Assembly (NCBI GenBank): GCA_964387205.1 | Contig: CAYLVY010000003.1 | Coordinates: 17,006 to 79,565 of the forward strand | Origin: an uncultured Draconibacterium sp. | Lineage (GTDB): Bacteria > Bacteroidota > Bacteroidia > Bacteroidales > FEN-979 | DNA length: 62,560 nucleotides | Direction of reading: 5' to 3' | In this document: piece after piece, positions 1 through 62,560 of the stretch | Layout of the letters: every line of letters begins with the position of its first letter | Numbering within the stretch: position 1 is the stretch's first letter | Notes under the pieces: model-generated | Told to the model about the DNA's origin: nothing | Seen by the model: only the letters and a program-made list of their open reading frames with translations | The model's database searches: none | Position numbers and translations under genes: made by a program

Positions 1-8
1 TATATTTG
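1..8 (+). promoter_or_regulatory. Candidate Bacteroidetes -7 promoter box (TATATTTG) for the polysaccharide locus
   Basis: Exact match to TAnnTTTG, 27 nt upstream of the wza ATG at 35. The window edge prevents checking for a -33 element. Confidence 0.35.
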
Positions 9-34
9 TTCCACACTAACCTGAAAACTGACCT

Positions 35-844
35 ATGACAGCCCGTTTCACAACATCCGGCTATCCTTTCAAGCTGCCGCTGATGATCGTGGCCGTCGCT
101 ACGGCACTGCTCTCCTCCTGTATTCCACAGAAGAACCTCCTGCTGATGCAGTATGACAAGCTGATTGACAGCACCTATGCCACCACTTTCATGGGCAGGA
201 CCTTCACCGATTCGGTGTACAGGCTTCAACCCAACGACTATGTATATATCAGCGTGCTGTCGGTCGAAAAACCGATCACGCAGATTGTGGAACCACTCGC
301 CGGTGTGAATTATCTCAACAATGAAAACCAGGCGCTGGTCGGATATCATGTGTATGATGACGGGACGATCTATTTTCCCTATATGGGCCCGATCCACATC
401 AGCGGTCTGACCATACGGGAAGCGAGGGATACCCTCAGGGCACAGATTTCCAAGCTTGTCGGGCGTTGCCGGGTGGAGATATTTCTGATCAATAACACCA
501 TCTTTATGCTGGGTGAGTTCAATAAACAGGGAGTATATAACATGACCCGGAACAAATTGGGGATTTACGAAGCCATTACTCTTGCCTCGGGGCTTACCGA
601 TTATGCGAAACGAAGGGCCATCAAGGTTCTCCGCATCGAGAACGGAGTCAGGAAGATGTATGTGGTGGATGTTAAAAGCGGAGACCAGATCGGCAGGAAC
701 ATGTTTTTCGTCTATCCGAATGATGTGATCTATGCCGAACCCATGAAAGCGAAATCGATAGGCATCACGCCGACTTTTTCGCTTGCGGTTCTCTCCACTA
801 TCGTCTCCTTTGCTTTGCTGGTCGCTACTTTATCAAAACAATAG
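35..844 (+). CDS. wza: Outer-membrane polysaccharide export lipoprotein (Wza/OPX family)
   Basis: 269-aa ORF with a signal peptide and lipobox (LLSSC). Poly_export-type motif YRLQPNDYVYISV. A Wzc-like gene follows immediately. Confidence 0.8.
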   Translation: MTARFTTSGYPFKLPLMIVAVATALLSSCIPQKNLLLMQYDKLIDSTYATTFMGRTFTDSVYRLQPNDYVYISVLSVEKPITQIVEPLAGVNYLNNENQALVGYHVYDDGTIYFPYMGPIHISGLTIREARDTLRAQISKLVGRCRVEIFLINNTIFMLGEFNKQGVYNMTRNKLGIYEAITLASGLTDYAKRRAIKVLRIENGVRKMYVVDVKSGDQIGRNMFFVYPNDVIYAEPMKAKSIGITPTFSLAVLSTIVSFALLVATLSKQ

Positions 845-847
845 CAC

Positions 848-3217
848 GTGGGAAAAGCAAGTTCACACCTGGCCGGGGGGATCGATTTCAGGCGGATACT
901 CACCAAGTACCTTAAGAACTGGTATCTTTTCGCGATTGCCATGGGCGCTGCCTACTGGTATGCAACGGTGCAGAACCGGTATGTAGTTCCGGTATACAGC
1001 CTGTCCACTTCGGTACTGATCGAAGACAAGAGCAATAAGTCGGTGCTCGACCAGCGCGGCTCTATTTCTGCCGATCCTTTGTTTCTGAACACCAAACTGA
1101 TCGATAACCAGATAGCCCTGCTCAAGTCGTTTGCCCAGATCAGGCTGATTATTGAAAACCTCGATTTCGAGGTCTCCTATTTTGCCAAAGGGAAGTATAT
1201 CTGGGAGGAAATTTATAAGCGTTCCCCTTTTGAAGTGAAGACCGACTCAGGTCATGCGCAGATCCGGTCGGCCCGGTTCAACGTTCAGATACTGGACGGT
1301 GAAAAGTTCAGGATCTGGTCGGAAAAGATCGGAGCCTTCAGCAATCCCCGGACATTGCGGTTCGGCGAACAGGTTGCGGGAAAGGATTATTCTTTCACCC
1401 TCAGGCTGAAAGAGGGGATCAACGCGGCTGATTATGCGGCTCAGGAATATGGCTTTGAGATCAATGACATATCGCAGTTAACCAGCCAGTACCGGAACAA
1501 GACCAACATATCTTCGGAAAAGGGCACTTCGGTGGTGATCATCTCCTCTTCGGGCCCCAACAAGGATAAAGAGAAAGACTACCTGAACGAACTGACGCGC
1601 ATGTTCCTGATCACCAACCTGGAGAAAAAGAACCGGATACTGACCAGTACCATCCGCTTTATCGATAAACAGATCGCCGAGATGGGGACGGAACTGGATT
1701 CTGCGGAATCAAAGTTGGAGGATTTTCGCAAAGACAACAAGTTCATGCAGTTATCAGCCAAGGCAGCCATGTTGTTGAATGAACTCAGGGATCTTTCCAA
1801 AGAGAAATCGAACCTGATCGCCGACCGGAAATATTACGAGTATCTGCTCGATTATCTGAAAACCCACGATTCTTTCGAAGATGTTGTGATGCCATCAACG
1901 GTCGGTCTTAGTCTGCCCCTCTTTTCCGACCTGGTGCTGAAACTCTCGACCGTATCGCTGGAGCGCGAAGACCTGATCGCCAATTCATCGCGCCAAAATC
2001 CTTACATCCAGGTTCTGGAAGAGCAGATATCGAATATGAAGACCGCGCTTATCGAGAACATGAACAGTATCATCAGTACGACAACCCTGAAGATCGAAGA
2101 CCTGGAGGAGAGAATCCTGCAGAAGGAGGCCGATTTCGCGCTCCTGCCGGGGATAGAACGCCAGTACCTCGAGATAGAGCGGAAATACAATGTGTTCAAC
2201 AATCTTTATGATTTTCTGTTGCGCAGGAAGTCGGAAGTGGAGATCCAGCGGGCGGGCAACACCTCCGACCATGAGATCGTGGATTTCGCAGGCAGCACGG
2301 GGATCAGCAAGGTGTCGGCCAGCCCTACCACGGCCTATGTCAATGCCATGATCTGGGCGATCCTGATCCCTGCAGTGTTTCTCTTTCTGGTGGTGATCCT
2401 CAACAACCGGATCATGTCGCGGGACGATATCGAATCGCTGACCGACCTGCCTGTCGTGGGGGCACTGATAAGGAATACCGACAAGCGGGGCGGCAAGTTG
2501 CTGCTCAGCGCGAACTCTTTATTCAATGAGACCCTTCGCATTATCAAGATAAAACTCAACCTCGACCCCCGGAAAGGGGAGCAGGTGGTGTTGGTCACAT
2601 CAGCCAGTGCGGAGGATGGGAAAACATTCGTGGCAAAGAACCTTGCTTCGGTTTACGCGATGGCAGGTAAACGCACGCTTTTGCTTGATTTCGACCTTCA
2701 GCATCCCGGGATCGCGGAACATTTCGGGCTGGATGATAATGCCGGGGTGACCAATTTCCTGATCAATGATATCGGGGTAGAGGACGTGATCCGCAGGACC
2801 TTCACCAAAAACCTTGACCTCCTGACATCGGGGCCCATTCCTCCCAACCCGGATGAACTGATCGAATCGGAGAAGACCCATCAGTTGTTTGCCCATTTAA
2901 GGCGCCGGTATGAATACATCATCATGGATACACCCCCTATCGGTTTTGTGGGAGATGCCTACCTGCTCGACCGATATTCCGACACTACCCTCTTTGTGGT
3001 GCGGTATAACCATACCACCAAGAAACACTTTGCCGCCGCCCTGTCGGAAGCCACCGAAAACCACATGAAAAAGGTCAATATTGTATTTACCGATGTGCGA
3101 CAAAAGATCAGGATCGGCGATGTCGCTACAGTGACGGAAGGCAAAAAAATTGCTGCTCCCCTGCGCGCTGCCATAGCGGTGAGGAGATCCCTGATCAACA
3201 TGATCCGAAAATTCTGA
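848..3217 (+). CDS. wzc: Polysaccharide co-polymerase / BY-kinase-like protein (Wzc/GumC family) without a C-terminal Tyr cluster
   Basis: GTG start 3 nt after the wza stop. Two TM segments flank a long coiled-coil periplasmic domain. The C-terminal P-loop domain has Walker A SASAEDGKT, A' LLLDFDLQHP and B YIIMDTPP. The tail contains no tyrosines. Confidence 0.8.
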   Translation: MGKASSHLAGGIDFRRILTKYLKNWYLFAIAMGAAYWYATVQNRYVVPVYSLSTSVLIEDKSNKSVLDQRGSISADPLFLNTKLIDNQIALLKSFAQIRLIIENLDFEVSYFAKGKYIWEEIYKRSPFEVKTDSGHAQIRSARFNVQILDGEKFRIWSEKIGAFSNPRTLRFGEQVAGKDYSFTLRLKEGINAADYAAQEYGFEINDISQLTSQYRNKTNISSEKGTSVVIISSSGPNKDKEKDYLNELTRMFLITNLEKKNRILTSTIRFIDKQIAEMGTELDSAESKLEDFRKDNKFMQLSAKAAMLLNELRDLSKEKSNLIADRKYYEYLLDYLKTHDSFEDVVMPSTVGLSLPLFSDLVLKLSTVSLEREDLIANSSRQNPYIQVLEEQISNMKTALIENMNSIISTTTLKIEDLEERILQKEADFALLPGIERQYLEIERKYNVFNNLYDFLLRRKSEVEIQRAGNTSDHEIVDFAGSTGISKVSASPTTAYVNAMIWAILIPAVFLFLVVILNNRIMSRDDIESLTDLPVVGALIRNTDKRGGKLLLSANSLFNETLRIIKIKLNLDPRKGEQVVLVTSASAEDGKTFVAKNLASVYAMAGKRTLLLDFDLQHPGIAEHFGLDDNAGVTNFLINDIGVEDVIRRTFTKNLDLLTSGPIPPNPDELIESEKTHQLFAHLRRRYEYIIMDTPPIGFVGDAYLLDRYSDTTLFVVRYNHTTKKHFAAALSEATENHMKKVNIVFTDVRQKIRIGDVATVTEGKKIAAPLRAAIAVRRSLINMIRKF

Positions 3218-3249
3218 ATTTATGAACCAAAACCAATAACCCCGCTGCT

Positions 3250-4365
3250 ATGAGTAAAGTTGCCTTAATCACCGGAGTCACAGGTCAGGATGGCGCCTAC
3301 CTGTCGGAGTATCTGCTCAAACTGGGCTACATTGTCCATGGAGTGAAGCGCAGGGCATCCCTGTTCAACACCGACCGGATCGATCATCTCTACCAGGATC
3401 CTTTTACAGCCAACAAGAATTTCTATCTCCATTACGGAGATATGACCGATTCCACCAACCTGATCCGGATCGTGCAGGAGACACAGCCCGATGAAATATA
3501 CAACATTGCGGCCATGTCGCATGTACAGGTCAGTTTTGAAACGGCGGAATATACCGCCAATGCCGATGCCATCGGCACGCTGCGGTTGCTGGAGGCGATC
3601 CGTTTACTGAAGATGGGCGGGAAGACAAAATTCTACCAGGCTTCTACCAGTGAGCTTTACGGCAAGGTACAGGAGATTCCCCAGTCAGAAAAAACTCCAT
3701 TTTACCCCCGTTCCCCTTATGCGGTGGCAAAGCTTTACGGATACTGGATCGTGGTCAATTACCGCGAGGCATATGACATCTTTGCCTGCAACGGGATCCT
3801 GTTCAACCACGAATCGCCCATCCGCGGAGAGACCTTCGTAACGCGCAAGATCACCAGGGCTGTGGCAAAAATCGCCCTGGGTCTCCAGGATACGCTTTAC
3901 CTGGGCAATTTATCGGCCAAACGCGACTGGGGCCATGCCAAGGATTATGTCAAGGCGATGTATCTCATTCTGCAGCAGGAAAAGCCTGATGATTATGTCA
4001 TCGCTACCGGGGTGACAACCGAGGTGCGTGATTTTGTCAGGCTTGCCTTTGCCGAGCTGGGCATTGTGGTTGATTTTGAAGGGGAAGGAGTGAACGAGAC
4101 AGGCGTGGTAAGGGAGTGTCAGCATCCCGATTTCCGGCTTCCCAAAGGGAAAGTAGTGGTAAGGGTAGATGCCCGTTATTTCCGGCCCACCGAAGTGGAA
4201 CTGCTGATCGGGGATGCCACGAAGGCCCGTCAGCAGCTTGGATGGATCCCGAAGCACGATCTCAACTCGCTGGTGAAGGATATGGTGAAAAACGACCTGT
4301 TGCTTATGCAGCGGGACAAGTATTTAAAAGAGGGTGGTTTTTCAATAAAGAATTATTATGAATAA
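3250..4365 (+). CDS. gmd: GDP-mannose 4,6-dehydratase
   Basis: 371 aa. N-terminal [19 protein letters not shown] Rossmann motif, a YAVAKLY catalytic motif, and [21 protein letters not shown] typical of Gmd. Confidence 0.93.
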
Positions 4366-5323
4366 ACGCGACAATGTGTTGATCCTGGGCGCTGCCGGAA
4401 TGGTTGGCAGCGCAATCCTGAGGAACCTGCTCAGCCAGGGATTTGAGCATATAATGGGGACCGATTACCGTTCGGTGCAGGCAAAATTTGAAGGGGTCAC
4501 CTACCGGCAGGTTGATTTGATGGATCCGGTGGCCACCAAAGCCCTTTACACGGAGGCGGCACCGGATTACGTGTTCGTCGCCGCAGCCAAAGTGGGAGGG
4601 ATCGTGGCCAACAACACGTACAGGGCCCAGTTCCTTTATGAAAACCTGCTGATCCAGAACAATGTGATCCACCAGGCTTATCTTTCCGGGGTAAAAAAGT
4701 TGCTTTTTCTGGGAAGCTCCTGTATTTATCCCAAAAATGCGCCGCAGCCCATCCGGGAGGAATACCTGCTCACGGGAACACTGGAATATACCAACGAACC
4801 TTATGCCATAGCAAAGATCGCAGGGCTGAAGATGTGTGAAAATTATAATCTGCAATACGGTACCAACTTCATAGCGGTGATGCCGACCAATATGTATGGC
4901 CCCAACGATAACTATGACCTGCAGAACTCCCATGTACTGCCCGCGCTCATCCGGAAATGCCATGAAGCCAAAGTGGCGGGAGCCCCGACGGTTACCATCT
5001 GGGGTACCGGCTCCCCGATGCGGGAGTTTATGCATGTGGACGACCTGGCCGCCGCCGTGGTTTTCCTGATGAACACATACAACGGAAACCGTTTTCTCAA
5101 CATCGGCTGGGGAAAGGACATCTCCATCAAAGACCTCGCTTACCTGATAAAGGAGGTTACCGGATTTAACGGTGAACTGGTATTCGACACCTCCAAACCC
5201 GATGGCACGCCGCGAAAACTGCTCGATGTTTCTCTTTTGACATCGCTCGGTTTCACTCCCTCCATCCCGCTTCGGGAAGGAATTGAACGTACCTATGCCG
5301 ATTTTCTGGCCAAACATGTCTGA
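4358..5323 (+). CDS. fcl: GDP-L-fucose synthase (GDP-4-keto-6-deoxymannose 3,5-epimerase/4-reductase)
   Basis: 321 aa. Motifs [27 protein letters not shown] and [11 protein letters not shown] match the Fcl/WcaG family. Overlaps the gmd stop by 8 nt. Confidence 0.92.
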
Positions 5324-6224
5324 TCAAACCTCTATTCCAACCTTTATGAACACGAGTCAAACCGGATCTCCCGCCAACAGACTGCCCGATGAATGGACGA
5401 TGATCCTGCGTCCGAGAAGGAGCCTGTTCGATGTCAACCTGAAGGAACTCTGGCAATACCGCGACCTGATCGGAATGTTCGTCAGGCGCGATTTTGTATC
5501 CAAATTCAAACAAACCATCCTGGGGCCGCTCTGGTTCATCATCCAACCATTGCTCACCACCATCATGTTCACCATTATCTTTGGAAACATTGCCGGCATA
5601 CCTACCGACGGGATTCCTAAAATTCTCTTCTATATGTCGGGAATCGTTGGCTGGACCTATTTTTCAACCTGTCTGAACGACACCTCCCAAACCTTTATCA
5701 AAAATGCCTCCATATTCGGCAAGGTCTATTTTCCACGGCTTGCCCTCCCGATCTCCGTGGTGATATCCAATCTGGTGAGCTTCATCATTCAGTTTGTTTT
5801 TCTATGCTGTTTTCTGGCCTATTTCATGATCCGCGGAGCCGATGTGGCACCCAACATCCTGATTCTCTGGCTTCCGTTCCTGGTACTGCTGCTCGCCGGA
5901 CTTGGGCTGGGATTCGGCATCATCATCTCCTCCCTCACTACCAAATACAGGGATCTGACCCATCTGGTCACCTTCGGTGTGACCCTTTGGATGTACGCCA
6001 CCCCGATCATCTATCCCCTGTCGGAAATTCCGGAAAAATACCGTTTCCTGGTTGTGGCCAACCCCATGACCCCGGTGGTGGAGACCTTCCGCACCGCCCT
6101 GCTTGGGGTCGGAGAGATCAATTACCAGCACCTCCTCTACAGTTTTGCCTTTACCATCGTGTTGCTGGCCATTGGAATCGTGATCTTCAACAAAGTGGAA
6201 AAGACCTTTATGGATACGGTCTGA
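5316..6224 (+). CDS. wzm: ABC-2 type polysaccharide export permease (Wzm-like)
   Basis: Six predicted TM helices and ABC-2 motifs (FVRRDFVSKFKQTILGPLWFIIQP). The start is refined to the ATG at 5316, which overlaps the fcl stop (ATGTCTGA). The ORF track begins at 5283. Confidence 0.85.
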   Translation: MSDQTSIPTFMNTSQTGSPANRLPDEWTMILRPRRSLFDVNLKELWQYRDLIGMFVRRDFVSKFKQTILGPLWFIIQPLLTTIMFTIIFGNIAGIPTDGIPKILFYMSGIVGWTYFSTCLNDTSQTFIKNASIFGKVYFPRLALPISVVISNLVSFIIQFVFLCCFLAYFMIRGADVAPNILILWLPFLVLLLAGLGLGFGIIISSLTTKYRDLTHLVTFGVTLWMYATPIIYPLSEIPEKYRFLVVANPMTPVVETFRTALLGVGEINYQHLLYSFAFTIVLLAIGIVIFNKVEKTFMDTV

Positions 6225-6274
6225 GACCGTACGATGATTTGTTCTGAATATAAATCAACTGAAAATATAGTTCC

Positions 6275-7531
6275 ATGTCGAATGTTGTCATCAAACTCGA
6301 AAATGTTTCCAAGCAGTACCGGCTTGGCAGCGTGGGAACCGGTACCCTTAGCCACGACCTGAACCGGATGGTTGCAAGGATAAGGGGCAAAGAGGATCCG
6401 ACTGCAAAAGTGGGGGTTGCCAACCGCCTTGATACAGTGGATGGACGGTATGTGTGGGCCCTTCGCGACATCAACCTGGAGATCTGCGACGGGGAGGTGC
6501 TGGGAATTGTGGGCAAAAACGGCGCCGGCAAATCAACACTGCTTAAACTGATGTCGCGGGTTACAGCCCCAACCACCGGGAATATCAAAATCAAAGGGCG
6601 AATCGCCAGTTTGCTGGAGGTGGGTACGGGATTCCACCCCGAACTGACAGGCCGGGAGAATATATTTCTGAATGGCGCCATCCTGGGGATGACCAAACGG
6701 GAGATCAGCTCGAAATTTGACGAGATCGTGGAGTTTTCAGGGGTGAAGAAATATGTCGACACACCGGTCAAACGATATTCATCGGGCATGTATGTAAGGC
6801 TTGCATTCGCAGTGGCGGCACACCTGGAGCCTGAAATCCTTATCGTGGATGAAGTGCTTGCAGTGGGTGATGCGGAGTTCCAGAAAAAAGCGATCGGCAA
6901 GATGCAATCGGTTTCCCAGAGCGGCCGGACCGTTCTGTTCGTCAGCCACAACCTAACCGCGGTGGAACAGTTATGTACCAAAGGCATCCTGATCCAAAGC
7001 GGAAACCTGAAAATGGAGGGGAAGGTGCATGACATTACTTCGGCATACAAACAGATGACGGTGGATGAAAATGAACTGCGCCGCAGCGGGTCAAGAAACT
7101 TCGAATTTCTGGAATATCGCCTGACCAATATGGACGGAGCTGTCATTGATGAACTTTTTCTCGGAGATCATTTCAAAGTAGTGGCCACTGCCAGGGCCAA
7201 CGATCATATCGACTTTACCGATATGACCCTCGACATCAGGAACGATTCCAACGAATTTATCGGTCATGTCACCAACGCCGACGACGGATTTGAAATCAAA
7301 AAAAGCAGGAAGGGAGACAATATCACCGTAGAGGTGGTGGTGAAAAACATCTGCTTTGCACCGGCAACATACTATATATCACTCTGGCTTGGTAACTCAT
7401 ACGGCACATTTGATTATATCGAGAACTGTATCCGTTTCACCATCAAACAGGGCGATACCTTCATCCTGCGTCCATACCCCTTCGACAAAAGGGCCAAAAC
7501 CGTCCTTCAATCATCATGGAGTTTTAAATGA
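6275..7531 (+). CDS. wzt: Polysaccharide ABC exporter ATP-binding protein (Wzt-like) with a C-terminal extension
   Basis: Walker A GKNGAGKST, signature YSSGMYVRL and Walker B ILIVDEVL. About 150 extra C-terminal residues resemble Wzt_C carbohydrate-binding domains. Confidence 0.88.
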   Translation: MSNVVIKLENVSKQYRLGSVGTGTLSHDLNRMVARIRGKEDPTAKVGVANRLDTVDGRYVWALRDINLEICDGEVLGIVGKNGAGKSTLLKLMSRVTAPTTGNIKIKGRIASLLEVGTGFHPELTGRENIFLNGAILGMTKREISSKFDEIVEFSGVKKYVDTPVKRYSSGMYVRLAFAVAAHLEPEILIVDEVLAVGDAEFQKKAIGKMQSVSQSGRTVLFVSHNLTAVEQLCTKGILIQSGNLKMEGKVHDITSAYKQMTVDENELRRSGSRNFEFLEYRLTNMDGAVIDELFLGDHFKVVATARANDHIDFTDMTLDIRNDSNEFIGHVTNADDGFEIKKSRKGDNITVEVVVKNICFAPATYYISLWLGNSYGTFDYIENCIRFTIKQGDTFILRPYPFDKRAKTVLQSSWSFK

Positions 7532-8565
7532 GGATTATGGAAAAGCGACCTCTGTTGAGCGTACTTATGCCTGTTTACAACGGGAGAGCCTTCCTGAAGC
7601 CTGCCATGGACAGTATTCTGTCGCAGAATTTCGATAACTTCGAGTTGGTGATCATCAACGATGGTTCGACAGATGACAGCCAGCAAATCATCGATTCTTA
7701 TAAAGATCCCCGCATCGTGCCGGTTGTACAGAAAAACCAGGGGGTGGCCCGCTCGCTTAATAACGGATTGGATATTTGCCGGGGGAAATATGTCAGGCGG
7801 CACGATGCCGATGATGTATCGTTGCCCGGTGCATTTGAGATGCAGATCAAATTCCTCGAATCGAACCCGGAATATGTCATGGTATGCAACCAGGCGGCGT
7901 TCATGACAGAGAGAGGCAAACCGGCCTGGAAATACCGTTTGCCCAGGAACGATTTTTTCAGCGGGGGGAAACGGGTTGACCTTGGATTCGACCACTTCCG
8001 TGCGGACAGCACCACCCCGGTGATCCATGGAACAGCCTGTTACCGTAGGGAGGAGATCATCTCCATCGGAAAGTACAGAACCGCATTCATCGTATCGGAA
8101 GACAACGATCTCTGGATCCGGCTGATTGAAAAATACAAAATTGCCATCCTAGGAGAATGCACTTATCTGATCCGACTACACGGCACATCAGCCACGCGGA
8201 GGCATGCAGGAAAGATCCGCCATTTCAGGCAGCTTTTGCTGGATTATTCAAAGGAGCGCAGGGAGAAGGGCTCCGATCCGATCATGCGCGGTGAACCGTT
8301 GCCCCCGGCGCCACCCTCCGAAGCAGCGGAACCCGTCAGGAAAGAAGGAAAAGGAAAGGATTACAGGGAAGACCTGCAATACATATACGGATTGGTGGTC
8401 AATGCCGGTGACTGGACCGAGATCCGCAAATATAGTACCGAGATCATTCGTGATGGCTGGAAAGACCGCCGCACATGGAAAATGCTCACTTTTCCGATTT
8501 TAAGCGAACGATTGATCAAAACGGGTGTCTCACTGAAATCCTTCCTTAGGGGCAATAATCAATAA
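7528..8565 (+). CDS. Glycosyltransferase family 2
   Basis: N-terminal LSVLMPVYNG...VIINDGSTDDS and a DADD motif. ATGA overlap with wzt. An alternative ATG lies at 7537. Confidence 0.85.
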   Translation: MRIMEKRPLLSVLMPVYNGRAFLKPAMDSILSQNFDNFELVIINDGSTDDSQQIIDSYKDPRIVPVVQKNQGVARSLNNGLDICRGKYVRRHDADDVSLPGAFEMQIKFLESNPEYVMVCNQAAFMTERGKPAWKYRLPRNDFFSGGKRVDLGFDHFRADSTTPVIHGTACYRREEIISIGKYRTAFIVSEDNDLWIRLIEKYKIAILGECTYLIRLHGTSATRRHAGKIRHFRQLLLDYSKERREKGSDPIMRGEPLPPAPPSEAAEPVRKEGKGKDYREDLQYIYGLVVNAGDWTEIRKYSTEIIRDGWKDRRTWKMLTFPILSERLIKTGVSLKSFLRGNNQ

Positions 8566-8580
8566 TGGTGCTGAACAACT

Positions 8581-9615
8581 ATGGCTGCCTATACACCGCT
8601 CATATCCGTCATTATCCCCAATTTCAACCGGGGAGACCTGCTGTGTGAAACCCTGAAGTCGTTACAGGAACAATCGTACCGGAACTGGGAGGCATGGGTG
8701 GTTGACGACGGGTCGGAGGATGACAGCGCCGAAGTGGTACAGTCCATGACCACTGCCGATCCGAGGATACACTACATCCGGCGGAACAGGGAGCCACGCG
8801 GGGCACCGGTGTGCCGGAATATCGGGATAAACGTTTCGCGCGGGGATTTCCTTATCTTTCTCGATTCCGATGACCTGTTGGCCCCCCACGCCATGCTTCA
8901 GCGTACACAGGCCATACTGCAGCACCCCGATCATGATTTCTGGGTTTTTCCCATCCTGATGTTCAGGAACCGGCCCGAAGACGGGAAAATGCTTTGGAAT
9001 ATCGACAATGGTAAACCCGATCTCCACCGGTTTCTGATACTGGATGCTCCATGGCAAACTTCCGGGCCGATCTGGCGTAGAAGTGCAGTGGATAAAACCG
9101 GTGGATTTACCGAGGGCCTTGCCTGCTGGCAGGATGTCGATTTTCACCTTAAAGCCTTAATTGCCGGATTGAAGGGATTGAAATGCTACGATCTTCCCCC
9201 CGATGTCTGGTACCGGCAACATGAGACCGGAAGCATCAGCCAGGGAGAGATCAGTTCCCCGGCCAAACTAAAAAGCCGGTTCGACATTTTCCGGAGCCAC
9301 ACATTGGCCCTCACCGCGGAAAGCAGGCCGCCTGATCCCGGATTTATCATGGATGATCTTCGCCTGCTGGGCGGAAACATTGCCATTGGTGCCGCCAGGA
9401 CACTTCAGGGATCTATTTGCCGGGAGGTCATTGATTTCGGGGTCAATTATGGAGTATTCCTGCCCCCGCATACAGCGCAACTTATTCGTATCCTGCGGTT
9501 TTATCAGTTACGACTGAACCGTATCCCGTTCATGGACCGGCGTATCCGGCAAATCACCCGCCAGTACCGGCAGGATTCCAATATTGGTCGTCACCCTTAC
9601 CAAAAACCAGCCTGA
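8581..9615 (+). CDS. Glycosyltransferase family 2
   Basis: ISVIIPNFNR...VVDDGSEDDS and a LDSDD motif. Confidence 0.85.
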   Translation: MAAYTPLISVIIPNFNRGDLLCETLKSLQEQSYRNWEAWVVDDGSEDDSAEVVQSMTTADPRIHYIRRNREPRGAPVCRNIGINVSRGDFLIFLDSDDLLAPHAMLQRTQAILQHPDHDFWVFPILMFRNRPEDGKMLWNIDNGKPDLHRFLILDAPWQTSGPIWRRSAVDKTGGFTEGLACWQDVDFHLKALIAGLKGLKCYDLPPDVWYRQHETGSISQGEISSPAKLKSRFDIFRSHTLALTAESRPPDPGFIMDDLRLLGGNIAIGAARTLQGSICREVIDFGVNYGVFLPPHTAQLIRILRFYQLRLNRIPFMDRRIRQITRQYRQDSNIGRHPYQKPA

Positions 9616-10599
9616 ATGGAAACTGACGCCACCAATCCCAGAATATCCGTGATCATACCGGTAAAAAACGGCGCCGATACCATCCGTGCCTGCCTTGAGG
9701 GGATATTTTCGCAAACCCTTCGTGATCATCTGGAGGTGATCGTGATCGACTCCGGTTCTTCCGATGGCACGATGCAAATCCTGCAGGAATACCCGGTCAG
9801 GGTACACCAGATTCCACCCGGAGAGTTCAACCATGGAGATACCCGGAACCTGGGGGTTAAGCTGTCCCGCGGGGAGCTGGTGGTCATGACGGTGCAGGAT
9901 GCCACTGCCACCTCCCCGGAATGGCTGGCCATGATGGCCGGACACTTCGCCGATCCCACAATAGCCGGCGTATGCGGTCAACAAATCGTAAGGCACGATC
10001 CCGATAAAAATCCACTCCAATGGTTCATCCCGGCATCGGAGGCCCGGCCGGAACGGATCCATTTCCCCGATCCTGACTTGTTCCGGAAACTGCCCGGCAG
10101 GCAACAGCACCCATACTGCAACTGGGATGATGTAAATGCCATGTACCGCAAGACAGCGCTGGAAGAACTTCCTTTCCGCCGGCTCATGTTTTCGGAAGAT
10201 ACACTCTGGGCGCGGGATGCCCTGTCCAGGGGAATGACCCTGGTGTATGACTACCGGGCACGGGTATACCACTACCACCATCAGCCATTCAAATTTTATT
10301 TCAAACGAACCTACATCATTCTTTATCAGAATTATAAATTCTATAATTACATCCGTTACCCGAAAAATCCCCTGACCCATATTCCGCTGATTATCATCAG
10401 ACTTATGAGGAAGAAACTACGCTTTCGGGAGAAGGGGCGATGGATCGGGTACAACCTCTCCCTGGTCGGAGCCTCCTGGTCAGCCGCCCTGTTGTTTGCA
10501 CTGAATGCATACCTCCGGGGAATAAAAGGTGTGGAGTCGTCACAACAGTATTTTGTCGGATATCCCCCGCAGGGGGGACAAATGAAACCCAAAAAATGA
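9616..10599 (+). CDS. Glycosyltransferase family 2
   Basis: ISVIIPVKNG...VIDSGSSDGT. The start codon directly abuts the preceding stop. Confidence 0.8.
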   Translation: METDATNPRISVIIPVKNGADTIRACLEGIFSQTLRDHLEVIVIDSGSSDGTMQILQEYPVRVHQIPPGEFNHGDTRNLGVKLSRGELVVMTVQDATATSPEWLAMMAGHFADPTIAGVCGQQIVRHDPDKNPLQWFIPASEARPERIHFPDPDLFRKLPGRQQHPYCNWDDVNAMYRKTALEELPFRRLMFSEDTLWARDALSRGMTLVYDYRARVYHYHHQPFKFYFKRTYIILYQNYKFYNYIRYPKNPLTHIPLIIIRLMRKKLRFREKGRWIGYNLSLVGASWSAALLFALNAYLRGIKGVESSQQYFVGYPPQGGQMKPKK

Positions 10600-10603
10600 T
10601 CGT

Positions 10604-11494
10604 ATGACCGAAACAGCATCTCCAATGGTGAGCGTCCTGATGACGACATATAACCGCGAAAAGTACCTGGAACAGGCGGTCAGGAGTGTTCTGGCATCTA
10701 CATTCAAAGATTTTGAACTGATCATCGTGGATGATCAGTCAAAAGACCGGAGCCTCTCAATGGCAAGGGAACTCGCCGCCGAAGATTCCCGCATACGCGT
10801 GATCCTCAATGAGAAAAACCTCGGGGATTATCCCAACCGCAACAAAGCTGCCAGCCTCGCCCGGGGAAAATACCTGAAATACGTGGATGCCGATGACCTG
10901 ATCTATCCGACAGGCCTGCAGGTACTCGTGGATGGTATGGAAAGGTTTCCTGAGGCAGGTTACGGCTTGGGGTCGCTCCCGCAGGATAAATTCCAGATCT
11001 TTCCTTTCATGCTCTCGCCCTGCGAAGCTTACCAACGGCACTATTTTCAGGAACAATTGTTCCACAAGGCTCCGTTGTCAGCTATCATCAAAAAAGATGC
11101 TTTCGATGCAGTGGGGGGATTTTCCGGACGGAGGTATCTCGGTGATTTTGAAATGTGGCATATGCTGTCGGCACGGTTCCCGGTGGTGCTGATGCCCCAT
11201 GGCGTGGTATGGTACCGCGAACATGAGGAACAGGAGATGCAGCACAACCGCACCGATCTTACCGTTCCTTTCAAATACCTGCAATGTTCCGAAGAGATGA
11301 TCAAAAGTTCCGGATGCCCGTTGCCGGAAGAAGACCGGAACCGCGCCCTGCAGAAAATACAATGGAACATGGCCCGGTACATCCTCGGCGTCGGGAAAAA
11401 CCATTCACGCAAGATCATGCACGAACTGAGGAAACAAACCCCGTTCTCCTATCTGACCCTGGTCATCCTTGCCCGAAATAAACCCCCGTTTTAA
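10604..11494 (+). CDS. Glycosyltransferase family 2
   Basis: [14 protein letters not shown]...[10 protein letters not shown] and a VDADD motif. Confidence 0.85.
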
Positions 11495-11504
11495 TTTTAC
11501 GGTT

Positions 11505-12284
11505 ATGAAAACCTTTGTTAACATTATCAGTCTCAAACTAATGTACTTCCGGTACCTTGGGGTCAGGTTTGCCCGCTTTCTGTACTGGAACCTGCGCCTG
11601 GCCCGGTCGGAAATGGGAAAAGGAGTCAATATCCACTTCCCGGTAATCGTGGAGGGAAGCGGAAAACTGACCATTGGTCCGGGAGTGGAGCTGATGAAAC
11701 GCTGCTCCATCGGACTGTCACCCGGCAGCCGGGTCATCCTAGGCGAAGGATCTCGGATCCATCCGGAAGCCAATATTCACGCTGGTAAAGATGCCACCAT
11801 CAGCCTGGGCAAAAAGTGCGCTATCCTCACCCGTGCCATCGTCAGGAATGGCCGAGGGGTGGAGATGGCGGACGGAAGTTCCGTTTCATCCTACTGCAAT
11901 ATTTTCCCAAGGGAACCAGGGTACGATGGACGGTTGATCATCGGGAAAGGCAGCAATATCGGGGATAACACCATCATCGACACCAGCGACGATGTAATCA
12001 TCGGAGAACAGGTGGCCCTGGGGCCATTCGATATCGTCTACACCCATGACCACGATTACCGGGCCGACAGCTTTGCCGCCTGGAAAGGCGGCGTCCATAC
12101 CGGAAAAGTGGTCGTGGAGGATGGCGCATGGGTCGGGGCGCGCGTCACGCTGCTCCCTGGTGTCACCATCGGAAAACGTGCCATCGTGGCAGCCGGTTCA
12201 GTAGTTACCAAAGACGTGGCCCCCGGCGATATCGTGGGAGGTATTCCTGCGAAGTCATTATTAAAAAAGGAGAGGCATGAGTAA
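11505..12284 (+). CDS. Hexapeptide-repeat (LbH) O-acetyltransferase
   Basis: C-terminal [41 protein letters not shown] is typical of WcaF/LacA-type transferases. The start is refined to the ATG at 11505. The ORF track begins at 11469, inside the previous gene. Confidence 0.8.
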
Positions 12285-13263
12285 TCCCCGACCTTTGGTA
12301 TCGGTGGTAATCCCGGCCTACAAGGCGGAATCGCTCATCGCGGAAACCCTCGCCTCGGTGAGGGACCAGCAGCATGAGCCGCTGGAGGTTTTCGTGATCG
12401 ACGATGGTTCCCCTGACCAGACGGCAAAGGTTGCCCGGGGATTCGTTTCCGGTTCCATCCGGGTGATCGAACAGAAAAACAGCGGTGCCTGCGTGGCCCG
12501 GAATCTGGGACTCTCGCTCAGCAAGGGCAAATACATACAGTTTCTCGACGCCGATGATGTGCTGAGCCCCGATAAGATCGCGTCACAGGTTGATGTGCTG
12601 GAGCATAACCCGGGCTGCCTGGGCGTCTCGCCAACGGTTCATTTCATGCACGGAGAAGAGTACCTCAAAATGTCGCCGCGGGATGAATCATTCTGGATCC
12701 ACGACTCCGATGATCCGGTCGGTTTCCTCGTCAGGTTATACGGCGGCAATGGTCCGCGGTGGATGGTTCAAACCAGCGCCTGGCTTACCCCGAAATCGAT
12801 CACCGATACCATCGGCCCCTGGAATGAAAAGCTGCTTCTTGATCAGGATGGTGAGTATTTTGCACGGGCTGTCCTCGCTTCACGCGGGATCAGGACCACG
12901 GGAGGTATCAACTATTACCGGCGGTTTTTCCATGGAGGCAGCATCTCAGGCAAAGCCAACCGGAAGGAAAACCTCGAAAGCGCCCTGCTCGCCCTGAACC
13001 TGAAGGGGGGATACCTGGGACAACATACCCAATCGGAGCAGTACCGTAAGGCAATGGCTACCCTTTATATGGAGATCGCTGTCAATGCCTATCCCCGGTT
13101 TCCCGACCTGGTCAGGATCTGCGAGGAAGCTGTTGCCCGTACCGGTAAAAAGCCGGAAATTCCGGTATTGGGAGGTTCCATAATCGAAATGACCAGAAAA
13201 ATGTTCGGATGGAAAAGGGCCAAGGATTTCCGGCGGCTGATCCATACGCTGGTCAAACGTTAA
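12277..13263 (+). CDS. Glycosyltransferase family 2
   Basis: [11 protein letters not shown]...[10 protein letters not shown] and an LDADD motif. Overlaps the previous gene by 8 nt. Confidence 0.85.
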
Positions 13264-13270
13264 TATTAAC

Positions 13271-14512
13271 ATGAGAAAAAAAATATGTATCCTCACCCAA
13301 AGTCATCTCTGCCGCAATCCGCGCGTGGTCAAGGAGGCACTTGCCCTCAGCCGGGCCGGACATGAGGTGGTGGTCCTGACTACATTCACCTATCCCGACC
13401 TTTTGGAACAGGATCAACGTTTACTGGATGGATCGGGGGTTACCCTGAAAGGGGTGGTGAATATGATCCCTGCACAGGCAGGCGCCGCCTACCGTTTCAG
13501 GGAGCGACTGATCCGCCGTCTGGCCGGGGAGGCTATCGCCAGGTTTTCCCGGGAAAATGTCTATGCCCTTGGATACGATTACCGGCGCAACCTGAAAGCT
13601 GCCCTGGCGGAAAAGGCCGACCTCTATACCTGCCATCAGGAGATCAGCACAGTAATCGGATGCCGGCTGATCCGAAAAGGGAAAACTGTGGCTTTTGATT
13701 TTGAAGACTGGTATTCCCACGACCTCCTACCGGCGGCCAACCGGACACGTCCGCTGAAATTGCTTGAAAAACATGAAAAGATCGCCTTGCGGGAAGGAGT
13801 ACTCTCCTACACTACTTCCTGTTCCATGGGGGAGGCATTGGGCAAATTCGCCGGCGTACCGCCACCGAAGGTTTTACTGAACGCCTTTCCTTTTTCCGAC
13901 CGCGACCAACTCGACCACCGGTTTACCGACAGGGAAGACCAGGAATTGCCCTCCATTCACTGGTATTCACAAACCATCGGCCCGGGCAGGGGGATCGAAT
14001 TCCTGACCGATTGCCTCGGGGATGTCATCACACCGGTTGAACTTCATCTTCGGGGGAACCTGTTTGGGGATTTTCGCGAGGAGATCGTCCGGAGATTTCC
14101 GGCCGGGCGTGGGCACCGGCTATACTTTCATCCGCTGGTTTCGCCGGGAGAGTTGCTTTCCCGCATTGCGGAACACGATATCGGACTTGCAACCGAAGAG
14201 TACACCCCCGACAGCCGGAACCTTACCATCACCAACAAAATTCTGCAATACCTGCAGGCAGGGATCGCGGTGGTGGCCACCGATACCTCGGGACAAAAGG
14301 AGGTGGCGCAGAAGGCCCCGGATGCTGTGTTTGTTTACCGAAACGGCGACCGGAACGGACTTGCCAATGCCCTGAACCACCTGCTGAACGACCGTGATAA
14401 ACTTCAGCAAGCCAAAGCTGCCGCATTGACGGCTGCCCGGGAAATCTTCTGTTGGGAAACACAGGAACCTTTACTGGTAAAATGGATTGATCATATTTTG
14501 AAAAAAGGATGA
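13271..14512 (+). CDS. GT-B fold glycosyltransferase (GT4-like)
   Basis: 413 aa. The C-terminal half has an E-x7-E-like region (EEYTPDSRNLTITNKILQYLQAGIAVVATD). Confidence 0.7.
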   Translation: MRKKICILTQSHLCRNPRVVKEALALSRAGHEVVVLTTFTYPDLLEQDQRLLDGSGVTLKGVVNMIPAQAGAAYRFRERLIRRLAGEAIARFSRENVYALGYDYRRNLKAALAEKADLYTCHQEISTVIGCRLIRKGKTVAFDFEDWYSHDLLPAANRTRPLKLLEKHEKIALREGVLSYTTSCSMGEALGKFAGVPPPKVLLNAFPFSDRDQLDHRFTDREDQELPSIHWYSQTIGPGRGIEFLTDCLGDVITPVELHLRGNLFGDFREEIVRRFPAGRGHRLYFHPLVSPGELLSRIAEHDIGLATEEYTPDSRNLTITNKILQYLQAGIAVVATDTSGQKEVAQKAPDAVFVYRNGDRNGLANALNHLLNDRDKLQQAKAAALTAAREIFCWETQEPLLVKWIDHILKKG

Positions 14513-15807
14513 CCATGAAACATCTCCTGATCATCTCCCCTAATTTTCCGCCTATCAATGCTGCCGATATGCACCGTGTCAGGCAGAGCCTTCCCTATTT
14601 TCCTGAAATGGGGTGGAAAGCGACCGTGGTGGCTGTGGAACCCGGATTTGTTGAGATGAGTGAAGATCCGTTGCTGCTGAAAACCCTGCCCGGTGACACG
14701 GAAATTATCCGCATCCCTGCCTGGAAACCGGAAAAGACCCGGAAGTTCGGGTTGGGAAACCTGGGCTACCGTTCCCTTTACTCCTATTGCAAAACCTGCA
14801 GCGAACTGATCCGCCGGAACCGCTATGACCTGATCTATTTCTCCACCACGGCCTTTCCCGTCATGGTGCTGGGAAGGTATTGGAAACAGCGTTTTGGTAT
14901 CCCTTTTATTATCGACATGCAGGATCCCTGGCGGAATGACTTTTATCTCGACAAACCCAGGAACGAGCGCCCACCCAAGTTCCGGATCGCCTACACGATG
15001 GATAAATACATGGAGCGTTATGCCATGCAGAAGGTGGATGGCATCGTGTCGGTTTCCGCGGGTTATCCGAAAACCCTTTCAGAACGTTATCCGCGCATCC
15101 GCCCGGAGATGTGCACCGTGATCCCTTTTGGCGGGGCTTCCGTTGACTTTGACATCCTGGATACTACAACGATCGACAATCCCCTGTTCCGTAAAAATGA
15201 AAAAAACATCAATATCGCTTACATAGGCAGGGGCGGACACGACATGGCCCTCGCCACCGGCAGTATGTTTCGGGCGGTCCGGGAGGGGCTTGACAGGGAA
15301 CCGGGGCTTTTTTCCCGGTTGCAGTTCTTTTTTGTCGGCACCAGTTACGCCGCCGATGGCATGGGACAAAAAACCATTGAGCCGGTCGCGGAAAAATGGG
15401 GCGTTGCCGGTCAGGTGACGGAGATCACCGACAGGCTCCCCTATTTTACTGCCTTACAGGTACTGAGGGATGCTGATATGCTCTTTATTCCGGGGTCGAC
15501 CGATGCCCAGTACACCGCATCCAAACTCTATCCCTATATTCTTGCCTCAAAACCACTTATCGCTGTTTTCAATGAAAACAGCAGCGTGGTGGAGATCCTG
15601 GCCAGAACCCGAGCCGGCGCCTGTGTCACATTCACCAACGAAGAGACACCGGAAATGATAGCGCCCCGCGTCAGGGAGGCCCTCGGGGAGATAGCCGGGA
15701 GGCTGCCATTCACTCCGGCTACCGACTGGCAGGAATTCGAACCCTATTCCGCCAGAGAGGCGACACGACGGCAGGTAGAATTTTTCAACAAAATTACCGG
15801 ATCATGA
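14509..15807 (+). CDS. GT-B fold glycosyltransferase (GT4-like)
   Basis: 432 aa with GT-B architecture (LFIPGSTDAQYTASKLYPYILASKPLIAV). ATGA overlap with the upstream gene. Confidence 0.65.
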   Translation: MTMKHLLIISPNFPPINAADMHRVRQSLPYFPEMGWKATVVAVEPGFVEMSEDPLLLKTLPGDTEIIRIPAWKPEKTRKFGLGNLGYRSLYSYCKTCSELIRRNRYDLIYFSTTAFPVMVLGRYWKQRFGIPFIIDMQDPWRNDFYLDKPRNERPPKFRIAYTMDKYMERYAMQKVDGIVSVSAGYPKTLSERYPRIRPEMCTVIPFGGASVDFDILDTTTIDNPLFRKNEKNINIAYIGRGGHDMALATGSMFRAVREGLDREPGLFSRLQFFFVGTSYAADGMGQKTIEPVAEKWGVAGQVTEITDRLPYFTALQVLRDADMLFIPGSTDAQYTASKLYPYILASKPLIAVFNENSSVVEILARTRAGACVTFTNEETPEMIAPRVREALGEIAGRLPFTPATDWQEFEPYSAREATRRQVEFFNKITGS

Positions 15808-16970
15808 AACGAAAACTGGCTATCATCTCCTCCCATCCGATCCAGTACAACGCGCCGATGTTCGCCCTGTTGAACACCGACAAAGAATTGGATATCAGGG
15901 TTTATTACACTTGGAGTCAGAGCCGGGAATCATTATTCGATAAGGATTTCGGGAGGGTCATCGAGTGGGATATTCCATTGCTGGAAGGTTATCCATACGA
16001 GTTCATCGAAAATGTTTCCAAAACACCCGGCCCCGGATCCTATAAAGGGATTGTGTGCCCGGAACTCAACCGGCGCATCTCCTCGTGGGGCGCGGAGGCT
16101 TTGCTGGTTTACGGATGGAATTACCATGCCCACTACAATGCCATGAAGAATTTCAAGGGGAAGATCCCGGTATTTTTCCGGGGCGACTCCACCCTGCTGG
16201 ACGAAACGGGAGGCATCAAACAGGCGGCCCGGCGTGCCGTACTCCGGTATATTTACCGCAGCGCGGATTATGCATTTTATGTCGGGGAAAACAACCGTCA
16301 GTATTATCTCACCCATGGTTTTTCTCCCGAAAGGCTCTTTTTCGCCCCGCATGCCATTGACAACGAGCGTTTCAGCGACCCTGACGGCACCAAAGCAGCG
16401 GAAGCAGCCGCATGGCGGCATCAACTGGGCATCGGAGAACATGAACCGGTCGTTTTGTTCGTTGGCAAATTTGAGCCGAAAAAAAATCCCGACATCCTCC
16501 TCAGGGCGGCCGCGATGCTTACCGGGAACAACATACATTTTATCTTCGCAGGAAACGGCCTGCTGGAAAAAGAGATGAAGGAGCAGGCAGCCGGGCACAC
16601 CGGGATCCATTTCATCCCCTTTCAAAACCAAAGCAAAATGCCTGTGGTGTACCGTCTGTGCGATATACTCGCGCTTCCGTCAGCGGGGCCCGGCGAGACA
16701 TGGGGACTGGCGGTGAATGAAGCCATGGCCTGCGGCAAAGCAATTCTGGTCAGCAACAAATGCGGTTGCGCTGTCGATCTCGTGGTCCCCGGCCAAAACG
16801 GTTATATCATGGATGCCGGTAATCTCCAACAGTGCGCGGAATATATCGGTCAGATGACCCGTTCGAAAGATAGCCTGCGTGAAATGGGGGCATTTTCAAC
16901 CTCACATATTGCTTCCTGGTCGTTCGGTGAAGTGTGCAACAGTTTCCGCGACAATATTTTAAAGCACTGA
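15804..16970 (+). CDS. Glycosyltransferase family 4 (group 1)
   Basis: LALPSAGPGETWGLAVNEAMACGKAILVS is a classic GT4 EX7E region. ATGA overlap with the upstream gene. Confidence 0.85.
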   Translation: MKRKLAIISSHPIQYNAPMFALLNTDKELDIRVYYTWSQSRESLFDKDFGRVIEWDIPLLEGYPYEFIENVSKTPGPGSYKGIVCPELNRRISSWGAEALLVYGWNYHAHYNAMKNFKGKIPVFFRGDSTLLDETGGIKQAARRAVLRYIYRSADYAFYVGENNRQYYLTHGFSPERLFFAPHAIDNERFSDPDGTKAAEAAAWRHQLGIGEHEPVVLFVGKFEPKKNPDILLRAAAMLTGNNIHFIFAGNGLLEKEMKEQAAGHTGIHFIPFQNQSKMPVVYRLCDILALPSAGPGETWGLAVNEAMACGKAILVSNKCGCAVDLVVPGQNGYIMDAGNLQQCAEYIGQMTRSKDSLREMGAFSTSHIASWSFGEVCNSFRDNILKH

Positions 16971-16979
16971 AATCATACC

Positions 16980-18389
16980 ATGTATATCTCCCATCGAAGT
17001 ATCCGTCTGGTAGCGATTGGCCTGGGAGTTTTCGCCTTTTTCGAACTCTTTACCGGCCTCTATTTCATGTCGGGAATCGGCGTAGGGCTCTTTGCCGCTA
17101 CGGCTGTGAAATTCTTCGAAGATCTTGGCAAACGGATCGAGATCCGTGATCTCATTGCTTTTATGTCGATACTTCAATGGGTGCTGGGGCCGGTACTGGC
17201 CTACAATGTACTGCCTTATGATGAACTCTATTACATGGCCGTTCCGGAAGCGCAGTATATGAACTACATCGTCCCCTTCTGTTTTATGATGATCCTGGGG
17301 CTCTATTATCCCCTGAAAAATGAGAGGATCATTGACGATGAAGATGTGGACAGGGTAAAAGTATATCTGGCCGCTCACCCCTGGCTGGGTTATATTTTTA
17401 TCGGCATCGGCCTCACGGCCGGATTTATCAGCAAGAGCCTGCCATCGAGCCTCACTTTCCTGATGTTTCTGGTCACCAACCTTCAGTATGTCGGAATTTA
17501 CATGGTATTGTTCGGTACGGCGAAATTCAAGTGGCTAATCTTCGGAGGTGTCATGGGAATGGCCACATTCGCCGCTGTTCTGCAAGGGATGTTCGGGGAA
17601 CTGGTGCAATGGTTTACACTCTCCTTCCTCGTCATTGCCATGGTGGTCAAAATCCCCATGTGGGGAAAAATCACCCTGATGGGGATCGGGATGTTCCTCA
17701 TCCTGCTGGTACAATCGACCAAAGAGGAATACCGCATGGCCACCTGGTATGCCACCAGTGATAAAACCAACGACCAGATCTACCGTGAGATCATCCAGGA
17801 AAGGTTGGCTTCTCCGGGGATGCTGCTGGAATCCAATGTCACCCAGAATATGGGGGCCCGTCTGAACCAGGGGTGGATCATTGCCCGCATCCTTAATTAC
17901 ATGCCCGAAAAGCAACCATTTGTAAGGGGCGAGACCATCAGTACCGCCCTGAGCGCCGCGCTGCTCCCCCGCATCCTTGCACCCGGCAAAATCAAAGCCG
18001 GCGGCAGGGCCAATTTTGAACGATTTACCGGTACCCCCCTGCCCGAAACTACCAGCATGGACATCTCCCTGGCCGGCGAGGGGTATGCCAATTTCGGCAC
18101 CATGGGAGGAATGGCCTTCATTTTTCTGGTCTCACTTTTTTATAACTGGGTAATAATCAATGTAATATCTCTTTCTAAAAAACATCCCACCCTGATCCTC
18201 TGGATACCATTTCTGTTTTTCCAGGTCATGAAAGCGGAGACCGATTTTGCCACTGTGATCAACTACCTGACTAAATCGGCGCTGGTCGCTTTCATGGTTT
18301 TTTACATCACCGGGGTGATCATGAACTGGAATAAAAAGCGAAAGTTTATCAGCGCCGCCCAAACCGATCCGGTCGGGAGCAACCCATGA
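16980..18389 (+). CDS. Polytopic membrane protein, Wzy-polymerase / O-antigen-ligase-like
   Basis: 469 aa with at least 10 hydrophobic helices. A large loop of about 100 aa (RLNQGW...SLAGEGYANFG) sits between the late helices, as in Wzy/WaaL-type proteins. No catalytic motif is assignable by eye. Confidence 0.55.
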   Translation: MYISHRSIRLVAIGLGVFAFFELFTGLYFMSGIGVGLFAATAVKFFEDLGKRIEIRDLIAFMSILQWVLGPVLAYNVLPYDELYYMAVPEAQYMNYIVPFCFMMILGLYYPLKNERIIDDEDVDRVKVYLAAHPWLGYIFIGIGLTAGFISKSLPSSLTFLMFLVTNLQYVGIYMVLFGTAKFKWLIFGGVMGMATFAAVLQGMFGELVQWFTLSFLVIAMVVKIPMWGKITLMGIGMFLILLVQSTKEEYRMATWYATSDKTNDQIYREIIQERLASPGMLLESNVTQNMGARLNQGWIIARILNYMPEKQPFVRGETISTALSAALLPRILAPGKIKAGGRANFERFTGTPLPETTSMDISLAGEGYANFGTMGGMAFIFLVSLFYNWVIINVISLSKKHPTLILWIPFLFFQVMKAETDFATVINYLTKSALVAFMVFYITGVIMNWNKKRKFISAAQTDPVGSNP

Positions 18390-19240
18390 CAGCGATCAGG
18401 CACGATAACCCGCACCTGATCGTCCTTCCGGCCTTCAACGAAGCGCAACAGATCGGGAAGCTGCTGGAAAAACTGATCGGCTTCCGTGACCATGTGCTGG
18501 TCGTGGATGATGGCAGTACCGATCGCACCCCGGAAATCATCCGAATGGCAGGATTCCGTTATTGCACCCATAATTCCCGGAAAGGGTTGCAGGCTGTATA
18601 TCTCACCGCGGAATCTTATGCCGCGGAACACGGGTATGCACGCATTGTGTCGATGGATGCCGACGGACAACATGATCCGGCTTTTCTGGATGGTTTTATT
18701 CATGGATACGTTAGTGATTATATGATCATCGGGAACCGCTTCCGCCATCCCGAAACGGTTCCTCCGTCCAAACTCGCTTCCAACCTCTTTGCCGTGCTGC
18801 TTTTCAGAGAGAAGCTCAACATCCGATTACCCGATGTAGCCTGCGGTTTCCGAAGCTGGCCGGCGGGAACCATCACGGCTATGACCCGCAAGGCAGATGA
18901 AGGATTCAGCGCATTTGAGATCATCTACCGGATGATCGTCAGCCACGCCATGGCGGGGAAAGGATTCGGAAATGTAGAAATTCCCGCCACCTATCTGCCC
19001 GGTCAGCCATTAACCACCCGGGCCACCGAGATCAAAGGGCTGCTCAGGAGTATCCCGGACTTTGAAAATGATGGTGACATTCCCGGAATCCTCGAATGTC
19101 TGGAACATCACCATGATTTTACCATATCTTTGCAGGGTTTTCACTTTATCGCCGGCCAGGCAGGTAATGACACCTGGCTTTTTCAGACCGATACGGAGAA
19201 GGCCATTGAATTTTTCCGCTTTGCGGGAACTGCAAAATAG
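18386..19240 (+). CDS. GT2 polyprenyl-phosphate glycosyltransferase-like (Dpm1/GtrB-like, soluble form)
   Basis: LPAFNEAQQIGKLL...VVDDGSTDRT...MDADGQHDP pattern. ATGA overlap with the upstream membrane protein. Confidence 0.7.
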   Translation: MTAIRHDNPHLIVLPAFNEAQQIGKLLEKLIGFRDHVLVVDDGSTDRTPEIIRMAGFRYCTHNSRKGLQAVYLTAESYAAEHGYARIVSMDADGQHDPAFLDGFIHGYVSDYMIIGNRFRHPETVPPSKLASNLFAVLLFREKLNIRLPDVACGFRSWPAGTITAMTRKADEGFSAFEIIYRMIVSHAMAGKGFGNVEIPATYLPGQPLTTRATEIKGLLRSIPDFENDGDIPGILECLEHHHDFTISLQGFHFIAGQAGNDTWLFQTDTEKAIEFFRFAGTAK

Positions 19241-19245
19241 AAGTC

Positions 19246-19932
19246 ATGTTTGAAAATATCGATAAACATCCTGCCGGTGAAACCATTCCATACCATGTGG
19301 GGATCATCCCCGACGGAGGACGGCGATGGGCAAAGGCACAGGGGGTTACCCTGGAGGAGGCTTACCTGCAAACCCGCCTGAGACTGCAGAAACTGACAGA
19401 GCGGTTGATTTACACTTCCGTGAAGGAGGTTTCGGTCTATCTCTCCAGTATTCAGAATTTCAGGCGCGGACCGGAAGATTTGATCCCTTATCTGAAATCG
19501 CTGGAATCATCATTCTCACAGGAGATCCCATTGATGGCCCTTCATCTTGACCTGAAAATAGTTATGGCCGGCGACCGGGACATCCTACCTTCCGGATTGA
19601 GACAATTGATCGAAAAGGTTGAAAATGAATCTGCAGGTCGTCAGAAAGCCCGGCTGAATCTTCTTATTGCCTACGACCCGTGGGAAGAACTCGCGGAAGC
19701 AATGAACCGCTGCCCGGACCCAACACGGCTCGCCGGTTATCTGCAGGTTTCCACCCCCGTGGACCTGATCATCCGGACCGGAGGGGCGCCGCTGCTCAGC
19801 AACTTTCTTCCCCTGCAATCGGGTTTTGCAAGGTTTTACTGCGTTGATAAACTTTTCAACGATTTCACCGCCGAAGATCTTCAGGACATACTCCATACCT
19901 TTTCCGGGTTGAACCGGCAGTTCGGAACGTGA
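19246..19932 (+). CDS. Divergent cis-prenyltransferase (undecaprenyl-diphosphate-synthase family paralog)
   Basis: HVGIIPDGGRRWA versus canonical HVAIIMDGNGRWA. SSIQNFRRGPEDL versus FSTENWxRPxxEV. IIRTGGAPLLSNFLPLQ versus IRTSGExRxSNFLxWQ. C-terminal NRQFG. Confidence 0.75.
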   Translation: MFENIDKHPAGETIPYHVGIIPDGGRRWAKAQGVTLEEAYLQTRLRLQKLTERLIYTSVKEVSVYLSSIQNFRRGPEDLIPYLKSLESSFSQEIPLMALHLDLKIVMAGDRDILPSGLRQLIEKVENESAGRQKARLNLLIAYDPWEELAEAMNRCPDPTRLAGYLQVSTPVDLIIRTGGAPLLSNFLPLQSGFARFYCVDKLFNDFTAEDLQDILHTFSGLNRQFGT

Positions 19933-19934
19933 GG

Positions 19935-20024
19935 CAGCCAGACCTTCCAGGTTTTGAAAACCCGGAAGGTCTTATTCCTCAGCCAGACCTTCCAGGTTTT
20001 GAAAACCTGGAAGGTCTTATTCCC
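19935..20024. repeat. Two tandem 45-bp units, each containing an 11-14 bp palindromic hairpin. Probable bidirectional terminator or REP-like element.
   Basis: The unit is CAGCCAGACCTTCCAGGTTTTGAAAACC[C/T]GGAAGGTCTTATTCC[T/C]. Copy 2 (stem 19986-19996 / 20006-20016) is a perfect palindrome; copy 1 has one stem mismatch. The repeat fills the 95-nt convergent gap between the prenyltransferase and the TonB receptor. Confidence 0.85.
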
Positions 20025-20027
20025 CGG

Positions 20028-22922
20028 TTAAAAGATCGAATAGCCAATCTTGAATTGAAAGCCGATACCCTGCGGAAGCCGGGTAAAATATTGGTCGGCT
20101 GCATTATACGACCTGAATACCGATTCTTTGGTGTCGTTCAGGATATTTTCGACTTTCAGCCCCAGCTGAAGCCTTTTTTTAGCACCGAAACTTTTTCCGG
20201 CATTGAAATGGAGGCTGTGGAACGGCATGGAGTATATATCCGGCCGGTCCACAATCCCTACATATTGAAGCGTGGCGCCCTGCATGTTGTAATAGAGCCC
20301 GGCCTCAAATCCTTCAAAAAAGCCCTTTTCAGCGCCATCATAAGACAGGCCGCAATTGATGATAAAGGGCGCCTGTCCGGCCATTTCACGGTATTCGCTG
20401 ACCTTCTGACCCGTTCTGGCGTTTTGCTGCCTTGACTCCAACTCGGTCGCGCTGAGTTTGATCCCGGAGCGTGTCCAGGTGAGATTGGCTGAAATACTGA
20501 AGGATTCCAGCGTCTTCCACAGGGGTTCCAGCCCCACCCTCAACTCAACCTCCGCACCCAGCACCTCGCCGTTTCCAACGTTCCTGGGCTGAAATGCGCC
20601 GGCAAGGGTGGCATACTGCACGATCTCAATAGGATTAATGAAATATTTGTAAAACCCGCTCACCGATATGGTTTGGGACGGGGCTGGGAACCACTCCCAC
20701 CGAAGGTCAAGATTGTGAATATCGGTACTCACCAACCGGCCGTTCCAATATTCAACGCCGGCCACGTCGTTGGCATCACGAAAAAGGCCGCCAATAAAGG
20801 TGCGACCGCTGATCGGGTCATAGATCTCGGCATAGGAAAGTTCCTTGAACGAAGGGCGGGCGATGGTCCTGGCATAGGAGAACCTTAGGTTTTGACGCTC
20901 CGTCAGCCCCAGGATCAGGTTAAGCGAAGGGAAAAATCCGGCATTGGAGAGTACTTTTTCGCCGTCCAGTACCCTCGTACCAAGCTGGTCCTGACCGGTG
21001 TACCGTTGCATATAATTTTCAAACCTAAGTCCGACAATTGTCTTCAGTATACGGAAGGGACTGAATTCCACCGATGCATAACCCGCCATGTTTTGGGTCA
21101 CCGCGTTGAACTGATTCGGGTTGACCGGGATAAAAGGGGCATCATAAGTAGTGCCCGTGGTGATATTCCCCCCTTTTGGCCAAAGGTTATCAGGGTTGAA
21201 CAATTCGTCCGGGTCGCCGGTCAGGGTCAGTTTCCGGATGTTGAAAGCGTAATTCAGGATGGAGAAATCCCGCTCCTTGTATGTATAGGCTGCGCCAAAT
21301 TTCAATTCCGATTTGCGTTTCAGCATTTGAAAAGATTTCCGGATATCGGCTGTTCCTGAGAGGTTGACCTCCCGCAGATCCCGCCAGATCCTTTCGGGAA
21401 ATCCCGACTCAGTATTGATCACATAGTTTCCGGGAACGCCGATATATCTGGTGAAGCGAATATCGGGATCCTTCATGGTGGAAAAGGTAGGCGACAATTT
21501 CCATTCGGCTTCCCAGGATGCACCGAAAGTATGTTTTCCTCCCAACAACAGGTTAGACAATGCCCTTTCGCTGTAATCGAGATTATGCTGAAAACCTGAA
21601 AAATCACTCCCCTGGTCGGATCCGGTGTAATCAAAGATACCGGCCCTGGATTCACCATTCTGAAGATGAAGCAAGTTGATCCTGTATTTTGAATGGGCCG
21701 TTTTCACTGCAAATCCGGCCAACCCGCTCCACAAGACACCAAGGGTACCATAGTCCCCCTTCTGAAACTCCCTCACATCCATCTCATAAACATTGGGATC
21801 GGAGGAGAGCCCGTATCGTCCATATTCGGCACCTGCGAAATACTCAGTCGATGATTTGTAAGATAAAGCAACATGGTAACCCACCGTCACTTTTTCGCCG
21901 GCGATCTGATTTCCCAGGGATAAACCGATCCCGTAATCCATGAAACTTGCCTGACGACGGGCCGACATGACCGGACTGAATCCGGCCAGGATCTTGCGGT
22001 AACGCAGCCCTTTAGCCCCGGAGGGGTTGCCCACTACTTCAGAAAAGAGAGGAATATCGGAAGTAGCCGGAATGGCGCGGGTTCCGTCATCAAAACCGAG
22101 AAAATCGGTTTTTCCCCCTTCATAGGATAGAAAATTGCTGTTGAAATGAAATTCGGGATTGTATCCGGCGCTGAACGAAATATTTCCCTGCTTTTTCTCG
22201 GGGAAATCTTTCAGCCCTATGTCGATCACACCTCCGGTGAAATCGGCAGGAAGTTCAGCCGTAAAAGATTTATAGACAATGATCTGATCTATGATGCTGG
22301 TGGGGAAAAGATCAAGCTGCAACGTATTCCGGTCGGGATCCAGTCCCGGAATATCCAGCCCGTTGAGAATTGTCTTGGTATAACGATCTCCCAAACCCCT
22401 GACATAGACATATTTACCTCCTTCTACCGACAAACCGGTTACCCGCTTCATCGAAGAGGCTGCATCGGAATCTCCGGTTTTCCTGAAGTTTCCGGCTGAA
22501 ATGCCATCCATCACATTGGCTGATTTTCTTTTCAGGGTGAGAATGGCATTCTCCGTATTTCTGACAGCCCGGGCGGTGATGGTCACCTCGCTCAGTTCAT
22601 AGGTTGTTTCCAGTAAAAACAGGTCATCGAGTACCAGAACCTCTCCGGCTTTTACCTTGATATCTGTTAATATCCGGGTTTCGTAAGAGATGAAGGAGGC
22701 TTTCAGGGTATAGGTTCCCGGATTGACCTTCAGGTTGAATTTTCCGTCAAGATCAGTAAGGGTTCCGATGGTGGTACCATTCAGGATGATGGTTACCCCG
22801 GGAAGATACTCCCCGGAACCCTTATCGAAAACCGCACCCCTGATGCTGCCTTGCTGGGCGTGCATCAGGGGAACGAAGGAAAAGTAAACCAACAGTAAGA
22901 GTAAGGTGTGTCGGGTGTGCAT
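20028..22922 (-). CDS. TonB-dependent outer-membrane receptor with an N-terminal CarboxypepD_reg domain
   Basis: 964 aa. Signal peptide, then GSIRGAVFDKGSGEYLPGVTIILNGT...GTYTLKASFISYE (Cna-B/CarboxypepD_reg), a plug region (MDGISAGNFRKTGDSDAASSMKRVTGL), a long beta-barrel, and a terminal ...GYSIF. Confidence 0.88.
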   Translation of the reverse strand: MHTRHTLLLLLVYFSFVPLMHAQQGSIRGAVFDKGSGEYLPGVTIILNGTTIGTLTDLDGKFNLKVNPGTYTLKASFISYETRILTDIKVKAGEVLVLDDLFLLETTYELSEVTITARAVRNTENAILTLKRKSANVMDGISAGNFRKTGDSDAASSMKRVTGLSVEGGKYVYVRGLGDRYTKTILNGLDIPGLDPDRNTLQLDLFPTSIIDQIIVYKSFTAELPADFTGGVIDIGLKDFPEKKQGNISFSAGYNPEFHFNSNFLSYEGGKTDFLGFDDGTRAIPATSDIPLFSEVVGNPSGAKGLRYRKILAGFSPVMSARRQASFMDYGIGLSLGNQIAGEKVTVGYHVALSYKSSTEYFAGAEYGRYGLSSDPNVYEMDVREFQKGDYGTLGVLWSGLAGFAVKTAHSKYRINLLHLQNGESRAGIFDYTGSDQGSDFSGFQHNLDYSERALSNLLLGGKHTFGASWEAEWKLSPTFSTMKDPDIRFTRYIGVPGNYVINTESGFPERIWRDLREVNLSGTADIRKSFQMLKRKSELKFGAAYTYKERDFSILNYAFNIRKLTLTGDPDELFNPDNLWPKGGNITTGTTYDAPFIPVNPNQFNAVTQNMAGYASVEFSPFRILKTIVGLRFENYMQRYTGQDQLGTRVLDGEKVLSNAGFFPSLNLILGLTERQNLRFSYARTIARPSFKELSYAEIYDPISGRTFIGGLFRDANDVAGVEYWNGRLVSTDIHNLDLRWEWFPAPSQTISVSGFYKYFINPIEIVQYATLAGAFQPRNVGNGEVLGAEVELRVGLEPLWKTLESFSISANLTWTRSGIKLSATELESRQQNARTGQKVSEYREMAGQAPFIINCGLSYDGAEKGFFEGFEAGLYYNMQGATLQYVGIVDRPDIYSMPFHSLHFNAGKSFGAKKRLQLGLKVENILNDTKESVFRSYNAADQYFTRLPQGIGFQFKIGYSIF

Positions 22923-22930
22923 GCGGTATA

Positions 22931-24091
22931 CTATTTGAAATCTGCCAGCTTACCGGAAACGGCAGCCCAACTCCATTGCTGGAAAGCGGACATGGTGGCC
23001 CCCACTGAATTCTGTTTTGCATTCACCAAGGTTACAAACTGGTCGCTTCCTGCTTTGAAAAATTCGGTCACCACGGTAGCATCGGGCAAAGTTGCCTGCA
23101 GTGACGAGGCGGTCAATCCGGCCGGGTTAAGGTCGAAATCCTGTCCTTTGGTAAGATTGAAGAAATAGATGCCGGTCATATTGACAATCGAATTGTCATC
23201 CAGGTCAACCAAACCTTCTGCATTGCCGGCCGATACCGATCCGTTTTTAATCACATGACCGGCGATGTATGAACCTTCCGGTCCGTCCAGTTCAAAACAT
23301 TCATCACCGGGGGTGATCACCAGGAAGTTGTCGAGGGTTCCGCTCCATGACTGGTCGGTATCAATGGCATCGTCGCCGGCATTCCATACCAACGCATTTT
23401 TCACATTCACGCTGCCTCCGAACCATTCGATACCGTCATCCTGATTGGCTACAATTTCCACGTTCTCGATCACGGTACCCGATCCCACCCCGCCAAGGGT
23501 AAGGCCGTTGATTTCATTTCCCTCGCCGATATTAGTTCCTCCGTGACGGATGGAGACATACCGGATTACGCCGGAGTTGTCGGCCTGATTATCACCGCCA
23601 TATAAACCATTCTGATCTGAAGGCGGGATCCCTTCGATCTGCACCGAAGGCGCATCGGCCGAAATCGGAGCATTGCCAAGGATGATCAATCCACCCCATA
23701 ACCCGCTAAGGTCGGGATCGAGGTTGGGGCTGGCCACCTGACCGGGGAGTATCTCATCGGCCACCGAAGTAAAGATAATAGGAGCGTCAGCGGTCCCTTC
23801 GGCCATGAGTTTACCTCCGCGGGCAATTAGGAGTGCCGTTGCATTGGCGCCGGTGCCCGCCTGGCCTTTTACGATAACACCGGGCTGAATGGTGAGTGTA
23901 ACCCCGGAGACCACAGCAATGCGGCTTTGCAGGGTATAGACCTTTCCGGTGACCCAGGTGGTGTTTTGGGTAATGTTAGCGTTCACCGCAACATTGTCAT
24001 CGACCGGCGGGGCCTGAGGTGTTTCTTCCTCTTTCTTACACGCTGTAAACAAGGCAATTAAAGCCAATCCCATCAAAAAAAATCGTTTCAT
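22931..24091 (-). CDS. Surface lipoprotein with beta-helix-like Gly/Asp/Asn-rich repeats, function unknown
   Basis: Signal peptide and lipobox (LFTAC). Repetitive GGxxNIGEGNEINGLTLGG...DDGIEWFGGSVNVKN...GDDAIDTD segments. Lies 8 nt upstream of the TonB receptor on the same strand. Confidence 0.6.
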   Translation of the reverse strand: MKRFFLMGLALIALFTACKKEEETPQAPPVDDNVAVNANITQNTTWVTGKVYTLQSRIAVVSGVTLTIQPGVIVKGQAGTGANATALLIARGGKLMAEGTADAPIIFTSVADEILPGQVASPNLDPDLSGLWGGLIILGNAPISADAPSVQIEGIPPSDQNGLYGGDNQADNSGVIRYVSIRHGGTNIGEGNEINGLTLGGVGSGTVIENVEIVANQDDGIEWFGGSVNVKNALVWNAGDDAIDTDQSWSGTLDNFLVITPGDECFELDGPEGSYIAGHVIKNGSVSAGNAEGLVDLDDNSIVNMTGIYFFNLTKGQDFDLNPAGLTASSLQATLPDATVVTEFFKAGSDQFVTLVNAKQNSVGATMSAFQQWSWAAVSGKLADFK

Positions 24092-24239
24092 AAGTGTGTC
24101 ATTTAAAATTTCTGCAAAGGAAAATATTGCCGCCCGAAACCACCTTAAATTATTATTAAGTTAAGATTAATTAAATGTTAACGAATTCCGGATGGAGCAT
24201 CTTTGATCCGAAAACCGTTACTTTGCAAAAAAGTCGGGA

Positions 24240-24851
24240 ATGATGTCGGCGTGTCTGAAAATCAATCTGTCGTTGCTGCTGTGGTTCCTCTCTCTTCAGG
24301 TTTCGGGGCAGGAGTGGAACTTCATCAAGGAAAAGGACGGAATAAAGATCTATACCAAAAAAGAAAAGGGAAATTCCCTGAAATCGTTCCGGGGTGTAAC
24401 CGATATTCGTGCTTCCATGGAGGAGGTGACCCACCTGATCGGGAATGTGAAAAATCTCGACTGGTGGGATAAAAATCTCCGGGAGATCAGGGTCCTTCGA
24501 TATGAACCTGATAAATACTCACAATACTACCTGGTTTATGATGCACCATGGCCGGTAAATGACCGTGATCTATGCGTGGAGGCTAAAATCACCGATGATC
24601 CCTTCAACGGGACGCGTACCATTATGTCCACCCCCATGACTGACATCATACCCGAGCAACCGGGCATCGTACGCATCACCAACTATTGGCAGCGTTGGAT
24701 CATGACACCTGGGCACCATGGCAAGGTACATGTAGTCCTGGAAGGATATGTGGATCCGGCCGGGAGTGTTCCCGACTGGATATACAACTTTGTAATTACC
24801 GAAACACCGCTCAAGATCATGCGCGGCATTAAGGAGAAACTTGAGCGTTGA
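24240..24851 (+). CDS. START / SRPBCC lipid-binding domain protein (secreted)
   Basis: Signal peptide, then a START-like pattern: W..IKEKDGIKIYTK..., NLDWWDKN, PWPVNDRDLCV, GIVRITNYWQRW and DPAGSVPDWIYN. Confidence 0.65.
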   Translation: MMSACLKINLSLLLWFLSLQVSGQEWNFIKEKDGIKIYTKKEKGNSLKSFRGVTDIRASMEEVTHLIGNVKNLDWWDKNLREIRVLRYEPDKYSQYYLVYDAPWPVNDRDLCVEAKITDDPFNGTRTIMSTPMTDIIPEQPGIVRITNYWQRWIMTPGHHGKVHVVLEGYVDPAGSVPDWIYNFVITETPLKIMRGIKEKLER

Positions 24852-26085
24852 TTAAGCCTGGATTGTCGGCTGTTTCGTTTTCCGGCTCCTCATCATCATC
24901 GTATTGCCGCCAGGTGCGGGGGTCGCGTTGTTTAACCAATTCTTCATACCGTTGATAAACCTCATCCACAATATCCTCCCATGGATGATGCAACGATTTA
25001 CGCGCCCCGACACCGGCATGGCGTATCCTGAGCGGATTATGGATCAGCGAGGTCAAAGCAGAAGCAAGCGCCTCCTGGTGGTTCTCCACCAGAAAACCAT
25101 TCACCCCGTCCTCAATTCCTTCGGCGGAGGAGGAACCCCTGACGACTACCGACGGTACATCATAGGCAGCGGCTTCCTGAATGACCAACGGAGAGTTATC
25201 ATAAACCGAAGGGAAGACAAAGAGATCAGACGCCGCGAATATCTGCTGCAATACCTTACGGTCGGTAATGACTCCCAGGAAGAGGACTTTATTCTCCATC
25301 TGATACAAATAGACCTTTTGTTTCATCTCCTCCATGGCATACCCTTCTCCTACAAAGACCATCCTGAATTGTTCACCATTTTCGTGAAGGATACGCAATG
25401 CCTCGATAATCATCATCACATTTTTCTCCAGGCGATGCTGTCCGACAAAAAGCATGACAAATTCATCGGGCAGGATTCCGGTCAGTGCCAGCCCTCCTGA
25501 CCGTTCATTCTGTAGTTGCAGTCGCCCCGGAACATCCATGTCGGTTCCGTTGCGCATGATCTCATAGTTGCCTTTATAACCATAAGCTTTGAGGGTTTCA
25601 CCCGTACTGCGGTTTGGTACCCAGACCTGGTCTGCTTTATTATAGAAATCAAGGGTAAGGTTTACCAGAAAGTCAACAAAATGGTCATTGGGAACAACTT
25701 TCCTGAAATCTTCCCGGTACTTGGTATGGAAGGTGGCCACCAGCGGAATATTATGTTTCCTGGCCATTTTCAATGCCAATTGCCCGCTGATGAAAGGACA
25801 ATGGGCATGAATCAAATCGATCCGCTCCTTTTTGAGTTTTTTCTTGAATTTTACATCTACCAGCGGTAAACCGATCCGGTACGGGTTCATCCCCGGAAGC
25901 AAGACCGACTTGAAACGGTAGACTTTGTAGTCGGCCAGATCTTCATACCCTTTGACTTTTGGCGCTACGACAAAACTTGGTCCGTATTTGTGGTTGAGAA
26001 AGCGGGCATAATTGTGGGCGGTCATTCCTACCCCATCCATGATGGGGAAATACGAGTCATTGAACTGGCCTGTGGTAATGGTCAT
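24829..26085 (-). CDS. Glycosyltransferase family 4 (glycolipid-synthase-like)
   Basis: N-terminal FNDSYFPIMDGVG, HAHCPFISG and LVATFHTKYRED resemble diacylglycerol glucosyltransferase-type GT4 enzymes. C-terminal FVFPSVYDNSPLVIQEAAAYDVPSVV. The 3' end overlaps the START gene by 23 nt. Confidence 0.8.
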   Translation of the reverse strand: MTITTGQFNDSYFPIMDGVGMTAHNYARFLNHKYGPSFVVAPKVKGYEDLADYKVYRFKSVLLPGMNPYRIGLPLVDVKFKKKLKKERIDLIHAHCPFISGQLALKMARKHNIPLVATFHTKYREDFRKVVPNDHFVDFLVNLTLDFYNKADQVWVPNRSTGETLKAYGYKGNYEIMRNGTDMDVPGRLQLQNERSGGLALTGILPDEFVMLFVGQHRLEKNVMMIIEALRILHENGEQFRMVFVGEGYAMEEMKQKVYLYQMENKVLFLGVITDRKVLQQIFAASDLFVFPSVYDNSPLVIQEAAAYDVPSVVVRGSSSAEGIEDGVNGFLVENHQEALASALTSLIHNPLRIRHAGVGARKSLHHPWEDIVDEVYQRYEELVKQRDPRTWRQYDDDEEPENETADNPGLINAQVSP

Positions 26086-26118
26086 CTTCTACCGGTGTTT
26101 TTGTCCGGTAAAAGTAAA

Positions 26119-26151
26119 AATGTTGTGTTACCAGGATGTTAACACAACATT
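26119..26151 (-). terminator. Perfect 12-bp hairpin (AATGTTGTGTTA / TAACACAACATT, 9-nt loop) followed by a T-rich tract on the minus strand
   Basis: Seen directly in the sequence. It lies 34 nt upstream of the GT4 start and downstream of the CBM48 gene. It could be a second terminator or a 5'-leader structure. Confidence 0.4.
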
Positions 26152-26190
26152 ACGAAATGGTTAAATATGAAAAGTCGGAAGGATGACAGA

Positions 26191-26229
26191 AAAATTCCGT
26201 ACTGAGCTATAAGCTCAGCACGGAATTTT
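26191..26229 (-). terminator. Rho-independent terminator overlapping the CBM48 stop codon
   Basis: An 18-bp stem (one G-U pair on the minus-strand RNA) with a 3-nt loop. The stem ends in UUUU followed by UCUGUC. The TAG stop (26207-26209) sits at the loop edge. Confidence 0.6.
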
Positions 26230-26512
26230 CGGAACCGAGGCCGCTGGGGATAAACCCATCAGCCTGAGGGTCGTTTTCCCAATTGTTCCCGTCGATCAGA
26301 TAACGAAACTGGTATTCTTTTCCTGATTCCAGGTCGAGGGTTACTGACCAGGCGCCGGTTTTTGCCTTTTTCAGGGGTGTTTCACCGATCTGCCATGCAT
26401 TAAAATCACCCACCAGGACTATGGATGTGGCATTGTTATAGTGTTCTCCTTCGAGGGAAAATTTCACTTTACAAACAGGTTTTGCCTTTAAAAATTTCTT
26501 TTCGATGCTCAT
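26207..26512 (-). CDS. Stand-alone CBM48 / AMPK-beta-type glycogen-binding domain protein
   Basis: 101 aa. VKFSLEGEHYNNATSIVLVGDFNAWQ...KEYQFRYLIDGNNWENDP matches the E-set/CBM48 pattern. Confidence 0.7.
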   Translation of the reverse strand: MSIEKKFLKAKPVCKVKFSLEGEHYNNATSIVLVGDFNAWQIGETPLKKAKTGAWSVTLDLESGKEYQFRYLIDGNNWENDPQADGFIPSGLGSENSVLSL

Positions 26513-26723
26513 AAGTAATTTGTTGATTAATACTAAAACGGGTGCAAAATTACAACTATTTTCACTTCCTGTGTGAATTTATGGTTAAATCGTTTACATA
26601 CAAAAAAGTCAATTGCATTTATCCTGTTTTGTAAATGCAACGGATTAACGATAATTTAACAATGGTTTAATCACAAAAACAAAATGTATATATAATTTTA
26701 TCGATGGCAAATACAATAAAAAA

Positions 26724-27563
26724 ATGAAAAACAAAGAGATAGGACAGTACTTATTTCTCTCCTACCGTAAGCGGTCAGCCTCCTTTGTCATGAATTTGTA
26801 TAAGTCGAGTCTTACAGCCGACAGCAAAGACATACACAGGGCCCGGCTGGATGCAAAGCGACTATTCGCCATTCTGGAGCTGCTTGAAATTATTGAAAAA
26901 GGAGAATTCAGTTTCAATAAAGCCAGAAAAGTATTCAGACCGGTTTATCAACAGGCGGGTAATCTGCGTGAAATACAGGTAAATTTTCTATTGATCAGCC
27001 AATACGAAAAACCTGAAGAACGTTTTCCCTCCTTAATGCAATGGCTTTCACAAAATGAAAAAAAGGCCATCAGGAAAATGGTGAGGATGGTCCACCATCT
27101 GGATCACTCAGCGATTGCTTCAATCGAAGAGGAGATAGGTACAATTTGCGAATCAACTTCCGCCTATCATCTTAATTCAAAAACCAGGCATTTTTACCGA
27201 AAGAAATTTCAACATATCGACAATCTTATCCGTTCCTCCCTTTCCATGAAAGAGCTGCATCAGGTCAGAAAAAACCTTAAAGCTGTCTCGACGATTGCAA
27301 CCCTGGTTTATCCGATGAAACCCGAAAAATGCCTGGAAAAACTGGTCGGGGCGCTCAACCGCACTGAGATGATCATTGGTGATTGGCACGATCTTACCGT
27401 ACTTAAGGCTACAATTTCGGAATTTCTGGAGAAAAGACCGGAGTTGACCAATTCACCCGAAGGAAATGAATTGAAGCAATTAAATAACTCCATCAGCGAA
27501 AAAATGGAAAACCTCGTGCAATATTTTGTGCCCGAGGTTCAACAGATTATAGAAATTAAATAG
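26724..27563 (+). CDS. CHAD domain protein
   Basis: 279 aa, helical. IHRARLDAKRLFAILELLE, GNLREIQV and IGDWHDLTVL fit the CHAD conserved-His/Arg pattern. Confidence 0.6.
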   Translation: MKNKEIGQYLFLSYRKRSASFVMNLYKSSLTADSKDIHRARLDAKRLFAILELLEIIEKGEFSFNKARKVFRPVYQQAGNLREIQVNFLLISQYEKPEERFPSLMQWLSQNEKKAIRKMVRMVHHLDHSAIASIEEEIGTICESTSAYHLNSKTRHFYRKKFQHIDNLIRSSLSMKELHQVRKNLKAVSTIATLVYPMKPEKCLEKLVGALNRTEMIIGDWHDLTVLKATISEFLEKRPELTNSPEGNELKQLNNSISEKMENLVQYFVPEVQQIIEIK

Positions 27564-27570
27564 TCAGAAA

Positions 27571-28038
27571 TCAGGGATAAGACTCCCTGCTAACCTCCTT
27601 ACCGGTTTCATCCCGGATTATCCAGGTACCTGACTTTTGTCCTTTCCGGTAAAACATCTCATAGCGCTTTATACCCTGATCATCCCATACCGACCATGCA
27701 CCATCTTTTTCACCGTCCATAAAAGATGCCTCTGCAGTTTGCCCGCCCGATTCATTCCAGGTTTTCCAAAGCCCGTGTTTTTTCCCTTCCCTGTATGAAC
27801 GTACCTCTTTTTTCAGGCCGGAGGCATAATAAAGAACCGTATTTCCGTCGAGGAATCCGTTTCTCACGGAGGTTTCAGACACTGGCCTTTTTGTAAGGGT
27901 ATCAAACTCGGTGAAAAGCCCTGTAAAGGGTTTTCCTGTTTCCCGTGTGTAATACCGGCCTTTTTTCAGGAAGACATCCTGAGCCTGGAGCGAGCAGGAA
28001 AGCAGGCCCAGAAACAACAACAGAAAAACTTTCCTCAT
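27571..28038 (-). CDS. Secreted MORN-variant repeat protein (YwqK-like)
   Basis: Signal peptide, then repeated G-x-G/W motifs (GKKHGLWKTWNESG, GEKDGAWSVWDDQG, GQKSGTWIIRDETG). Confidence 0.6.
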   Translation of the reverse strand: MRKVFLLLFLGLLSCSLQAQDVFLKKGRYYTRETGKPFTGLFTEFDTLTKRPVSETSVRNGFLDGNTVLYYASGLKKEVRSYREGKKHGLWKTWNESGGQTAEASFMDGEKDGAWSVWDDQGIKRYEMFYRKGQKSGTWIIRDETGKEVSRESYP

Positions 28039-28039
28039 G

Positions 28040-28441
28040 TTAAGGCATGATGGGATTCAGCTCAATGGAGAGCTTTTCCTTTTTCCCGCCGGGGATTTTC
28101 ACCGTGACCGTTTTGTCGCGGTAAGAAATGCAATTAACCTTTACCTCATAGGTGCCGGGGGCCACACCGGAGATCGAAAACTCGCCTTTTGAATTGGTAT
28201 AAACCTTTGTATCAGTATCGGCAAGCTGGATCAGCACGCCGGCCAGTTTTTCATTGGAGGCTTTATCTGTAATCACACCACTTATAGAAGCAGCATTGGC
28301 GGAATTGGCCGGTTTAGAATCCTTGCCGGGAACAAAAGCGCTCACGGAGGCCACCACAAACAGGGCTGCAAGGGTCATCATGATTCTGTTTTTCATAGTC
28401 TGTAATTTTGCCGCAAAGTTAGCCTGCGACAGCGGTTTCAA
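28040..28441 (-). CDS. Small secreted CarboxypepD_reg-like domain protein
   Basis: ISGVITDKASNEKLAGVLIQL...TNSKGEFSISGVAPGTYEVKVNCISY. The likely true start is Met16 (MKNRIMM, about 28396). Its stop lies 1 nt before the next gene. Confidence 0.65.
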   Translation of the reverse strand: MKPLSQANFAAKLQTMKNRIMMTLAALFVVASVSAFVPGKDSKPANSANAASISGVITDKASNEKLAGVLIQLADTDTKVYTNSKGEFSISGVAPGTYEVKVNCISYRDKTVTVKIPGGKKEKLSIELNPIMP

Positions 28442-28555
28442 TATTAAAGAATTGTTAACAAATCTTTAATTCCGGGTTAACAATCGATCCGAAAAGGTAA
28501 TCTATGAACATTACTTCGTTTTTTTTACATTTACAGTCTAAAGAAACTGAAAACC

Positions 28556-30937
28556 GTGTCGACCCGGTATTTTCTGCTTATTCTATTGATATTGTTCGGC
28601 TTAACCCAAAAGAGCTACGCACAGTCATATCCCTTCAACCTTTGCGTAGACGACACCGTGTGGAATCGTGGCAGCAGACAATCAACATCATTATCGCCGG
28701 TAAACCTGCAACTGCTGAATAGCGCCCGTGAAAGCCTCGACACCCTGCCCTCCCTGTCGCTGAAGATCATAGTAGGTTTATTAAAAACCGCCATTCAGGA
28801 TAGTGACATTTATACTAAATCACAGGTATATAATTTGCTGGGGGATTATCACTTCCGCTTCAGGCACTACATGCGTTCCCTGGAAAATTACCAGGCCGCA
28901 CTGAACAACTACAGGTTATGCCATGATACTTCCGGAATGATGGATGTTTATGAAAAATGCGGATTTCTAAACCTTGAGCTGAAACATTTCGAAACGGCAA
29001 CCGGTTTCTTTCAGTCGGCGCTTTATCTCGCAGGGCTTCAGGGAAATGATGTCTGGATAGGCAAACAATATCAAAACCTCGGGATCCTTTGCCAGATAAA
29101 AAAGGATCAGGCAGGTGCCCGGTATTACTTTGACCAGGCCATCGCCAGTTTCAGAAAGGCCCGGCACCGGAACGGGGAGTTCCATGTCCTTTCACAACAA
29201 GGGGTTGACCTCCTGGATAACCAGCAAACGGACGATGCCATTTCTTACTACAGCGATCTCGTAGCCCGCGCCAACAGCATCTCCCCGAGAATGCAGTCAA
29301 ACATCCTTACCAAACTTGGCCACTCCTGGTATTTGAAAAGGGAGTACGCCAGGTCTCTTGAATGCAACCGACATGCCTTGAATCTCAGAGTTTTGGCAGG
29401 ATATACCCAGGACATCAACAGTTCCTGCGTCAACCTGGCCGGTGATTTTTTCAAACTGGGGATGGCTGATTCTGCTTTTTACTACCTGGAAAAGGGAATG
29501 ACAAGTGCCGGGAAATATAATCAGATAAACCTGCTCATCAATGGATACAGACACTTGTCAGAATATCACAGCCAGAAAGGAAATTTCCTTGAGGCCCGGC
29601 TGAACTTTGAAAAACGGGCCAGGTTGGAGGAAGAACTGGCGGTTCAGCGCAACGTTTCCAGTTACAAAATCATCAAATTCAAACAGGAACTCTCCCAAAA
29701 GATCCAGAAAGGTGTCGGTCTTCAAAGGGAAAAACAAATACAATCCCTGCAAATTGCCAACGAAAAGTTTGCGTTGATCTTCACCGTAATCCTTACCGTA
29801 TTGACCGGCGCAATATTTCTGGTGTTTTTGTTTGTTTATCTGTACCGGAGGAAAATCCGTTCCGACAAGCAGGAGATCAACCGGAAATTAACTCTGGAGA
29901 TGTCCGAAAGGCAAGAAAAGGAGGTCAGGATCAGGGAGGAAGAACAGAAATTCAGGTTTTTATCCGAGAACAGTCTCGATCTCGTCGTACATAACAACAT
30001 TGATGGAGAGATCACTTACATTTCCCCTGCAGCCACCCGGTTTTTCAACCTCACCCCGAATGCAATGATCGGGAAATCTGTCCAGGATCTGATACATCCT
30101 GATTTTCGCAATTATGTCTTTTTCCATTACAGGGAGATGATTGAGTCCAGGCGGGAAACGAACTTTATCCTGATGGCCGTCAGGGGCAATGGTGATCCCT
30201 TCTGGTGCGAGGTGATCAGCAACTCAATATTTGATAATAAAAGTGGTACGGTGACCGGTATCGTCTCTGTTGTCCGCGATATTCATGAAAAAAAAATAAA
30301 AGAGTCAGAGATTATGGAAGGAACCAGACAAAAAGAGACCCTGCTGAAGGAGATTCATCACAGGGTGAAGAACAATTTCGCTATTCTGAACAGCCTGATC
30401 AACATGCAACTATACAATATCACGGACTCCGCATTCCGGGCATCCCTCACCAACCTCCAACTTCGGATAAGATCGATGGCACTGGTCCATGAAATGCTTT
30501 ATCGTTCCAGCGATTTTGAAAAAATCTCCATCCCCGATTACATCCGGTCCATGGCCTCGGTCGTCTCTGCGACCATGAATAAAAAAAATATAACCGCAAC
30601 ACTGAAGGTGGCCGGCGGGGTCATGAATATCGATACCGCGATTCCGGTTGGGCTGATCCTTACTGAATTGATAACCAATACTTATCTCCATGCATTCCCT
30701 CATGACCAGCCTGGAGAAATGACCATCGAAATGGAGCAGTCAAAGGAAGAGGATTTTTTCCGGTTAACGGTCAAAGACAACGGTATAGGCCTTCCACAGG
30801 ATTTTTCACCGGACGAAGCGCAAACCATGGGGTGGCAGATCATCGTCCTGCTTTGCAAACAACTGGAGGGTAAACTCAGATATTCATCCGGTCAGGGAAC
30901 CACGGTGGTCATCGAATTCGGATTAAAAAGAAATTAA
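28556..30937 (+). CDS. TPR-repeat / PAS sensor histidine kinase (HisKA_2 type)
   Basis: Signal-like N-terminus, a TPR-like region of about 350 aa, a TM helix (FALIFTVILTVLTGAIFLVFLFVYLY) and a PAS region. H-box LLKEIHHRVKNNFAILNSL. HATPase_c motifs (ELITNTYLHAF, VKDNGIGLP). GTG start. Confidence 0.85.
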   Translation: MSTRYFLLILLILFGLTQKSYAQSYPFNLCVDDTVWNRGSRQSTSLSPVNLQLLNSARESLDTLPSLSLKIIVGLLKTAIQDSDIYTKSQVYNLLGDYHFRFRHYMRSLENYQAALNNYRLCHDTSGMMDVYEKCGFLNLELKHFETATGFFQSALYLAGLQGNDVWIGKQYQNLGILCQIKKDQAGARYYFDQAIASFRKARHRNGEFHVLSQQGVDLLDNQQTDDAISYYSDLVARANSISPRMQSNILTKLGHSWYLKREYARSLECNRHALNLRVLAGYTQDINSSCVNLAGDFFKLGMADSAFYYLEKGMTSAGKYNQINLLINGYRHLSEYHSQKGNFLEARLNFEKRARLEEELAVQRNVSSYKIIKFKQELSQKIQKGVGLQREKQIQSLQIANEKFALIFTVILTVLTGAIFLVFLFVYLYRRKIRSDKQEINRKLTLEMSERQEKEVRIREEEQKFRFLSENSLDLVVHNNIDGEITYISPAATRFFNLTPNAMIGKSVQDLIHPDFRNYVFFHYREMIESRRETNFILMAVRGNGDPFWCEVISNSIFDNKSGTVTGIVSVVRDIHEKKIKESEIMEGTRQKETLLKEIHHRVKNNFAILNSLINMQLYNITDSAFRASLTNLQLRIRSMALVHEMLYRSSDFEKISIPDYIRSMASVVSATMNKKNITATLKVAGGVMNIDTAIPVGLILTELITNTYLHAFPHDQPGEMTIEMEQSKEEDFFRLTVKDNGIGLPQDFSPDEAQTMGWQIIVLLCKQLEGKLRYSSGQGTTVVIEFGLKRN

Positions 30938-30987
30938 ATGCGTTTTCCGTTGAATGCGGGAAATGGCGAATATTTGGTCGAATTCCC

Positions 30988-30995
30988 TATTTTTG
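30988..30995 (+). promoter_or_regulatory. Candidate -7 promoter box TATTTTTG
   Basis: Exact TAnnTTTG match, 38 nt upstream of the MFS ATG at 31033. Confidence 0.35.
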
Positions 30996-31032
30996 CGCTC
31001 CCGATCCCTTGATTTTCTCAATTCCAGGTAAC

Positions 31033-32376
31033 ATGAACAACTCCCTTCCATCTGAAAAACCCGACCATGGACGATATATTATCTCCATCTCCATCATCGG
31101 GATATTCTTCTTCATTTTCGGATTCGTTACCTGGCTGAATGGCATCCTGATCCCTTACCTGAAGATCGCCTGTGAATTGACCAATTTTCAGGCATTGTTT
31201 GTGGCTTTTGCTTTCTATATCTCCTATACCGTGATGGCCCTTCCCTCCGCCCGGGTACTGAAAATGACCGGATTCAAATCGGGGATGATGGTGGGACTTT
31301 GGGTCATGGCGCTGGGAACCCTTCTCTTTGTTCCTGCCGCCCTCACGCGTACCTTCTGGATATTCCTCCTGGGCCTTTTTGTTCTCGGAACGGGTCTGGC
31401 CATACTCCAGACCGCTTCCAATCCCTATATCACCATCATCGGCCCGCGGGAAACAGCAGCCCGCCGCATCAGCATCATGGGGATCTGCAATAAACTCGCC
31501 GGCGCCATCGCCCCGCTGATCCTTGCCTATTTCATACTGCATGATGGTGACGCCTTTGTACAACATCTTTCCACGCTGGATGAAGAGGCCCGTATACCGG
31601 CCCTGGATGGCCTGGCACGGCGTGTTATCAATCCTTACCTGGTGATGACCGCCATTCTGTTCCTGCTGGGACTCCTCATCCGAAAAGCCCCTTTGCCCGA
31701 AATAGAATCGGAACAGGATGATGATGTGCACAATGACTACGCGGAGAGCCGCCGCTCCATTTTCGGATTCCCGCATCTGATCCTTGGAGTGATCACCCTC
31801 TTTTTCTACGTCGGGGTTGAGGTCATTGCCGGGGATACGATCATCCGCTACGGACAGGCGATCGGCGTGCCGCTGGAGTCGGCCAAAAACTTTACCTCCC
31901 TGGTACTGATCGCCATGGTGGCCGGATATATTACCGGCATTGTGCTGATCCCCAAAGTCATTTCCCAGCGCCTGGCACTGGCCGGTAGCGCCATATTGGG
32001 GATAATCTTTACTTTCCTCGCAGTGGGATTGCCGGAAAACTCAGGATTTACCATTCCCTTCATCGACCTGATGACATGGAAACCACTGGAACTGGTGCTG
32101 CCCTGGTCAGTATTTTTCGTCGGCATGCTTGGGCTGGCCAATGCCATGGTGTGGCCTGCCGTATGGCCCCTGGCCATCCACGACCTCGGAAGATTCATCA
32201 AAACCGGCTCGGCCCTGCTGATCATGGCTATTGCCGGTGGCGCCATCCTTCCGCTGATCTGGGGCTGGCTCTCCGATATCTGGTCGCCCCGGCAGGCCTA
32301 TTGGATCGCGCTGCCCTGCTATCTTTTTATACTCTATTTTGCACTTAGCGGTTATAAAAAAAGAAACTGGAAATGA
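31033..32376 (+). CDS. MFS sugar:H+ symporter (glucose/galactose-FucP family)
   Basis: Twelve predicted TM helices, with FFIFGFVTWLNGILIPYLK typical of the GluP/FucP family. The start is refined to the ATG at 31033. The ORF track uses the TTG at 31009. Confidence 0.8.
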   Translation: MNNSLPSEKPDHGRYIISISIIGIFFFIFGFVTWLNGILIPYLKIACELTNFQALFVAFAFYISYTVMALPSARVLKMTGFKSGMMVGLWVMALGTLLFVPAALTRTFWIFLLGLFVLGTGLAILQTASNPYITIIGPRETAARRISIMGICNKLAGAIAPLILAYFILHDGDAFVQHLSTLDEEARIPALDGLARRVINPYLVMTAILFLLGLLIRKAPLPEIESEQDDDVHNDYAESRRSIFGFPHLILGVITLFFYVGVEVIAGDTIIRYGQAIGVPLESAKNFTSLVLIAMVAGYITGIVLIPKVISQRLALAGSAILGIIFTFLAVGLPENSGFTIPFIDLMTWKPLELVLPWSVFFVGMLGLANAMVWPAVWPLAIHDLGRFIKTGSALLIMAIAGGAILPLIWGWLSDIWSPRQAYWIALPCYLFILYFALSGYKKRNWK

Positions 32377-33281
32377 AACCTACCCTCCTCATCCTTGCCG
32401 CCGGTATCGGCAGCCGTTATGGCGGCCTGAAACAACTCGACCGGATCGGCCCTTCCGGCGAGACCATCATCGATTATTCCATTTACGATGCCATCCGGGC
32501 CGGATTCGGAAAAGTGATCTTTATTATCAAGGAAACCATTGAAAATGACTTCAGGGAGGCTATCGGGAACCACCTGCAGCGCCAGATCGATGTGGATTAT
32601 GTTTTTCAGGAGATATGGAAAATCCCCGAAGGGATCACCATCCCGGAAAACCGTTCCAAACCATGGGGAACCGGTCATGCAGTACTGATGGCCGACGGCA
32701 TGATCGACACCCCGTTCGTGGTGATCAACGGCGACGACTTCTATGGCCGGGAAGCATTTCAGTCGCTGGCGTCCTATTATCAAAACTGGACCCCGGATCG
32801 GGACAACGACTTCTGCATGGCTGGTTACAGGGTCGGGAATACCCTTTCGGAATTCGGAGCGGTTTCACGCGGAGTTTGCCAGGCCGGGCCTGACTCCCTG
32901 CTCATCGATGTGATCGAAAGGACCCATATCGAAAGAAAAATATCCGGGGTGATGTACCGGGATGACAACGGCATCGACCAACCCCTGGATGAAAACACCA
33001 TCGTTTCCATGAATTTCTGGGGCTTTACCCCTTCCCTATTCTCTCACCTTCGCTCCGGTTTCGACCGTTTCATCCATGAAAGGTACAACGATCCGAAAGC
33101 CGAGTATTTCATACCCAGCGTGGTCAATTCATTGATCAAATCCGGTCAGGCAACGGTCAGGATACTGCCCTGCAATGCCCAATGGTTCGGAATGACCTAT
33201 CAGGAAGACCGTCCGGCAGTTGTCAGCAGCATCCTGAAGCTGGTGGCTGAAGGTGTTTATCCCGAAAAGTTGTGGGGGTAA
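32373..33281 (+). CDS. Sugar-phosphate nucleotidyltransferase family protein
   Basis: N-terminal LILAAGIGSRYGGLKQLD (NTP_transferase G-loop) and a WGTGHAV motif. ATGA overlap with the MFS gene. Confidence 0.7.
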   Translation: MKPTLLILAAGIGSRYGGLKQLDRIGPSGETIIDYSIYDAIRAGFGKVIFIIKETIENDFREAIGNHLQRQIDVDYVFQEIWKIPEGITIPENRSKPWGTGHAVLMADGMIDTPFVVINGDDFYGREAFQSLASYYQNWTPDRDNDFCMAGYRVGNTLSEFGAVSRGVCQAGPDSLLIDVIERTHIERKISGVMYRDDNGIDQPLDENTIVSMNFWGFTPSLFSHLRSGFDRFIHERYNDPKAEYFIPSVVNSLIKSGQATVRILPCNAQWFGMTYQEDRPAVVSSILKLVAEGVYPEKLWG

Positions 33282-33359
33282 TCCAATTTCATCCGGTTTT
33301 AACCGTTATGTCGTTATAAGACAAGGTCAATATCTGCATTAATACAAATATATATTACC

Positions 33360-34055
33360 ATGAAGCCTTATAGAAGCAAAATAATGATCCCTGCCGGCCT
33401 GATGTTCCTGGCTTTCTCTTTTGCCTTACCTGTTTCGAAAGGACAGGTTGTCAACGAAACCACGAGGAAAAAGGTGAGTATCGGGGTTGGCATGTTTACC
33501 GATATCTGGATGAACACACCGTCGGGGATGAAAACCCGGACCATCAACCAGGGTGTCATGGTCAACGGCAGTTACAACCTTCCGTTCGGCAAGAGCAATT
33601 TCAGTTTTGCCATCGGTTTGGGAATCACTGTTCACAACCTATACTGGAACCGGATGTTCAATGGCAAGACTGATTCTATCCAGTTTTCACCGGTACCGGC
33701 GGGCACCTCCTATAAACGGAGCAAGCTCACTTTACCGTACCTGGAACTGCCGGTGGAATTCAGGCTGAAAACGAAATACAAACTGGCCGTTGGGGTGGGT
33801 TTCAAAGCAGGATACATGATCTATGCCCATACCAAATGGGTGGGAGATGATTATCTTTACAAAACCCCTTCCACACTGAAAGTCTCCTTTAAGGATATAA
33901 AATTCATCGAAAAATTTACCTACGGGCCCACCCTGAGGATTGGCTACAAATGGTTTCACGTTTACGGCCATTACCAGATGTCCGGATTATTTGAAAGCGG
34001 AAAAGGGCCTGACATGTACCCGGTATCGGTGGGATTCCTGCTGATGCCTTTCTGA
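33360..34055 (+). CDS. Outer-membrane beta-barrel protein (porin-family / OMP_b-brl type)
   Basis: Signal peptide, alternating hydrophobic beta-strand pattern, and a C-terminal ...GFLLMPF. Confidence 0.65.
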   Translation: MKPYRSKIMIPAGLMFLAFSFALPVSKGQVVNETTRKKVSIGVGMFTDIWMNTPSGMKTRTINQGVMVNGSYNLPFGKSNFSFAIGLGITVHNLYWNRMFNGKTDSIQFSPVPAGTSYKRSKLTLPYLELPVEFRLKTKYKLAVGVGFKAGYMIYAHTKWVGDDYLYKTPSTLKVSFKDIKFIEKFTYGPTLRIGYKWFHVYGHYQMSGLFESGKGPDMYPVSVGFLLMPF

Positions 34056-34068
34056 CCGGATCTGGATC

Positions 34069-34680
34069 TCAGTACATGAGCATGACTATGGTCATGCATA
34101 CCATCCCGGTGCCAAAACCGCTGTAAACTTCCCTCGGAGTATGTTCTCCCGGCGCCAGTCTGGCATATCCGGTGATGCCTGCAATCAGGATTGCAATGAT
34201 CATTTCAGGTATTACGGGTAAACCCGGGTGGAGGGCAAGTCCATAAAACAACCCGCAGATACCGCCAATGCCGGTCATATGGAGGCTGATCCTGCTGAAG
34301 AGGCTGATGACTGCCGTTAATCCGGCCAACAGGGAGGCTCCGGGAAGAAAAAGGTTGAAGACAGGGGAAACCGGCACATCGCGGATAATATAATAGGTGG
34401 CATAGTAAAAGATCGCCATGATGATCAGCGGATAGGGCCGTTCTTCACGGCTCACCATTCGGAATGAGCGGATATAGCCAGTCCTCCTGAGTATCCAGAT
34501 AAAAAAAACGGGCAACAATAACGTTGTGAAGAGGACAACACCCGTCAGGACGAGTTTCAGCCGTAGCGGGACCTCCGCAAATTCATACCGGAACCCGAAT
34601 AACAGAAAAACCAGCAGGTAAAAAGGCAACAGGATGGGATGAAGGAAAACGGAGATCATCCCGGAAGTTTTCAATTCCAT
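34069..34680 (-). CDS. Polytopic membrane protein, possibly a degenerate PAP2-like phosphatase
   Basis: Six hydrophobic helices. Spaced REERPYP / SLHMTG / ARLAPGEHTPREV motifs loosely resemble the PAP2 KxxxxxxRP-SGH-SRxxxxxHxxxD signature. Confidence 0.4.
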   Translation of the reverse strand: MELKTSGMISVFLHPILLPFYLLVFLLFGFRYEFAEVPLRLKLVLTGVVLFTTLLLPVFFIWILRRTGYIRSFRMVSREERPYPLIIMAIFYYATYYIIRDVPVSPVFNLFLPGASLLAGLTAVISLFSRISLHMTGIGGICGLFYGLALHPGLPVIPEMIIAILIAGITGYARLAPGEHTPREVYSGFGTGMVCMTIVMLMY

Positions 34681-34689
34681 AGCCTTGAT

Positions 34690-36180
34690 TTAGAGTTCCT
34701 TTCTTAACCTGGCCACCGGGATATTCAACTGCATCCTGTATTTGGCAATGGTACGCCGGGCGATGTTATAACCTTTCGACCTCAGGATTTCCACCAACTC
34801 ATCATCCGTGAGCGGATTCGATTTGTCTTCCGCTTCTACAATATCAGAGAGGATCTTTTTGACCTCCCGGGTGGAGATCTCTTCGCCCTCCGTATTGAGC
34901 ATCGCTTCGCTGAAAAAACTTTTGAGGAGCATGGTCCCGTAGGGGGTCTGAACATATTTGCTGTTGGCGACCCTCGAGATGGTGCTGATATCCAGCGAAA
35001 CCATCCCGGCGATATCTTTCAGGATCATCGGGCGAAGTTTGGTCTCATCACCGGTCAGGAAATACTCCTTCTGATAGTCCATAATCGCCTGCATGGTGAC
35101 CAGCAAGGTCTGCTGTCGCTGTCGTATCGCCTCGATAAAGCCCCTGGCGGCATCAATTTTCTGCCGGATAAAGGTGAGCGCTTCATTTTCAGGTGACTTT
35201 TTTCTGGCACTGCCAAACTCATGCATCATGGAAAGATACTCCCTGTTCAGGGTCAGTTCCGGTGTATAACGGTTATTGAGGCTTAATTCGAGTTGACCGT
35301 CATGGTTGCCAATGATAAAATCGGGAACGATATAATGGTTATCCCTTGAAACCTCCGTGATGGCATTCCCCGGTTTGGGATTGAGTTTTTGTATCTCCGA
35401 GATCGTTTCCCGAAGTTCATCCCCGTTGATATTGGCCTTCTGCAATATTTTATCGTAATGTTTTTTACTGAACTCCTCAAAATAAAATCGGATCACCACT
35501 GCGGCCAGGTCGGTGGCATAACTCCTGTCGGCTTTATTATCAAGTTGGATCAGAAGGCACTCCTGAAGACTTCTTGCCGCAATACCGGGAGGATCAAAAG
35601 TTTGTACTATTTTAAGTACTTCGAGTATCTCCTGTTCCGTTGCTTCAATGGCCTGATTAAAAGCAAGATCGTTGCTCAGGGCCGGAATTTCTCGGACCAG
35701 ATATCCCGAATCATCCAGGTTTCCAATGATGGTGGTGGCAATAATATACTGTTTATCGGTGAATTTATGCAATCCGATCTGGCTGATCAGATAATCCTGA
35801 AAACTCACGGCAGATGCGATGGGTATTTCCCGCTGCTCTTCGTCCCTGCTGTAATTCCCGGCATGCAGCCTGTACTCCGGGATATCATCTTCATCAACAT
35901 AATCCTCAAATCCAAACTCATCATCGGGCGAACCCTTATCGGCATTGTCCAGAAAGCCATCTTCATCGGAGTCAATCGATTCGAGGGTTGGTTCATCCTC
36001 CGGTGTATCCATCTCATCACCATCTTCCCTCGAGATCTCCTCCAACGCGGGATTCTCCTCAATCTCCTGCTTGATCCGCTGATCGAGCGAGAGAACGGGT
36101 TCCTGTAAAAGGCGCATGACCAGCACCTGTTGCGGCGACAGTTTTTGTATTAACCGTTGCTGAAGTTTCTGACTTAACAT
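34690..36180 (-). CDS. rpoN: RNA polymerase sigma-54 factor
   Basis: N-terminal MLSQKLQQRLIQKLSPQQ, an acidic linker, a core-binding region, and the C-terminal RpoN box region (ARRTIAKYR). The start is refined to the ATG at 36180. The ORF track starts at 36198. Confidence 0.92.
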   Translation of the reverse strand: MLSQKLQQRLIQKLSPQQVLVMRLLQEPVLSLDQRIKQEIEENPALEEISREDGDEMDTPEDEPTLESIDSDEDGFLDNADKGSPDDEFGFEDYVDEDDIPEYRLHAGNYSRDEEQREIPIASAVSFQDYLISQIGLHKFTDKQYIIATTIIGNLDDSGYLVREIPALSNDLAFNQAIEATEQEILEVLKIVQTFDPPGIAARSLQECLLIQLDNKADRSYATDLAAVVIRFYFEEFSKKHYDKILQKANINGDELRETISEIQKLNPKPGNAITEVSRDNHYIVPDFIIGNHDGQLELSLNNRYTPELTLNREYLSMMHEFGSARKKSPENEALTFIRQKIDAARGFIEAIRQRQQTLLVTMQAIMDYQKEYFLTGDETKLRPMILKDIAGMVSLDISTISRVANSKYVQTPYGTMLLKSFFSEAMLNTEGEEISTREVKKILSDIVEAEDKSNPLTDDELVEILRSKGYNIARRTIAKYRMQLNIPVARLRKEL

Positions 36181-36186
36181 AGAGGA

Positions 36187-36194
36187 CAAATATA
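36187..36194 (-). promoter_or_regulatory. Candidate -7 box (TATATTTG on the minus strand) immediately upstream of rpoN
   Basis: The plus strand reads CAAATATA. It lies 7 nt upstream of the ATG at 36180 and inside the longer ORF-track start. Confidence 0.25.
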
Positions 36195-36339
36195 GCAATT
36201 TATTTTACTGACAGAATGGGCAATCGTTGAAAAATGAACTCCGGAGGGTAAAAACCGGCCAGTTGTCTATTTTTCGGAAAACCAAGGTGAAAATTGGTTA
36301 ATTTCGCCTTGGTTTCATTCCCCTGACACCTTTAAAAAC

Positions 36340-37353
36340 ATGAAATCCAGGCTGACGGTCATATCTATCCATCTGCTGACATGGCTTGCGCTGTTGATGA
36401 TACCGCTTCTCTTCATCGATGCCGGACAAGCCAGATGGCGGTTCTTCACGATGAGCTGGTTCGGTCAGCTTCTGATGGCATCCTACTTTTATTACAACTA
36501 CCTTTTCCTGATCCCGCGCTTTCTTCTTAAACGTAGATTGGTGCCCTATATTCTTCTGCTGCTGGCCGGACTGATCGTCATCTGCCTGGCCAATGTCGGT
36601 TACGTCAAGTTTACCTGGGATATGATGGGATGGAAATTCCCGTTCCGATTCTGGAAACATCTCTTTTTCCCCTTGTATCCCTCCTTTCTGGCCTGGGGGA
36701 TCAGCACCGCCATCAGGATCACCAACGAATGGTTCCGCAACGAACGCAGGAAAAAAGAACTTGAAGCCGAAAACCTTCAGTCGGAACTGGCCTTTCTGAA
36801 ATCCCAGATCAACCCGCACTTTCTTTTCAATACCCTGAACAACATATGTTCGCTTGCCAGAAAAAAATCGGATGAAACGGAAAACGCCATCATAACCCTG
36901 TCCGGAATCATGCGTTATATGCTTGAATATTCAGGAGACGAAAAGGTGCCCCTTACCAAAGAGGTGGAGTACCTGCAAAGTTATATAGAGCTGCAAAGGC
37001 TCAGGGTGCCGGAAACTATGACCATTCATTTCTCCGCCGGGGGAAATACCGAAAATGTCATGCTCGAACCGATGCTGCTGATCCCCTTCGTGGAAAATGC
37101 TTTCAAACATGGAATCCGCCTGGAATATCCTTCATCGATCGATATAAACCTCCGGGCCGACCGCCATTCACTGAATTTCTCGGTCATGAACCCCGTCAGC
37201 CCATTCCCTTTTGATACTGAGGCCGGAAGTGGCATCGGACTGAAAAATGTGGCCAGAAGGCTGGAACTTCTTTATCCCGACCGGCACAGCCTCACCATCG
37301 TGAATGATCAGAACCAGTACAAAGCCACCCTTACCCTAAAATTCAAGTCATGA
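36340..37353 (+). CDS. LytS/YehU-family sensor histidine kinase
   Basis: Four or five N-terminal TM helices. His_kinase motif LKSQINPHFLFNTLNNI. HATPase-like region LIPFVENAFKHG and GSGIGLKNV. Confidence 0.88.
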   Translation: MKSRLTVISIHLLTWLALLMIPLLFIDAGQARWRFFTMSWFGQLLMASYFYYNYLFLIPRFLLKRRLVPYILLLLAGLIVICLANVGYVKFTWDMMGWKFPFRFWKHLFFPLYPSFLAWGISTAIRITNEWFRNERRKKELEAENLQSELAFLKSQINPHFLFNTLNNICSLARKKSDETENAIITLSGIMRYMLEYSGDEKVPLTKEVEYLQSYIELQRLRVPETMTIHFSAGGNTENVMLEPMLLIPFVENAFKHGIRLEYPSSIDINLRADRHSLNFSVMNPVSPFPFDTEAGSGIGLKNVARRLELLYPDRHSLTIVNDQNQYKATLTLKFKS

Positions 37354-38087
37354 TCAGATGCATGGCCATTGACGATGAACAACTCGCGCTCGATCTGATC
37401 AGCGACAATATCAGGAAAGTTCCTTTCCTGCATCTGGAAGGATTATGTCATAATGCCATCGAAGCCTTCACTACCCTGCAGCAGAAACAGGTCGATCTGA
37501 TCTTTCTCGATATCCAGATGCCCGCTATCTCCGGATTGCAGTTTTTGAAAACTCTCGTTAACCGGCCCGCCGTGATTATCACCAGCGCTTACGCCAAATA
37601 TGCACTGGACGGATTCGACCTCGACGTGATCGATTACCTCCTGAAACCATACTCTTTCGAAAGGTTTCTTAAAGCTGTCAGCAAAGTCGCTGACCACCTT
37701 GCAGTAAAAGGCCTGACGGAAACGGGCCATCCGGTCAATGCCGGGCTGCCCCAGACATACATCTTTGTGAAATCCGATTACCGCCTGGTCAGGATCAATT
37801 TCGACGATATTCTTTACATCGAAGGGCTCAAGGATTATGTGAAATTTTTTCTTCCGGACCGCACGGTGGTGACCCAGATGAGCATCAAATCCCTGGAAGA
37901 AAAGTTGCCTTCAAGGCAATTTATCAGAATTCACCGCTCCTTTATTGTGGCCTTTAATAAAATCGAATCGATACGCAAACAAAGCATAACCTTGGCTAAC
38001 AGGGAGATACCGGTTGGCGACCAATATCGTGACAATCTCTTTAACCTCATCAGTTCCGATCAATCCCCAAATCCCTATGTTTCGTAA
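37350..38087 (+). CDS. LytTR-family response regulator
   Basis: Receiver domain (AIDDE...DLIFLDIQMP) plus a C-terminal LytTR domain (ILYIEGLKDYVKF...FIRIHRSFIV). ATGA overlap with the kinase gene. Confidence 0.9.
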   Translation: MIRCMAIDDEQLALDLISDNIRKVPFLHLEGLCHNAIEAFTTLQQKQVDLIFLDIQMPAISGLQFLKTLVNRPAVIITSAYAKYALDGFDLDVIDYLLKPYSFERFLKAVSKVADHLAVKGLTETGHPVNAGLPQTYIFVKSDYRLVRINFDDILYIEGLKDYVKFFLPDRTVVTQMSIKSLEEKLPSRQFIRIHRSFIVAFNKIESIRKQSITLANREIPVGDQYRDNLFNLISSDQSPNPYVS

Positions 38088-39417
38088 ACCGTTGTTATTA
38101 AGTATTTTGCTGTTGATATCCGGAATCACGGCCGCACAGACCCGGTTGTGGACTTTCCGCCAGTGCCTCGATACGGCCCTGGTCCGAAATATCACCATCA
38201 ACCAGACCCGGTACAGCAATGAACTCGACAAAGTCCAGCTTGCCCAAACCAAATCGGCACGCATCCCAAGTTTGAATGCCAGCGCGGGAGAGGCGCTGAA
38301 CCTTGGGAAAAATGTCGATCCCACCACCAACACGTTCGTGACTGAAGCCTATCACAGCACCAACATGGGCATCGCGAGCAGCCTCACCCTGTTCAACGGG
38401 TTACAGACCACCAATACGATCCGCCAGCAACGGTTGAATGTGGAAGCAGGGGAGTATGAGACCGGGAAGGTGAAGAATGATATAACCCTTAACATCACCA
38501 CAGGGTATCTCCAGGTATTATTTGCCAAAGAGATCCTGGCTTCGGCAAAAATTCAGGAAGAGGCTACTGCGGCACAGGAGGAGAGAACAGAAAAGTGGGT
38601 CAATGCTGGTAAGGTACCCGAAAACGACCTGCTGCAGATCAGGTCGCAACTTGCCTCCGACAGGCTGGCGGTCATCAATGCCGAAAATCAGCTTGACCTG
38701 TCAAAGGTAACCCTGATGCAACTGATGGAAATACCGGTGACAGCAGGATTTGATGTGGTAACGCCGGAACTTGAACTTTTAGTGGTTGAAGTGCCGCTGT
38801 CCAACGAACAGATATTTGAAAAATCGCTGACGGTCCAGCCACAGATCACGGGCGCCATGCTTCGTTCCAGTGCCTCAGATATGGCGCTGCGGGTTTCCGA
38901 AGGTGCCAGATGGCCCAGGGTTACTTTCGGGGCCAATCTCAATACCAATTTCGCCTCCGGCAGAAAAAAAAGCGCTGTCAATCCCGAAATGTATCCGTTT
39001 TTTGAACAAATATGGGATAATATCGGACAATCCTTCACCATGGGGCTGACTATTCCGGTTCACAGCAACCGTCAGATCAAAAGCAATATCGAGCGGGCAA
39101 AGATCAACCTGGCCACAACAAGGCTCAATGAAATGAACGTGCGGAACACATTGAGGAAAAATGTGGAACAAACCTGGGCCGATGTCAGGGCAGCCCAAAA
39201 AAAATACGATGCGGTCCGGCAGCAGGTTATCGCCATGGAAGCCTCATACCGCAATGCTGAAACGAAGTACGAGGTCGGTGTTATGCATGCCACCGATTTC
39301 CTGATCCAGAAAAACAATTATGAACAGGCAAAATCGAGCCTGATCCAGGCTAAATATGACTACATTTTCAAGCAGAAGATCCTCGGATTCTATCAGGGAA
39401 CTCCCATTGAATTCTGA
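38077..39417 (+). CDS. TolC-family outer-membrane efflux protein
   Basis: Signal peptide (MFRKPLLLSILLL), duplicated OEP repeat pattern and coiled coils. The start is refined to the ATG at 38077. The ORF track begins at 38014. Confidence 0.85.
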   Translation: MFRKPLLLSILLLISGITAAQTRLWTFRQCLDTALVRNITINQTRYSNELDKVQLAQTKSARIPSLNASAGEALNLGKNVDPTTNTFVTEAYHSTNMGIASSLTLFNGLQTTNTIRQQRLNVEAGEYETGKVKNDITLNITTGYLQVLFAKEILASAKIQEEATAAQEERTEKWVNAGKVPENDLLQIRSQLASDRLAVINAENQLDLSKVTLMQLMEIPVTAGFDVVTPELELLVVEVPLSNEQIFEKSLTVQPQITGAMLRSSASDMALRVSEGARWPRVTFGANLNTNFASGRKKSAVNPEMYPFFEQIWDNIGQSFTMGLTIPVHSNRQIKSNIERAKINLATTRLNEMNVRNTLRKNVEQTWADVRAAQKKYDAVRQQVIAMEASYRNAETKYEVGVMHATDFLIQKNNYEQAKSSLIQAKYDYIFKQKILGFYQGTPIEF

Positions 39418-39448
39418 CCGGGATAAATTGAAAAACAACAACTTACAG

Positions 39449-40753
39449 ATGAAAAAAAGAACTTGGATTATCATTGCGGTGACTGTTCTTGCAGTGGTGG
39501 CAGCCGGTGTCTGGTTTCTGGCCGGCGGTAAAAAGAAGGAAAACATTGAATGGCGTACGGCAAAAATCGAAAAAGGAGACCTTCAGGTAACCGTCAGGGC
39601 CAGTGGAACGCTGCAGGCCGTCACCACCGTGCAGGTGGGCACCCAGGTCTCAGGTATCATTGAGAATATTTTTGTCGACTTCAATTCAGAAGTCAGGGCA
39701 GGACAGGTGATCGCCCTGCTCGACACCACTTTGCTGGCCCAGGCGGTGGAAGATGCCCGTGCATCTTTGCGGCGCACCGAGATACAGCTGAACCAGGCGC
39801 GCCGGGAATATGAACGCACCAAAGTCCTGTTTGAACAAAAAGTCATGGCCCAATCCGATTACGACCTCGCGCTGACCAGTTACGAAACCGCCGAAACCAA
39901 TATGATCTCGGCACGTTCAACCCTGAACCGCGCCATGATCAATCTGAAATACGCCACCATCAGGGCTCCGATCTCCGGAGTGGTCGTTTCCCGTGCCGTG
40001 GATGTAGGCCAGACAGTAGCCGCGAGTTTCAGCACCCCCACCATGTTCACCATTGCCAACGACCTGACCAAAATGCAGGTAGAAGCCAACATCGACGAGG
40101 GAGATATCGGCAAGATCAGGATGGACCAGGAGGTCACCTTCACCGTGGACGCATATACAGAAACTACCTTCACCGGGACTGTCAGGCAAATCAGGCTCCT
40201 GCCGGTCGTAACCCAGAATGTCGTCAATTATACCGTTATCATCGATGTCCCTAATCCCGATCTGAAACTTTTACCGGGTATGACCGCCAATATTACCGTG
40301 ATGGTGGATGAGGTGAAAGATATTCTGAAAGTACCTGCCACTGCACTTCGGTTCTCTCCTCCGCAAGAGTATATTGATGCCTATGAGGCAGGATTGCCCG
40401 ATTCGGTTAAGAAAATGCGGGAGATGAGGTCTGGGGGAGGCCGGTCCGGGGTCACAGGAGCAGAGGGTTCTATGGGCGCTCCGGGTGGCATGTCCGGACA
40501 GGGAGGTATGAGAAGTTCGGGGATGAAACGTACCTTTGGTACCATATGGGTGAAAAATGGCGATTCCCTGATCCCCCACCGGGTCAGGACCGGTGCTACC
40601 GATGGCCTCAACACGGAGGTGAAAGGCAGAAAAATTCAGGAAGGCGATGAAGTGGTTCTGGGAATGACGACAGTTCAGGATGGTAAAACGGGCCAGCAGC
40701 AAACCAATCCGTTTGCCCCCCCGTCATCGAGAGGCTCAAGGGGAGGAAGGTAG
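39449..40753 (+). CDS. Efflux periplasmic adaptor (HlyD/MacA-like) with a Gly/Met-rich insertion
   Basis: N-terminal TM, then GTLQAVTTVQVGTQVSGII...AGQVIALLD (lipoyl/biotinyl-like hairpin) and IRAPISGVV. The start is refined to the ATG at 39449. Confidence 0.85.
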   Translation: MKKRTWIIIAVTVLAVVAAGVWFLAGGKKKENIEWRTAKIEKGDLQVTVRASGTLQAVTTVQVGTQVSGIIENIFVDFNSEVRAGQVIALLDTTLLAQAVEDARASLRRTEIQLNQARREYERTKVLFEQKVMAQSDYDLALTSYETAETNMISARSTLNRAMINLKYATIRAPISGVVVSRAVDVGQTVAASFSTPTMFTIANDLTKMQVEANIDEGDIGKIRMDQEVTFTVDAYTETTFTGTVRQIRLLPVVTQNVVNYTVIIDVPNPDLKLLPGMTANITVMVDEVKDILKVPATALRFSPPQEYIDAYEAGLPDSVKKMREMRSGGGRSGVTGAEGSMGAPGGMSGQGGMRSSGMKRTFGTIWVKNGDSLIPHRVRTGATDGLNTEVKGRKIQEGDEVVLGMTTVQDGKTGQQQTNPFAPPSSRGSRGGR

Positions 40754-40754
40754 G

Positions 40755-41510
40755 ATGGAAAATGTTGTTATTTCGGTTAAATCCCTGGTGAAAACCTACC
40801 ATATGGGTGATGTGGAGGTCCATGCCCTCCGGGGTGTCAGCCTCGATATCGGCAAAGATGATTTCGTGGCGATCATGGGAAAAAGCGGTTCAGGGAAATC
40901 GACCTTCATGAATATATTGGGCTGCCTTGATGTTCCGACGAAGGGAACATACCATCTCGATGGCGTGGATGTTTCAGCCCTGGGAAAGGATCAACTTGCC
41001 CTTCTTCGAAACCATAAGATCGGGTTTGTTTTTCAGTCGTTTAATTTATTGTCCCGTACCTCCGCCCTGGAAAATGTGGAACTTCCGCTGATGTATAATA
41101 AAAAGATCAGTACGCGGGAGATGAAAGAGCGCGCCATGAGTGCCCTGGAAGCGGTAGGACTCGCCGGCCGGGCGCACCATTTTCCCAACCAATTGTCGGG
41201 AGGTGAGCAGCAACGTGTCGCCATCGCCCGTTCCCTGGTCAACCAGCCCGTCGTGATCCTCGCCGATGAACCCACCGGAAACCTGGATTCCCGGACTTCG
41301 CTGGAGGTGATGGGAATTTTTCAACGATTGAACAACCAAGGCATTACGGTGGTCATTGTCACACATGAACCCGACATCGCCGCCTTTACCAAACGCAACG
41401 TAACCTTTCGCGACGGGAAGATCATCCGGCTTTTCGATGTAAAACAACCCCGTAAAGCCATGGAAGAACTGTCTTTGCTGCCTGTAACCGCTGAGGAGGA
41501 AGAAGAATGA
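40755..41510 (+). CDS. ABC transporter ATP-binding protein (MacB/LolD type)
   Basis: Walker [10 protein letters not shown], signature [15 protein letters not shown] and Walker [12 protein letters not shown]. The start is refined to the ATG at 40755. Confidence 0.9.
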
Positions 41511-42727
41511 AGATAAAAAACCTGCTCATCGCCGCGCTGAGATCGCTGGCCAAAAATAAGATGAGGACCTTTCTGACCATGCTGGGAATTATTATCGGTG
41601 TCGCCTCCGTCATCGCCATGCTCGCCATCGGCCAGGGATCGCGGCAAAGCATCCAGGCGCAGATATCGACCCTTGGGACCAATGTGCTGATGATCTGGCC
41701 GCAGGCAAGCAGTTCCGGAGGTGTGAGGATGGAAGCCGGTTCATCCCAGCGTATGAGCATTGAGGATGTAAACATCATCCGTGAACGGTGCCCTTCGGTG
41801 GCGATGATCACCCCTCAGGCAAGGACCAGCGGACAGCTTGTGAACGGGAATACCAACTGGCGCACTTCAGTGTATGGGGTTTATCCCGATTATTTCGAGA
41901 TCCGCAACCTCAAACTGATCAGCGGCAACATATTTACCATGCTCGACGACCGAAGCGCCACCAAGGTATGCGTGATCGGGCTGACCGTCGTGGAAAACCT
42001 CTTTGGTCAAAATGCAGATCCGGTGGGCGCTTTCATCCGCATCAATAAAATTCCTTTCAAAGTAATCGGTATTCTGGAAAAAAAAGGACAAAATGCCTAT
42101 GGTCAGGATCAGGATGATATTGTGATCGCTCCGTTTTCCACGGTACAAAAGCGGATGATGGCCATTACCCATGTGCAGAGCATGCTGGCCTCCGCAGCTT
42201 CCGAAGCCCTGATTCCGACTGCCACTTCCGAGATCACCGATGTGCTCAAGGCCAAAAGGAACCTGGGGCCCTCCGAGGATCCAGATTTCACCATACGGAC
42301 CCAGACCGACATTGCCAATACCGCCACGGCCACCTCAAAGATCATGACGGTACTGCTGGCCACCATCGCCAGTATCTCCCTGCTGGTGGGAGGGATCGGC
42401 ATCATGAACATCATGCTGGTCTCGGTAACCGAACGTACCCGCGAAATAGGGATCCGGATGAGTGTAGGGGCCAGGGGACGCGATGTCCTGCTCCAGTTTC
42501 TGATCGAAGCACTGTTGATCAGCTTTATAGGTGGTATGATCGGCGTACTTCTCGGAGTAGTGGTTTCCAATATCATTACCAGCGTACTTACCTGGCCGGT
42601 ATCCATTACCCTCCCTTCTATCCTGATGTCGTTCCTGTTCTCCTCGGTAATCGGGGTTTTCTTCGGATGGTACCCTGCAAGAAAGGCTGCCAGGCTGAAC
42701 CCGATCGAAGCGTTACGCTACGAATAA
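41507..42727 (+). CDS. ABC transporter permease (MacB_PCD + FtsX domains)
   Basis: 406 aa. One TM, a periplasmic domain of about 220 aa, then three TMs. FtsX motif GIGIMNIMLVSVTERTREIGIRMSVGA. ATGA overlap with the ATPase gene. Confidence 0.9.
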   Translation: MKIKNLLIAALRSLAKNKMRTFLTMLGIIIGVASVIAMLAIGQGSRQSIQAQISTLGTNVLMIWPQASSSGGVRMEAGSSQRMSIEDVNIIRERCPSVAMITPQARTSGQLVNGNTNWRTSVYGVYPDYFEIRNLKLISGNIFTMLDDRSATKVCVIGLTVVENLFGQNADPVGAFIRINKIPFKVIGILEKKGQNAYGQDQDDIVIAPFSTVQKRMMAITHVQSMLASAASEALIPTATSEITDVLKAKRNLGPSEDPDFTIRTQTDIANTATATSKIMTVLLATIASISLLVGGIGIMNIMLVSVTERTREIGIRMSVGARGRDVLLQFLIEALLISFIGGMIGVLLGVVVSNIITSVLTWPVSITLPSILMSFLFSSVIGVFFGWYPARKAARLNPIEALRYE

Positions 42728-42849
42728 GGTTATCGGGAATAGTAAATCAATGTATGACTGAAAGATAGCAACTTGTCCACCGTTGCTGTTGAAAACTATT
42801 GCAAAACCGTTGACGGGCTGATTTTTAAAAGTGTTAATTTGCGCCCGCT

Positions 42850-44832
42850 GTGGACTTTCTCTGGTTGCTCGCACCGGTAATTCTGACCTTGTTCATCCTG
42901 CTTTTATCCGACAGGTGGAGGTATTATTATACCCTGGGATTTCACCTGACCTTTGCCGCATATTCCACCTGGCTTGCCGTTCCGGTACTGACAGGTATGA
43001 TAACGGCCGCCCATCTGGTTTTCACGGGAAGTCCTGAAGGGACGCCGATATTCACACTGGACCCTCTGAGCGCTTTTTTTATCCTGCTGACCAATTTCAC
43101 CATTCTCACCGGGCTTCTTTTTGCTCGGGGGTACCTGGCCCCTTACCGCAGCCGGAAAGGCGAAACCCCCATGGCGCTCCATCTGTTCGCCTATACCTGG
43201 CTCTATCTGTCGATGCTCGCTGTGCTGACCCTCCGGGAAGGCAGTGCCTTTCTGATCGCCTGGGAGTTGATGGGGCTCTCCTCTTTCCTGCTTATCTTAT
43301 TTGAAGGAGAGGTGCGAACCACCCTGAAAACGGCCGTCAACTACCTGATCCAGATGCATATCGGCTTGGTTCTTATCCTTGTGGGATTTCTTATGGCAGA
43401 AAATACCACAGGACTTTTCGGGTTTGACGGCATTGCCCTTTACTTCACCACCAATCCCAACCTGCCCCTGTTTTTGATCCTCTTTGCCGGATTTGCTTTC
43501 AAAGCCGGTTTTATTCCTTTTCATACGTGGCTCCCCCTGGCACACCCGGCAGCCCCTTCCCACGTATCCGGGGTGATGTCGGGTGTGATGATCAAAATGG
43601 GGATCTTCGGGATCTACCGCCTGCTGATATCCCTTGAATCGCAGCAAACAGTCATCGGCATCATCCTCCTCACCATCGCTGCCGTCACCGGTCTTTACGG
43701 CATTTTACAAGCTTCTGCGCAACAGGACCTGAAAAAGATGCTGGCCTGTTCCACCATCGAAAATGTCGGTATTATCGGGATGGGCATGGGGGTCGGGACC
43801 ATCGGTCTCGGTACCGGCAATCTCCCCGTGACCATCCTTGGTTTCGGCGGCAGCCTGCTGCATACCCTTAACCACTCGTTTTTCAAATCCCTGTTATTCT
43901 ACGGTGCCGGTGCCGTTTATCATGCCACCCACACCCGCAACATGGACCTGATGGGAGGGCTGATCAAACATATGCCCCGGACCGCCACCCTGTTTCTGAC
44001 AGGATCTGCCGCCATTTGCGCCCTGCCGCCCCTCAACGGCTTTGTCTCCGAAGTGCTCATCTATTATGGCCTTTTCGCCGGCCTTCAATCCGGATCTTTT
44101 TATATCACGCTTCTGATGATGCTGGGCATCATCGCCCTCGCACTGATCGGCGGACTATCCATTTTCAGCTTTACCCGCACCTTCGGGACCGTTTTTCTGG
44201 GGTCGCCGCGAAGTGTTTATTCAGACGGGACCGTGCGTGACTACCCCGGGATGGTACTCCCCATGTCCCTCATCCTGATCCCCATATTGTTGATCGGTCT
44301 GGCCCCCGTTTGGTTCATTCCCTGGATCATGCCATATACCGGCAACCTGCTGGGCATTGATGCCGCATCGGTTGCAGTTCCCCTGGGGGAAGCCCTCACC
44401 CGCATCAGCCTGATCGGGGGAGTACTTGTATTAATGATCATCGCCATTCTGCTGCTCAGAAAAAGGGCAGGAATACAAAGAAAAACAGAAGAAGGCCCCG
44501 TTTGGGGATGCGGATACACCGCTCCGGGCCCACGACAACAGTACACCGCATCCTCCTTTGCGGCAAATATAACCGAACTCGCGCACCCCATCCTGCGCCC
44601 TTCCGATGAATTCACACCCGTGCAGGAAGAGGAGATTTTCCCCACCCCGCGCGCCTTCAAAAGAAAAACCCGGGATATTATCGACTCCCTGCTTACTGCC
44701 ATGGCCGTTTTTGGCAATAAGGCCTTGCGCAACGCAGCCCGGCTCCAGACCGGAAATATCCAGCACTATATACTCTATGCCTTCATTTTCATGCTCTTTC
44801 TTTTCACCCTTTTAGCATTGAACCTGATATGA
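42850..44832 (+). CDS. HyfB/NuoL/MrpA-like antiporter-type membrane subunit
   Basis: 660 aa. WELMGLSSFLLI, FKAGFIPFHTWLPLAHPAAPSHVSGVMSGVMIKMG and DLKKMLACSTIENVG. GTG start. Confidence 0.85.
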   Translation: MDFLWLLAPVILTLFILLLSDRWRYYYTLGFHLTFAAYSTWLAVPVLTGMITAAHLVFTGSPEGTPIFTLDPLSAFFILLTNFTILTGLLFARGYLAPYRSRKGETPMALHLFAYTWLYLSMLAVLTLREGSAFLIAWELMGLSSFLLILFEGEVRTTLKTAVNYLIQMHIGLVLILVGFLMAENTTGLFGFDGIALYFTTNPNLPLFLILFAGFAFKAGFIPFHTWLPLAHPAAPSHVSGVMSGVMIKMGIFGIYRLLISLESQQTVIGIILLTIAAVTGLYGILQASAQQDLKKMLACSTIENVGIIGMGMGVGTIGLGTGNLPVTILGFGGSLLHTLNHSFFKSLLFYGAGAVYHATHTRNMDLMGGLIKHMPRTATLFLTGSAAICALPPLNGFVSEVLIYYGLFAGLQSGSFYITLLMMLGIIALALIGGLSIFSFTRTFGTVFLGSPRSVYSDGTVRDYPGMVLPMSLILIPILLIGLAPVWFIPWIMPYTGNLLGIDAASVAVPLGEALTRISLIGGVLVLMIIAILLLRKRAGIQRKTEEGPVWGCGYTAPGPRQQYTASSFAANITELAHPILRPSDEFTPVQEEEIFPTPRAFKRKTRDIIDSLLTAMAVFGNKALRNAARLQTGNIQHYILYAFIFMLFLFTLLALNLI

Positions 44833-45818
44833 CCGGAACCTTGCTCGCCCTGATTACCGCTGTTTTTTTCCCGGGAGTGATCCTGCGGGTGAAAAGCCTG
44901 GCCAGCGGCAGGAAAGGCCCGGGAATTTTACAACCATGGAAAAATATCCTGCTGCTGCTGAGAAAAGGAAGTGTGATCAGTCCCGTCACCAGTTATGTTT
45001 TTCGCCTTGCCCCCGTCATCTGGCTATCCACCGTAGCTACGGCGCTGCTGCTGCTGCCCTTCCCGGGGATCTCATCCCCTTTTGGCTTTGAGGGCGATTT
45101 CGTCCTGATGGCTTACCTGCTCGCCCTTGGAAAATTTCTGTTTATTCTCGGCGCCCTCGATACAGGCAGTAGTTTTGAAGGCATGGGGGCAAATCGGGAA
45201 GCACTGTATTCGATGCTGGCCGAACCCGCCTTCTTCATCCTGTTCGGCACAATGGCCCTGCTGACAGGCCATACCTCCATGCAGTCGATCTTCGAATCAT
45301 TCCGTTTCGCCGGCCATAGTTCTTATATCATAGGATTCATCGCCGTTTACCTGCTGATGCAGATCGCCATGGTCGAGAACAGCCGTATGCCTGTCGATGA
45401 CCCCAAAACACACCTTGAACTGACCATGGTACACGAAGTCATGATCCTCGACCACAGTGGGTTCGACCTGGCGCTGATCCATATCGGTACGCACCTGAAA
45501 TTCGCGCTCTACGGGATGCTGATCGCCAACTTCCTGATCCCGGCCGAAGGGGTGACCATCATCCGCAACGCCGGGATGAACATCACCGGCGCCACCAGCG
45601 GTATTGTAAACCCGGGAACTACCGGCTGGATCATACTCTCTCAGATCCTGGCTTTCCTGACCATTCAGGTGATCTTCGCCTCCATGATCGGCTTTGCCGA
45701 ATCGTTCCGCGCCCGGAAAAAGATGTCCCGCAACCCGCAGTTTATCGTCACACTTGCCTCTGTTGCCCTGGTTGCTTTCGTTCTGGTTGTATTGATGACC
45801 TTTAACATGATCGGATAA
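44829..45818 (+). CDS. NuoH/HycD/HyfC-like membrane subunit
   Basis: About 8 TM helices. The loop RMPVDDPKTHLELTMVHEVMILDHSG corresponds to the RxPFDxxExExEL...EYSG loop of NuoH/HycD. ATGA overlap with the upstream gene. Confidence 0.8.
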   Translation: MTGTLLALITAVFFPGVILRVKSLASGRKGPGILQPWKNILLLLRKGSVISPVTSYVFRLAPVIWLSTVATALLLLPFPGISSPFGFEGDFVLMAYLLALGKFLFILGALDTGSSFEGMGANREALYSMLAEPAFFILFGTMALLTGHTSMQSIFESFRFAGHSSYIIGFIAVYLLMQIAMVENSRMPVDDPKTHLELTMVHEVMILDHSGFDLALIHIGTHLKFALYGMLIANFLIPAEGVTIIRNAGMNITGATSGIVNPGTTGWIILSQILAFLTIQVIFASMIGFAESFRARKKMSRNPQFIVTLASVALVAFVLVVLMTFNMIG

Positions 45819-45819
45819 T

Positions 45820-46437
45820 ATGGAAGTGCTGCTGATCATCACATTCGCCGTAACACTGATCTACCTCAGCATGACCGAGCGCTTCCCTATCTATGCCGGA
45901 TTGATCGGGTTTCAGGGAGTCCTCCTTTTTGCACTTTCATTTCTCGAACTGGATACCATTACCCCCGGAACTTTATTGTTTGTTGCATCTGAGACACTGG
46001 TTTTCAAGGTTTTAATCGTACCGTGGCTGCTGTTCCGGATCATCCGGAAAACCGGAGAAACCCGTGTCCATGAAAAAGCGCTGCCGGGATTTTATTCGCT
46101 GCTCTTTATATCCCTTGGGCTGCTGCTGAGCATCGTCATCAGTTATTCGATGAAAAGTTCCCCATCAAACATGATCTATTTCATCGTAGCCCTGTTTGCC
46201 GTCTTTACAGGTATGTTCATGATCATTTCACACCGTAAGATATTCTCCCACCTCGTCGGATTCCTCGTGATCGAAAATGCGGTACTCCTCCTGTCGATGG
46301 CCATCGGAAGCGAAATGCCCATGCTGATCAACGTAGGAATTTTGCTCGATATCTTTGTCAGTGTGCTGATCCTGGGAATATTCGTAATGAGACTGAAACA
46401 ACATGCCAGCGACCTGACCCTGCTGAAGGATGACTGA
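45820..46437 (+). CDS. HyfE-like small membrane subunit (NuoK-related)
   Basis: 205 aa with 6-7 hydrophobic helices. Its position matches hyfE in hyf-type operons. The start lies 1 nt after the preceding stop. Confidence 0.6.
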   Translation: MEVLLIITFAVTLIYLSMTERFPIYAGLIGFQGVLLFALSFLELDTITPGTLLFVASETLVFKVLIVPWLLFRIIRKTGETRVHEKALPGFYSLLFISLGLLLSIVISYSMKSSPSNMIYFIVALFAVFTGMFMIISHRKIFSHLVGFLVIENAVLLLSMAIGSEMPMLINVGILLDIFVSVLILGIFVMRLKQHASDLTLLKDD

Positions 46438-47887
46438 AGACCTGAAGACCATGAGCAACGATTTGATTCTGATCGGATTTTTCATTGTATCGGTGACATC
46501 CGCCGCCCTGGCGGGATTGATCCGATCCAAACCATGGGTCCGTGCGATTACCATTCTTTTCACCCTTTGCCATATCGCCTTTACACTTTTCGGATGGTAT
46601 CACCTGGAGGAGACATTCCTCTCCTATTTCACTTTCGACCCGCTGGGAATGTTGCTGTTGTCCATTCTTTCCATACTGACGGTCACCACCGTCTATCATG
46701 GCTTTCTTTATGTCAGGGATGATACTCCTGCCAACTATTCGGTGTATCACGCTGCGCTGATCGCCCTCGTAACAGCCATGTCGGGGGCCTATCTTGCCAA
46801 TGGGATGACTACCGTGTGGATATTTGTGGAAGCAACCACCCTGGCCGTCGCCGCCCTGATCTATCACGACCGTACATCCTATGCCCTCGAAGCAACCTGG
46901 AAATATATCTTTGTCTGCTCGGTTGGCATCGCCCTGGCCTATCTGGGTATTCTCTTCCTGGGATTTACCGTGCAGGATTCCAGGCTATTGCACCTCTCGT
47001 TTACCAGCATCAGCGAAATAGCCCGGCTGGCCAACCCGCTCTACCTTAAAATCGCCTTTATATTCGTGCTCACCGGTTATAGTACCAAAATGGGACTTTT
47101 TCCCATGCATACCGTTACAGTAGATGCCCATACCGTATCGCCTCCGCCCATCAGTGCTTTTATTTCCACTACCCTGATGAATGTCGGCTTCCTGGCCATT
47201 TTCCGTATCTATTCCCTGTTCTCGGCCACCTCCGCCCTCCCTTTCATGAACAACGTATTGCTGATCTCCGGCTCCCTCTCCCTGCTGGTTGCCACAGGCT
47301 ACATGCTTAAAGCCAGACACAATAAACGGATGCTTGCTTACTCCAGCCTGGAAAATATGGGTATAGTGGCCATCGCCCTCGGGGTGGGAGGAATCGGATA
47401 TTATGCCGCCATCCTCCACATTATCCTGCACTCATTTACCAAAGCGGGCCTCTTTTACCAGATCGGACAATCCTACAAAGTGATGGGGTCCTACCAACTT
47501 GAAAAATCGGGACATTACATGGCACTCTATCCGGCCGGCGCCATCGCAATGCTGTTCGGTTTTGTCTGCATCACGGCAATTCCCCCTTCCGGAATGTTCA
47601 TCTCCGAACTGCTTCTCTTCAAAGCCCTGGCCGGCGCAGGGAAATGGTGGCTCCTGGCCTTTATATTGCTGCTGCTGACCTTTGTGATCTATGCCCTCAT
47701 CACCCGTGCATTGCATATCCTCTTTTCCGCTCCGCGTGAAAAACCACTCCACGAACCACAGAGTGTCAACCCGTGGCAAACGGTTACCCAATACCTTCTT
47801 TTCGGAATGGTGGCCGCCATCTGCTTCTTTCAGCCTCCTGCGCTTCACCGCCTCATCGAATCAGTCATCCAAACCCTGGTACCATGA
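46430..47887 (+). CDS. HyfF/NuoN/MrpD-like antiporter-type membrane subunit
   Basis: 485 aa. KMGLFPMHTVTVDAHTVSPPPISAFISTTLMNVGFLAIFR and MLAYSSLENMG are proton-pumping-subunit motifs. 8-nt overlap with the upstream gene. Confidence 0.85.
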   Translation: MTEDLKTMSNDLILIGFFIVSVTSAALAGLIRSKPWVRAITILFTLCHIAFTLFGWYHLEETFLSYFTFDPLGMLLLSILSILTVTTVYHGFLYVRDDTPANYSVYHAALIALVTAMSGAYLANGMTTVWIFVEATTLAVAALIYHDRTSYALEATWKYIFVCSVGIALAYLGILFLGFTVQDSRLLHLSFTSISEIARLANPLYLKIAFIFVLTGYSTKMGLFPMHTVTVDAHTVSPPPISAFISTTLMNVGFLAIFRIYSLFSATSALPFMNNVLLISGSLSLLVATGYMLKARHNKRMLAYSSLENMGIVAIALGVGGIGYYAAILHIILHSFTKAGLFYQIGQSYKVMGSYQLEKSGHYMALYPAGAIAMLFGFVCITAIPPSGMFISELLLFKALAGAGKWWLLAFILLLLTFVIYALITRALHILFSAPREKPLHEPQSVNPWQTVTQYLLFGMVAAICFFQPPALHRLIESVIQTLVP

Positions 47888-49407
47888 CAGAAGCGGCACA
47901 CTACACAGAAATTCTGACCAATCCCGGTACTGTACCGCTGGCAGATATTCCCGTCCTCCCCTATGACGATTTCTGCGACTTCGCCGATCTGCTCATGCGG
48001 GAAGAGGGTACCCATTGCCTGACATACTTCGTTTTACATGAACCGGGCCATTTCCGCTTTATTTGCTGTATGGCGGCAGATGAAAATCATGCCGTGGTGC
48101 TCTTCTCCCACCTTCAGCCCGATGACCCGATCCCCGTACTGCCCTCCCTCACAGCCCGTCATTGCCAGTTTCACGGATTCGAAAGGGAGATCCATGAAAA
48201 ATTCGGGATTGGTTTTACCGGCCATCCATGGCTCAAACCAATCCGGTGGCCTTTCGACCGTGCCGGTATCATCCCTGACATGAACAATTATCCTTTCTGG
48301 AAATGCACGGGTGAAGAGCTGCACGAAGTCGGTGTGGGTCCTGTTCATGCCGGGATCATTGAACCGGGCCACTTCAGGTTTACCTGTTCCGGAGAACTGG
48401 TCCACCACCTCGAGATACACCTTGGGTACCAGCACCGCGGGGTGGAATCCCTCTTCAGCAGGTTTCCGAAAGTGATCCAACAAGCAGTTCTTTCGGAAAG
48501 TATTGCCGGTGATACCGCCATTGGTCATGCCCTTGCCTATGCCGGTATCGCCGAAGCCCTTGGGAAGATCAGGGTACCGGATGAACTGCAGTTGCAAAGG
48601 GCTGTTGCACTCGAACTGGAACGGATCGCCATTCATATCGGAGACACCGCCGCCCTATGCAATGATGTCGCCTACCAGTTGGGACAAGTGGTGTGTGAAG
48701 CGCTCCGCACCATCGTCATTAACACCACTCAGTTATGGTGCGGGAACCGGTTCGGTAAAGGAATGGTACGACCGGGAGGAAGCCATTATCCGCTGACCGG
48801 TTCCCTTGCCAGTGCCATACTGGAAAACCTGGAGGATGTCATCTCTCGGTATGAACAGATGACCGAACGGATATTTTCCCTTCCGAGTGTGCTGGGACGG
48901 TTTGAAGGAACCGGAAAAATTACCACGATGCAGGCCTCCCTGGCCGGCGCTGTGGGTATGGCTGCACGCAGTGCGGGCATGTACCGGGATATCCGCTGGT
49001 CGCATCCTTACGGTGCTTACCGTCAGTTTTCTTCGGAACCGGTGATTTTGCCCGGAGGGGATGTCCACGCGCGGGCTCTCCTGCGACAATTGGAAGCCGG
49101 TAACTCTTCCCGGCTGATCAAAACCATGCTGGGCTCACGAAATCCAAACGAAACCATCCCGGAACCCTGTTCCGGTATCTCTTTGCAACCTTCTACGCTG
49201 GCCATTTCCATGACGGAAGGATGGCGGGGAGAGATCTGTCACGCTGCTGTTACGGATGAAGCGGGACGGCTGAAACTATACAAGATAAAGGATCCGTCGT
49301 TCCACAACTGGCTGGCCCTGGCACTGGCCGTACGCCATCAGGAAATCTCTGATTTCCCGTTGTGCAATAAAAGTTTCAACCTCAGTTATTGCGGAAACGA
49401 CTTATGA
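47884..49407 (+). CDS. NuoC-NuoD fusion / HycE-HyfG-like large subunit lacking the NiFe cysteines
   Basis: NuoC-like N-domain (FHGFEREIHEKFGIGFTGHPWLKP). NuoD/large-subunit core (GPVHAGIIEPGHFRF...LGYQHRGVE). At the RxCGxCxxxH site it reads ESIAGDTAIGH; at the DPCxxCxxR site it reads SFNLSYCGNDL. The start is refined to the ATG at 47884 (ATGA overlap). Confidence 0.85.
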   Translation: MTEAAHYTEILTNPGTVPLADIPVLPYDDFCDFADLLMREEGTHCLTYFVLHEPGHFRFICCMAADENHAVVLFSHLQPDDPIPVLPSLTARHCQFHGFEREIHEKFGIGFTGHPWLKPIRWPFDRAGIIPDMNNYPFWKCTGEELHEVGVGPVHAGIIEPGHFRFTCSGELVHHLEIHLGYQHRGVESLFSRFPKVIQQAVLSESIAGDTAIGHALAYAGIAEALGKIRVPDELQLQRAVALELERIAIHIGDTAALCNDVAYQLGQVVCEALRTIVINTTQLWCGNRFGKGMVRPGGSHYPLTGSLASAILENLEDVISRYEQMTERIFSLPSVLGRFEGTGKITTMQASLAGAVGMAARSAGMYRDIRWSHPYGAYRQFSSEPVILPGGDVHARALLRQLEAGNSSRLIKTMLGSRNPNETIPEPCSGISLQPSTLAISMTEGWRGEICHAAVTDEAGRLKLYKIKDPSFHNWLALALAVRHQEISDFPLCNKSFNLSYCGNDL

Positions 49408-50171
49408 TGAAAGAATTTTCCATATGGCGACGGCACGGGAAACAATTCGTCCCTGATTTGCGCAATGCTGTCCTTCCCGATATTTTCCGCGGTCGTCCCG
49501 TAATCGCAGCCGACATTTCAGGGGAGGAGGCAAAAGCTGCAGCAGAATGCTGCCCGGTGGACGCTATCCGCACAAATCCATGCACCCTCGACCTGGGCCG
49601 GTGTGTTTTTTGCAGGGAATGTACCTTTCTCAGTGGCGAAAAAATAAAATTCACGCGCGATTTCCGGATGGCCACCAATAACCGCAACGATCTGATCATC
49701 AGACAGGGAGAAGACAAACCGATACGGATCGACGATGCGAAGGTAAGAAAAGAGGTCGGAACACTCTTTCGTCACGCACTCAAATTAAGACAGGTTTCAG
49801 CCGGCGGCGACAATTCGGCCGAGATGGAGCTCAATGCAGCCGGCAATGTCAATTTCGACATGGGAAGATATGGAATCGAATTTGTAGCCTCCCCCCGCCA
49901 TGCCGATGGTGTGGTGATCACCGGGCCTGTCTCCGCCAACATGTCAGAAGCGCTTGAAATCTGCTACCATTCCATTCCCATGCCCCGGATCATCATTCTT
50001 GCCGGTAGTGATGCCATCGGAGGAGGCCTTTTCCAGGAAAGCCCCGCCATAAACCGGCAATTTTTATCGCAATATCCTGTAGATCTTTTTGTTCCCGGAA
50101 ATCCTCCTCACCCTCTCACTTTCATAAACGGGATACTGGACCTCACACGCGGATCACTTTTTCCCAAGTAA
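49404..50171 (+). CDS. NuoB/HycG-HyfI-like small subunit lacking all four [4Fe-4S] cysteines, fused to an N-terminal ferredoxin-like remnant
   Basis: FVASPRHADGVVITGPV is conserved. Against E. coli HycG recalled from memory, CGGCNGCE reads AGGDNSAE, GACG reads GSDA and PGCPP reads PGNPP. The N-terminal part carries ECCPVDAI and CVFCREC. The start is refined to the ATG at 49404, overlapping the upstream stop. Confidence 0.85.
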   Translation: MMKEFSIWRRHGKQFVPDLRNAVLPDIFRGRPVIAADISGEEAKAAAECCPVDAIRTNPCTLDLGRCVFCRECTFLSGEKIKFTRDFRMATNNRNDLIIRQGEDKPIRIDDAKVRKEVGTLFRHALKLRQVSAGGDNSAEMELNAAGNVNFDMGRYGIEFVASPRHADGVVITGPVSANMSEALEICYHSIPMPRIIILAGSDAIGGGLFQESPAINRQFLSQYPVDLFVPGNPPHPLTFINGILDLTRGSLFPK

Positions 50172-52049
50172 AAGATAATGCCTCCAGTCGAACACCAGGC
50201 GAAATCCCCCGTACCAGATGCTTTTCACCGGCGGGAAAGGATCCCCTTCGTCCAGAATAACTTTTCGTTTACCCGGGATATCCAACCCTGCGTGCAACTG
50301 CAGTTTCATGTTGGCCCCCTGCCTGGCACCATAAATGCGTAAAAAACGGTATTCGACAACTGGAAACTCCAATTGCGTCGAATACATGGTGATCAGGGTT
50401 TGTTCATCCTGCACCCCTTTCTTTCCCAGGATCATATGATCAGGGCCCTCGCCGGTGCCATACATGCAAACTCCGACCTCGCGGCCAAGGATAAACTGAA
50501 ACCTCCCGATGGGTGTGGTAATGCCCGACTGCCATGGAAGTAACCCCCCGTTCCCGGCGGTAACGATCATTTTATTGAGGGTGGCAGGAGATGACAACAG
50601 CAGGACAGGGGCGGCCACGAGCAGATCGCCGGGAAGAAGGAAGAAAGGCAGTCTTAACCTCATATACCAGGCATCACGGCCGGGAATGGCAGTCATATAG
50701 GACCCAAACTGCTTCAGCTCCGGATCATCTTCGATGGAGATCGAACTGGAACTTTCAAGCCTCCAGCCCAGGTCCAGAAAGGCCAGTCCATCACCTGATT
50801 CGTTGACCACTCCGTCCATTCCAAGCCCGACACGCAGCGCCATTTCCAGACCCGGGATCACTCCGGTTGATCTTTGCCTTGTCCCGAAACCGCCGTCATG
50901 AAAATGAACATGCAAAGCCGGGGCGATGCCGATAAAGGGACCCAGTTCGGCATTGATGCGCGGAAGGGCACCCAGTCCGGTAGCCAGCCCCGGAGCAGGA
51001 GTGCCTGCAAGCACCTGGTTGCATCGGTAATCGATGGCCGGACTGACGAGGCGATAGATATGAACCTTGGCAAGACTGACATTAAGGGTATCCGGCATCA
51101 TAACGTCTACATCCTCCACGACATCTTCCTTCAGGTCATTTCCGGCAGCGGCGTCCAGCACCTGGGTTAGGCTGATCAGCACCGCATCAGCGGCTTCATC
51201 AATATCCTGAGGCCGGATATAGGCATCGCCGGTGAGGATGATCTTCCGGCCATTCCAGGTCGTCACCTGCAGGCCGGCTTCATTGTAATAATCGTGAGTC
51301 CCCTTGCGCTGGGAAGCGTCACCCCATATTCCGGCCACATGACCGGCGGCAAAATTATCCTCCAGGAAATGAAGGGCAAAAGCCTCATCGGCCAGCATGC
51401 TCAGGGCGATACTGCTTCGTTGCTCCGGGGTCAGACCGGGAGAAGCCAGGCGCTTTGCTTTGATCAACGCGCTGTTATGGAACCAGGTATAAATACCTAC
51501 GATGTTCAGGGGGGCGCCGGGTTTGCAACAGGAATCAAAGTAGGCAGCGGCACCAATATCTACATTGGGTAATGCCATCAGAAAATGGCCGAAATTATTG
51601 CCGGCCCGGGCAATATAATCGGGATCGGCACGCAGCAGCCGGATATCGGAATCCCTCAGACGATTGATCCGCTCACTCTCATTGCGGGCAGTGGCGATGC
51701 CCTCGCCAAGCTGGGCGCCGATCGAGGCCACTTTCATGATCCATTCCGAATGGAGAATGATCCGGAGCATGTCGTCGGGTGATGCCGAATGGTCACCGCC
51801 AATAGCCGGCCAGGTGACAAAATCAAGTTGTTCCGGATGTAATCCCTGTTGGTCTTCCATCACTCCGGGAAACAATCTGGCCTCATGGCCCTTTCGCGCT
51901 GCAGTCCATAGTGCATCCAGCAGCGCTCTGTGTTGCGGGTCAAGCCTTTCGACAGCAGTCCGGGTGATATCCCGGTGCTCGGGAAATACCCATGCATATC
52001 CATTCCAGCCGGCCAGCAGGAACGTCAGGATAAATAGAAACTTTTTCAT
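50154..52049 (-). CDS. Secreted 631-aa protein of unknown function, possibly with a zinc-dependent PLC / S1-P1-like N-terminal domain
   Basis: Signal peptide (cleavage near GYA-W). The N-terminal W-x5-H (WVFPEHRD), GGDHS, HFLEDNFAAGH and THDYYNE motifs loosely resemble PLC/P1-nuclease metal ligands. The C-terminal half of about 300 aa is beta-rich. The 3' end overlaps the Ehr operon end by 18 nt. Confidence 0.5.
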   Translation of the reverse strand: MKKFLFILTFLLAGWNGYAWVFPEHRDITRTAVERLDPQHRALLDALWTAARKGHEARLFPGVMEDQQGLHPEQLDFVTWPAIGGDHSASPDDMLRIILHSEWIMKVASIGAQLGEGIATARNESERINRLRDSDIRLLRADPDYIARAGNNFGHFLMALPNVDIGAAAYFDSCCKPGAPLNIVGIYTWFHNSALIKAKRLASPGLTPEQRSSIALSMLADEAFALHFLEDNFAAGHVAGIWGDASQRKGTHDYYNEAGLQVTTWNGRKIILTGDAYIRPQDIDEAADAVLISLTQVLDAAAGNDLKEDVVEDVDVMMPDTLNVSLAKVHIYRLVSPAIDYRCNQVLAGTPAPGLATGLGALPRINAELGPFIGIAPALHVHFHDGGFGTRQRSTGVIPGLEMALRVGLGMDGVVNESGDGLAFLDLGWRLESSSSISIEDDPELKQFGSYMTAIPGRDAWYMRLRLPFFLLPGDLLVAAPVLLLSSPATLNKMIVTAGNGGLLPWQSGITTPIGRFQFILGREVGVCMYGTGEGPDHMILGKKGVQDEQTLITMYSTQLEFPVVEYRFLRIYGARQGANMKLQLHAGLDIPGKRKVILDEGDPFPPVKSIWYGGFRLVFDWRHYLLLGKK

Positions 52050-52064
52050 GGCCTTCAGGATCAG

Positions 52065-52439
52065 TTAGTTGTTTGGGGCTCCGGCGTCAATCCACTTTTT
52101 GATACGGCTAAGATCGCATCCGGGTAATTTCGACAATCCTTCCGGCATGGGACGATAGCCGGGTTCATGGTTTACCGAACCCCAGAGTTTTCCGTTCCGG
52201 ACCAAAACCTGTAAGCCGGCATAGGTATCGGTGATCCATCCCCCATTCGCACCGGCTCCGGAATGACAATCATTGCAGGAAGTCTTCATCAATGGAGCGA
52301 CTGTCAGAAGATAAGTGACGCCGGTGGGGTCACAGTCCGACGGGATGGCGATATCCTGCAGGTTGTCGCTGGCACAAGAAAACAGGAATGCCATTAAAAT
52401 CAACACAATAAAAGCCTTTTTCAGCATTTTTCCAATCAT
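52065..52439 (-). CDS. Lipoprotein with a single heme-c motif (PSCyt1-like cytochrome c domain)
   Basis: MIGKMLKKAFIVLILMAFLFSC lipobox, CNDCH heme-binding motif, and C-terminal LSRIKKWIDAGAP typical of PSCyt1-type domains. The start is refined to Met25/Met29 of the ORF-track protein. Confidence 0.65.
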   Translation of the reverse strand: MIGKMLKKAFIVLILMAFLFSCASDNLQDIAIPSDCDPTGVTYLLTVAPLMKTSCNDCHSGAGANGGWITDTYAGLQVLVRNGKLWGSVNHEPGYRPMPEGLSKLPGCDLSRIKKWIDAGAPNN

Positions 52440-52733
52440 ACGGGATGAAATATTTAAATATCGTTCAGACAAATATAGTGATTTTAAAACAGGGCCGCAT
52501 CTCTTTACCACTAAATGCCATTTCTTAACTAAAGGTATTTCCAGGCATGTTACCTCCTACTGTTAAACAAAAACATGTTTATTTTACACTTATTTGGTAT
52601 TTTAAATTATTATTTTTATTCTTCAGTAAGAATTATTCTTTTTTAATAAATTTACTATCAGTCAGTTATAAGGAAATCTTGTTTCATTCAACTAATTTGT
52701 TACCAAAGTGTTGCAAACAAATACCAAATGACC

Positions 52734-52741
52734 TATATTTG
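52734..52741 (+). promoter_or_regulatory. Candidate -7 promoter box TATATTTG in an AT-rich divergent intergenic region
   Basis: Exact TAnnTTTG match, 38 nt upstream of the ATG at 52779. Confidence 0.4.
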
Positions 52742-52778
52742 TGAATGCATTCACATTCAATTTTCTTAACCTGATGAT

Positions 52779-53696
52779 ATGAAAAACTTTATGCTCTTTC
52801 TGTTGTGCCTGGGACTGGGCACGGCAACGTTGTCTGCCCAGGAGGTGATTGTCACCGATGATCCCGCTTACACCACACCGGCATCCGGTTCCGTACTGGA
52901 TGTGAAATCAACGACAAAAGGGATGATTATCCCACGGATGACGACCGCCCAGCGTACCACCCTGGGAAGTACCACCCCGGCCGACGGCGTGGTGGTCTAT
53001 GATACCGATCTGGCCTCGTTTTACTACTGGGACCACACCGAATGGAAACAAATTGCGGCTTCAGGGCTCAACCTGACCAACTACAAATTCGGGGACGGCA
53101 CCAATTATTCAACATTTGAAGCCGATGGCACCCTCGTTTTTTACGGCGATGCCACTGTTTGGGATGACATCATGATCCCGGGATTCTCGACCAGAAGCAG
53201 TACAAATTCCCCTGACTTTGCAGTTTTTGTTAACGGGACCTATCTGAATTACTTTGCTGATGCAGGTTCCAACAGTGAAAACCAGGTCTTCTTCACGGCC
53301 CAGTTCCCGCATGCATGGGATGGCGGGGAGATCCGGCCCCACATCCACTGGTCGCCGGAAACCGATCCCGGTACAGCCGCCGTTGTCCGGTGGGGGCTGG
53401 AATATACCTGGGCAGAGTATAATCCCACTACACCGGAAACATTTCCGGCCACCACCACCATTTATACCAACGCCTCAACTCCTGCCGGCAGCCAGAAAAA
53501 ACACCTGATCGCTTCCTTTTCCCCCATCACACCTTCCTCCACTCAGGATGGCATCAGCAGCATGATGGTGTGCCGGCTCTTCCGGAACTCGAGCGATGCT
53601 GCTGATACATATAACAGCAAGAGAGCAGGGTTTCTTCAGTTCGACATCCATTACAAGAGAAATACTGAAGGCAGCCGTACCGAATTTATAAAATAA
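52779..53696 (+). CDS. Secreted protein of unknown function
   Basis: Signal peptide (TLSAQE). N-terminal module LDVKSTTKGMIIPRMTTAQRTTL...GVVVYDTDLASFYYWDHTEWKQI. The C-terminal half of about 190 aa is beta-rich. Confidence 0.7.
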   Translation: MKNFMLFLLCLGLGTATLSAQEVIVTDDPAYTTPASGSVLDVKSTTKGMIIPRMTTAQRTTLGSTTPADGVVVYDTDLASFYYWDHTEWKQIAASGLNLTNYKFGDGTNYSTFEADGTLVFYGDATVWDDIMIPGFSTRSSTNSPDFAVFVNGTYLNYFADAGSNSENQVFFTAQFPHAWDGGEIRPHIHWSPETDPGTAAVVRWGLEYTWAEYNPTTPETFPATTTIYTNASTPAGSQKKHLIASFSPITPSSTQDGISSMMVCRLFRNSSDAADTYNSKRAGFLQFDIHYKRNTEGSRTEFIK

Positions 53697-53699
53697 CCT

Positions 53700-55166
53700 A
53701 TGAAACGTTCAGCGCTCTTACTTGTATTATATTTCCCGGCCATCCTCGTCATGGCTCAGGGAATCATTATCCGGCCGGGGGCTTATATGACAATCGGTAC
53801 CGATGCCTATGTGAAAACGACCGGTACCGCGGGCCTCACCCTGGAGTCGAACCCGGACGGAACCGCCTCACTTCTTGATGAAGACGGGAACCTGACAGTG
53901 TCGGGAGATCTTGTTTCGCAACTATATATTGCCAAAAATGCATGGCATATCGTATCTCCCAATACTTCCGGGGTTACGGCGCTTGACTTTTACTGGAACG
54001 ACGATCCGCAATGCTGGCTCACCTATCATCAGGAGAGTGACAACACCTGGCATTACAACACCAACCTCTCCACCAGCATGCCATTGGGACAGGGTTGGAT
54101 GGTTTGGCTGGACAATGCATACAGCGGTGCAGGGGCCACCGTGGAGATGTCGGGCGCACTTCGCTCCGATGATCTCTCTCCTGCCATCTCATACGGCGGC
54201 AGCAGCTGGAACCTGACCGGAAATCCATACCCCTGTGCACTCGACTGGGGTGATGCAGGCTGGACAAGGAGCAACGTGGAAGGGACAGTATGGATCTGGG
54301 ACAATCCATCAAACAACTATCTGTACCGCACTACGGCAGGGGGAGGTACCATGAGCAACGGGATCATCCCCCAGGGGCAGGGCTTTTTTATCAAATCCAC
54401 CGGCAGTTCACCGGTACTTACCATTCCGGCCCAGGCCAGGCAGCACAGCAATCAGGATTTCTATAAAAACACGGAATCAGTGAATGGTTATGCAGATTAC
54501 CTGGTGCTCAGGGTCAGCCAGGGAATACAGGCCGATGCCGTTTGGGTCAGTTTCGGTGAAAACGGATCCGAGGGATTTGAAAACGGATGGGACGCTACCA
54601 AGCTCCGCGGAGGTGAATCGGCCCCGCAACTCTATCTGCCGGAACAGGGAAGGCAACAAAGCATCAACCATCTCTATCTGCTTTCCGGGGAAGAAGAGCG
54701 TATCGTTCCGCTGAATTTTAAAGCCGGTACCAACGGGGAGCATATTTTAAAGGCAGATGCGTCCCGCTTTACCGGAAAAACCATCATCCTGGATGATCTG
54801 CAAACCGGTCAGTCACAATACCTGACTGAGAATCCTGTCTATGCGTTTCAGGGAAATGTAAACGATCCTGCCGACCGGTTCCGTTTGAGGTTCCGAAAAG
54901 CGCTGGGCGTGCCTTCATCAGAAAATACGGCTGCTTTTGTTTACACTTTCGGAGGAGAAGGGACTGTCCATGTCCGACTGGGAAACGCTGCGCCACAAAA
55001 GGTGACAATGGCAAGGGTTTACTCCGTTCAGGGGGCTTTAGTGGGAGAGTGTCCGGTTTATCCGGGTTCCGACAATATCCTGAACATCCCACATGCCAGG
55101 GGATGCCTGATCGTAAAGGTAACCGGAGCAGACTGGCAACACATCAGTAAAGTTATCGTCAAATAG
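53700..55166 (+). CDS. Secreted protein with a T9SS C-terminal sorting domain
   Basis: Signal peptide. The last ~75 aa (ARVYSVQGALVGE...GCLIVKVTGADWQHISKVIVK) fit the Por/T9SS CTD pattern. Starts 3 nt after the upstream stop. Confidence 0.7.
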   Translation: MKRSALLLVLYFPAILVMAQGIIIRPGAYMTIGTDAYVKTTGTAGLTLESNPDGTASLLDEDGNLTVSGDLVSQLYIAKNAWHIVSPNTSGVTALDFYWNDDPQCWLTYHQESDNTWHYNTNLSTSMPLGQGWMVWLDNAYSGAGATVEMSGALRSDDLSPAISYGGSSWNLTGNPYPCALDWGDAGWTRSNVEGTVWIWDNPSNNYLYRTTAGGGTMSNGIIPQGQGFFIKSTGSSPVLTIPAQARQHSNQDFYKNTESVNGYADYLVLRVSQGIQADAVWVSFGENGSEGFENGWDATKLRGGESAPQLYLPEQGRQQSINHLYLLSGEEERIVPLNFKAGTNGEHILKADASRFTGKTIILDDLQTGQSQYLTENPVYAFQGNVNDPADRFRLRFRKALGVPSSENTAAFVYTFGGEGTVHVRLGNAAPQKVTMARVYSVQGALVGECPVYPGSDNILNIPHARGCLIVKVTGADWQHISKVIVK

Positions 55167-55173
55167 CAACCTC

Positions 55174-55449
55174 ATGAAATACCTGATCCGCACATTATCG
55201 AAGATGCTCTTCCCAATCCTTTTCGCTTTCCTAACTATACAGGTAATGGCTGAAGATCCGCCCCCACCCCCGCCGGGAGGCAGTGTGGGCGACGGATCCG
55301 GTAAAGGGGGAGACGTCAATGTCAGGAACGGAGCCACCGGCGCCCCTATCGATCGTAATACCAGCGCCCTGATCGCCGTTCTGATCATTTCAGCCGGATT
55401 TGGCAGTTACCTGCTCCTGAAGAAAGAGAAGGCCACGGATGGTGCCTGA
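55174..55449 (+). CDS. Small pre-protein: signal peptide, 34-aa Pro/Gly-rich segment, C-terminal TM helix, basic tail
   Basis: 91 aa. Residues 1-26 are a signal peptide (..IQVMA). EDPPPPPPGGSVGDGSGKGGDVNVRNGATGAPID follows, then ALIAVLIISAGFGSYLLL and KKEK. Overlaps the downstream exosortase-like gene by 11 nt. Confidence 0.6.
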   Translation: MKYLIRTLSKMLFPILFAFLTIQVMAEDPPPPPPGGSVGDGSGKGGDVNVRNGATGAPIDRNTSALIAVLIISAGFGSYLLLKKEKATDGA

Positions 55450-56062
55450 TTCCCTGATCCGGCGCCTGACGCCTGAATCATCATTTTTCAAAAGAAACAG
55501 GACCGTCATCAGGTTTCTGGTAAGATTGGTGACAGCCCTGTTGATCTATTTTGTCCTCATCACCCTGATCAAATCCAACCCTGCCTGGGATCGGTACTTT
55601 AAAACTTCAGGACCTGTCTACGCCCTTTCAGCAGCCTCCGCCCATACTACCCGTGAGGCCCTGAACCTGTCAGGCTATGAAGCCGAAGTCCATTATTCCT
55701 ATGCCTATACCGACGTGATCGGCCAGGGAGTTTTTGTGGTCAATATACCCGGCAGCGACGGAATATGGATAGGAGGCCATTGCCTTGGACTAAAATTGCT
55801 GGGAATTTTCGTCATTCTGATTGCAGCCTTCCCGGGCCGGTTGCGAAGAAAAATCTGGTTCATCGCCGGCGGGATAACCCTTATCGAAGCGATCTATATT
55901 TGGCGACTGGCCTACCTTGTGGTAGTCAGCAAAAAAGTCGCCGAAAGCGGGGCAGACTTCAACATGGCAGCTTTTTCGGGTCAGGTTCACGACTATCTCA
56001 ACCTGGGATTGTATATCCTGATCATTATCCTTTTCTTTCTTTACGCCCGTTTTGTAGCCTGA
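55439..56062 (+). CDS. Exosortase/archaeosortase-family-like membrane protein
   Basis: 207 aa with 4 TM helices. GGHCLGLKLLGIFVILIAAFPG (Cys115), IEAIYIWRLAYL (Arg156) and VHDY (His184) have XrtF-like order and spacing. Confidence 0.55.
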   Translation: MVPDSLIRRLTPESSFFKRNRTVIRFLVRLVTALLIYFVLITLIKSNPAWDRYFKTSGPVYALSAASAHTTREALNLSGYEAEVHYSYAYTDVIGQGVFVVNIPGSDGIWIGGHCLGLKLLGIFVILIAAFPGRLRRKIWFIAGGITLIEAIYIWRLAYLVVVSKKVAESGADFNMAAFSGQVHDYLNLGLYILIIILFFLYARFVA

Positions 56063-56241
56063 ACCGGGAAGTAAAACGCAATGGAACATTCATCTGTTGC
56101 GTACCAAACCCCTATTCCGTCAAAGAAGTTAAAAGATATTCACAATATTTTTTCAGGTACTTCTTGACAGAAGGAAAAAATTGTTGTATCATTGCAGAAT
56201 TATTTTAATATTATTTTAATATCTTTTTAAAAAGTAAAATT

Positions 56242-57111
56242 ATGGAACGTATTAAAGAAAAATCAACCATGTCGGGCTATATTGCCATCCTGGTTAGCCT
56301 GTTGATGATCGCCCTTGGGGTATGCGGGATGGTCTGGTTCAACCATCTGGTTTCGGGAATTGTGGTCTCGTTGCTCCTGATCCTTGCGGGCGTGTTTATT
56401 ACCGGAGGATTGCTGGTGGTCAACCCGAACGAATCCTCGGTACTGGTGCTGTTTGGCGCTTACAAAGGTACAATCCGCCAAAACGGATTTTTCTGGGTGA
56501 ATCCTTTCTATCACCGGAAGAAAATCTCCCTGAGGGCCCGCAACCTGAACCGTGAACCTATCAAAGTAAATGACAGACTGGGGAACCCGATCATGATCGG
56601 CATCGTGCTGGTATGGCGTGTGGAGGAGACCTTCAAAGCCGCCTTTGAGGTAGATGATTACAGCCATTTTGTGGATATTCAAAGTGAATCGGCCACGCGA
56701 AAACTTGCAGGGCATTATGCTTACGACAACTTCGACGATGAGCAGCAGGAGATCACCCTTCGCTCAGGCGGAGAGGAGGTCAACCACGCCCTGGAGACTG
56801 AATTGTCAGAGCGGCTGGCGATGGCCGGGATCAAGGTGCTCGAAGCGCGGATCAGTTATCTGGCATATGCTTCCGAGATCGCAGGGGCGATGTTGCGCCG
56901 TCAGCAAGCGACTGCGGTAGTAGCGGCCCGTACCAAGATCGTGGAAGGAGCGGTTAGTATGGTAGAACTTGCACTGGATCAGCTCAGTAAAAAGAAAGTG
57001 GTGGCGTTGGACGAAGACAAAAAAGCGACGATGGTAAGCAACCTGATGGTGGTGTTGTGCTCCGACAAGGACACCACTCCGGTGGTGAATACCGGAACCC
57101 TGCATCAATAA
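56242..57111 (+). CDS. SPFH/band-7 (stomatin-prohibitin) domain membrane protein
   Basis: Two N-terminal TM helices, then an SPFH-like core (VNPNESSVLVLFGAYKGTIRQNGFFWVNPF...) and a coiled-coil tail. Confidence 0.75.
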   Translation: MERIKEKSTMSGYIAILVSLLMIALGVCGMVWFNHLVSGIVVSLLLILAGVFITGGLLVVNPNESSVLVLFGAYKGTIRQNGFFWVNPFYHRKKISLRARNLNREPIKVNDRLGNPIMIGIVLVWRVEETFKAAFEVDDYSHFVDIQSESATRKLAGHYAYDNFDDEQQEITLRSGGEEVNHALETELSERLAMAGIKVLEARISYLAYASEIAGAMLRRQQATAVVAARTKIVEGAVSMVELALDQLSKKKVVALDEDKKATMVSNLMVVLCSDKDTTPVVNTGTLHQ

Positions 57112-57116
57112 AGGAT

Positions 57117-57299
57117 ATGGCGGGGAAGAAAGTATTTATGCTGAGGGTCAACCCTGAGGTTTATGAAGCCCTGGAGAAGTGGGCAGCGGATGAATTCAGG
57201 TCGGTCAATGGTCAGATCGAATGGATCCTGGATTCGGCATTGAAACAACACAGGAGGACACCCGGCGAAAAAACAGAAGAGGAGGAGACAAAGCCCTGA
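57117..57299 (+). CDS. Arc/MetJ-type ribbon-helix-helix protein
   Basis: 60 aa. KKVFMLRVNPEVYEALEKWAADEFRSVNGQIEWIL fits an RHH fold. The start is refined to the ATG at 57117. Confidence 0.6.
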   Translation: MAGKKVFMLRVNPEVYEALEKWAADEFRSVNGQIEWILDSALKQHRRTPGEKTEEEETKP

Positions 57300-57323
57300 A
57301 CCGATCGGTTCCCGGCTCAGTGT

Positions 57324-57593
57324 TTACGCTTTGCCAAAGAGGCGCTGTAGGAAGGTCCTGTTCTTTCTGGCTGATTCCTTATCGTCGGAATAATAGCCAT
57401 AGCCATAACCGTAGCCGTAACCCGATCCGTAGCCGTAACCGTAGCCATAGCCATAACCGTAGCCATAACCGTAGCCGTAGCCGTAGGAACTTCTGTCGAG
57501 CCGCACGTCGTTGATGAGGATAGCCAGGTGGGGGAGTCCCCGTGTCTCCATATCGTAGATAATCGAATCGAATATCTGCTTATTGGTATATCC
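57324..57593 (-). pseudogene. C-terminal segment of the second Wzc-like kinase (last kinase strand plus the (YG)n Tyr cluster), cut off by an in-frame TAG
   Basis: It is in the same frame as 57594-59810. It reads GYTNKQIFDSIIYDMETRGLPHLAILINDVRLDRSS(YG)10SG(YG)4YYSDD..., the expected continuation of a BY-kinase after ...LFLAR. Confidence 0.75.
57390..57485 (-). repeat. Imperfect 6-bp microsatellite (TAYGGN)n encoding (YG)10-SG-(YG)4-YY
   Basis: A direct codon-by-codon reading gives 16 Tyr within 32 residues. Confidence 0.9.
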
Positions 57594-59810
57594 CTACCGG
57601 GCGAGGAAGAGCGATGCATCCGCGAGCTTCATCAGCAAAAATGCATCGGTAACCAACCCAACCGGGGGTGTATCGATGATGATGTAATCATATCGCTTCT
57701 TGAGTTCCGTAAACATTTCAACACACCTTTCCGAGGCGATCAGTTCGGCGGGGTTTGGCGGGATGGGTCCCGATACAAGGATATCGAACTGATCCACACC
57801 GGAAGGGAAGATGATATCCTCCAACTTGCTTTTTCCGATGAGATACGAACTGATCCCTTCGGCATTGCTCAGGTCAAAATCCTTATGCAACTTCGGTTTT
57901 CGGAGGTCAAATCCCATCAGCAGGGTCTTTTTGCCGTACATGGCGAAAATGGAGGCCAGGTTGGTCGAGATAAAAGTCTTTCCTGCGCCCACCATATCAG
58001 CAGTGATCAGGATAGTTTGCTGTTCTTTTCCCTGCAGGAGGTAATTCAGGTTGGTACGCACCGAACGGAAGGATTCGGCGAGGGTTGACTTCGGATAATC
58101 CATCACCACCACCTTTCCTTCTTTATCGTTATGGATCACATGTCCGACAATGGGAAGCGGTGTGATTTTTTCAATGTCTTCACGGGCAATGATCTTGTCG
58201 TTAAAATAGTCTTTGCCGAAGATGTAAACCACCGGGATGATCAATCCGAGGATCAGCGCGATGATATAGTTCAGGCTCTTTTTGGGGAATACCGGGGTTT
58301 GACCTTTGATTGTGGCTTCATCCACCACTTCATTGTCGGACAGATTGGCGGCCAGGGTGATCTGTGCTTCCGAACGCTTCTGAAGAAGATAGGTATAAAT
58401 GGCGTCGGTAAGTTTGAATTTTCGTTCGATCCCAAACAGTACCCTTTGGGTTTCCGGCAAGTTATTGATGCGAAGGTTCACCATCTGCACCCGGTTGTTA
58501 ACCTCTTTCAGGGCTATATTATTGGTATTGATAGCGCTTTTGACATTTTCATACAGTGCGTTCTTGGTAGTGGCGATCTGCAGGTCAAGGGAGATCAGCC
58601 CGGGATTTTTCTCCTTGGAGTATTGCGCCATATCGGTGCGTTTCATGTACAACTCCGTCAGTTTCCGGGTAAGGTCATTCAGGATAACATTATCGATTCC
58701 CATGGTAGCCGGCACGATCAGTTCGTCCAGTTTCTGGTTTTGCTCAATGTACTCCTTCATGTTCTGGAGGTACTTCGACCTAACCATCAGGGTAGCCTTT
58801 TCATCCTGCAGCTCCATCATCTTTTCGAATACCGAACGTGCTTCGTCATCAAGGTTCATGATCTCTTTATTAGTCCTGAACTGCATCAGGGCCCTCTCGG
58901 AAGCATCGAGTGAATCGGAAATGCCCTGCAACTCTCCATCGATAAAGCTGATCGTACGGGTAGCCACCAGGTTCTTTTTTTCCAGGCCTTTGGCCATATA
59001 TTCGCGGCAGAGGGTATTCAGAAAGTCGGCCAGTTTATGGACATTACCACCTTTAAGTTTGATCTCCACGATAGAGGCTTCACGGTTGATGGGTTCTACG
59101 GTGAAAGCCTTATACTGGGATGCTAGCGCATCATAATCGTTCAAAATGAAATAGAATGTCTGGTTCAGGTCCTCCTCAGGGTTAAAATTTTCGTTCAGCA
59201 ACAGGGTAAAACGGTATCCGCCCGATTGAACAACCTGCCCGAATTTAAAGGTTTCATTGATCTGAATCTTGGCTTTTTTACCCTCAGGGGCCTTCTTCTC
59301 ATTGAAAATGTAGAAACCCACCTCCTCTCCGTCGGCAGTCAGTGAGTAGTGGTCACGTGAGAGGATGGTCAGGTAAAACCGCAAGCCTACCGGCTGAGGG
59401 AATGAACTGTCGAACGAAACGACAAAAGGGCAGTCTTTATATAGTTCCGAGGTGACAAAATTCGACTCCCGGAAATAACTGACTTCAAATCCCAGTTTTG
59501 TGACCGTACGATAGGTCAGTGCCTGAGAGGTAAGGATCCCGATCTCGTTTTGCAGGTTCTGCTGATTGTTCATCAGGCCGATCCCCAGAAGGGCGGACGG
59601 GTCGAGTTTATTTTCAGACTTATCCTTGACCAGGAGCGTGGCTTTAACCTCGTAGACCGGTTTGGTATATTTGTTGAACACAAAGGCGAGAACCAGCGCT
59701 ATGAAAATGGTGATGGCAAAGAAATACCAGTAACGGTATATTTTAAAAAGCAGCACTTTATAATCAATGGACTGATCCTGCTGATTGAAATCCTGAAGAT
59801 GGTCGTTCAC
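57594..59810 (-). CDS. wzc: Wzc/GumC-family polysaccharide co-polymerase / BY-kinase (truncated at an in-frame TAG)
   Basis: 738 aa. Two TM helices and a coiled-coil periplasmic domain. Walker A ADMVGAGKT, A' LLMGFDLRKP and B IIIDTPPVG. Ends ...ADASLFLAR-TAG (57594-57596). Confidence 0.85.
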   Translation of the reverse strand: MNDHLQDFNQQDQSIDYKVLLFKIYRYWYFFAITIFIALVLAFVFNKYTKPVYEVKATLLVKDKSENKLDPSALLGIGLMNNQQNLQNEIGILTSQALTYRTVTKLGFEVSYFRESNFVTSELYKDCPFVVSFDSSFPQPVGLRFYLTILSRDHYSLTADGEEVGFYIFNEKKAPEGKKAKIQINETFKFGQVVQSGGYRFTLLLNENFNPEEDLNQTFYFILNDYDALASQYKAFTVEPINREASIVEIKLKGGNVHKLADFLNTLCREYMAKGLEKKNLVATRTISFIDGELQGISDSLDASERALMQFRTNKEIMNLDDEARSVFEKMMELQDEKATLMVRSKYLQNMKEYIEQNQKLDELIVPATMGIDNVILNDLTRKLTELYMKRTDMAQYSKEKNPGLISLDLQIATTKNALYENVKSAINTNNIALKEVNNRVQMVNLRINNLPETQRVLFGIERKFKLTDAIYTYLLQKRSEAQITLAANLSDNEVVDEATIKGQTPVFPKKSLNYIIALILGLIIPVVYIFGKDYFNDKIIAREDIEKITPLPIVGHVIHNDKEGKVVVMDYPKSTLAESFRSVRTNLNYLLQGKEQQTILITADMVGAGKTFISTNLASIFAMYGKKTLLMGFDLRKPKLHKDFDLSNAEGISSYLIGKSKLEDIIFPSGVDQFDILVSGPIPPNPAELIASERCVEMFTELKKRYDYIIIDTPPVGLVTDAFLLMKLADASLFLAR

Positions 59811-59818
59811 GGGAGAAT

Positions 59819-60607
59819 CTATTTGAAATAATTAATGAGCAGTAGTGTGGTGGAAACGGAGGACAATACGATAGCCCATGGGAAGGTGGATCCCAGCCCC
59901 CAGCGTTTGTACCCCAATGGGGGAACATAGAGGATATCATTGGGCTGCAGATAGTAATAGGGGGAATAGAGGATTTCATGCCGGTTAAGGTCAAGGTTGA
60001 TTACAACGGAACCCTCTTTGGTCTTCCTCACCAGCGCCACTTTACCACGGTTGGCAAATTCACTCATATCACCGGCCTGGGCAATCGCCTGGAAAATGTT
60101 GACCTGATTCTGATAAAAGGTCAGTTCCCCGGGCCGTCCAACCTCCCCCATCACGGTTACCTTGAAATTGACCAGTTTCACCACCACCGCAACCTCTTTC
60201 ATATATTCACTTACCAGTTTTTGGATCAATTCATTGACCTCACCAATGGTCTTTCCTGCAACCAACACTTTCCCGATGATCGGAAACTCGATATGGCCAT
60301 TATCATCCACCGAATAACTGTTGAGATAAATGGAGGCATCATTGGCATAGTCGTTGTATGACCCGCCTGAAACACTTTGCTTGTTGAAATACAAAGATGC
60401 ATTGGGGTCCAGAGAGTAGACCCGGATATATAAATTATCCCTGACCTGGATGATATAATTCTTGTCATTCTGAAGCGATGGGGCAAGGGTGGTATCCCCT
60501 GCCACCTGTTTCTGAAGGTATTTGATCTTTTTTTGCGGAACACAGGAAGAAAACACAACCAGTCCAGTCATGAGAAGTAGTGCCAGCCTGAGCATCAGAT
60601 ATTTCAT
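59819..60607 (-). CDS. wza: Outer-membrane polysaccharide export lipoprotein (Wza/OPX family), second copy
   Basis: Lipobox VVFSSC. YIIQVRDNLYIRVYS Poly_export motif and an SLBB-like region. The start is refined to the ATG at 60607. The ORF track begins at 60694. Confidence 0.8.
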   Translation of the reverse strand: MKYLMLRLALLLMTGLVVFSSCVPQKKIKYLQKQVAGDTTLAPSLQNDKNYIIQVRDNLYIRVYSLDPNASLYFNKQSVSGGSYNDYANDASIYLNSYSVDDNGHIEFPIIGKVLVAGKTIGEVNELIQKLVSEYMKEVAVVVKLVNFKVTVMGEVGRPGELTFYQNQVNIFQAIAQAGDMSEFANRGKVALVRKTKEGSVVINLDLNRHEILYSPYYYLQPNDILYVPPLGYKRWGLGSTFPWAIVLSSVSTTLLLINYFK

Positions 60608-60626
60608 AGTGGTTGAAATTGAGGGG

Positions 60627-60634
60627 CAAAGGTA
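60627..60634 (-). promoter_or_regulatory. Candidate -7 box (TACCTTTG on the minus strand) upstream of the second wza
   Basis: The plus strand reads CAAAGGTA, an exact TAnnTTTG on the minus strand. It lies 20 nt upstream of the ATG at 60607. Confidence 0.35.
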
Positions 60635-60911
60635 CGAAAAAACTCTTGTGAAAGGATTTACCGGGACAACATAAACCATCTTATTGATTTTCAATTTATC
60701 TCATTTGACAACCCGCTGTTTTTCTGTAGTTTAGAATAGCACAGAATCACCATGTTCATGCAGATCACGTGAATACCAGGGTGATCACTTTCTGATTTTT
60801 TTGGATACATTAAAGTCGTGAACCTGACATTACTCATCAGAACCCCGGTGCATTCCAGACAGTCCATCGGCCATTGTTTGTCTCACGGCAAAACAGGTCC
60901 GATTGTCAGGA

Positions 60912-61136
60912 TCAGTGCTGCTTTTTAATCTCAGCATAGATATCGGTAATCGTCTTACGGTAAAAGGCGGGCGCTTCGAGATAGCCCCAGCCGAACTCCA
61001 TTTCCATAATACCACCAAGGGCGGTATCATCCGAGGTGACGATCCCATGCGGAATGCCGCGGTCGGTCAGGATCTCTGCGAGCAATCCTGCCTCAAATTC
61101 GTTGCTCAGTACCAGTATTTTTTCGTAGTTTTCCAT
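60912..61136 (-). CDS. Small DUF2007-like (putative signal-transducing) protein
   Basis: 74 aa. EKILVLSNEFEAGLLAEILTDRGIPH resembles the DUF2007 pattern. The start is refined to the ATG at 61136. Confidence 0.45.
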   Translation of the reverse strand: MENYEKILVLSNEFEAGLLAEILTDRGIPHGIVTSDDTALGGIMEMEFGWGYLEAPAFYRKTITDIYAEIKKQH

Positions 61137-61181
61137 GTCGCTTAATTTTTGTCTAATATACAACGATTTCCCATAAGTACC

Positions 61182-61787
61182 TCATGATTTCACGGTTTTC
61201 TGAAAGGGATTGAGCATGGAGAAGATTGATTTATGGCTACGGTCGAAATAACCGCCGCTGACAACTTTCACTTCATCAATAGTATAGAATGCAGCAGGGT
61301 TATGTTCTTTAATGATGTCAATCACATGCTGAACCTCTTTCCTCCGGATGGTGGTAAACAACATTTTGGTAGGCCCCAGCATTCCGTCCACCGGCACCAC
61401 TGTAACCCCAAAATTTTCGGCCCTCAGGTGTGCAATCAGTTCGGTGGTGTCCTTTTGTGGAATAACCCTGATCACCACGGTTCCTATCGACAGTTTCTCT
61501 TCGAGCAGGATGCCGAAATAGTTTCCGGCGGCATATCCGCCGGCGTAGGCGATATAACAGAAAATATTGTCAAGATGCTGCATGATCTGACCTATCGCTA
61601 TCAGCCAGATAAAAGATTCGAAAAAGGCAAAAAGTGGCGCCAGGCGTTTCATTCCCTTGGCCGCGAAGATCAGTCGCAGTGTTCCGATCGACTGGTCGAC
61701 GATCCTGAAGGTAAATATCAGCAATGGCAGTACGATGAAAGTGAAGGTATCGCTGTCGACCAGCGTTGCAAAGTAATTGAAATTCAT
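61182..61787 (-). CDS. UPF0316 / DUF2179 family membrane protein
   Basis: Three N-terminal TM helices (RIVDQSIGTLRLIFAAKG motif) plus a C-terminal DUF2179-like soluble domain (VIRVIPQKD...TTIRRKEV...FYTIDEV). Confidence 0.75.
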   Translation of the reverse strand: MNFNYFATLVDSDTFTFIVLPLLIFTFRIVDQSIGTLRLIFAAKGMKRLAPLFAFFESFIWLIAIGQIMQHLDNIFCYIAYAGGYAAGNYFGILLEEKLSIGTVVIRVIPQKDTTELIAHLRAENFGVTVVPVDGMLGPTKMLFTTIRRKEVQHVIDIIKEHNPAAFYTIDEVKVVSGGYFDRSHKSIFSMLNPFQKTVKS

Positions 61788-61805
61788 ATGATTAATGATT
61801 AGTGA

Positions 61806-62129
61806 TTATCCGGATGAAAGTTTTAGACCAACAATCCCTGCGACGATGAGGGTAGCGGAAAGTATCCGGAAGAACCCTGCGGGATCATGAAACCAAAGGA
61901 TGCCAACTCCGAATGCTCCGACCGCTCCTATACCGGTCCAGATGGCATAGGCTGTTCCCATCGGGATGCTTTTTTGTGCCAGCCACAGAAAATACCCGCT
62001 CAGGGCCATACTGGCCACTGAAAAGAGCAGCCACCAGAAACGGGAACCCGGATGGTTCTGCGACAATTTCATGCCGAGCGGCCATCCGATTTCGAAAACA
62101 CCCGCGATGATCAGAAATATCCAGGACAT
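61806..62129 (-). CDS. sugE: SMR-family small multidrug/guanidinium exporter (SugE/Gdx-like)
   Basis: 107 aa with 4 TM helices. MSWIFLIIAGVFEIGWPLGMK contains the conserved membrane Glu. GTAYAIWTGIGAVG. Confidence 0.88.
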   Translation of the reverse strand: MSWIFLIIAGVFEIGWPLGMKLSQNHPGSRFWWLLFSVASMALSGYFLWLAQKSIPMGTAYAIWTGIGAVGAFGVGILWFHDPAGFFRILSATLIVAGIVGLKLSSG

Positions 62130-62180
62130 AGGTTACATTCCGGCGTAGAAAAGGCCTCCGGAATGCAAAGGTAGTAAAAA

Positions 62181-62450
62181 TCAGTGGTCATTGTGCCTGA
62201 CCGGCCGGGCGGCAAAGGTGAAATACCGGCGGAGACGGTTGATGAACTGAACCGTGACATAACCGGAAAGGAAGACTACCACTCCCATTGTAAGGCCCGG
62301 ATGAGAGGTGACCATTTTTTCTGCATACTCAGAAAAAATATTGAAAACCAGATGAAAAGAGTGAAGGAGAGGATCAGTGATCATGGGAAGCGCAGCAATA
62401 AGGACCTGAAAAATATCAAAGGAAGCAAGGATATTTGAAATTGTTTCCAT
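62181..62450 (-). CDS. Small hypothetical membrane protein
   Basis: 89-aa ORF with two hydrophobic segments, on the same strand upstream of sugE. No recognisable motif. Confidence 0.4.
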   Translation of the reverse strand: METISNILASFDIFQVLIAALPMITDPLLHSFHLVFNIFSEYAEKMVTSHPGLTMGVVVFLSGYVTVQFINRLRRYFTFAARPVRHNDH

Positions 62451-62560
62451 GGGGATGAATTTTGATCAAAAATAGTGCGGAACAGACCGGGTGTAAATTT
62501 CTTTTCGACGAATCACCGAAAAGAGGGGGTGAACAGCGATAACATGAAGACAGAATCGAA

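What the first reader, a model, noticed from the sequence alone, without database searches (positions are those of the whole stretch)
16980..19932. Terminal three-gene module: polytopic membrane protein, Dpm1-like GT2 and a dedicated cis-prenyltransferase
The last three genes of the locus are coupled by a start/stop overlap at 18386 and a 5-nt gap at 19241-19245. A Dpm1/GtrB-type enzyme makes polyprenyl-phosphate-sugar donors. Such donors are consumed on the outer face of the membrane by polytopic transferases, as in the GtrABV and ArnC/ArnT systems.

A second, locus-specific cis-prenyltransferase suggests that a lipid carrier of particular chain length is made for this step. The 469-aa protein may therefore be the periplasmic-face transferase rather than a polymerase.
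Basis: inference. Interest (0 to 1): 0.6.

Follow-up and report, generated by a model that had tools for sequence, protein, structure and literature searches.

The report
Sugar-lipid synthase paired with own prenyltransferase
The last two genes of this surface-sugar locus are a conserved, sometimes fused pair (an enzyme that loads a sugar onto a lipid carrier, plus a second, private copy of the carrier-making enzyme). The 469-residue membrane protein in front of them belongs to the core of the locus and is not their dedicated partner.

Summary
All three ORFs, the ATGA overlap at 18386 and the 5-nt gap are real.

**Prenyltransferase.** The 228-aa protein is a second UppS paralog. A canonical uppS lies on another contig.

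**GT2.** The 284-aa GT2 keeps the hallmarks of polyprenyl-phosphate glycosyltransferases: DADGQH, an Arg equivalent to ArnC R128, and a basic residue on the first juxtamembrane helix. Its model matches ArnC best. It has no membrane anchor.

**The pair.** This GT2 family and short cis-prenyltransferases are an obligate pair. They are adjacent in every context sampled, including outside glycan loci, and are fused into single ~500-aa proteins in three cases.

**The 469-aa protein.** It is weakly Wzy-like, with no match to any solved fold. It always follows the upstream GT4 and co-occurs with Wzm/Wzt across phyla. It lacks the GT2/prenyltransferase pair in all 21 distant loci. The pair in turn occurs without it, usually beside a different uncharacterised membrane protein ("X") in mobile or defence-island-like regions.

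**Verdict.** "The 469-aa protein consumes that donor" is not.

Other first-stage readers flagged this divergent prenyltransferase on other DNA; none followed it up.

The parts
16980..18389 (+). MEM469: a 469-aa polytopic inner-membrane protein with about 12 helical spans and a large conserved loop (about residues 258-363) predicted to face the periplasm. It is weakly Wzy-like and is a core gene of the glycan locus.
   Evidence: - ORF. No Pfam or NCBIfam hit for the protein itself.
- 9 of 33 homologs hit PF14296 O-ag_pol_Wzy, best E 7.3e-6.
- Atlas structure neighbours are Wzy, WzyE and O_anti_polymase at TM 0.65-0.80.
- AlphaFold2 model: pLDDT 79, pTM 0.79. No Foldseek match in PDB or BFVD.
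- Family invariants R56, D57, E90, R252, R294, R303, E318, R331, K337, R348, E367, K418, E420 and D422; no invariant His.
- Follows the GT4c gene in 46 of 65 loci.
18386..19240 (+). GT2_284: a soluble GT-A glycosyltransferase of the polyprenyl-phosphate GT type (Dpm1/GtrB/ArnC-like). It has a family-specific C-terminal alpha/beta domain (about residues 194-284) and no transmembrane helix.
   Evidence: - PF00535, E 1.7e-18.
- Best NCBIfam hits are PpgS and AglJ, far below their cut-offs.
- Invariants D42, D91, D93, Q95, H96, R118, K129, N133 and D150.
- hhalign against E. coli ArnC: probability 98.7%.
- AlphaFold2 pLDDT 92; best PDB match ArnC 9bhe, E 5e-10, TM 0.57, followed by GpgS, MpgS and GtrB.
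- No hydrophobic span.
19246..19932 (+). cPT228: a short cis-prenyltransferase and second UppS paralog. It keeps D26, R30, S71, N74, R77, R194 and S202 (E. coli numbering). It carries H43Y, A69L, E198A, R200L, E213R and R242Q, and lacks residues 177-189.
   Evidence: - PF01255, 119 bits. TIGR00055 uppS scores 95.4 bits, below its cut-off of 109.55.
- Residue table against the housekeeping paralog.
- Best PDB profile match is 3ugs, the 225-aa C. jejuni UppS, which shares Y43, R29, A198 and the deletion.
- Housekeeping uppS found elsewhere in the genome.
15804..16970 (+). GT4c: a 388-aa GT4 glycosyltransferase and the constant upstream neighbour of MEM469.
   Evidence: PF00534/PF13692. Adjacent to the MEM469 homolog in 46 of 65 loci with enough upstream sequence, including Pontibacter, Vicingaceae, Chlorobi-labelled and Lentisphaerota MAGs.
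35..15807 (+). The rest of the co-directional glycan locus inside the window: Wza, Wzc-like protein, Gmd, epimerase/reductase, Wzm, Wzt with a Wzt_C domain, GT2 x4, hexapeptide acyltransferase, GT2, and GT4 x2.
   Evidence: Pfam scans. The same gene order is seen in about 30 Bacteroidales MAG loci.
19935..20024 (.). Two tandem copies of a roughly 45-bp hairpin-forming repeat in the convergent gap after cPT228. It marks the 3' end of the operon.
Evidence: Read directly from the sequence.

Best explanation
The three genes are two functional units that happen to be adjacent here.

**Unit 1: GT2_284 plus cPT228**
- This is a self-contained unit for making a lipid-linked sugar.
- cPT228 condenses IPP onto an allylic primer to give a private Z-polyprenyl diphosphate. 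The chain is possibly shorter than C55.
- GT2_284 is a soluble Pren-P-type GT-A enzyme held close to, or bound to, the prenyltransferase. It transfers one sugar from a nucleotide sugar to the phosphate head of that lipid. This presumably follows removal of one phosphate.
- In this locus the product would supply a side-branch or modification sugar for the exported glycan without drawing on the essential undecaprenyl-phosphate pool.

**Unit 2: MEM469 with the GT4 in front of it**
- This unit belongs to the conserved core of a Wzm/Wzt ABC-transporter glycan pathway.
- MEM469 most likely acts on the periplasmic face on the polyprenyl-diphosphate-linked glycan, in the manner of Wzy or WaaL (polymerising blocks or passing the chain to its final acceptor).

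**Shown:** the gene pair and its fusions, the paralogy, the conserved Pren-P GT residues and the synteny patterns.

**Inferred:** the chain length, the sugar, the mono- versus diphosphate acceptor, the consumer of the product, and the reaction catalysed by MEM469.
For: **The pair**
- A GT2_284-family gene lies immediately beside a short cPT in the Bacteroidales loci.
- The same holds in non-glycan contexts L086, L087 and L111-L119.
- It holds in 4 of 4 cPT representatives sampled from the cPT side. Those GT2 genes score 200-227 bits against the family HMM, against under 30 bits for other GT2s.
- Three natural GT2::cPT fusions exist (P0412, P0453, P0506). P0002 aligns at 30% identity over 266 residues to the N-terminal half of P0412.

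**Pren-P GT hallmarks in GT2_284**
- 91-DADGQH-96, compared with GtrB DADLQD, ArnC DADLQN and PfDPMS DADLQH (10.1101/2025.01.29.634835).
- ArnC is the best structural match.

**The prenyltransferase**
- Its catalytic core is invariant across the family.
- H43Y, G29R, E198A and the deletion are shared with a solved UppS, 3ugs.
- A canonical uppS lies elsewhere in the genome.
- NUDIX::cPT fusions fit a step that converts the diphosphate product to the monophosphate.

**MEM469**
- Wzy signals.
- A constant GT4c neighbour, with Wzt in the same locus in other orders and phyla.
Against: - No consumer of a polyprenyl-phosphate-sugar is identified in the locus if MEM469 is excluded.
- GT2_284 has no membrane anchor, unlike GtrB and ArnC.
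- GpgS and MpgS, which use a soluble phosphorylated acceptor, match its model almost as well as ArnC does.
- The IPP site of cPT228 is altered: R200L and E213R covary, and R242 is Q here. Ordinary chain elongation is therefore not assured.
- Two loci (L015, L016) have the GT2 but no cPT within 8 kb.
- The Wzy-like assignment of MEM469 rests on weak hits. Foldseek and hhalign against E. coli WzyE and WaaL found nothing.
- No biochemical data exist for any member.
Confidence: 0.55

Rival explanations
1. GT2_284 makes a polyprenyl-phosphate-sugar on the carrier made by cPT228. After flipping, MEM469 transfers that sugar to the exported glycan on the periplasmic face, as in GtrA/B/V or ArnC/ArnT.
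For: - MEM469 is the only polytopic protein with a large conserved periplasmic loop in the window's locus.
- The three genes are translationally coupled here and in L018. All three co-occur in 20 of 22 close Bacteroidales loci.
- The GT2 is Pren-P GT-like.
Against: - MEM469 homologs in 21 of 21 distant loci lack the pair.
- The pair occurs without MEM469 in at least 10 other contexts.
- In most relatives one to six genes separate MEM469 from the GT2.
- There is no GT-C fold match.
- No flippase gene (GtrA or ArnE/F type) lies in the locus. The only GtrA-like gene is on contig C20.
Confidence: 0.15
2. cPT228 is not a chain-elongating synthase. With its remodelled acceptor site it transfers a prenyl or polyprenyl group to a non-IPP acceptor, for example a phosphosugar or the product of GT2_284. 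The pair would then make a prenylated sugar by a new route.
For: - R200 becomes hydrophobic and E213 becomes Arg, and the two changes covary in about a third of the short-cPT clade. R242 is K or Q.
- MM_0014, a cis-prenyltransferase lacking the RXG arginine, O-prenylates alcohols (PMC8131916).
- Fusion to a GT2 suggests that a metabolite passes directly between the two active sites.
Against: - The same GT2 family also pairs with a 'type A' short cPT that keeps R200, E213 and RRG (P0404). The altered site is therefore not needed for the partnership.
- Three basic residues (R194, R213, K242 in most members) remain around the acceptor site, which suits a diphosphate such as IPP.
- The proton-relay residues S71 and N74 are invariant.
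Confidence: 0.12
3. GT2_284 is an ordinary cytoplasmic transferase that adds a residue, perhaps the chain-ending cap read by the Wzt C-terminal domain, to the lipid-linked glycan. cPT228 merely raises the carrier-lipid supply for a high-flux pathway.
For: - The locus has a Wzt_C domain but no recognised terminator (note e1-3809137).
- In Pontibacter an FkbM methyltransferase occupies the position after the WcaE-like GT2 where the pair sits in Bacteroidales.
- GT2_284 is soluble.
Against: - The pair and its fusions occur in regions with no glycan genes at all.
- The Pren-P GT-specific residues R118 and K129 are invariant.
- A simple supply role does not explain obligate adjacency or fusion.
Confidence: 0.1

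Closest known systems
Polyprenyl-phosphate glycosyltransferases: GtrB, ArnC and DPMS/Dpm1 (also PpgS and AglJ)
   Same: - GT-A fold and a DAD-x-Q-H motif.
- An Arg equivalent to GtrB R122 / ArnC R128, and a basic residue on the first juxtamembrane helix.
- ArnC is the best structural match and the best profile match.
   Different: - No transmembrane helices.
- An extra C-terminal alpha/beta domain of about 90 residues.
- Scores far below every NCBIfam equivalog cut-off.
- Always paired or fused with a cis-prenyltransferase, which none of the characterised enzymes is (my knowledge; no paper found).
Three-component glycan-modification systems: GtrA/GtrB/Gtr(type), ArnC/ArnE-F/ArnT, streptococcal GacI/J/K/L (from my knowledge)
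   Same: A Pren-P GT makes a lipid-linked monosaccharide that modifies a glycan after export. Such cassettes can be mobile.
   Different: - Those systems use the cell's own undecaprenyl phosphate, and they encode a flippase and a GT-C transferase.
- Here there is a private prenyltransferase and no recognisable flippase or GT-C.
- The membrane protein next to the pair is either MEM469 (a core locus gene) or the unrelated protein X.
Undecaprenyl diphosphate synthase (UppS), especially the short C. jejuni enzyme (PDB 3ugs)
   Same: The cis-IPPS fold and all core catalytic residues. Y43, R29, A198, the short length and the 177-189 deletion are shared with 3ugs.
   Different: - R200L, E213R, A69L and R242K/Q.
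- Below the TIGR00055 cut-off.
- Not the housekeeping copy.
- Sits in an operon with a GT2.
Specialised cis-prenyltransferase paralogs: M. mazei MM_0014, and M. tuberculosis Rv1086/Rv2361c (from my knowledge)
   Same: A second cis-prenyltransferase alongside the main carrier synthase. It is about 220 aa long with a weakened RXG motif. MM_0014 makes C25-40 products and its role is unknown (PMC8131916).
   Different: MM_0014 ends in TLGG and accepts DMAPP and alcohols. cPT228 keeps a (K/Q)-F-G ending and has a different pair of substitutions. No GT2 partnership is reported for those enzymes.
O-antigen polymerases and ligases (Wzy PF14296, WzyE, WaaL/Wzy_C)
   Same: About 12 helical spans, a large periplasmic loop after the ninth span rich in invariant Arg, and location in a glycan locus. 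There are weak PF14296 hits and Atlas structural neighbours.
   Different: - Highly conserved (46-93% identity across many genomes), unlike typical Wzy.
- Sits in a Wzm/Wzt locus without Wzx.
- No invariant His such as the WaaL catalytic histidine.
- No PF04932 hit.
- No detectable similarity to E. coli WzyE or WaaL.

Membership tests
Polyprenyl-phosphate GT-A glycosyltransferases (Dpm1/GtrB/ArnC) | GT2 GT-A fold with the metal-binding motif DAD-L/x-Q-[DNH] | tested here: met
   PF00535. 91-DADGQH-96 is invariant or nearly so in 36 family members. The motif is as listed for GtrB, ArnC and PfDPMS in 10.1101/2025.01.29.634835.
Polyprenyl-phosphate GT-A glycosyltransferases (Dpm1/GtrB/ArnC) | An Arg that binds the acceptor phosphate (GtrB R122 / ArnC R128) and a basic residue on juxtamembrane helix 1 | tested here: met
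   hhalign of A4 against E. coli ArnC gives probability 98.7%. It aligns invariant R118 with R128 and invariant K129 with K138, next to R137. The role of these residues is taken from PMC12698845.
Polyprenyl-phosphate GT-A glycosyltransferases (Dpm1/GtrB/ArnC) | Closest solved structures are Pren-P GTs | tested here: inconclusive
   ArnC ranks 1-6 (E 5e-10, TM 0.53-0.57) and GtrB also matches. GpgS and MpgS, which are retaining enzymes with a soluble acceptor, score nearly the same.
Polyprenyl-phosphate GT-A glycosyltransferases (Dpm1/GtrB/ArnC) | A transmembrane anchor (two helices in GtrB and ArnC, four in PfDPMS) | tested here: not met
   No hydrophobic span. The model ends in a soluble alpha/beta domain. 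Human DPM1 also lacks an anchor (my knowledge), so this does not exclude the activity.
Polyprenyl-phosphate GT-A glycosyltransferases (Dpm1/GtrB/ArnC) | Transfers a sugar from an NDP-sugar to polyprenyl phosphate | not testable with these tools
   Needs an enzyme assay.
Undecaprenyl diphosphate synthase (UppS, TIGR00055 equivalog) | Scores above the curated equivalog cut-off | tested here: not met
   95.4 bits against a cut-off of 109.55. All PRK148xx models fall far below their cut-offs. The superfamily model PF01255 is met at 119 bits against 27.
Undecaprenyl diphosphate synthase (UppS, TIGR00055 equivalog) | Catalytic and allylic-site residues D26, R30, S71, N74, R77, R194 and S202 | tested here: met
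   Invariant in 113 and in 40 family members.
Undecaprenyl diphosphate synthase (UppS, TIGR00055 equivalog) | IPP-site residues R200 and E213, and the C-terminal RXG arginine | tested here: not met
   Position 200 is L (88% of the family), position 213 is R (100%), and position 242 is K (87%) but Q in this protein.
Undecaprenyl diphosphate synthase (UppS, TIGR00055 equivalog) | Is the genome's housekeeping carrier-lipid synthase | tested here: not met
   A canonical UppS with every motif lies at G000:C53, scoring 294.7 bits.
GT-C glycosyltransferases (ArnT, PglB, Gtr type-specific) | GT-C fold recognisable against solved structures | tested here: not met
   Foldseek of the pLDDT-79 model against PDB gives a best E of 0.14 and TM under 0.2, with no GT-C entry among the hits. 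Foldseek is weak on all-helical membrane proteins, so this is not strong exclusion.
O-antigen ligase WaaL / Wzy_C (PF04932) | A PF04932 match and a conserved catalytic His in the large periplasmic loop | tested here: not met
   No PF04932 hit for any of 33 members. No invariant His in the family. hhalign against E. coli WaaL gives probability 0.1%. The genome has at least 8 true PF04932 proteins elsewhere.
O-antigen polymerase Wzy (PF14296) | Match to the family model | tested here: inconclusive
   9 of 33 homologs match, with best E 7.3e-6, but the window's protein does not. Atlas neighbours of a sister cluster are Wzy and WzyE at TM 0.65-0.80. hhalign against E. coli WzyE is negative.
O-antigen polymerase Wzy (PF14296) | Works with a Wzx flippase in a Wzx/Wzy pathway | tested here: not met
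   No Wzx-type gene lies in the locus. Wzm/Wzt are present here and near homologs in other orders and phyla.

The most novel reading that the evidence does not exclude
The GT2::cis-prenyltransferase unit may be an undescribed, mobile biosynthetic module. It would build its own, possibly short, polyprenyl carrier and glycosylate it on the spot, perhaps directly on the diphosphate product.

Together with the uncharacterised membrane protein X, it forms a three-gene system. That system is scattered through defence-island-like and mobile regions, next to TIR/SEFIR, SMEK, NACHT/STAND, HNH, toxin-antitoxin genes, integrases and transposases. It might serve in phage exclusion or another conflict function.

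The Bacteroidales glycan locus would have captured the two-enzyme core of that system.
Probability: 0.2. Interest if true: 0.8.

Novelty: new variant of a known kind. Interest (0 to 1): 0.6.

Why it matters
Lipid-linked sugar donors for surface-glycan modification are thought to be built on the cell's shared undecaprenyl-phosphate pool. Tying up that pool is harmful to the cell.

A widely distributed glycosyltransferase family that always travels with, or is fused to, its own prenyltransferase suggests another solution: a private carrier lipid. This would bear on three things:
- how glycan-modification cassettes move between genomes without poisoning cell-wall synthesis;
- which lipids carry sugars in Bacteroidota;
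- what the many unexplained second cis-prenyltransferases in bacteria and archaea do.

The fusions give a single polypeptide that can be assayed directly.

Separately, the work shows that a conserved Wzy-like protein is a constant of a Wzm/Wzt pathway across phyla. The textbook division into Wzy-dependent and ABC-dependent routes does not predict that.

Tried and rejected
- **Fold of MEM469.** Foldseek found no significant match against PDB or BFVD. The requested comparison with GT-C, Wzy and WaaL folds therefore gave no positive answer. The sequence profile against PDB was also empty.
- **Profile comparison.** hhalign of the MEM469 family against single E. coli WzyE and WaaL sequences gave nothing. 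One 13-column stretch places family-invariant R294 on WaaL R288, at 0.1% probability. I treat this as chance.
- **Defence libraries.** A PADLOC scan of the GT2, the cPT, the fusions, X and MEM469 returned no hits.
- **Phage carriage.** IMG/VR viral contigs hold only generic GtrB-like GT2s and no X homolog. The module is not evidently phage-borne.
- **Protein X.** It has no homolog in the window's genome and no informative Atlas neighbours.
- **Literature.** Searches for a GT2/cis-prenyltransferase pairing, for such genes in defence islands, and for the A69/L137 chain-length mutants found nothing usable. The A69L argument for a shorter chain rests on my memory only (Ko et al. 2001).
- **'Badly degenerate prenyltransferase' rejected.** Most of the unusual substitutions are shared with the solved C. 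jejuni UppS.
- **Clade structure.** 'Type B' prenyltransferases (non-Arg at 200, Arg at 213) are not one clean clade in a FastTree. The largest clade has 31 of 34 members of type B, with support 0.98.


Full report
**1. Observation**

The ATGA start/stop overlap at 18386-18389 and the 5-nt gap at 19241-19245 are both present.

Pfam calls the second protein Glycos_transf_2 and the third Prenyltransf. The first has no hit in Pfam or NCBIfam.

The genes end a co-directional locus:
- Wza, a Wzc-like protein, Gmd and an epimerase/reductase;
- Wzm, and Wzt with a Wzt_C domain;
- five GT2 genes, a hexapeptide acyltransferase and three GT4 genes.

The locus continues upstream of the window on the same contig. 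There it holds two GT4 genes, a second hexapeptide acyltransferase, a WcaE-like GT2 and a WecA-type initiating transferase, followed by response-regulator genes. The closest loci come from Bacteroidales MAGs labelled Prolixibacteraceae, Draconibacterium and Lentimicrobium.

**2. The prenyltransferase is a second paralog, less aberrant than it first looks**

The genome is a MAG of 362 contigs, about 96% complete. It has two PF01255 genes:
- a canonical UppS on contig C53 (294.7 bits) with every textbook motif;
- cPT228 (119 bits).

I compared 113 family members with the housekeeping copy. By motif, the housekeeping numbering coincides with E. coli's.
- Invariant: D26, R30, S71, N74, R77, R194 and S202.
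- Changed: N28G, G29R, R39L, H43Y (100%), A69L (81%), E198A, R200L (88%), E213R (100%) and R242K (87%; Q in this protein).
- Missing: residues 177-189.

The best solved match to the family profile is 3ugs, the 225-aa C. jejuni UppS. It also has R29, Y43, A198, a non-Arg at position 242 and the same deletion. The truly distinctive changes are the covarying pair R200 to hydrophobic and E213 to Arg, plus A69L.

A search of 1.84 billion representatives shows a large clade of 210-235-aa enzymes, nearly all with Y43. The clade splits mainly into two types:
- type A, with R200 and E213;
- type B, with a non-Arg at 200 and R213.

**3. The GT2 is a polyprenyl-phosphate-type transferase**

The family invariants include D42, D91, D93, Q95, H96, R118, K129, N133 and D150.
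- The motif 91-DADGQH-96 is the one listed for GtrB (DADLQD), ArnC (DADLQN) and PfDPMS (DADLQH) (10.1101/2025.01.29.634835).
- Profile comparison with E. coli ArnC gives 98.7% probability. It aligns R118 with ArnC R128 and K129 with K138, next to R137. R128/R137 in ArnC, and R122/K132 in GtrB, hold the undecaprenyl-phosphate head group. GtrB R122 is described as universally conserved in this class (PMC12698845).
- The AlphaFold2 model (pLDDT 92) matches ArnC best. GpgS, MpgS and GtrB follow closely.

Unlike GtrB and ArnC, the protein has no transmembrane helix. It ends in a family-specific alpha/beta domain.

**4. The GT2 and the prenyltransferase are one unit**

| Evidence | Result |
|---|---|
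| Bacteroidales glycan loci | The pair is present, separated by 0, 1 or 2 genes (an Acyl_transf_3 gene and/or an LruC-like DUF4114-DUF4842 gene) |
| Distant GT2_284 homologs, 30-33% identity (L086, L087) | The cPT lies right beside the GT2, in places with no glycan genes |
| Single polypeptides of about 500 aa (P0412, P0453, P0506) | Full-length GT2_284 homology followed by the cPT domain |
| Four short cPT representatives sampled from the cPT side (three type B, one type A) | All four have a GT2_284-family gene immediately upstream, scoring 200-227 bits against the family HMM; other GT2s score under 30 |

Two NUDIX::cPT fusions also exist. They would fit a step that converts the diphosphate product to the monophosphate acceptor (inference).

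Two exceptions, L015 and L016, have the GT2 but no cPT within 8 kb.

**5. MEM469 is not part of that unit**

I examined 80 genome loci that hold a MEM469 homolog.

| Test | Count |
|---|---|
| GT4c directly upstream, among loci with enough upstream sequence | 46 of 65 |
| Pair present in close Bacteroidales loci (at least 9 kb downstream) | 20 of 22 |
| Pair present in distant loci (Pontibacter, Vicingaceae, Robertkochia, Chlorobi-labelled, Lentisphaerota, Cerasicoccus, Gemmatimonadetes) | 0 of 21 |

- The Pontibacter locus has the same core order and ends with the WcaE-like GT2 and an FkbM methyltransferase.
- Wzt orthologs lie 14-25 kb upstream on the same strand in Pontibacter and a Vicingaceae chromosome, and probably in Robertkochia and Cerasicoccus.
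- In most Bacteroidales relatives, one to five genes separate MEM469 from the GT2. In this genome that block (GT4, GT4, hexapeptide acyltransferase, WcaE-like GT2) has moved upstream next to WecA.

**6. What MEM469 is**

- It is highly conserved: 46-93% identity among the 120 homologs listed, of 264 found.
- Many charged invariants cluster in a loop at about residues 258-363. With the N-terminus inside and nine preceding spans, that loop should face the periplasm (the topology is inferred).
- Nine of 33 homologs hit PF14296 O-ag_pol_Wzy weakly.
- Atlas structure neighbours of a sister cluster are Wzy, WzyE and O_anti_polymase families.
- There is no PF04932 hit and no invariant His, so it is not a WaaL by that family's marks.
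- The model (pLDDT 79) matches nothing in PDB or BFVD. Profile comparison with E. coli WzyE and WaaL is empty.

I therefore call it a Wzy-superfamily-like periplasmic-loop enzyme of an ABC-transporter glycan pathway. Its reaction is unresolved: polymerase of flipped blocks, or transfer of the chain to its acceptor.

**7. Side lead: a three-gene system outside glycan loci**

Where the pair or the fusion stands outside glycan loci, it sits next to a conserved protein of 300-400 aa, "X". X has an N-terminal soluble domain and three or four C-terminal membrane spans, and no Pfam or PADLOC hit.

Thirteen X homologs were found in metagenomes. Of the 13:
- six distinct loci (L111, L113, L115 with its duplicate L116, L117, L118, L119) carry the GT2 and the cPT beside X;
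- L108 is the same locus as L086;
- L112 shows the cPT at its contig end;
- L109 and L110 have neither;
- L114 and L120 are too short to tell.

The neighbours include:
- SEFIR/TIR, SMEK and DUF2806 proteins (L111);
- NACHT-HEAT, HNH and TnpB (L090);
- a STAND ATPase, integrases and transposases (L089);
- a PIN-Phd toxin-antitoxin pair (L086);
- Fic and a transposase (L087).

The module is absent from IMG/VR viral contigs. X is absent from this genome.

**8. Mechanism and verdict**

Most likely (confidence 0.55):
- cPT228 makes a private Z-polyprenyl diphosphate. A69L hints at a shorter chain, but this rests on my memory of the E. coli mutant work and was not verified here.
- GT2_284, held next to it, glycosylates the phosphate head.
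- The lipid-linked sugar then feeds a modification of the exported glycan without draining undecaprenyl phosphate.

The consumer of that sugar is unknown. MEM469 as consumer gets 0.15.

I found no paper describing a GT2/cis-prenyltransferase pair or fusion. Other first-stage readers flagged the same divergent prenyltransferase on other DNA, and none had followed it up.

Noticed in passing
L086:7079-9459, L087:8001-10524, L089:6736-9503, L090:6981-9518, L111:4466-6930: A conserved three-gene system made of an uncharacterised membrane protein X (300-400 aa, no Pfam or PADLOC hit), a GT2_284-family gene and a short cis-prenyltransferase (or a GT2::cPT fusion). It sits in mobile or defence-island-like neighbourhoods with TIR/SEFIR, SMEK, NACHT/STAND, HNH, toxin-antitoxin genes, integrases and transposases.
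   Followed up: partly
P0377, P0470 (proteins): Natural NUDIX::cis-prenyltransferase fusions, one of type B and one of type A. A fused Nudix hydrolase could turn the polyprenyl diphosphate product into the monophosphate in the cytoplasm.
   Followed up: no
L197:2146-3394: A GT2_284-family gene followed by two cis-prenyltransferase genes in tandem. The second scores 192.7 bits against the family HMM and is cut by the contig end.
   Followed up: no
G000:C3:10171-16963 (L105), just upstream of the window: The locus's WecA-type initiating transferase (394 aa, PF00953) and a block of GT4, GT4, hexapeptide acyltransferase and WcaE-like GT2 lie upstream of Wza. In relatives that block sits between MEM469 and the GT2. 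Two response-regulator-domain genes (169 and 522 aa) separate it from Wza, and a third (147 aa) lies at its upstream end.
   Followed up: partly
window 16980-18389 and homologs in L057, L079, L065, L082: The Wzy-like MEM469 family co-occurs with Wzm/Wzt-type ABC transporters, not with Wzx, in Bacteroidales, Cytophagales, Flavobacteriales and probably Verrucomicrobiota. It always follows the same GT4. This is a hybrid of the two textbook assembly routes.
   Followed up: partly
L026:16799-18877, L088:8953-10980: In Lentimicrobium-type loci a 675-692-aa LruC-domain protein (DUF4114 + DUF4842) is inserted between the GT2 (or the acyltransferase) and the prenyltransferase.
   Followed up: no
window 19935-20024: Two tandem copies of a roughly 45-bp hairpin-forming repeat fill the gap between the prenyltransferase gene and the convergent TonB-receptor gene.
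   Followed up: no
window 19929-20435: A 168-aa GTG-started ORF overlaps the stop of the prenyltransferase gene and the 3' end of the convergent 964-aa TonB-receptor gene. It has no Pfam hit and is probably not a gene.
   Followed up: no
L195:506-1642: A GT4 matching PF20706 ('GT4 in conflict systems') lies directly upstream of a GT2_284/cPT pair on a short metagenome contig.
   Followed up: no

Follow-up and report, generated by a model that had tools for sequence, protein, structure and literature searches.

What does a complex laid out like hydrogenase-4 do once its hydrogen chemistry has gone? This question is raised by six genes in a 62,560-nucleotide stretch of DNA (the window) from a Bacteroidales-type bacterium. 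The complex that they encode derives from enzymes that make hydrogen, shares ancestry with respiratory complex I and is almost certainly a non-hydrogenase, six-subunit membrane complex of the Ehr class. It remains strongly conserved in many Bacteroidota despite the loss of its Ni-Fe site and of two out of three iron-sulphur clusters. It probably works without the usual electron flow, and the best overall explanation, to which we assign a probability of roughly 0.55, is a redox-uncoupled Ehr-type complex employed in gradient-driven cation/proton translocation.

Operon layout and class

Six co-directional, translationally coupled genes were defined by ORF analysis on the + strand, from 42850 to 50171:

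Gene A, 42850..44832, + strand: HyfB/HycC/NuoL-type antiporter-like subunit; 660 aa, GTG start; PF00361, 4.5e-49
Gene B, 44829..45818, + strand: NuoH/HycD/HyfC-like subunit; 329 aa; PF00146, 4.9e-24
Gene C, 45820..46437, + strand: HyfE-like small membrane subunit; 205 aa; NF008556, 1.4e-12
Gene D, 46430..47887, + strand: HyfF/NuoN-type antiporter-like subunit; 485 aa; PF00361, 6.7e-41
Gene E, 47884..49407, + strand: NuoC-NuoD fusion, HyfG/HycE-like pseudo-hydrogenase large subunit; 507 aa; PF00329 and PF00346
Gene F, 49404..50171, + strand: NuoI/HycF-like and NuoB/HycG/HyfI-like fusion; 255 aa; PF01058, 1.9e-17

ATGA start/stop overlaps occur at 44829 (A/B), 47884 (D/E) and 49404 (E/F), C and D overlap by 8 nt (46430-46437) and a 1-nt gap precedes C (45820), so that all the junctions from which an earlier note on this DNA had deduced tight translational coupling were found. 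ORFs, junctions and domain matches also agree with the hyf-like content and order that it described (HyfB, C, E, F, G and I equivalents). The same six products were called independently in five metagenome contigs with an identical E protein, and the order A-B-C-D-E-F recurs in ~75/80 related genome loci, which argues that the arrangement is not due to chance. Every NCBIfam Hyf equivalog score lies below its cut-off: 483 bits for A against NF005086 (HyfB; cut-off 667), 48 bits for C against the HyfE model (cut-off 136) and ~221 bits for D against the HyfF models.

No HyfA/HycB, HyfD, separate HyfH/HycF, FdhF, HycI or Hyp gene lies alongside the six, and Pfam scans of the 30 flanking ORFs in the window (seven of them without any Pfam match) revealed no hyp, formate dehydrogenase, endopeptidase or Ni-transport gene, consistent with the absence of maturation and formate dehydrogenase genes noted earlier. 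The absence of a separate HyfH/HycF stands only in part: there is no stand-alone gene, but a HycF/NuoI-like domain, missed earlier, is fused into F. Across 80 genome loci the six genes are the sole conserved unit, with no recurrent partner (fdh, nuoEF, hyp or ferredoxin).

Known Ehr examples include Geobacter sulfurreducens GSU0739-45, Margulisbacteria RA1A, comammox Nitrospira and M. tuberculosis Rv0082-87; these energy-converting-hydrogenase-related (Ech-hydrogenase-related) complexes are treated in Coppi 2005 and Marreiros et al. 2013. In common with them, the operon encodes a group-4-hydrogenase-like large subunit without the Ni-Fe cysteines, together with HyfB-, HyfF-, HyfE- and NuoH-like membrane subunits, and E carries the ‘(A/S)GD(S/T)’ and ‘NKSFNLSY’ signatures that are common to hundreds of Cys-less relatives. 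It differs in that, in this clade, the proximal-cluster cysteines are replaced by D/A/D/N, one of two NuoI-type clusters is lost and E has clade-specific conserved cysteines. The gene order also differs from the F-A-B-C-D-E of 20/80 metagenome loci; Rv0082-87 is likewise F-first. The assignment to Ehr made in the earlier note agrees with the literature: Supplementary Note 4 of PMC6349859 describes an identical set of six subunits, with NuoC fused to NuoD and NuoI to NuoB, and the function of Ehr complexes is given as unknown (PMC10284858, PMC10432482, PMC6728331). Whilst the class and its six-subunit architecture are thus already published, the fused NuoI-like cluster, the clade-specific loss of N2 and the strong conservation are additions to the earlier note.

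The gene order HyfB-C-E-F-G-I is shared with E. coli hydrogenase-4 (HyfABCDEFGHIJR), and HycE, HycC, HycD and HycG of E. coli formate hydrogenlyase-1 (Hyc; PDB 7z0s) are among the best PDB matches; in contrast to both enzymes, the Ni-Fe site and proximal cluster are absent here. The Pyrococcus furiosus complexes MBH (6cfw) and MBS (6u8y) similarly join a NuoB/D/I/H-type module to an Mrp-type module, and MbhJ, MbhL, MbhH, MbhM and MbsH are also among the best PDB matches. MBS provides a precedent for this family giving up H2 chemistry. However, MBH and MBS possess three [4Fe-4S] clusters and 13-14 subunits, including MrpB/E/F/G-like ones, as opposed to one cluster and six subunits. Complex I (NDH-1) has homologous core subunits (NuoB, CD, H, I and L/M/N) and the same antiporter Glu/Lys pattern, but this complex lacks N2, NuoA and NuoJ genes and the N-module.

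The former Ni-Fe site and the iron-sulphur clusters

Subunit E is most similar in the PDB to HycE (7z0s_E, 1.2e-30) and MbhL (7e-26). Three of its segments bear on the former active site:

E residues 150-166, GVGPVHAGIIEPGHFRF, 48331..48381, + strand: hydrogenase-type beta1-beta2 loop, most columns 81/81 invariant
E residues 204-215, SESIAGDTAIGH, 48493..48528, + strand: former L1 Ni-Fe motif, Cys columns now A208 and T211
E residues 490-507 and stop, DFPLCNKSFNLSYCGNDL followed by the stop codon, 49351..49407, + strand: former L2 motif, Cys columns now S501 and G504

On alignment with HycE, ‘RVCGICGFAH’ becomes ‘SIAGDTAIGH’ and ‘LDPCYSC’ becomes ‘FNLSYCG’, so that the four Ni-Fe Cys columns are A208, T211, S501 and G504; in the nearest true hydrogenases L2 reads ‘DFPLINKSFELCYSCTD(L/R)’. 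More than one of these four cysteines is kept in 0/81 large-subunit relatives. The claim that every canonical Ni-Fe ligand is lost, and with it the claim that the operon cannot be a [NiFe]-hydrogenase, is therefore upheld both in E and family-wide. Alignment of the ligand columns of both peripheral subunits, set beforehand as the test, placed no cysteine in the Ni-Fe or proximal columns when compared with HycE and MbhJ.

A genuine but non-canonical hydrogenase could still be argued for from the overall homology of E to HycE and MbhL, and from two residues near the old site: D210 (invariant, 81/81) and C503 (80/81, one position off the old ligand; C494, in 69/81, is seven off). Against this, the Ni-Fe ligands and proximal cluster are absent family-wide, no hyp or endopeptidase gene is found among the window ORFs scanned, and E terminates at the residue equivalent to the C-terminus of mature HycE, which leaves no maturation cleavage possible. 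This reading, paired with its alternative of a decaying pseudo-operon, is highly improbable. A [NiFe]-hydrogenase is ruled out by the loss of the ligands in E and across 81 relatives, and a pseudo-operon by intact overlapping frames and by the conservation seen across >8000 protein clusters and hundreds of matching stretches of genome.

The former pocket is itself near-invariant (E205, G209, D210, H215, N495-K496-S497 and L500-S501-Y502-C503), the wider family sharing the L1 signature given above. The coupling loop of the NuoH-like subunit and the Glu/Lys residues of the antiporter-like subunits are likewise near-invariant, and all of this argues against decay. E also contains conserved cysteines acquired in this clade (C168, C286, C452, C494 and C503). 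The N2-adjacent His of complex I Nqo4 is kept (H251, in ‘LELERIAIHIGD’), but the Q-site residues His38 and Tyr87 correspond to Ile159, which is invariant, and Gly209.

Subunit F consists of a NuoI/HycF-like domain (~residues 20-100) and a NuoB/HycG/HyfI-like domain (~residues 130-250), and matches the NuoB family profile (1.4e-24), NuoI TIGR01971 (9e-06), MbhJ (6cfw_J, 8e-24), HycG (4e-16) and E. coli NuoI (4e-04). Its cluster sites are as follows:

F residues 34-51, 49503..49556, + strand: remnant of ferredoxin motif 1, first three Cys replaced by S/A/A, final CP kept
F residues 50-73, CPVDAIRTNPCTLDLGRCVFCREC, 49551..49622, + strand: Cys of motif 1 CP plus motif 2 CxxCxxC; four-Cys set for one [4Fe-4S]
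F residues 136-139, ‘DNSA’, 49809..49820, + strand: first two proximal (N2) Cys columns, D136 and A139
F residue D203, 50010..50012, + strand: third proximal-cluster Cys column, D in 66/75
F residue N233, 50100..50102, + strand: fourth proximal-cluster Cys column, N in 72/75

In the MbhJ alignment ‘GSCNGCDIE’, ‘GACPTGG’ and ‘PGCPP’ are replaced by ‘GGDNSAEME’, ‘GSDAIGG’ and ‘PGNPP’. Position 136 is D in 67/75 relatives and position 139 is C in 44/75 and A in 16/75. As the N2 cysteines are absent from 72/75 small subunits, the loss of all canonical proximal ligands, also put forward earlier, applies well beyond this genome. In the NuoI-like domain, alignment with NuoI and with three redox-complete relatives (L057, L070 and L082) shows L76 in place of the CP of motif 2; combined with the replaced motif 1 cysteines, this means that the second NuoI-type site (N6a-equivalent) is gone. 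In terms of T. thermophilus Nqo9, the retained cluster is presumably the N6b equivalent and the lost one the N6a equivalent. C50, C67, C70 and C73, mapped onto the NuoI alignment, are invariant in 75/75 relatives and form the only cluster motif in 72/75. The description of a ‘redox-dead’ Q-module consequently holds for the NuoB/NuoD part but not for the fused NuoI-like domain. With the Ni-Fe, proximal (N2-type) and distal NuoI-type ligands absent and one cluster motif left, the electron wire has very probably been lost.

By analogy with FHL and complex I structures, the lone cluster and the former active site would be some 20 A apart, a distance of about two cluster-spacings, with nothing to bridge them. 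Such a gap would preclude physiological electron transfer to the E pocket and exclude H2 or quinone chemistry there.

The membrane arm and proposed ion translocation

The membrane arm, described earlier as intact, is so at the level of its functional residues. Subunit A (HycC 7z0s_C, 6.7e-51; MbhH, 1e-49) keeps the canonical charged residues E139, K218, K249 and K346 across the family. Subunit B (HycD 7z0s_D, 3e-23; MbhM, 8e-17) has a strongly conserved NuoH-like coupling loop, ‘ENSRxPVDDPKTHLELTM.HEVMILD.SG’. The membrane carboxylates E58, E152 and E165 of C are conserved, its C-terminal half being weakly MrpC/NuoK-like (MbsG 6u8y_G, E=0.041, profile against PDB). Subunit D, aligned to MbsH and MbhH, keeps E134, K220 and K338, with the TM8 Lys replaced by a conserved Asn (N251). 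This is the only ion-path Glu/Lys of A, C and D not kept among relatives that span down to 48% large-subunit identity.

An intact, conserved charged axis and NuoH-like loop suggest that ions are still moved, though not by redox chemistry. Of the possible mechanisms, Mrp-type gradient-driven (secondary) cation/proton translocation appears the most probable, and is proposed tentatively; it would suit Bacteroidota with Na+-based primary pumps. The Mrp Na+/H+ antiporter (PDB 6z16, 7qru and 7d3u) shows the same charged residues in its antiporter-like subunits, and serves purely as a working analogy for gradient-driven exchange with no redox input, without membership being claimed: it comprises MrpA-G and no NuoH/NuoB/NuoD-like parts, whereas here a NuoH-like subunit and a whole peripheral arm are conserved. 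Subunits E and F may cap and gate the NuoH-like cavity in a structural or regulatory role, and the lone cluster of F could either have a structural function or sense redox/O2 status.

A rival model, which we consider doubtful, retains a redox-driven pump. Here ferredoxin or flavodoxin would reduce the lone [4Fe-4S], which would in turn reduce either some acceptor bound near it or a new site, for a metal or a cofactor, made up of clade-specific Cys/Asp residues of E; this reaction would drive ion translocation as in Ech, Mbh or complex I. In support of this model, the four cluster cysteines are invariant, the E pocket is near-invariant with extra conserved cysteines, and the three-cluster relatives carry the same E motifs. 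In addition, N2 is retained in other Ehr complexes, for which a redox function is assumed (PMC6349859), and expression of the Geobacter Ehr has been observed, with a higher abundance on formate (PMC7894505). However, with the N2 and N6a sites gone there is no wire to the pocket, and the quinone-binding His and Tyr are replaced. The extra E cysteines occur with or without the cluster wire, and so do not compensate for its loss, whilst each of C452, C494 and C259 is missing from some subclades. Finally, no donor or acceptor gene is linked to the operon in the 80 loci, or adjoins it in the three redox-complete relatives.

A second alternative supposes no productive ion transport, the antiporter-like subunits being structural only and the complex having a sensory, regulatory or scaffolding role in the membrane; the Fe-S cluster might, for instance, report redox/O2 status, or the complex might serve as an assembly platform. 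The lone cluster does resemble sensor-type clusters, D has lost its TM8 Lys, and upstream of the operon the window carries rpoN as well as genes for a LytS-like kinase and a LytTR regulator. Nevertheless, these neighbours are common to only ~11/80 loci, the complex has neither a DNA-binding nor a signalling output domain fused or linked to it, and retention of the remaining ion-path residues would be unexpected for a scaffold. This model is improbable.

Some features of the peripheral arm sit less comfortably with a translocator. A plain antiporter needs no arm of ~760 aa, yet the conservation here equals that of the membrane arm; the near-invariant E pocket and acquired cysteines hint at ligand/metal binding or catalysis; and the invariant lone-cluster cysteines would equally suit a redox role.

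Distribution and cluster loss

The closest relatives come from MAGs of Bacteroidales and Prolixibacteraceae (62-69% identity), in keeping with the Bacteroidota genome named earlier. The clade includes Chitinophagaceae, Cyclobacteriaceae, Saprospiraceae, Bacteroidales and Rikenellaceae, among them families with aerobic and families with anaerobic members, a spread that speaks against a redox role restricted to low-potential fermentation. A metagenome set of other operons, of Ehr type or for hydrogenases, contains 54 complete small subunits, four of them adjoining true-hydrogenase large subunits; 52/54 retain the cysteines of the proximal cluster. Judged from these sequences, loss of the proximal cluster (72/75) is specific to the Bacteroidota clade and not a general Ehr trait; it is this loss, rather than Ehr membership, that is unusual here. 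Most clade members read D-C-D-N in the N2 columns and the window's subclade D-A-D-N, a drift of position 139 after N2 loss that is consistent with a dead site. The three redox-complete relatives, which are basal members of the Bacteroidota group, keep all three clusters, are the only ones with C at position 233 and share the same E motifs; such fully wired sister variants suggest that the ancestral job was redox-driven, a further observation at odds with a translocator.

Operon layout and the membrane arm

The operon comprises six genes, here called A to F, whose products resemble HyfB, NuoH/HyfC, HyfE, HyfF, NuoCD/HyfG and NuoI-NuoB/HyfI, respectively. A to D form the membrane arm of the predicted complex, whilst E (the pseudo-hydrogenase large subunit) and F (the small subunit) form its peripheral arm.

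Features of the operon and its upstream flank
34690-42727: rpoN (- strand), then LytS-like histidine kinase, LytTR regulator and TolC-HlyD-ABC-MacB efflux genes, directly upstream of the operon
42850-50171, + strand: six consecutive ORFs, A to F, of 660, 329, 205, 485, 507 and 255 aa
44829, 47884 and 49404, + strand: gene junctions with ATGA start/stop overlaps
46430-46437, + strand: gene junction with an 8-nt overlap
before 45820, + strand: gene junction with a 1-nt spacer

These ORFs and junctions agree with the hyf-like gene order and tight coupling claimed in an earlier note on this DNA, and independent gene calls on five metagenome contigs carrying an identical E gave the same six products. 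A promoter and terminator scan, with a sigma-70 consensus that does not extend to other promoter types, returned counts close to the shuffled expectation and so reveals little about where the operon starts and ends. Pfam and NCBIfam models assign A and D to the Mrp/NuoL antiporter family, with HyfB and HyfF as the top models, B to NuoH/HycD, E to a fusion of NuoC and NuoD, and F to NuoB with an additional weak NuoI/HycF match at its N-terminus. The Hyf equivalog cut-offs are not reached (HyfB 483 vs 667; HyfF 221 vs 543; HyfE, for gene C, 48 vs 136 bits). The closest solved structures are those of E. coli FHL-1 (HycE, HycC, HycD and HycG) and of P. furiosus MBH and MBS subunits, and the fold identity of the proteins is clear at the sequence level. 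Gene C is at best weakly similar to NuoK of complex I or MrpC of Mrp; a search of the PDB with C found no match with the single sequence and only a weak match to MbsG with a profile.

The earlier description of the membrane arm as intact holds for the ion-path residues known from complex I and Mrp, which are kept in A, C and D, and for the conserved loop of B ('ENSRxPVDDPKTHLELTM.HEVMILD.SG'). A keeps E139, K218, K249 and K346, and D keeps E134, K220 and K338, so that the MrpA/MrpD-type set (TM5 Glu and TM7/TM8/TM12 Lys) is present in both, with the single exception of TM8 in D, where the Lys is replaced by a conserved Asn (N251). The conserved carboxylates of C are E58, E152 and E165. Despite these shared residues, the operon differs in composition from both systems. 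Mrp consists of seven subunits (MrpA-G) and has no NuoH-, NuoB- or NuoD-like parts, whereas the window operon is HyfB/C/E/F/G/I-like and has no MrpB, MrpE, MrpF or MrpG genes. The core of complex I counts at least 11 subunits, NuoA, NuoJ and NuoK among them, in contrast to only six (sometimes seven) conserved genes in the window family.

Ligand columns of the peripheral arm

Pairwise alignment of E with HycE matches 'RVCGICGFAH' to 'SIAGDTAIGH' and 'LDPCYSC' to 'FNLSYCG', and the four Ni-Fe Cys columns are occupied by A208, T211, S501 and G504. The L1 motif of group 4 [NiFe]-hydrogenases, RxCGxCxxxH, is thus absent from E (A208, T211), as is the L2 motif, DPCxxCxx(H/R), in place of which E has 'NLSYCGNDL' with S501 and G504; the nearest true hydrogenases read 'LCYSCTD'. 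The loss of all Ni-Fe ligands, as the earlier note had it, is therefore borne out by the HycE alignment, and it is family-wide: at most one of the four Cys remains in any of the 81 large subunits of the relatives. The last residue of E corresponds to what we take to be the mature C-terminus of HycE, so E carries no cleavable extension. The quinone site of complex I is also altered. Complex I employs cluster N2 together with a quinone-ligating His and Tyr (His38 and Tyr87 of T. thermophilus Nqo4), whereas the window complex lacks the N2 Cys and has I159 and G209 at these positions, both invariant in the family. Around the old pocket, E retains three near-invariant regions: the stretch G150-V-G-P-x-H-A-G-x-I-E-P-G-H-F-R-F; E205, G209, D210 (81/81), T/S211 and H215 around the old L1; and the C-terminus D490-F-P-x-C-N-K-S-F-N-L-S-Y-C-G-x-D-L, in which C503 is kept in 80 of 81.

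In F, alignment to MbhJ places D136, A139, D203 and N233 in the proximal-cluster columns. All four ligands of the claimed proximal [4Fe-4S] loss are consequently replaced, F lacks the four-Cys proximal cluster of group 4 [NiFe]-hydrogenases, and the ligand-column alignments proposed earlier leave Cys absent from both the Ni-Fe and the proximal columns. The two carboxylates at the old N2 site would carry a net charge of -2, equal to that of an oxidised [4Fe-4S](Cys)4, and could constitute electrostatic mimicry of the missing cluster. The N-terminal ~100 residues of F form a NuoI/HycF-type 2x[4Fe-4S] ferredoxin domain that has degenerated. Compared with E. coli NuoI, C50 corresponds to the 'CP' Cys of motif 1 and C67, C70 and C73 to the CxxCxxC of motif 2, whilst motif 1 lacks its first three Cys and motif 2 its CP. 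As the CP of one motif in a ferredoxin-type fold completes the cluster carried by the other, C50, C67, C70 and C73 make up one complete ligand set, which, following the assignment of T. thermophilus Nqo9, is presumably that of N6b, the neighbour of N2. These four residues are invariant in 75 of 75 relatives and are the sole cluster motif in 72 of them; likewise, the proximal Cys are absent from 72 of the 75 small subunits of the Bacteroidota clade, that is, the window operon and its close relatives. The term 'redox-dead' previously applied to this Q-module consequently suits its NuoB and NuoD parts, which are without ligands, but not the NuoI-like domain of F, which keeps one four-Cys [4Fe-4S] motif. 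Similarly, there is no separate HyfH/HycF gene, but a NuoI/HycF-like domain, missed earlier, is fused into F.

Place among the Ehr complexes and possible mechanism

Complexes related to energy-converting hydrogenases (Ehr) have reportedly been catalogued since 2005 and 2013 from Geobacter, Mycobacterium tuberculosis, Nitrospira, ammonia-oxidising archaea and candidate phyla, and we know of no function for them. The proposed match to this class is well founded. E is a group-4 hydrogenase/NuoD homologue without the Ni-Fe Cys, it is linked to Mrp/NuoL-type, NuoH-like and HyfE-like membrane subunits, the NuoC-NuoD and NuoI-NuoB gene fusions are both present, and in the representative search and an approximate neighbour-joining (NJ) tree E groups with Cys-less sequences and not with true hydrogenases or NuoD. 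An identical set of six subunits, with both fusions, was described for a Margulisbacteria/Firmicutes type (PMC6349859, Supplementary Note 4). Because the class and its six-subunit plan were already known, the conclusion that the complex cannot be a hydrogenase is not new. Published accounts describe Ehr function as unknown (PMC10284858, PMC10432482, PMC6728331), and in Geobacter the Ehr complex is expressed, with higher abundance on formate (PMC7894505). One typical, though not formally defining, Ehr trait, a small subunit with the proximal Cys, is missing from the window clade.

An exhaustive search of representatives at 50% identity returned 4419 sequences at E <= 1e-3, 551 of these at E <= 1e-30. 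Among the 114 best full-length representatives the Ni-Fe Cys are absent in all but four, and nearly all of the Cys-less sequences carry '(A/S)GD(S/T)' ... 'DFPxxNKSFNLSY(C/S/A)GxDL'. The four true hydrogenases ('CGVC ... LCYSC'), one from a planctomycetote (Planctomycetota), appear only at ~34-36% identity; since true hydrogenases share 'DFPLINKSFEL', most of the C-terminal motif of E is ancestral. A further 80 diverse metagenome operons, fetched with a profile headed by an Acidimicrobiales sequence, occur in the orders F-A-B-C-D-E and A-B-C-D-E-F and contain 54 complete small subunits, 50 beside Cys-less and four beside true-hydrogenase large subunits. All four proximal Cys are kept in 52 of the 54 (33 NuoB-only proteins and 19 NuoI-NuoB fusions in which the N6b-type Cys are present as well), which marks the proximal-cluster loss as specific to the Bacteroidota clade. 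It may nevertheless be recurrent, because a Mycobacterium-like operon in F-A-B-C-D-E order (L139:1068-1607, F; 1610-8271, A-E) lost these Cys independently (S-C-D-D).

Three Bacteroidota MAGs with the same six genes (L057, L070 and L082; F at ~11507-12388) encode an F with 12 Cys for three [4Fe-4S] clusters, whilst their E is already without the Ni-Fe Cys; these are natural 'wired' controls for the unwired window complex. In the approximate NJ tree, the window falls with Cys-less Ehr sequences, the Bacteroidota clade is monophyletic with a fully wired metagenomic pair (L128, L131) as its sister, the wired Bacteroidota loci lie near the base of the clade and the window belongs to its most derived subclade. 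Along this series the proximal ligand columns change from CCCC to D-C-D-N in most members and to D-A/T-D-N in the group of the window; such drift at position 139 of F would be expected of a dead site. The contigs of the sister pair (L128:1-13524, L131:1-11180) each carry two different Ehr operons in tandem, one large subunit reading 'A-D-T-S-C-G' (Bacteroidota-like) and the other 'S-D-S-S-S-G', with both small subunits Cys-complete.

In the literature searched, no description of the Bacteroidota clade or of its cluster loss was found, the Fe-S-ligand statements of Coppi 2005 and Marreiros 2013 lying outside the comparison. The loss across the clade of two of the three Fe-S clusters while the middle one is strictly kept, the wired relatives within the same clade and the very broad distribution in Bacteroidota all appear to be undescribed there. 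The clade represents a natural deletion experiment in which the wire to the pocket is cut whilst the pocket, coupling loop and ion path remain under strong selection, a pattern of conservation that shows function and not decay.

The window complex has no Ni-Fe, N2 or N6a-type site, one conserved cluster motif and no linked partner. In the solved structures of FHL, MBH and complex I, the proximal cluster is the only link between the medial cluster and the catalytic or quinone pocket, each hop measuring ~10-12 Å and the two in total ~20 Å, and the physiological limit of tunnelling is ~14 Å. Judged from these homologous structures, electrons should be unable to reach the pocket of E, because ~20 Å exceeds that limit, and with no exergonic reaction available ion movement would therefore need an existing gradient. 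The preferred reading, to which a probability of roughly 0.4 is assigned, is a redox-uncoupled, Mrp-like secondary cation/proton translocator or pmf-smf converter. In such a complex an existing ion gradient would power net ion movement, the peripheral arm would cap and gate the NuoH-like chamber, and the lone [4Fe-4S] would serve as a structural element or as a redox/O2 sensor.

In the Bacteroidota clade nine Cys of E are conserved at 81-100% (C45, C61, C62, C168, C259, C286, C452, C494 and C503; C168 at 100%, C503 at 99%, C286 at 98%, C45 and C61 at 95%, and C259, C452 and C494 at 85-89%), whereas V, A, T, I or S predominate there in other Ehr clades. A new metal site or a disulfide may be built from these nine Cys. 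These clade-specific residues lend themselves to the main rival explanation, in which the complex still performs redox chemistry, be it at the lone cluster, close to it or at a newly formed site in E. However, the extra Cys are found equally often in cluster-complete and cluster-less members, which weighs against this rather unlikely alternative and also led to rejection of the idea that they compensate for the lost cluster. A second proposal, considered improbable, is that the old Ni-Fe pocket binds a new metal centre or ligand (candidate residues being D210, T/S211, H215, K496 and C503, with the clade-specific C168, C286, C452 and C494) and that the complex is a so far undescribed catalytic or ligand-gated kind of complex-I-like machine, its ion translocation driven or gated by chemistry independent of the classical Fe-S wire and the lone [4Fe-4S] acting as a sensor. 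A CO2-hydrating complex of the DAB or CupA-like kind was also considered and rejected, as there is no carbonic-anhydrase-like partner and the Cys/His/Asp set is not conserved in the wider family. The ion-translocation reading preferred here is a proposal drawn from sequence comparison. If ions were still moved, complex-I-type membrane machinery would be usable without redox drive, whilst discovery of a new site would mean new chemistry. In either case, three-cluster and one-cluster relatives within one clade offer a direct experimental handle on the role of Ehr and turn the question of what these complexes do into a tractable comparison.

Distribution and genomic surroundings

A search of 5.8 billion proteins with E (E <= 1e-10) gave >8000 matches, counted as protein clusters at 90% identity. 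The top 120 share 57-90% identity, those named among them are nearly all Bacteroidales/Bacteroidota MAGs, and they are annotated either as 'NADH-quinone oxidoreductase subunit C' or as 'Ni,Fe-hydrogenase III large subunit'. When a single genome from each GTDB species was scanned, at least 587 stretches were confirmed, of which the best 80 (48-69% identity) were used for locus comparisons. Labels among these 80 include Bacteroidales, Prolixibacteraceae, Rikenellaceae, Cyclobacteriaceae, Cytophagales, Chitinophagaceae, Saprospiraceae and Flavobacteriales, along with a few probably mislabelled MAGs, and many host lineages reach high abundance in sediments, soils, lakes and bioreactors. Three operons of Bacteroidota type come from MAGs labelled Alphaproteobacteria (L020, SACF01000041.1), Bifidobacteriaceae (L073, CAZMFZ010000006.1) and Deltaproteobacteria (P0010). 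These labels probably reflect errors of binning or labelling and not horizontal transfer; in the NJ tree L020 is nearest to a Prolixibacteraceae locus (L019), with very short branches between them.

The order A-B-C-D-E-F is intact in ~75 of the 80 loci; an additional HyfB-like gene is present in 12 loci. Two MAGs, from Prevotellaceae (L062:902-2392) and Cytophagales (L063:9989-11503), have the E gene alone with the other five genes absent, which could reflect a split operon, mis-assembly or an orphan copy. ORF clustering across the 80 loci found no recurrent flanking gene (fdh, nuoEF, ferredoxin, hyp or carbonic anhydrase), and the six genes make up a self-contained unit. Near the wired L057, L070 and L082 nothing pointed to an electron donor, their neighbours being unrelated (among others, CvpA, DUF5131 and a cold-shock protein). 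Pfam scans of 30 further ORFs in the window, seven of which have no Pfam match, revealed no hyp, fdh, endopeptidase or Ni-transport genes, in keeping with the first three absences reported earlier.

The other window genes include a polysaccharide-synthesis cluster, a TonB-dependent receptor, rpoN, the LytS-like kinase, the LytTR regulator and TolC/HlyD/MacB. The block at 34690-42727 adjoins the operon in ~11 of the 80 loci, all close relatives, lying upstream of it in some and, in inverted orientation, downstream in others; with sharing confined to these loci and in two orientations, the efflux genes and the LytS-like/LytTR pair were rejected as functional partners. On the other side, a convergent 631-aa ORF (50154-52049, - strand) shares 18 nt with the 3' end of F; it begins with a signal-peptide-like N-terminus, has no Pfam match, was called on four of the five identical-E contigs and is not conserved in more distant loci. 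The ~20-kb polysaccharide-synthesis cluster (35-19932) encodes Wza-like export, a Wzz-like tyrosine-kinase-type protein, GDP-mannose dehydratase and epimerase, a Wzm/Wzt ABC transporter, many GT2/GT4 glycosyltransferases and undecaprenyl-diphosphate synthase. Between 26001 and 30000 the G+C content falls to 0.42-0.46, compared with ~0.50-0.55 elsewhere, and this dip surrounds a CHAD-domain gene (26724-27563) and the start of a TPR-PAS-HisKA_2 histidine kinase gene (28556-30937).

Follow-up and report, generated by a model that had tools for sequence, protein, structure and literature searches.

A fused ferredoxin-like/NuoB-like subunit of a Bacteroidales Ehr complex with the ligands of a single iron-sulfur cluster

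The gene at 49404-50171 of the window (the whole stretch of DNA that was analysed, 62,560 nucleotides) encodes a fused ferredoxin-like/NuoB-like subunit of Ehr, a known membrane complex, and in this subunit the ligands of two of three ancestral iron-sulfur clusters are gone. The resulting cofactor pattern, in which the medial cluster alone would be kept, appears to be new, the founding Ehr papers lying outside the comparison. Ehr (Ech/energy-converting-hydrogenase-related) complexes reportedly go back to Coppi in 2005 and to Marreiros et al. in 2013. The literature states their function as unknown and reports them in Geobacter, Nitrospira, Sulfobacillus, CPR bacteria and Margulisbacteria, and evolutionary schemes put them between hydrogenases and complex I. 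Fusion of NuoI to NuoB has been reported before and is not special to this gene; the earlier note on this DNA had proposed to look for it in relatives, where it proves to be the ancestral architecture of the Ehr small subunit, and it has been published, together with a NuoC-NuoD fusion, within the Ehr architecture of Margulisbacteria (PMC6349859, Suppl. Note 4).

Table 1. Features of the six-gene operon, with the domains and sites of its large and small subunits (positions in the window)
Feature	Position	Strand	Evidence
HyfB/NuoL-like antiporter-like membrane subunit, 660 aa, first gene	42850..44832	+	Pfam Proton_antipo_M 4.5e-49
HycD/NuoH-like membrane anchor, 329 aa	44829..45818	+	Pfam NADHdh 4.9e-24
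HyfE-like small membrane subunit, 205 aa	45820..46437	+	NCBIfam hydrogenase 4 membrane subunit 1.4e-12
HyfF/NuoN-like antiporter-like subunit, 485 aa	46430..47887	+	Pfam Proton_antipo_M 6.7e-41
NuoC-NuoD/HycE-like large subunit, 507 aa	47884..49407	+	Pfam Complex1_30kDa and Complex1_49kDa
Replaced L1 NiFe motif, E205-S-I-A-G-D-T-A-I-G-H215	48496..48528	+	HycE, MbhL alignment
C-terminal motif in the former L2 region, C494-NKSFNLSY-C503-GNDL	49363..49404	+	C503 73/73, C494 65/73
Fused NuoI/HycF-like and NuoB/HycG-like small subunit, 255 aa	49404..50171	+	Profiles, alignments, AlphaFold2, Foldseek
NuoI/HycF-like ferredoxin domain, aa 1-100	49404..49703	+	NuoI, HycF alignments; NCBIfam NuoI 9.4e-6, below cutoff
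C50-P51, last Cys-Pro of ferredoxin motif 1	49551..49556	+	Invariant 120/120 and 67/67
C67-x-x-C70-x-x-C73, first three Cys of motif 2	49602..49622	+	Invariant 120/120 and 67/67
NuoB/HycG-like domain, aa 130-249	49791..50150	+	PF01058 aa 140-246; MbhJ alignment aa 130-245; Foldseek
D136-N-S-A139, ligand positions 1 and 2	49809..49820	+	Aligned to C-x-x-C of MbhJ, HycG
D203, ligand position 3	50010..50012	+	Aligned to Cys of GACG (HycG), GACP (MbhJ); 117/120
N233, ligand position 4	50100..50102	+	Aligned to Cys of PGCPP; 120/120

Identity and fold of the small subunit

The profile check that the earlier note had suggested places the C-terminal part of the protein in Oxidored_q6 (Pfam PF01058, 63.6 bits against a cutoff of 27). 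The best NCBIfam model of the NuoB type, NF005012, reaches 86.5 bits, under its cutoff of 116, other NuoB models fall further under theirs, and the NuoI (TIGR01971, E 9.4e-6) and HycF models match weakly, below their cutoffs. On sequence comparison, MbhJ of P. furiosus (6cfw_J) is the best match (phmmer, E 8e-24). An AlphaFold2 model made from the single sequence was unusable (pLDDT 42.6) and was replaced by one based on a 67-sequence alignment (pLDDT 93.4, pTM 0.90), for which the top Foldseek matches in the PDB are HycG (7z0s_G, E 5.6e-11) and MbhJ (6cfw_J, target TM 0.82, rmsd 2.1); the matches of this search cover the NuoB domain only, leaving the ferredoxin domain unmatched. The ATG of the gene overlaps the stop codon of the gene upstream (ATGA), which suggests that the two are translationally coupled.

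The ferredoxin domain and its four cysteines

The N-terminal ~100 residues had been taken in the earlier note for a decayed NuoI/HycF-type ferredoxin domain in which exactly the motif-1 CP and the motif-2 CxxCxxC survive, that is, the ligands of one cluster. Alignments to NuoI and HycF bear out both the type of the domain and its surviving ligands. Motif 1 has had its CxxCxxC deleted or replaced and still holds C50-P51, while motif 2 has kept C67xxC70xxC73 and lost the final CP (TFLSG); from the full 2x CxxCxxCxxxCP set, with its eight cysteines and two clusters, the ligands for one cluster remain. E. coli NuoI (7awt_I) aligns to residues 22-101 (E 4e-4), and similarity to NuoI is present outside the cysteine motifs, in N-terminal FRGRP and C-terminal F/LT.DF...R.DL segments, with the flanking signatures FRGRPVI and FTRDFRMATNNRNDLI still discernible. 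A helix at residues 2-11 of the AlphaFold2 model matches the amphipathic N-terminal helix known from HycF and throughout its superfamily (PMC9474812). Many fused relatives retain all 12 cysteines and, since such Cys-complete forms bridge the two, the domain is tied unambiguously to the 8-Cys ferredoxins.

In ferredoxins of the 2x[4Fe-4S] topology, the cysteine of the motif-1 CP and the CxxCxxC of motif 2 jointly ligate one cluster. C50, C67, C70 and C73 thus probably bind one [4Fe-4S] cluster and, given this topology and the ligand assignment of N6a and N6b in T. thermophilus Nqo9 that is reportedly due to Sazanov and Hinchliffe in 2006, the retained cluster would be the medial one, at the N6b position of complex I. 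This assignment is backed by 11 lineages that hold the same four cysteines together with a complete N2 site, since their wire of two clusters is contiguous only if the retained cluster adjoins N2.

Conservation of the N-terminal cysteines in homologs was the point on which, according to the earlier note, its reading could fall. They are invariant, both in 120 of 120 close homologs and in 67 of 67 diverse ones, and among the latter, with identities down to ~29%, these four are the sole invariant cysteines; C49, which lies beside C50, is not conserved (Leu in 90 of the 120). Identity of the small subunit is 60-88% over more than 100 Bacteroidales relatives and 61-100% in the set of 120 homologs, and its conservation equals or exceeds that of the other five operon genes (~65 loci). 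The NuoB-like domain is extremely conserved in the 120 homologs, with long invariant runs. To speak of a decayed remnant, as the earlier note did, is therefore misleading for a ferredoxin domain that is strongly conserved and under strong purifying selection. Of four ancestral metal sites just one is left, as would be expected of a relic drifting after the loss of its hydrogenase with some cysteines surviving by chance, but that explanation is scarcely credible: the reading frames are intact and apparently coupled in translation, the four cysteines and the replacement residues are invariant, identity stays at 60-88% in more than 100 homologs and across 207 species-level genomes, and the order of the six genes is preserved. 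The pseudogene reading was rejected on these conservation data.

The former proximal cluster site

HycG and HycF of E. coli K-12 served as reference proteins for direct alignment. The three HycG motifs given in the earlier note, and their coordinates, are exact in every case: VDCGGCNGCEIE of HycG aligns with VSAGGDNSAEME of the query (49800-49823), YGACGNSGG with AGSDAIGGG (GSDA at 50004-50015) and IPGCPP with VPGNPP (50094-50108). The first cysteine of HycG CGGCNGC is missing from MbhJ and from Cys-complete relatives, which makes 136, 139, 203 and 233 the ligand positions; the phmmer alignment to MbhJ shows the identical four replacements of cysteine, by D136, A139, D203 and N233. The query thus lacks the four-Cys proximal [4Fe-4S] site of NuoB and group 4 small subunits and, because none of the four ligand positions is Cys and two are Asp, an N2-type cluster cannot be bound there canonically, as had been claimed. 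Among the 120 close homologs D136 and N233 occur in all and D203 in 117; position 139 is Ala in 90 and Cys in 12.

Single Asp ligation of [4Fe-4S] clusters occurs in other proteins, a precedent which, with the 12 homologs that carry Cys139, speaks for a proximal cluster still bound non-canonically through Asp carboxylates (and through Cys139 in some homologs). We regard this as highly improbable, as the query and most homologs have no Cys at the four positions, Ala139 and Asn233 are not usual iron ligands, and we know of no FeS cluster held solely by Asp, Asn and Ala.

Recurrent cluster loss among fused relatives

Three classes of fused relatives were distinguished, with eight ferredoxin cysteines and a complete CCCC proximal site (15), with four cysteines and CCCC (11), and with four cysteines and no N2 site (at least 8). 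Ligands of the distal and of the proximal cluster have each been lost repeatedly; the four medial cysteines have never been lost. For the proximal cluster there were two or more such losses, each of which put Asp in the first ligand position; the independent losses read DADN or DTDN versus DIDD, DVDS or DEDS at the ligand positions. With the ligand columns removed, the N2-less forms came out as a single clade in 0 of 1000 NJ bootstraps, in trees where internal support is weak (34-63% for the relevant clades), and the query is 46-48% identical to Cys-complete relatives as against 30-36% to the other N2-less lineage. In the further N2-less lineages position 1 is likewise D, and positions 3-4 are D/E/S (DIDD, DVDS, DEDS, DDDS, DSSD). 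Over all N2-less lineages, position 2 varies between A, T, I, V and E, position 3 between D, S, E and K, and position 4 between N, D, S and H.

These replacements raise the question whether D136, D203 and N233 form a new site for a cation or metal in place of N2, be it Na+, Mg2+/Ca2+ or a mononuclear transition metal. The peripheral arm would have its functional core in such a site, for instance sensing or loading an ion that gates the membrane arm, or performing Lewis-acid non-redox chemistry. Two carboxylates and an amide are a common ligand set of hard cations and suit them on general grounds of coordination chemistry, the three residues are nearly or fully invariant in close homologs, the acidic pattern recurs in the other N2-less lineages, and the site lies at the meeting point of the three coupling loops, as judged from homologous complexes. 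The reading is nevertheless distinctly unlikely: positions 2-4 differ between lineages, so that there is no family-wide ligand set, and no metal-trafficking gene is linked to the operon.

The large subunit and the six-gene operon

The large subunit finds its best PDB match in HycE (7z0s_E, E 1e-30), and the gene calls of public assemblies likewise give it 507 aa. Its L1 motif reads ESIAGDTAIGH where the hydrogenase has RVCGICGFAH (A208, T211), and its L2 motif NLSYCG in place of DPCYSC (S501, G504), so the group 4 [NiFe] motifs L1 RxCGxCxxxH and L2 DPCxxCxxH/R are absent, as they are from 72 relatives, in which G209, D210 and H215 are conserved; the altered L1 motif also recurs in distant members of Ehr. 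The C494-C503 motif is common to relatives whose small subunits have three, two or one cluster, and the beta1-beta2 segment GPVHAGIIEPGHFRF is nearly invariant. Five relatives' large subunits were examined: NiFe ligands are missing in all five, and four share the signatures ESIAGDT and CNKSF(N/D)LSYCG whatever their cluster number. Quinone reduction of the complex I type was set aside, as Gly stands at the position of Nqo4 Tyr87, Ile at that of His38, and N2 is gone.

With a large subunit free of NiFe ligands, a loss that had escaped the earlier note, the whole operon falls in the known Ehr class. It combines the defining parts of that class, namely a group 4-like large subunit without metal-binding Cys, NuoH-like and HyfE-like subunits, two Mrp/antiporter-like subunits, and the NuoC-NuoD and NuoI-NuoB fusions. 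The genes stand in the order HyfB, HycD, HyfE, HyfF, NuoC-NuoD-like large subunit and, last, small subunit; nearly all of ~65 Bacteroidales loci have the same six genes in the same order, with unrelated flanks. The charged residues of the ion machinery are intact across the membrane subunits. In the HyfB-like subunit (NCBIfam hydrogenase 4 subunit B, 1.2e-144, yet below the cutoff of that model) the candidate residues E139 of TM5, K218 of TM7, K249 of TM8 and E401 of TM12 are invariant in 59 relatives. The HycD/NuoH-like subunit, with E. coli HycD as best PDB match (7z0s_D, E 3e-23), has an almost invariant TM5-6 loop region, VENSRMPVDDPKTHLELTMVHEV (66 relatives). E58, K63, H138, H144, E152 and D177 are invariant in the HyfE-like subunit, and E134, K220 and E393 in the HyfF/NuoN-like one (NCBIfam hydrogenase 4 subunit F, 2.7e-65).

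No redox partner (FDH, NuoEF, CooF, HycB) was found among the window ORFs scanned near the operon, and clustering of the flanking ORFs of ~75 loci yielded no conserved redox partner within 5 kb, nor any donor, acceptor or metal-trafficking gene conserved beside the operon. Maturation genes (hyp/hycI) are absent from the window ORFs scanned near the operon and from the recurrent flanking families of the ~75 loci. Among the neighbouring genes, only those for MacAB-type efflux (10-13 loci) and a small TPR-like ORF (12 loci) recur. Neither a search for sigma-70 promoters upstream of the operon nor one of 42000-53000 against Rfam gave anything useful.

Possible modes of action

We prefer, tentatively and with somewhat less than even confidence, a reading in which Ehr has no need for through electron transfer and the last cluster serves as a structural or sensing keystone of an ion translocator. 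There is no continuous electron path from the surface to the ex-catalytic pocket, because the distal CxxCxxC is deleted, the proximal site is filled and NiFe ligands are missing; moreover the wire appears dispensable, because three cluster classes coexist with unchanged large-subunit signatures and N2 loss is recurrent. From this we infer a non-redox working model of Ehr. The membrane arm, comprising two antiporter-like subunits, HyfE and the charged NuoH-like anchor, would act as an Mrp-like ion/proton translocator, and the peripheral arm would have been kept as a conformational cap keeping the three coupling loops in place. The remaining cluster would be a structural keystone at the interface of the ferredoxin and NuoB domains, and possibly also a redox or oxygen sensor, with the acidic triad D136/D203/N233 filling and polarising the vacated cluster cavity. 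Some observations speak against this model. Conservation of the NuoB domain, the HycD loop and beta1-beta2 fits pocket chemistry or a ligand event better than a passive cap; Asp at position 1 in at least two losses looks like a selected chemical role rather than void filling; and a pure Mrp-like antiporter would have no obvious need for NuoH/D/C/B/I-like parts.

A possible, though doubtful, alternative is a one-cluster redox enzyme whose substrate site has moved to the former position of the proximal cluster. Deletion of the distal loops would expose the medial cluster to direct reduction by ferredoxin or flavodoxin; a substrate such as a menaquinone head group, a sulfur compound or another small oxidant would lie ~10-14 A from it, with D136, D203 and N233 as hydrogen-bond or proton donors, and the reaction would drive three-loop/E-channel coupling and ion pumping. 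This would extend the trend of P. furiosus MBS, in which NiFe was lost and the terminal cluster became the catalytic site, a precedent for shifting the catalytic site onto the last cluster of the wire. In its favour, every lineage has the four cysteines unchanged, independent losses of the proximal cluster converge on acidic residues at ligand positions 1 and 3, the coupling loops and the residues involved in pumping hardly vary, and the relatives with four cysteines and CCCC show that electron entry at the medial cluster is possible without the distal one. However, the retained cluster is fully Cys-ligated and, unlike that of MBS, offers no open iron site; no donor, acceptor or maturation gene is conserved beside the operon; and the large-subunit motifs are the same with or without a proximal cluster, which is hard to square with altered pocket chemistry.

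It is also conceivable, if rather unlikely, that after the loss of NiFe the FeS chain was repeatedly dismantled from both ends, with the middle cluster kept throughout, and an Asp-rich site installed convergently in place of N2, giving a wire-less machine in which coupling is driven or gated by ion or metal binding or non-redox chemistry at that site, or by one-electron redox switching of the orphan cluster, and not by electron flow between donor and acceptor. If true, the complex I superfamily would gain a new mode of operation. Ehr is widespread, being found here in more than 200 Bacteroidales species-level genomes, and the one-cluster clade, the recurrent loss of the wire and the constant large-subunit signature together indicate that it probably needs no electron relay from donor to pocket. 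An Ehr with minimal cofactors, with one EPR-active centre predicted and a defined Asp/Asp/Asn site for mutation, is suited to the study of how the peripheral and the ion-translocating arms communicate in this superfamily.

Comparison with known systems

The analogy behind the preferred non-redox model is the Mrp Na+/H+ antiporter, which translocates ions without redox chemistry and whose antiporter-like subunits share the key charged residues. A peripheral arm of NuoH-, NuoD-, NuoC-, NuoB- or NuoI-like type is absent from Mrp, and membership is not claimed: in place of the MrpA-G set, the operon has two antiporter-like subunits and HyfE, plus NuoH-, NuoC/D- and NuoI/B-like genes.

With complex I the query shares the folds and flanking motifs of both domains, NuoB (N2) and NuoI (N6a/N6b), and the membrane partners in its operon show the pattern of TM5 Glu, TM7 Lys and TM12 Glu/Lys. 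It differs in lacking the tandem-Cys N2 site, the operon has no N-module, the quinone-site Tyr is missing from the large subunit (Nqo4 Y87 to Gly), and the NCBIfam NuoB and NuoI models all stay below cutoff.

MbhJ of P. furiosus MBH, the best sequence match, also superposes well (target TM 0.82), and MBS is an instance in this family of NiFe loss with the wire put to a new use. Both MBH (MbhJ/MbhN) and MBS (MbsJ/MbsN) keep all three clusters, the proximal one of MBS being merely loosened by one ligand (3 Cys), whereas the query is without a proximal site.

In structure, the C-terminal domain comes closest to HycG of the formate hydrogenlyase Hyd-3 of E. coli (PDB 7Z0S). The N-terminal domain of the query shows discernible motifs of the HycF/NuoI type and the N-terminal helix, and HycC, HycD and HycE have homologs among the operon neighbours. 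HycG and HycF are separate proteins whose [4Fe-4S] clusters G1, F1 and F2 feed the NiFe site (PMC9474812). In the query, by contrast, the two are joined in one polypeptide, one cluster out of three is left, the NiFe ligands have been lost, and no HycB/FdhF partner was found among the window ORFs scanned or in the flanks.

Ehr itself has the identical six-gene set, including a NuoB gene that also encodes the NuoI homolog. The difference lies in the small subunit of the Bacteroidales clade, which has neither proximal nor distal ligands, whereas other fused Ehr keep 12 or 8 cysteines.

Cluster ligands and fold of the small subunit

The ATG of the small-subunit gene (Table) overlaps the stop codon TGA of the preceding gene (as ATGA), consistent with translational coupling within an operon, and the small-subunit product is called identically in public assemblies. 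Residues 140-246 match Pfam Oxidored_q6 (NuoB-type; 63.6 bits, cutoff 27), NCBIfam NuoB models match with a best E-value of 1.4e-24, every one of them under its curated cutoff, and residues 6-101 show weak NCBIfam matches to NuoI, HycF and HyfH (best E 9.4e-6). AlphaFold2, run with an alignment, gave a confident model (pLDDT 93.4, pTM 0.90) whose C-terminal domain can be superposed on HycG and MbhJ (target TM 0.82, rmsd 2.1 Å). [quoted passage not shown]

For the ligands, E. coli K-12 hycG and hycF were fetched and aligned. HycG VDCGGCNGCEIE pairs with VSAGGDNSAEME of the query, YGACGNSGG lies opposite AGSDAIGGG, and IPGCPP opposite VPGNPP; the three motif comparisons of the earlier note are exact, coordinates included. 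An independent alignment with P. furiosus MbhJ (6cfw_J, phmmer E 8e-24) gave the same outcome. The proximal ligand positions are D136, A139, D203 and N233, all four non-Cys, and it is firm from these alignments that the subunit cannot bind a canonical proximal (N2-type) cluster, as had been proposed. With no cysteine at any of these positions, a proximal cluster bound non-canonically is very improbable. In 12 of 120 close homologs (e.g. proteins P0060, P0087 and P0119) the site reads D-C-D-N, not D-A-D-N; this lone Cys at position 139 could be a leftover or a re-acquisition.

In the ferredoxin domain, the CxxCxxC of motif 1 is deleted and its terminal C50-P51 kept (aligned with NuoI 7awt_I, E 4e-4, and HycF), while motif 2 keeps C67xxC70xxC73 and has lost its terminal Cys-Pro (aligned with E. 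coli NuoI and HycF); the NuoI-specific flanks FRGRPVI and FTRDFRMATNNRNDLI are discernible. Each cluster of a 2x[4Fe-4S] ferredoxin is ligated by three Cys of one motif and the CP Cys of the other, so C50, C67, C70 and C73 form the full ligand set of one cluster. The earlier claim that the surviving cysteines amount to one cluster's ligands agrees with this, and the presence of ligands for one predicted cluster is firm. A fifth cysteine, C60 (window 49581-49583), lies between the two surviving motifs; it is found in 94 of 120 close homologs and is not kept in distant ones.

Genes of the operon, and small-subunit residues with their occurrence among the best 120 homologs
Feature	Window position	Strand	Remark
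HyfB/NuoL-like subunit	42850-44832	+	
HycD/NuoH-like subunit	44829-45818	+	
HyfE-like subunit	45820-46437	+	
HyfF/NuoN-like subunit	46430-47887	+	
NuoC-NuoD/HycE-like large subunit	47884-49407	+	
Small-subunit ORF	49404-50171	+	255 aa
C50, C67, C70, C73			120/120
D136, N233			120/120
D203			117/120
Position 139			Ala 90/120, Cys 12/120
C49			not conserved; Leu in 90/120

Conservation among close relatives

A search of 5.8 billion proteins gave thousands of matches, and conservation was counted on the best 120, which are full-length and 61-100% identical to the query; their named sources are Bacteroidota or Bacteroidales MAGs. When each GTDB species was represented by a single genome, 207 genomes proved to encode a relative, and the 80 retained loci are nearly all from Bacteroidales MAGs (Prolixibacteraceae, Lentimicrobiaceae, Rikenellaceae and similar labels). 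The operon is firmly judged to be under strong purifying selection. The ferredoxin part had been called a remnant; the homolog survey contradicts this, its four N-terminal cysteines being kept throughout. That the gene is a decaying relic is scarcely credible, and we regard both decay and the non-canonical proximal cluster as unlikely.

Large subunit and membrane arm

In place of the RVCGICGFAH and DPCYSC of E. coli HycE (7z0s_E, E 1e-30), the large subunit has ESIAGDTAIGH and NLSYCG, respectively; with these L1 and L2 motifs replaced, the NiFe ligands are gone. A Gly lies opposite the quinone-site Tyr of complex I (Nqo4 Y87), and the segment GPVHAGIIEPGHFRF is nearly invariant. Across 59-71 relatives, the HyfB-like subunit keeps E139, K218, K249 and E401, and the HyfF-like subunit E134, K220 and E393; these are candidates for the TM5 Glu, TM7 Lys, TM8 Lys and TM12 Glu, the Glu/Lys pattern described for antiporter-like subunits of the superfamily. 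The TM5-6 loop region and many charged residues of the HycD-like subunit are invariant. Judging by sequence, the remaining machine (membrane arm and large-subunit segment) is intact.

Several cysteines of the large subunit that are not NiFe ligands are strongly conserved among 73 sequences, i.e. the query and 72 relatives: C168 (72/73), C259 (73/73), C286 (72/73), C494 (65/73) and C503 (73/73). Its conserved C-terminal motif DFPLCNKSFNLSYCGNDL (window 49363-49404) is common to distant Ehr relatives whatever their FeS content. These cysteines and the motif could form a new thiol/disulfide or metal site.

Cofactor classes and the order of loss

A HMMER scan of 1.84 billion representatives at 50% identity returned 1230 matches at E<=1e-10, and cofactor classes were counted among 71 full-length fused representatives. 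The fusion is not peculiar to this gene, and many of its carriers have all 12 Cys: eight in the ferredoxin and four in the NuoB domain (15/71). Another 11 of the 71 combine the query's four ferredoxin Cys with all four NuoB Cys, and in at least eight the four ferredoxin Cys accompany an N2-less NuoB domain whose first ligand position is Asp (ligand strings DADN, DTDN, DNDH, DIDD, DVDS, DDKD and DEDS). In a 67-sequence alignment across the cofactor classes, the only invariant Cys are C50, C67, C70 and C73.

Which cluster these four would hold can be considered from complex I, whose chain runs N6a-N6b-N2, with N6b adjoining N2. In the T. thermophilus structure of Sazanov and Hinchliffe (from 2006), the motif-1 CP Cys and the motif-2 CxxCxxC reportedly ligate N6b, and we take the kept cluster to occupy this medial position. 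In the 11 lineages with exactly the query's ferredoxin Cys and an intact N2 site, the two clusters would connect into an unbroken wire only with the kept one in the medial position, which lends indirect support to the assignment. In the query, the medial cluster would then be isolated: towards the surface the distal cluster would be missing, and towards the pocket both the proximal cluster and the NiFe site.

Contigs were retrieved for five distant fused relatives, and NiFe ligands are absent from the large subunits of all five. Four of them share an ESIAGDT-type L1 and a C-terminal DFPxCNKSF(N/D)LSYCGxDL, their small subunits having 3, 2 or 1 clusters; NiFe loss therefore came first, and the clusters were lost later with no apparent change in this signature. 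In a neighbour-joining (NJ) tree, the Bacteroidales DADN clade and DTDN sequences lie next to the class with four ferredoxin and four NuoB Cys, followed by the 12-Cys class, and a second N2-less group (DIDD/DVDS/DEDS/TDES) is placed elsewhere. After the ligand columns had been taken out, none of 1000 bootstrap replicates grouped all N2-less sequences as one clade. The query shares 46-48% identity with Cys-complete relatives, as against only 30-36% with the other N2-less group. Individual clades have modest support (34-63%), and at least two independent losses of the proximal cluster are therefore likely, not proven.

A different Ehr subfamily is found on L090, the contig of protein P0151 (genes 1262-8701, order HycD-HyfE-HyfF-Large-Small-HyfB). 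Its small subunit carries DIDD in place of the four ligands, and the CNKSF...CG motif is missing from its large subunit; the proximal cluster was apparently lost independently here.

Genomic neighbourhood

The gene order of the operon is constant in nearly all of ~65 related loci with enough upstream sequence, and its flanks vary from locus to locus; no redox partner recurred when the flanking ORFs of ~75 related loci were clustered. Immediately upstream, in the same orientation (window 38014-42727), are MacAB-TolC-type efflux genes encoding a TolC-like OEP, HlyD-type adaptor, ABC ATPase and MacB/FtsX permease. At 10-13 of the ~75 loci, MacB, ABC and HlyD homologs adjoin the operon, either upstream of it or downstream in convergent orientation, which may be lineage synteny and not a functional link. 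Upstream of the efflux genes (window 34690-38087) lie a sigma-54 gene (- strand) and a LytTR-type histidine kinase/response regulator pair. A 631-aa ORF (window 50154-52049, - strand) converges on the small-subunit gene, overlapping its last 18 nt; it has no Pfam or NCBIfam match, is found in the near-identical contigs L001-L003 and is absent beside the operon in other relatives.

Possible roles of a predicted one-cluster complex

Our tentative preference is that, after the NiFe site had gone, the complex could do without its FeS wire. In favour of this are the erosion of the wire at its two ends in several lineages, the constancy of large-subunit signatures and membrane arm, and the lack of any linked redox partner. 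On this view the complex would translocate ions or protons in the manner of Mrp, its peripheral arm acting as a conformational cap. The medial cluster would be retained as structural core of the ferredoxin domain where this meets the NuoB domain, and it might also serve as a redox or O2 sensor.

A genuine one-cluster redox enzyme is the main rival, possible though rather doubtful. Here a ferredoxin or flavodoxin would reduce the exposed medial cluster directly, and a substrate might occupy the space vacated by N2, about 10-14 Å away, with D136, D203 and N233 as proton or hydrogen-bond partners. By analogy, this would extend the precedent of MBS, where the last cluster of the wire turned into a catalytic site, and it would better account for the exceptionally strong conservation seen in the NuoB domain and coupling loops, as well as for Asp residues that seem to have arisen convergently; the lack of a linked redox partner argues for the dispensable wire. 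That the same Asp/Asp/Asn triad forms a cation or metal site is unlikely.

Relation to known Ehr complexes

The query is firmly identified as an Ehr small subunit. The operon composition matches Supplementary Note 4 of PMC6349859, where HyfB, HyfF, NuoH and HyfE are also listed; the Ehr complex and the NuoI-NuoB fusion were therefore already known. The operon is no new kind of system: its family, architecture and fusion have been published, and the literature acknowledges that the function is unknown. Two points appear unreported, although the founding Ehr literature may mention them: that a large Bacteroidales clade, itself highly conserved, has entirely lost its proximal and distal cluster ligands, and that, as a family-wide rule, distal and proximal clusters are expendable and the medial one never is. 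The finding sharpens the long-standing question of what Ehr complexes do, and the query complex offers a minimal-cofactor member of this family that is usable for experiments.
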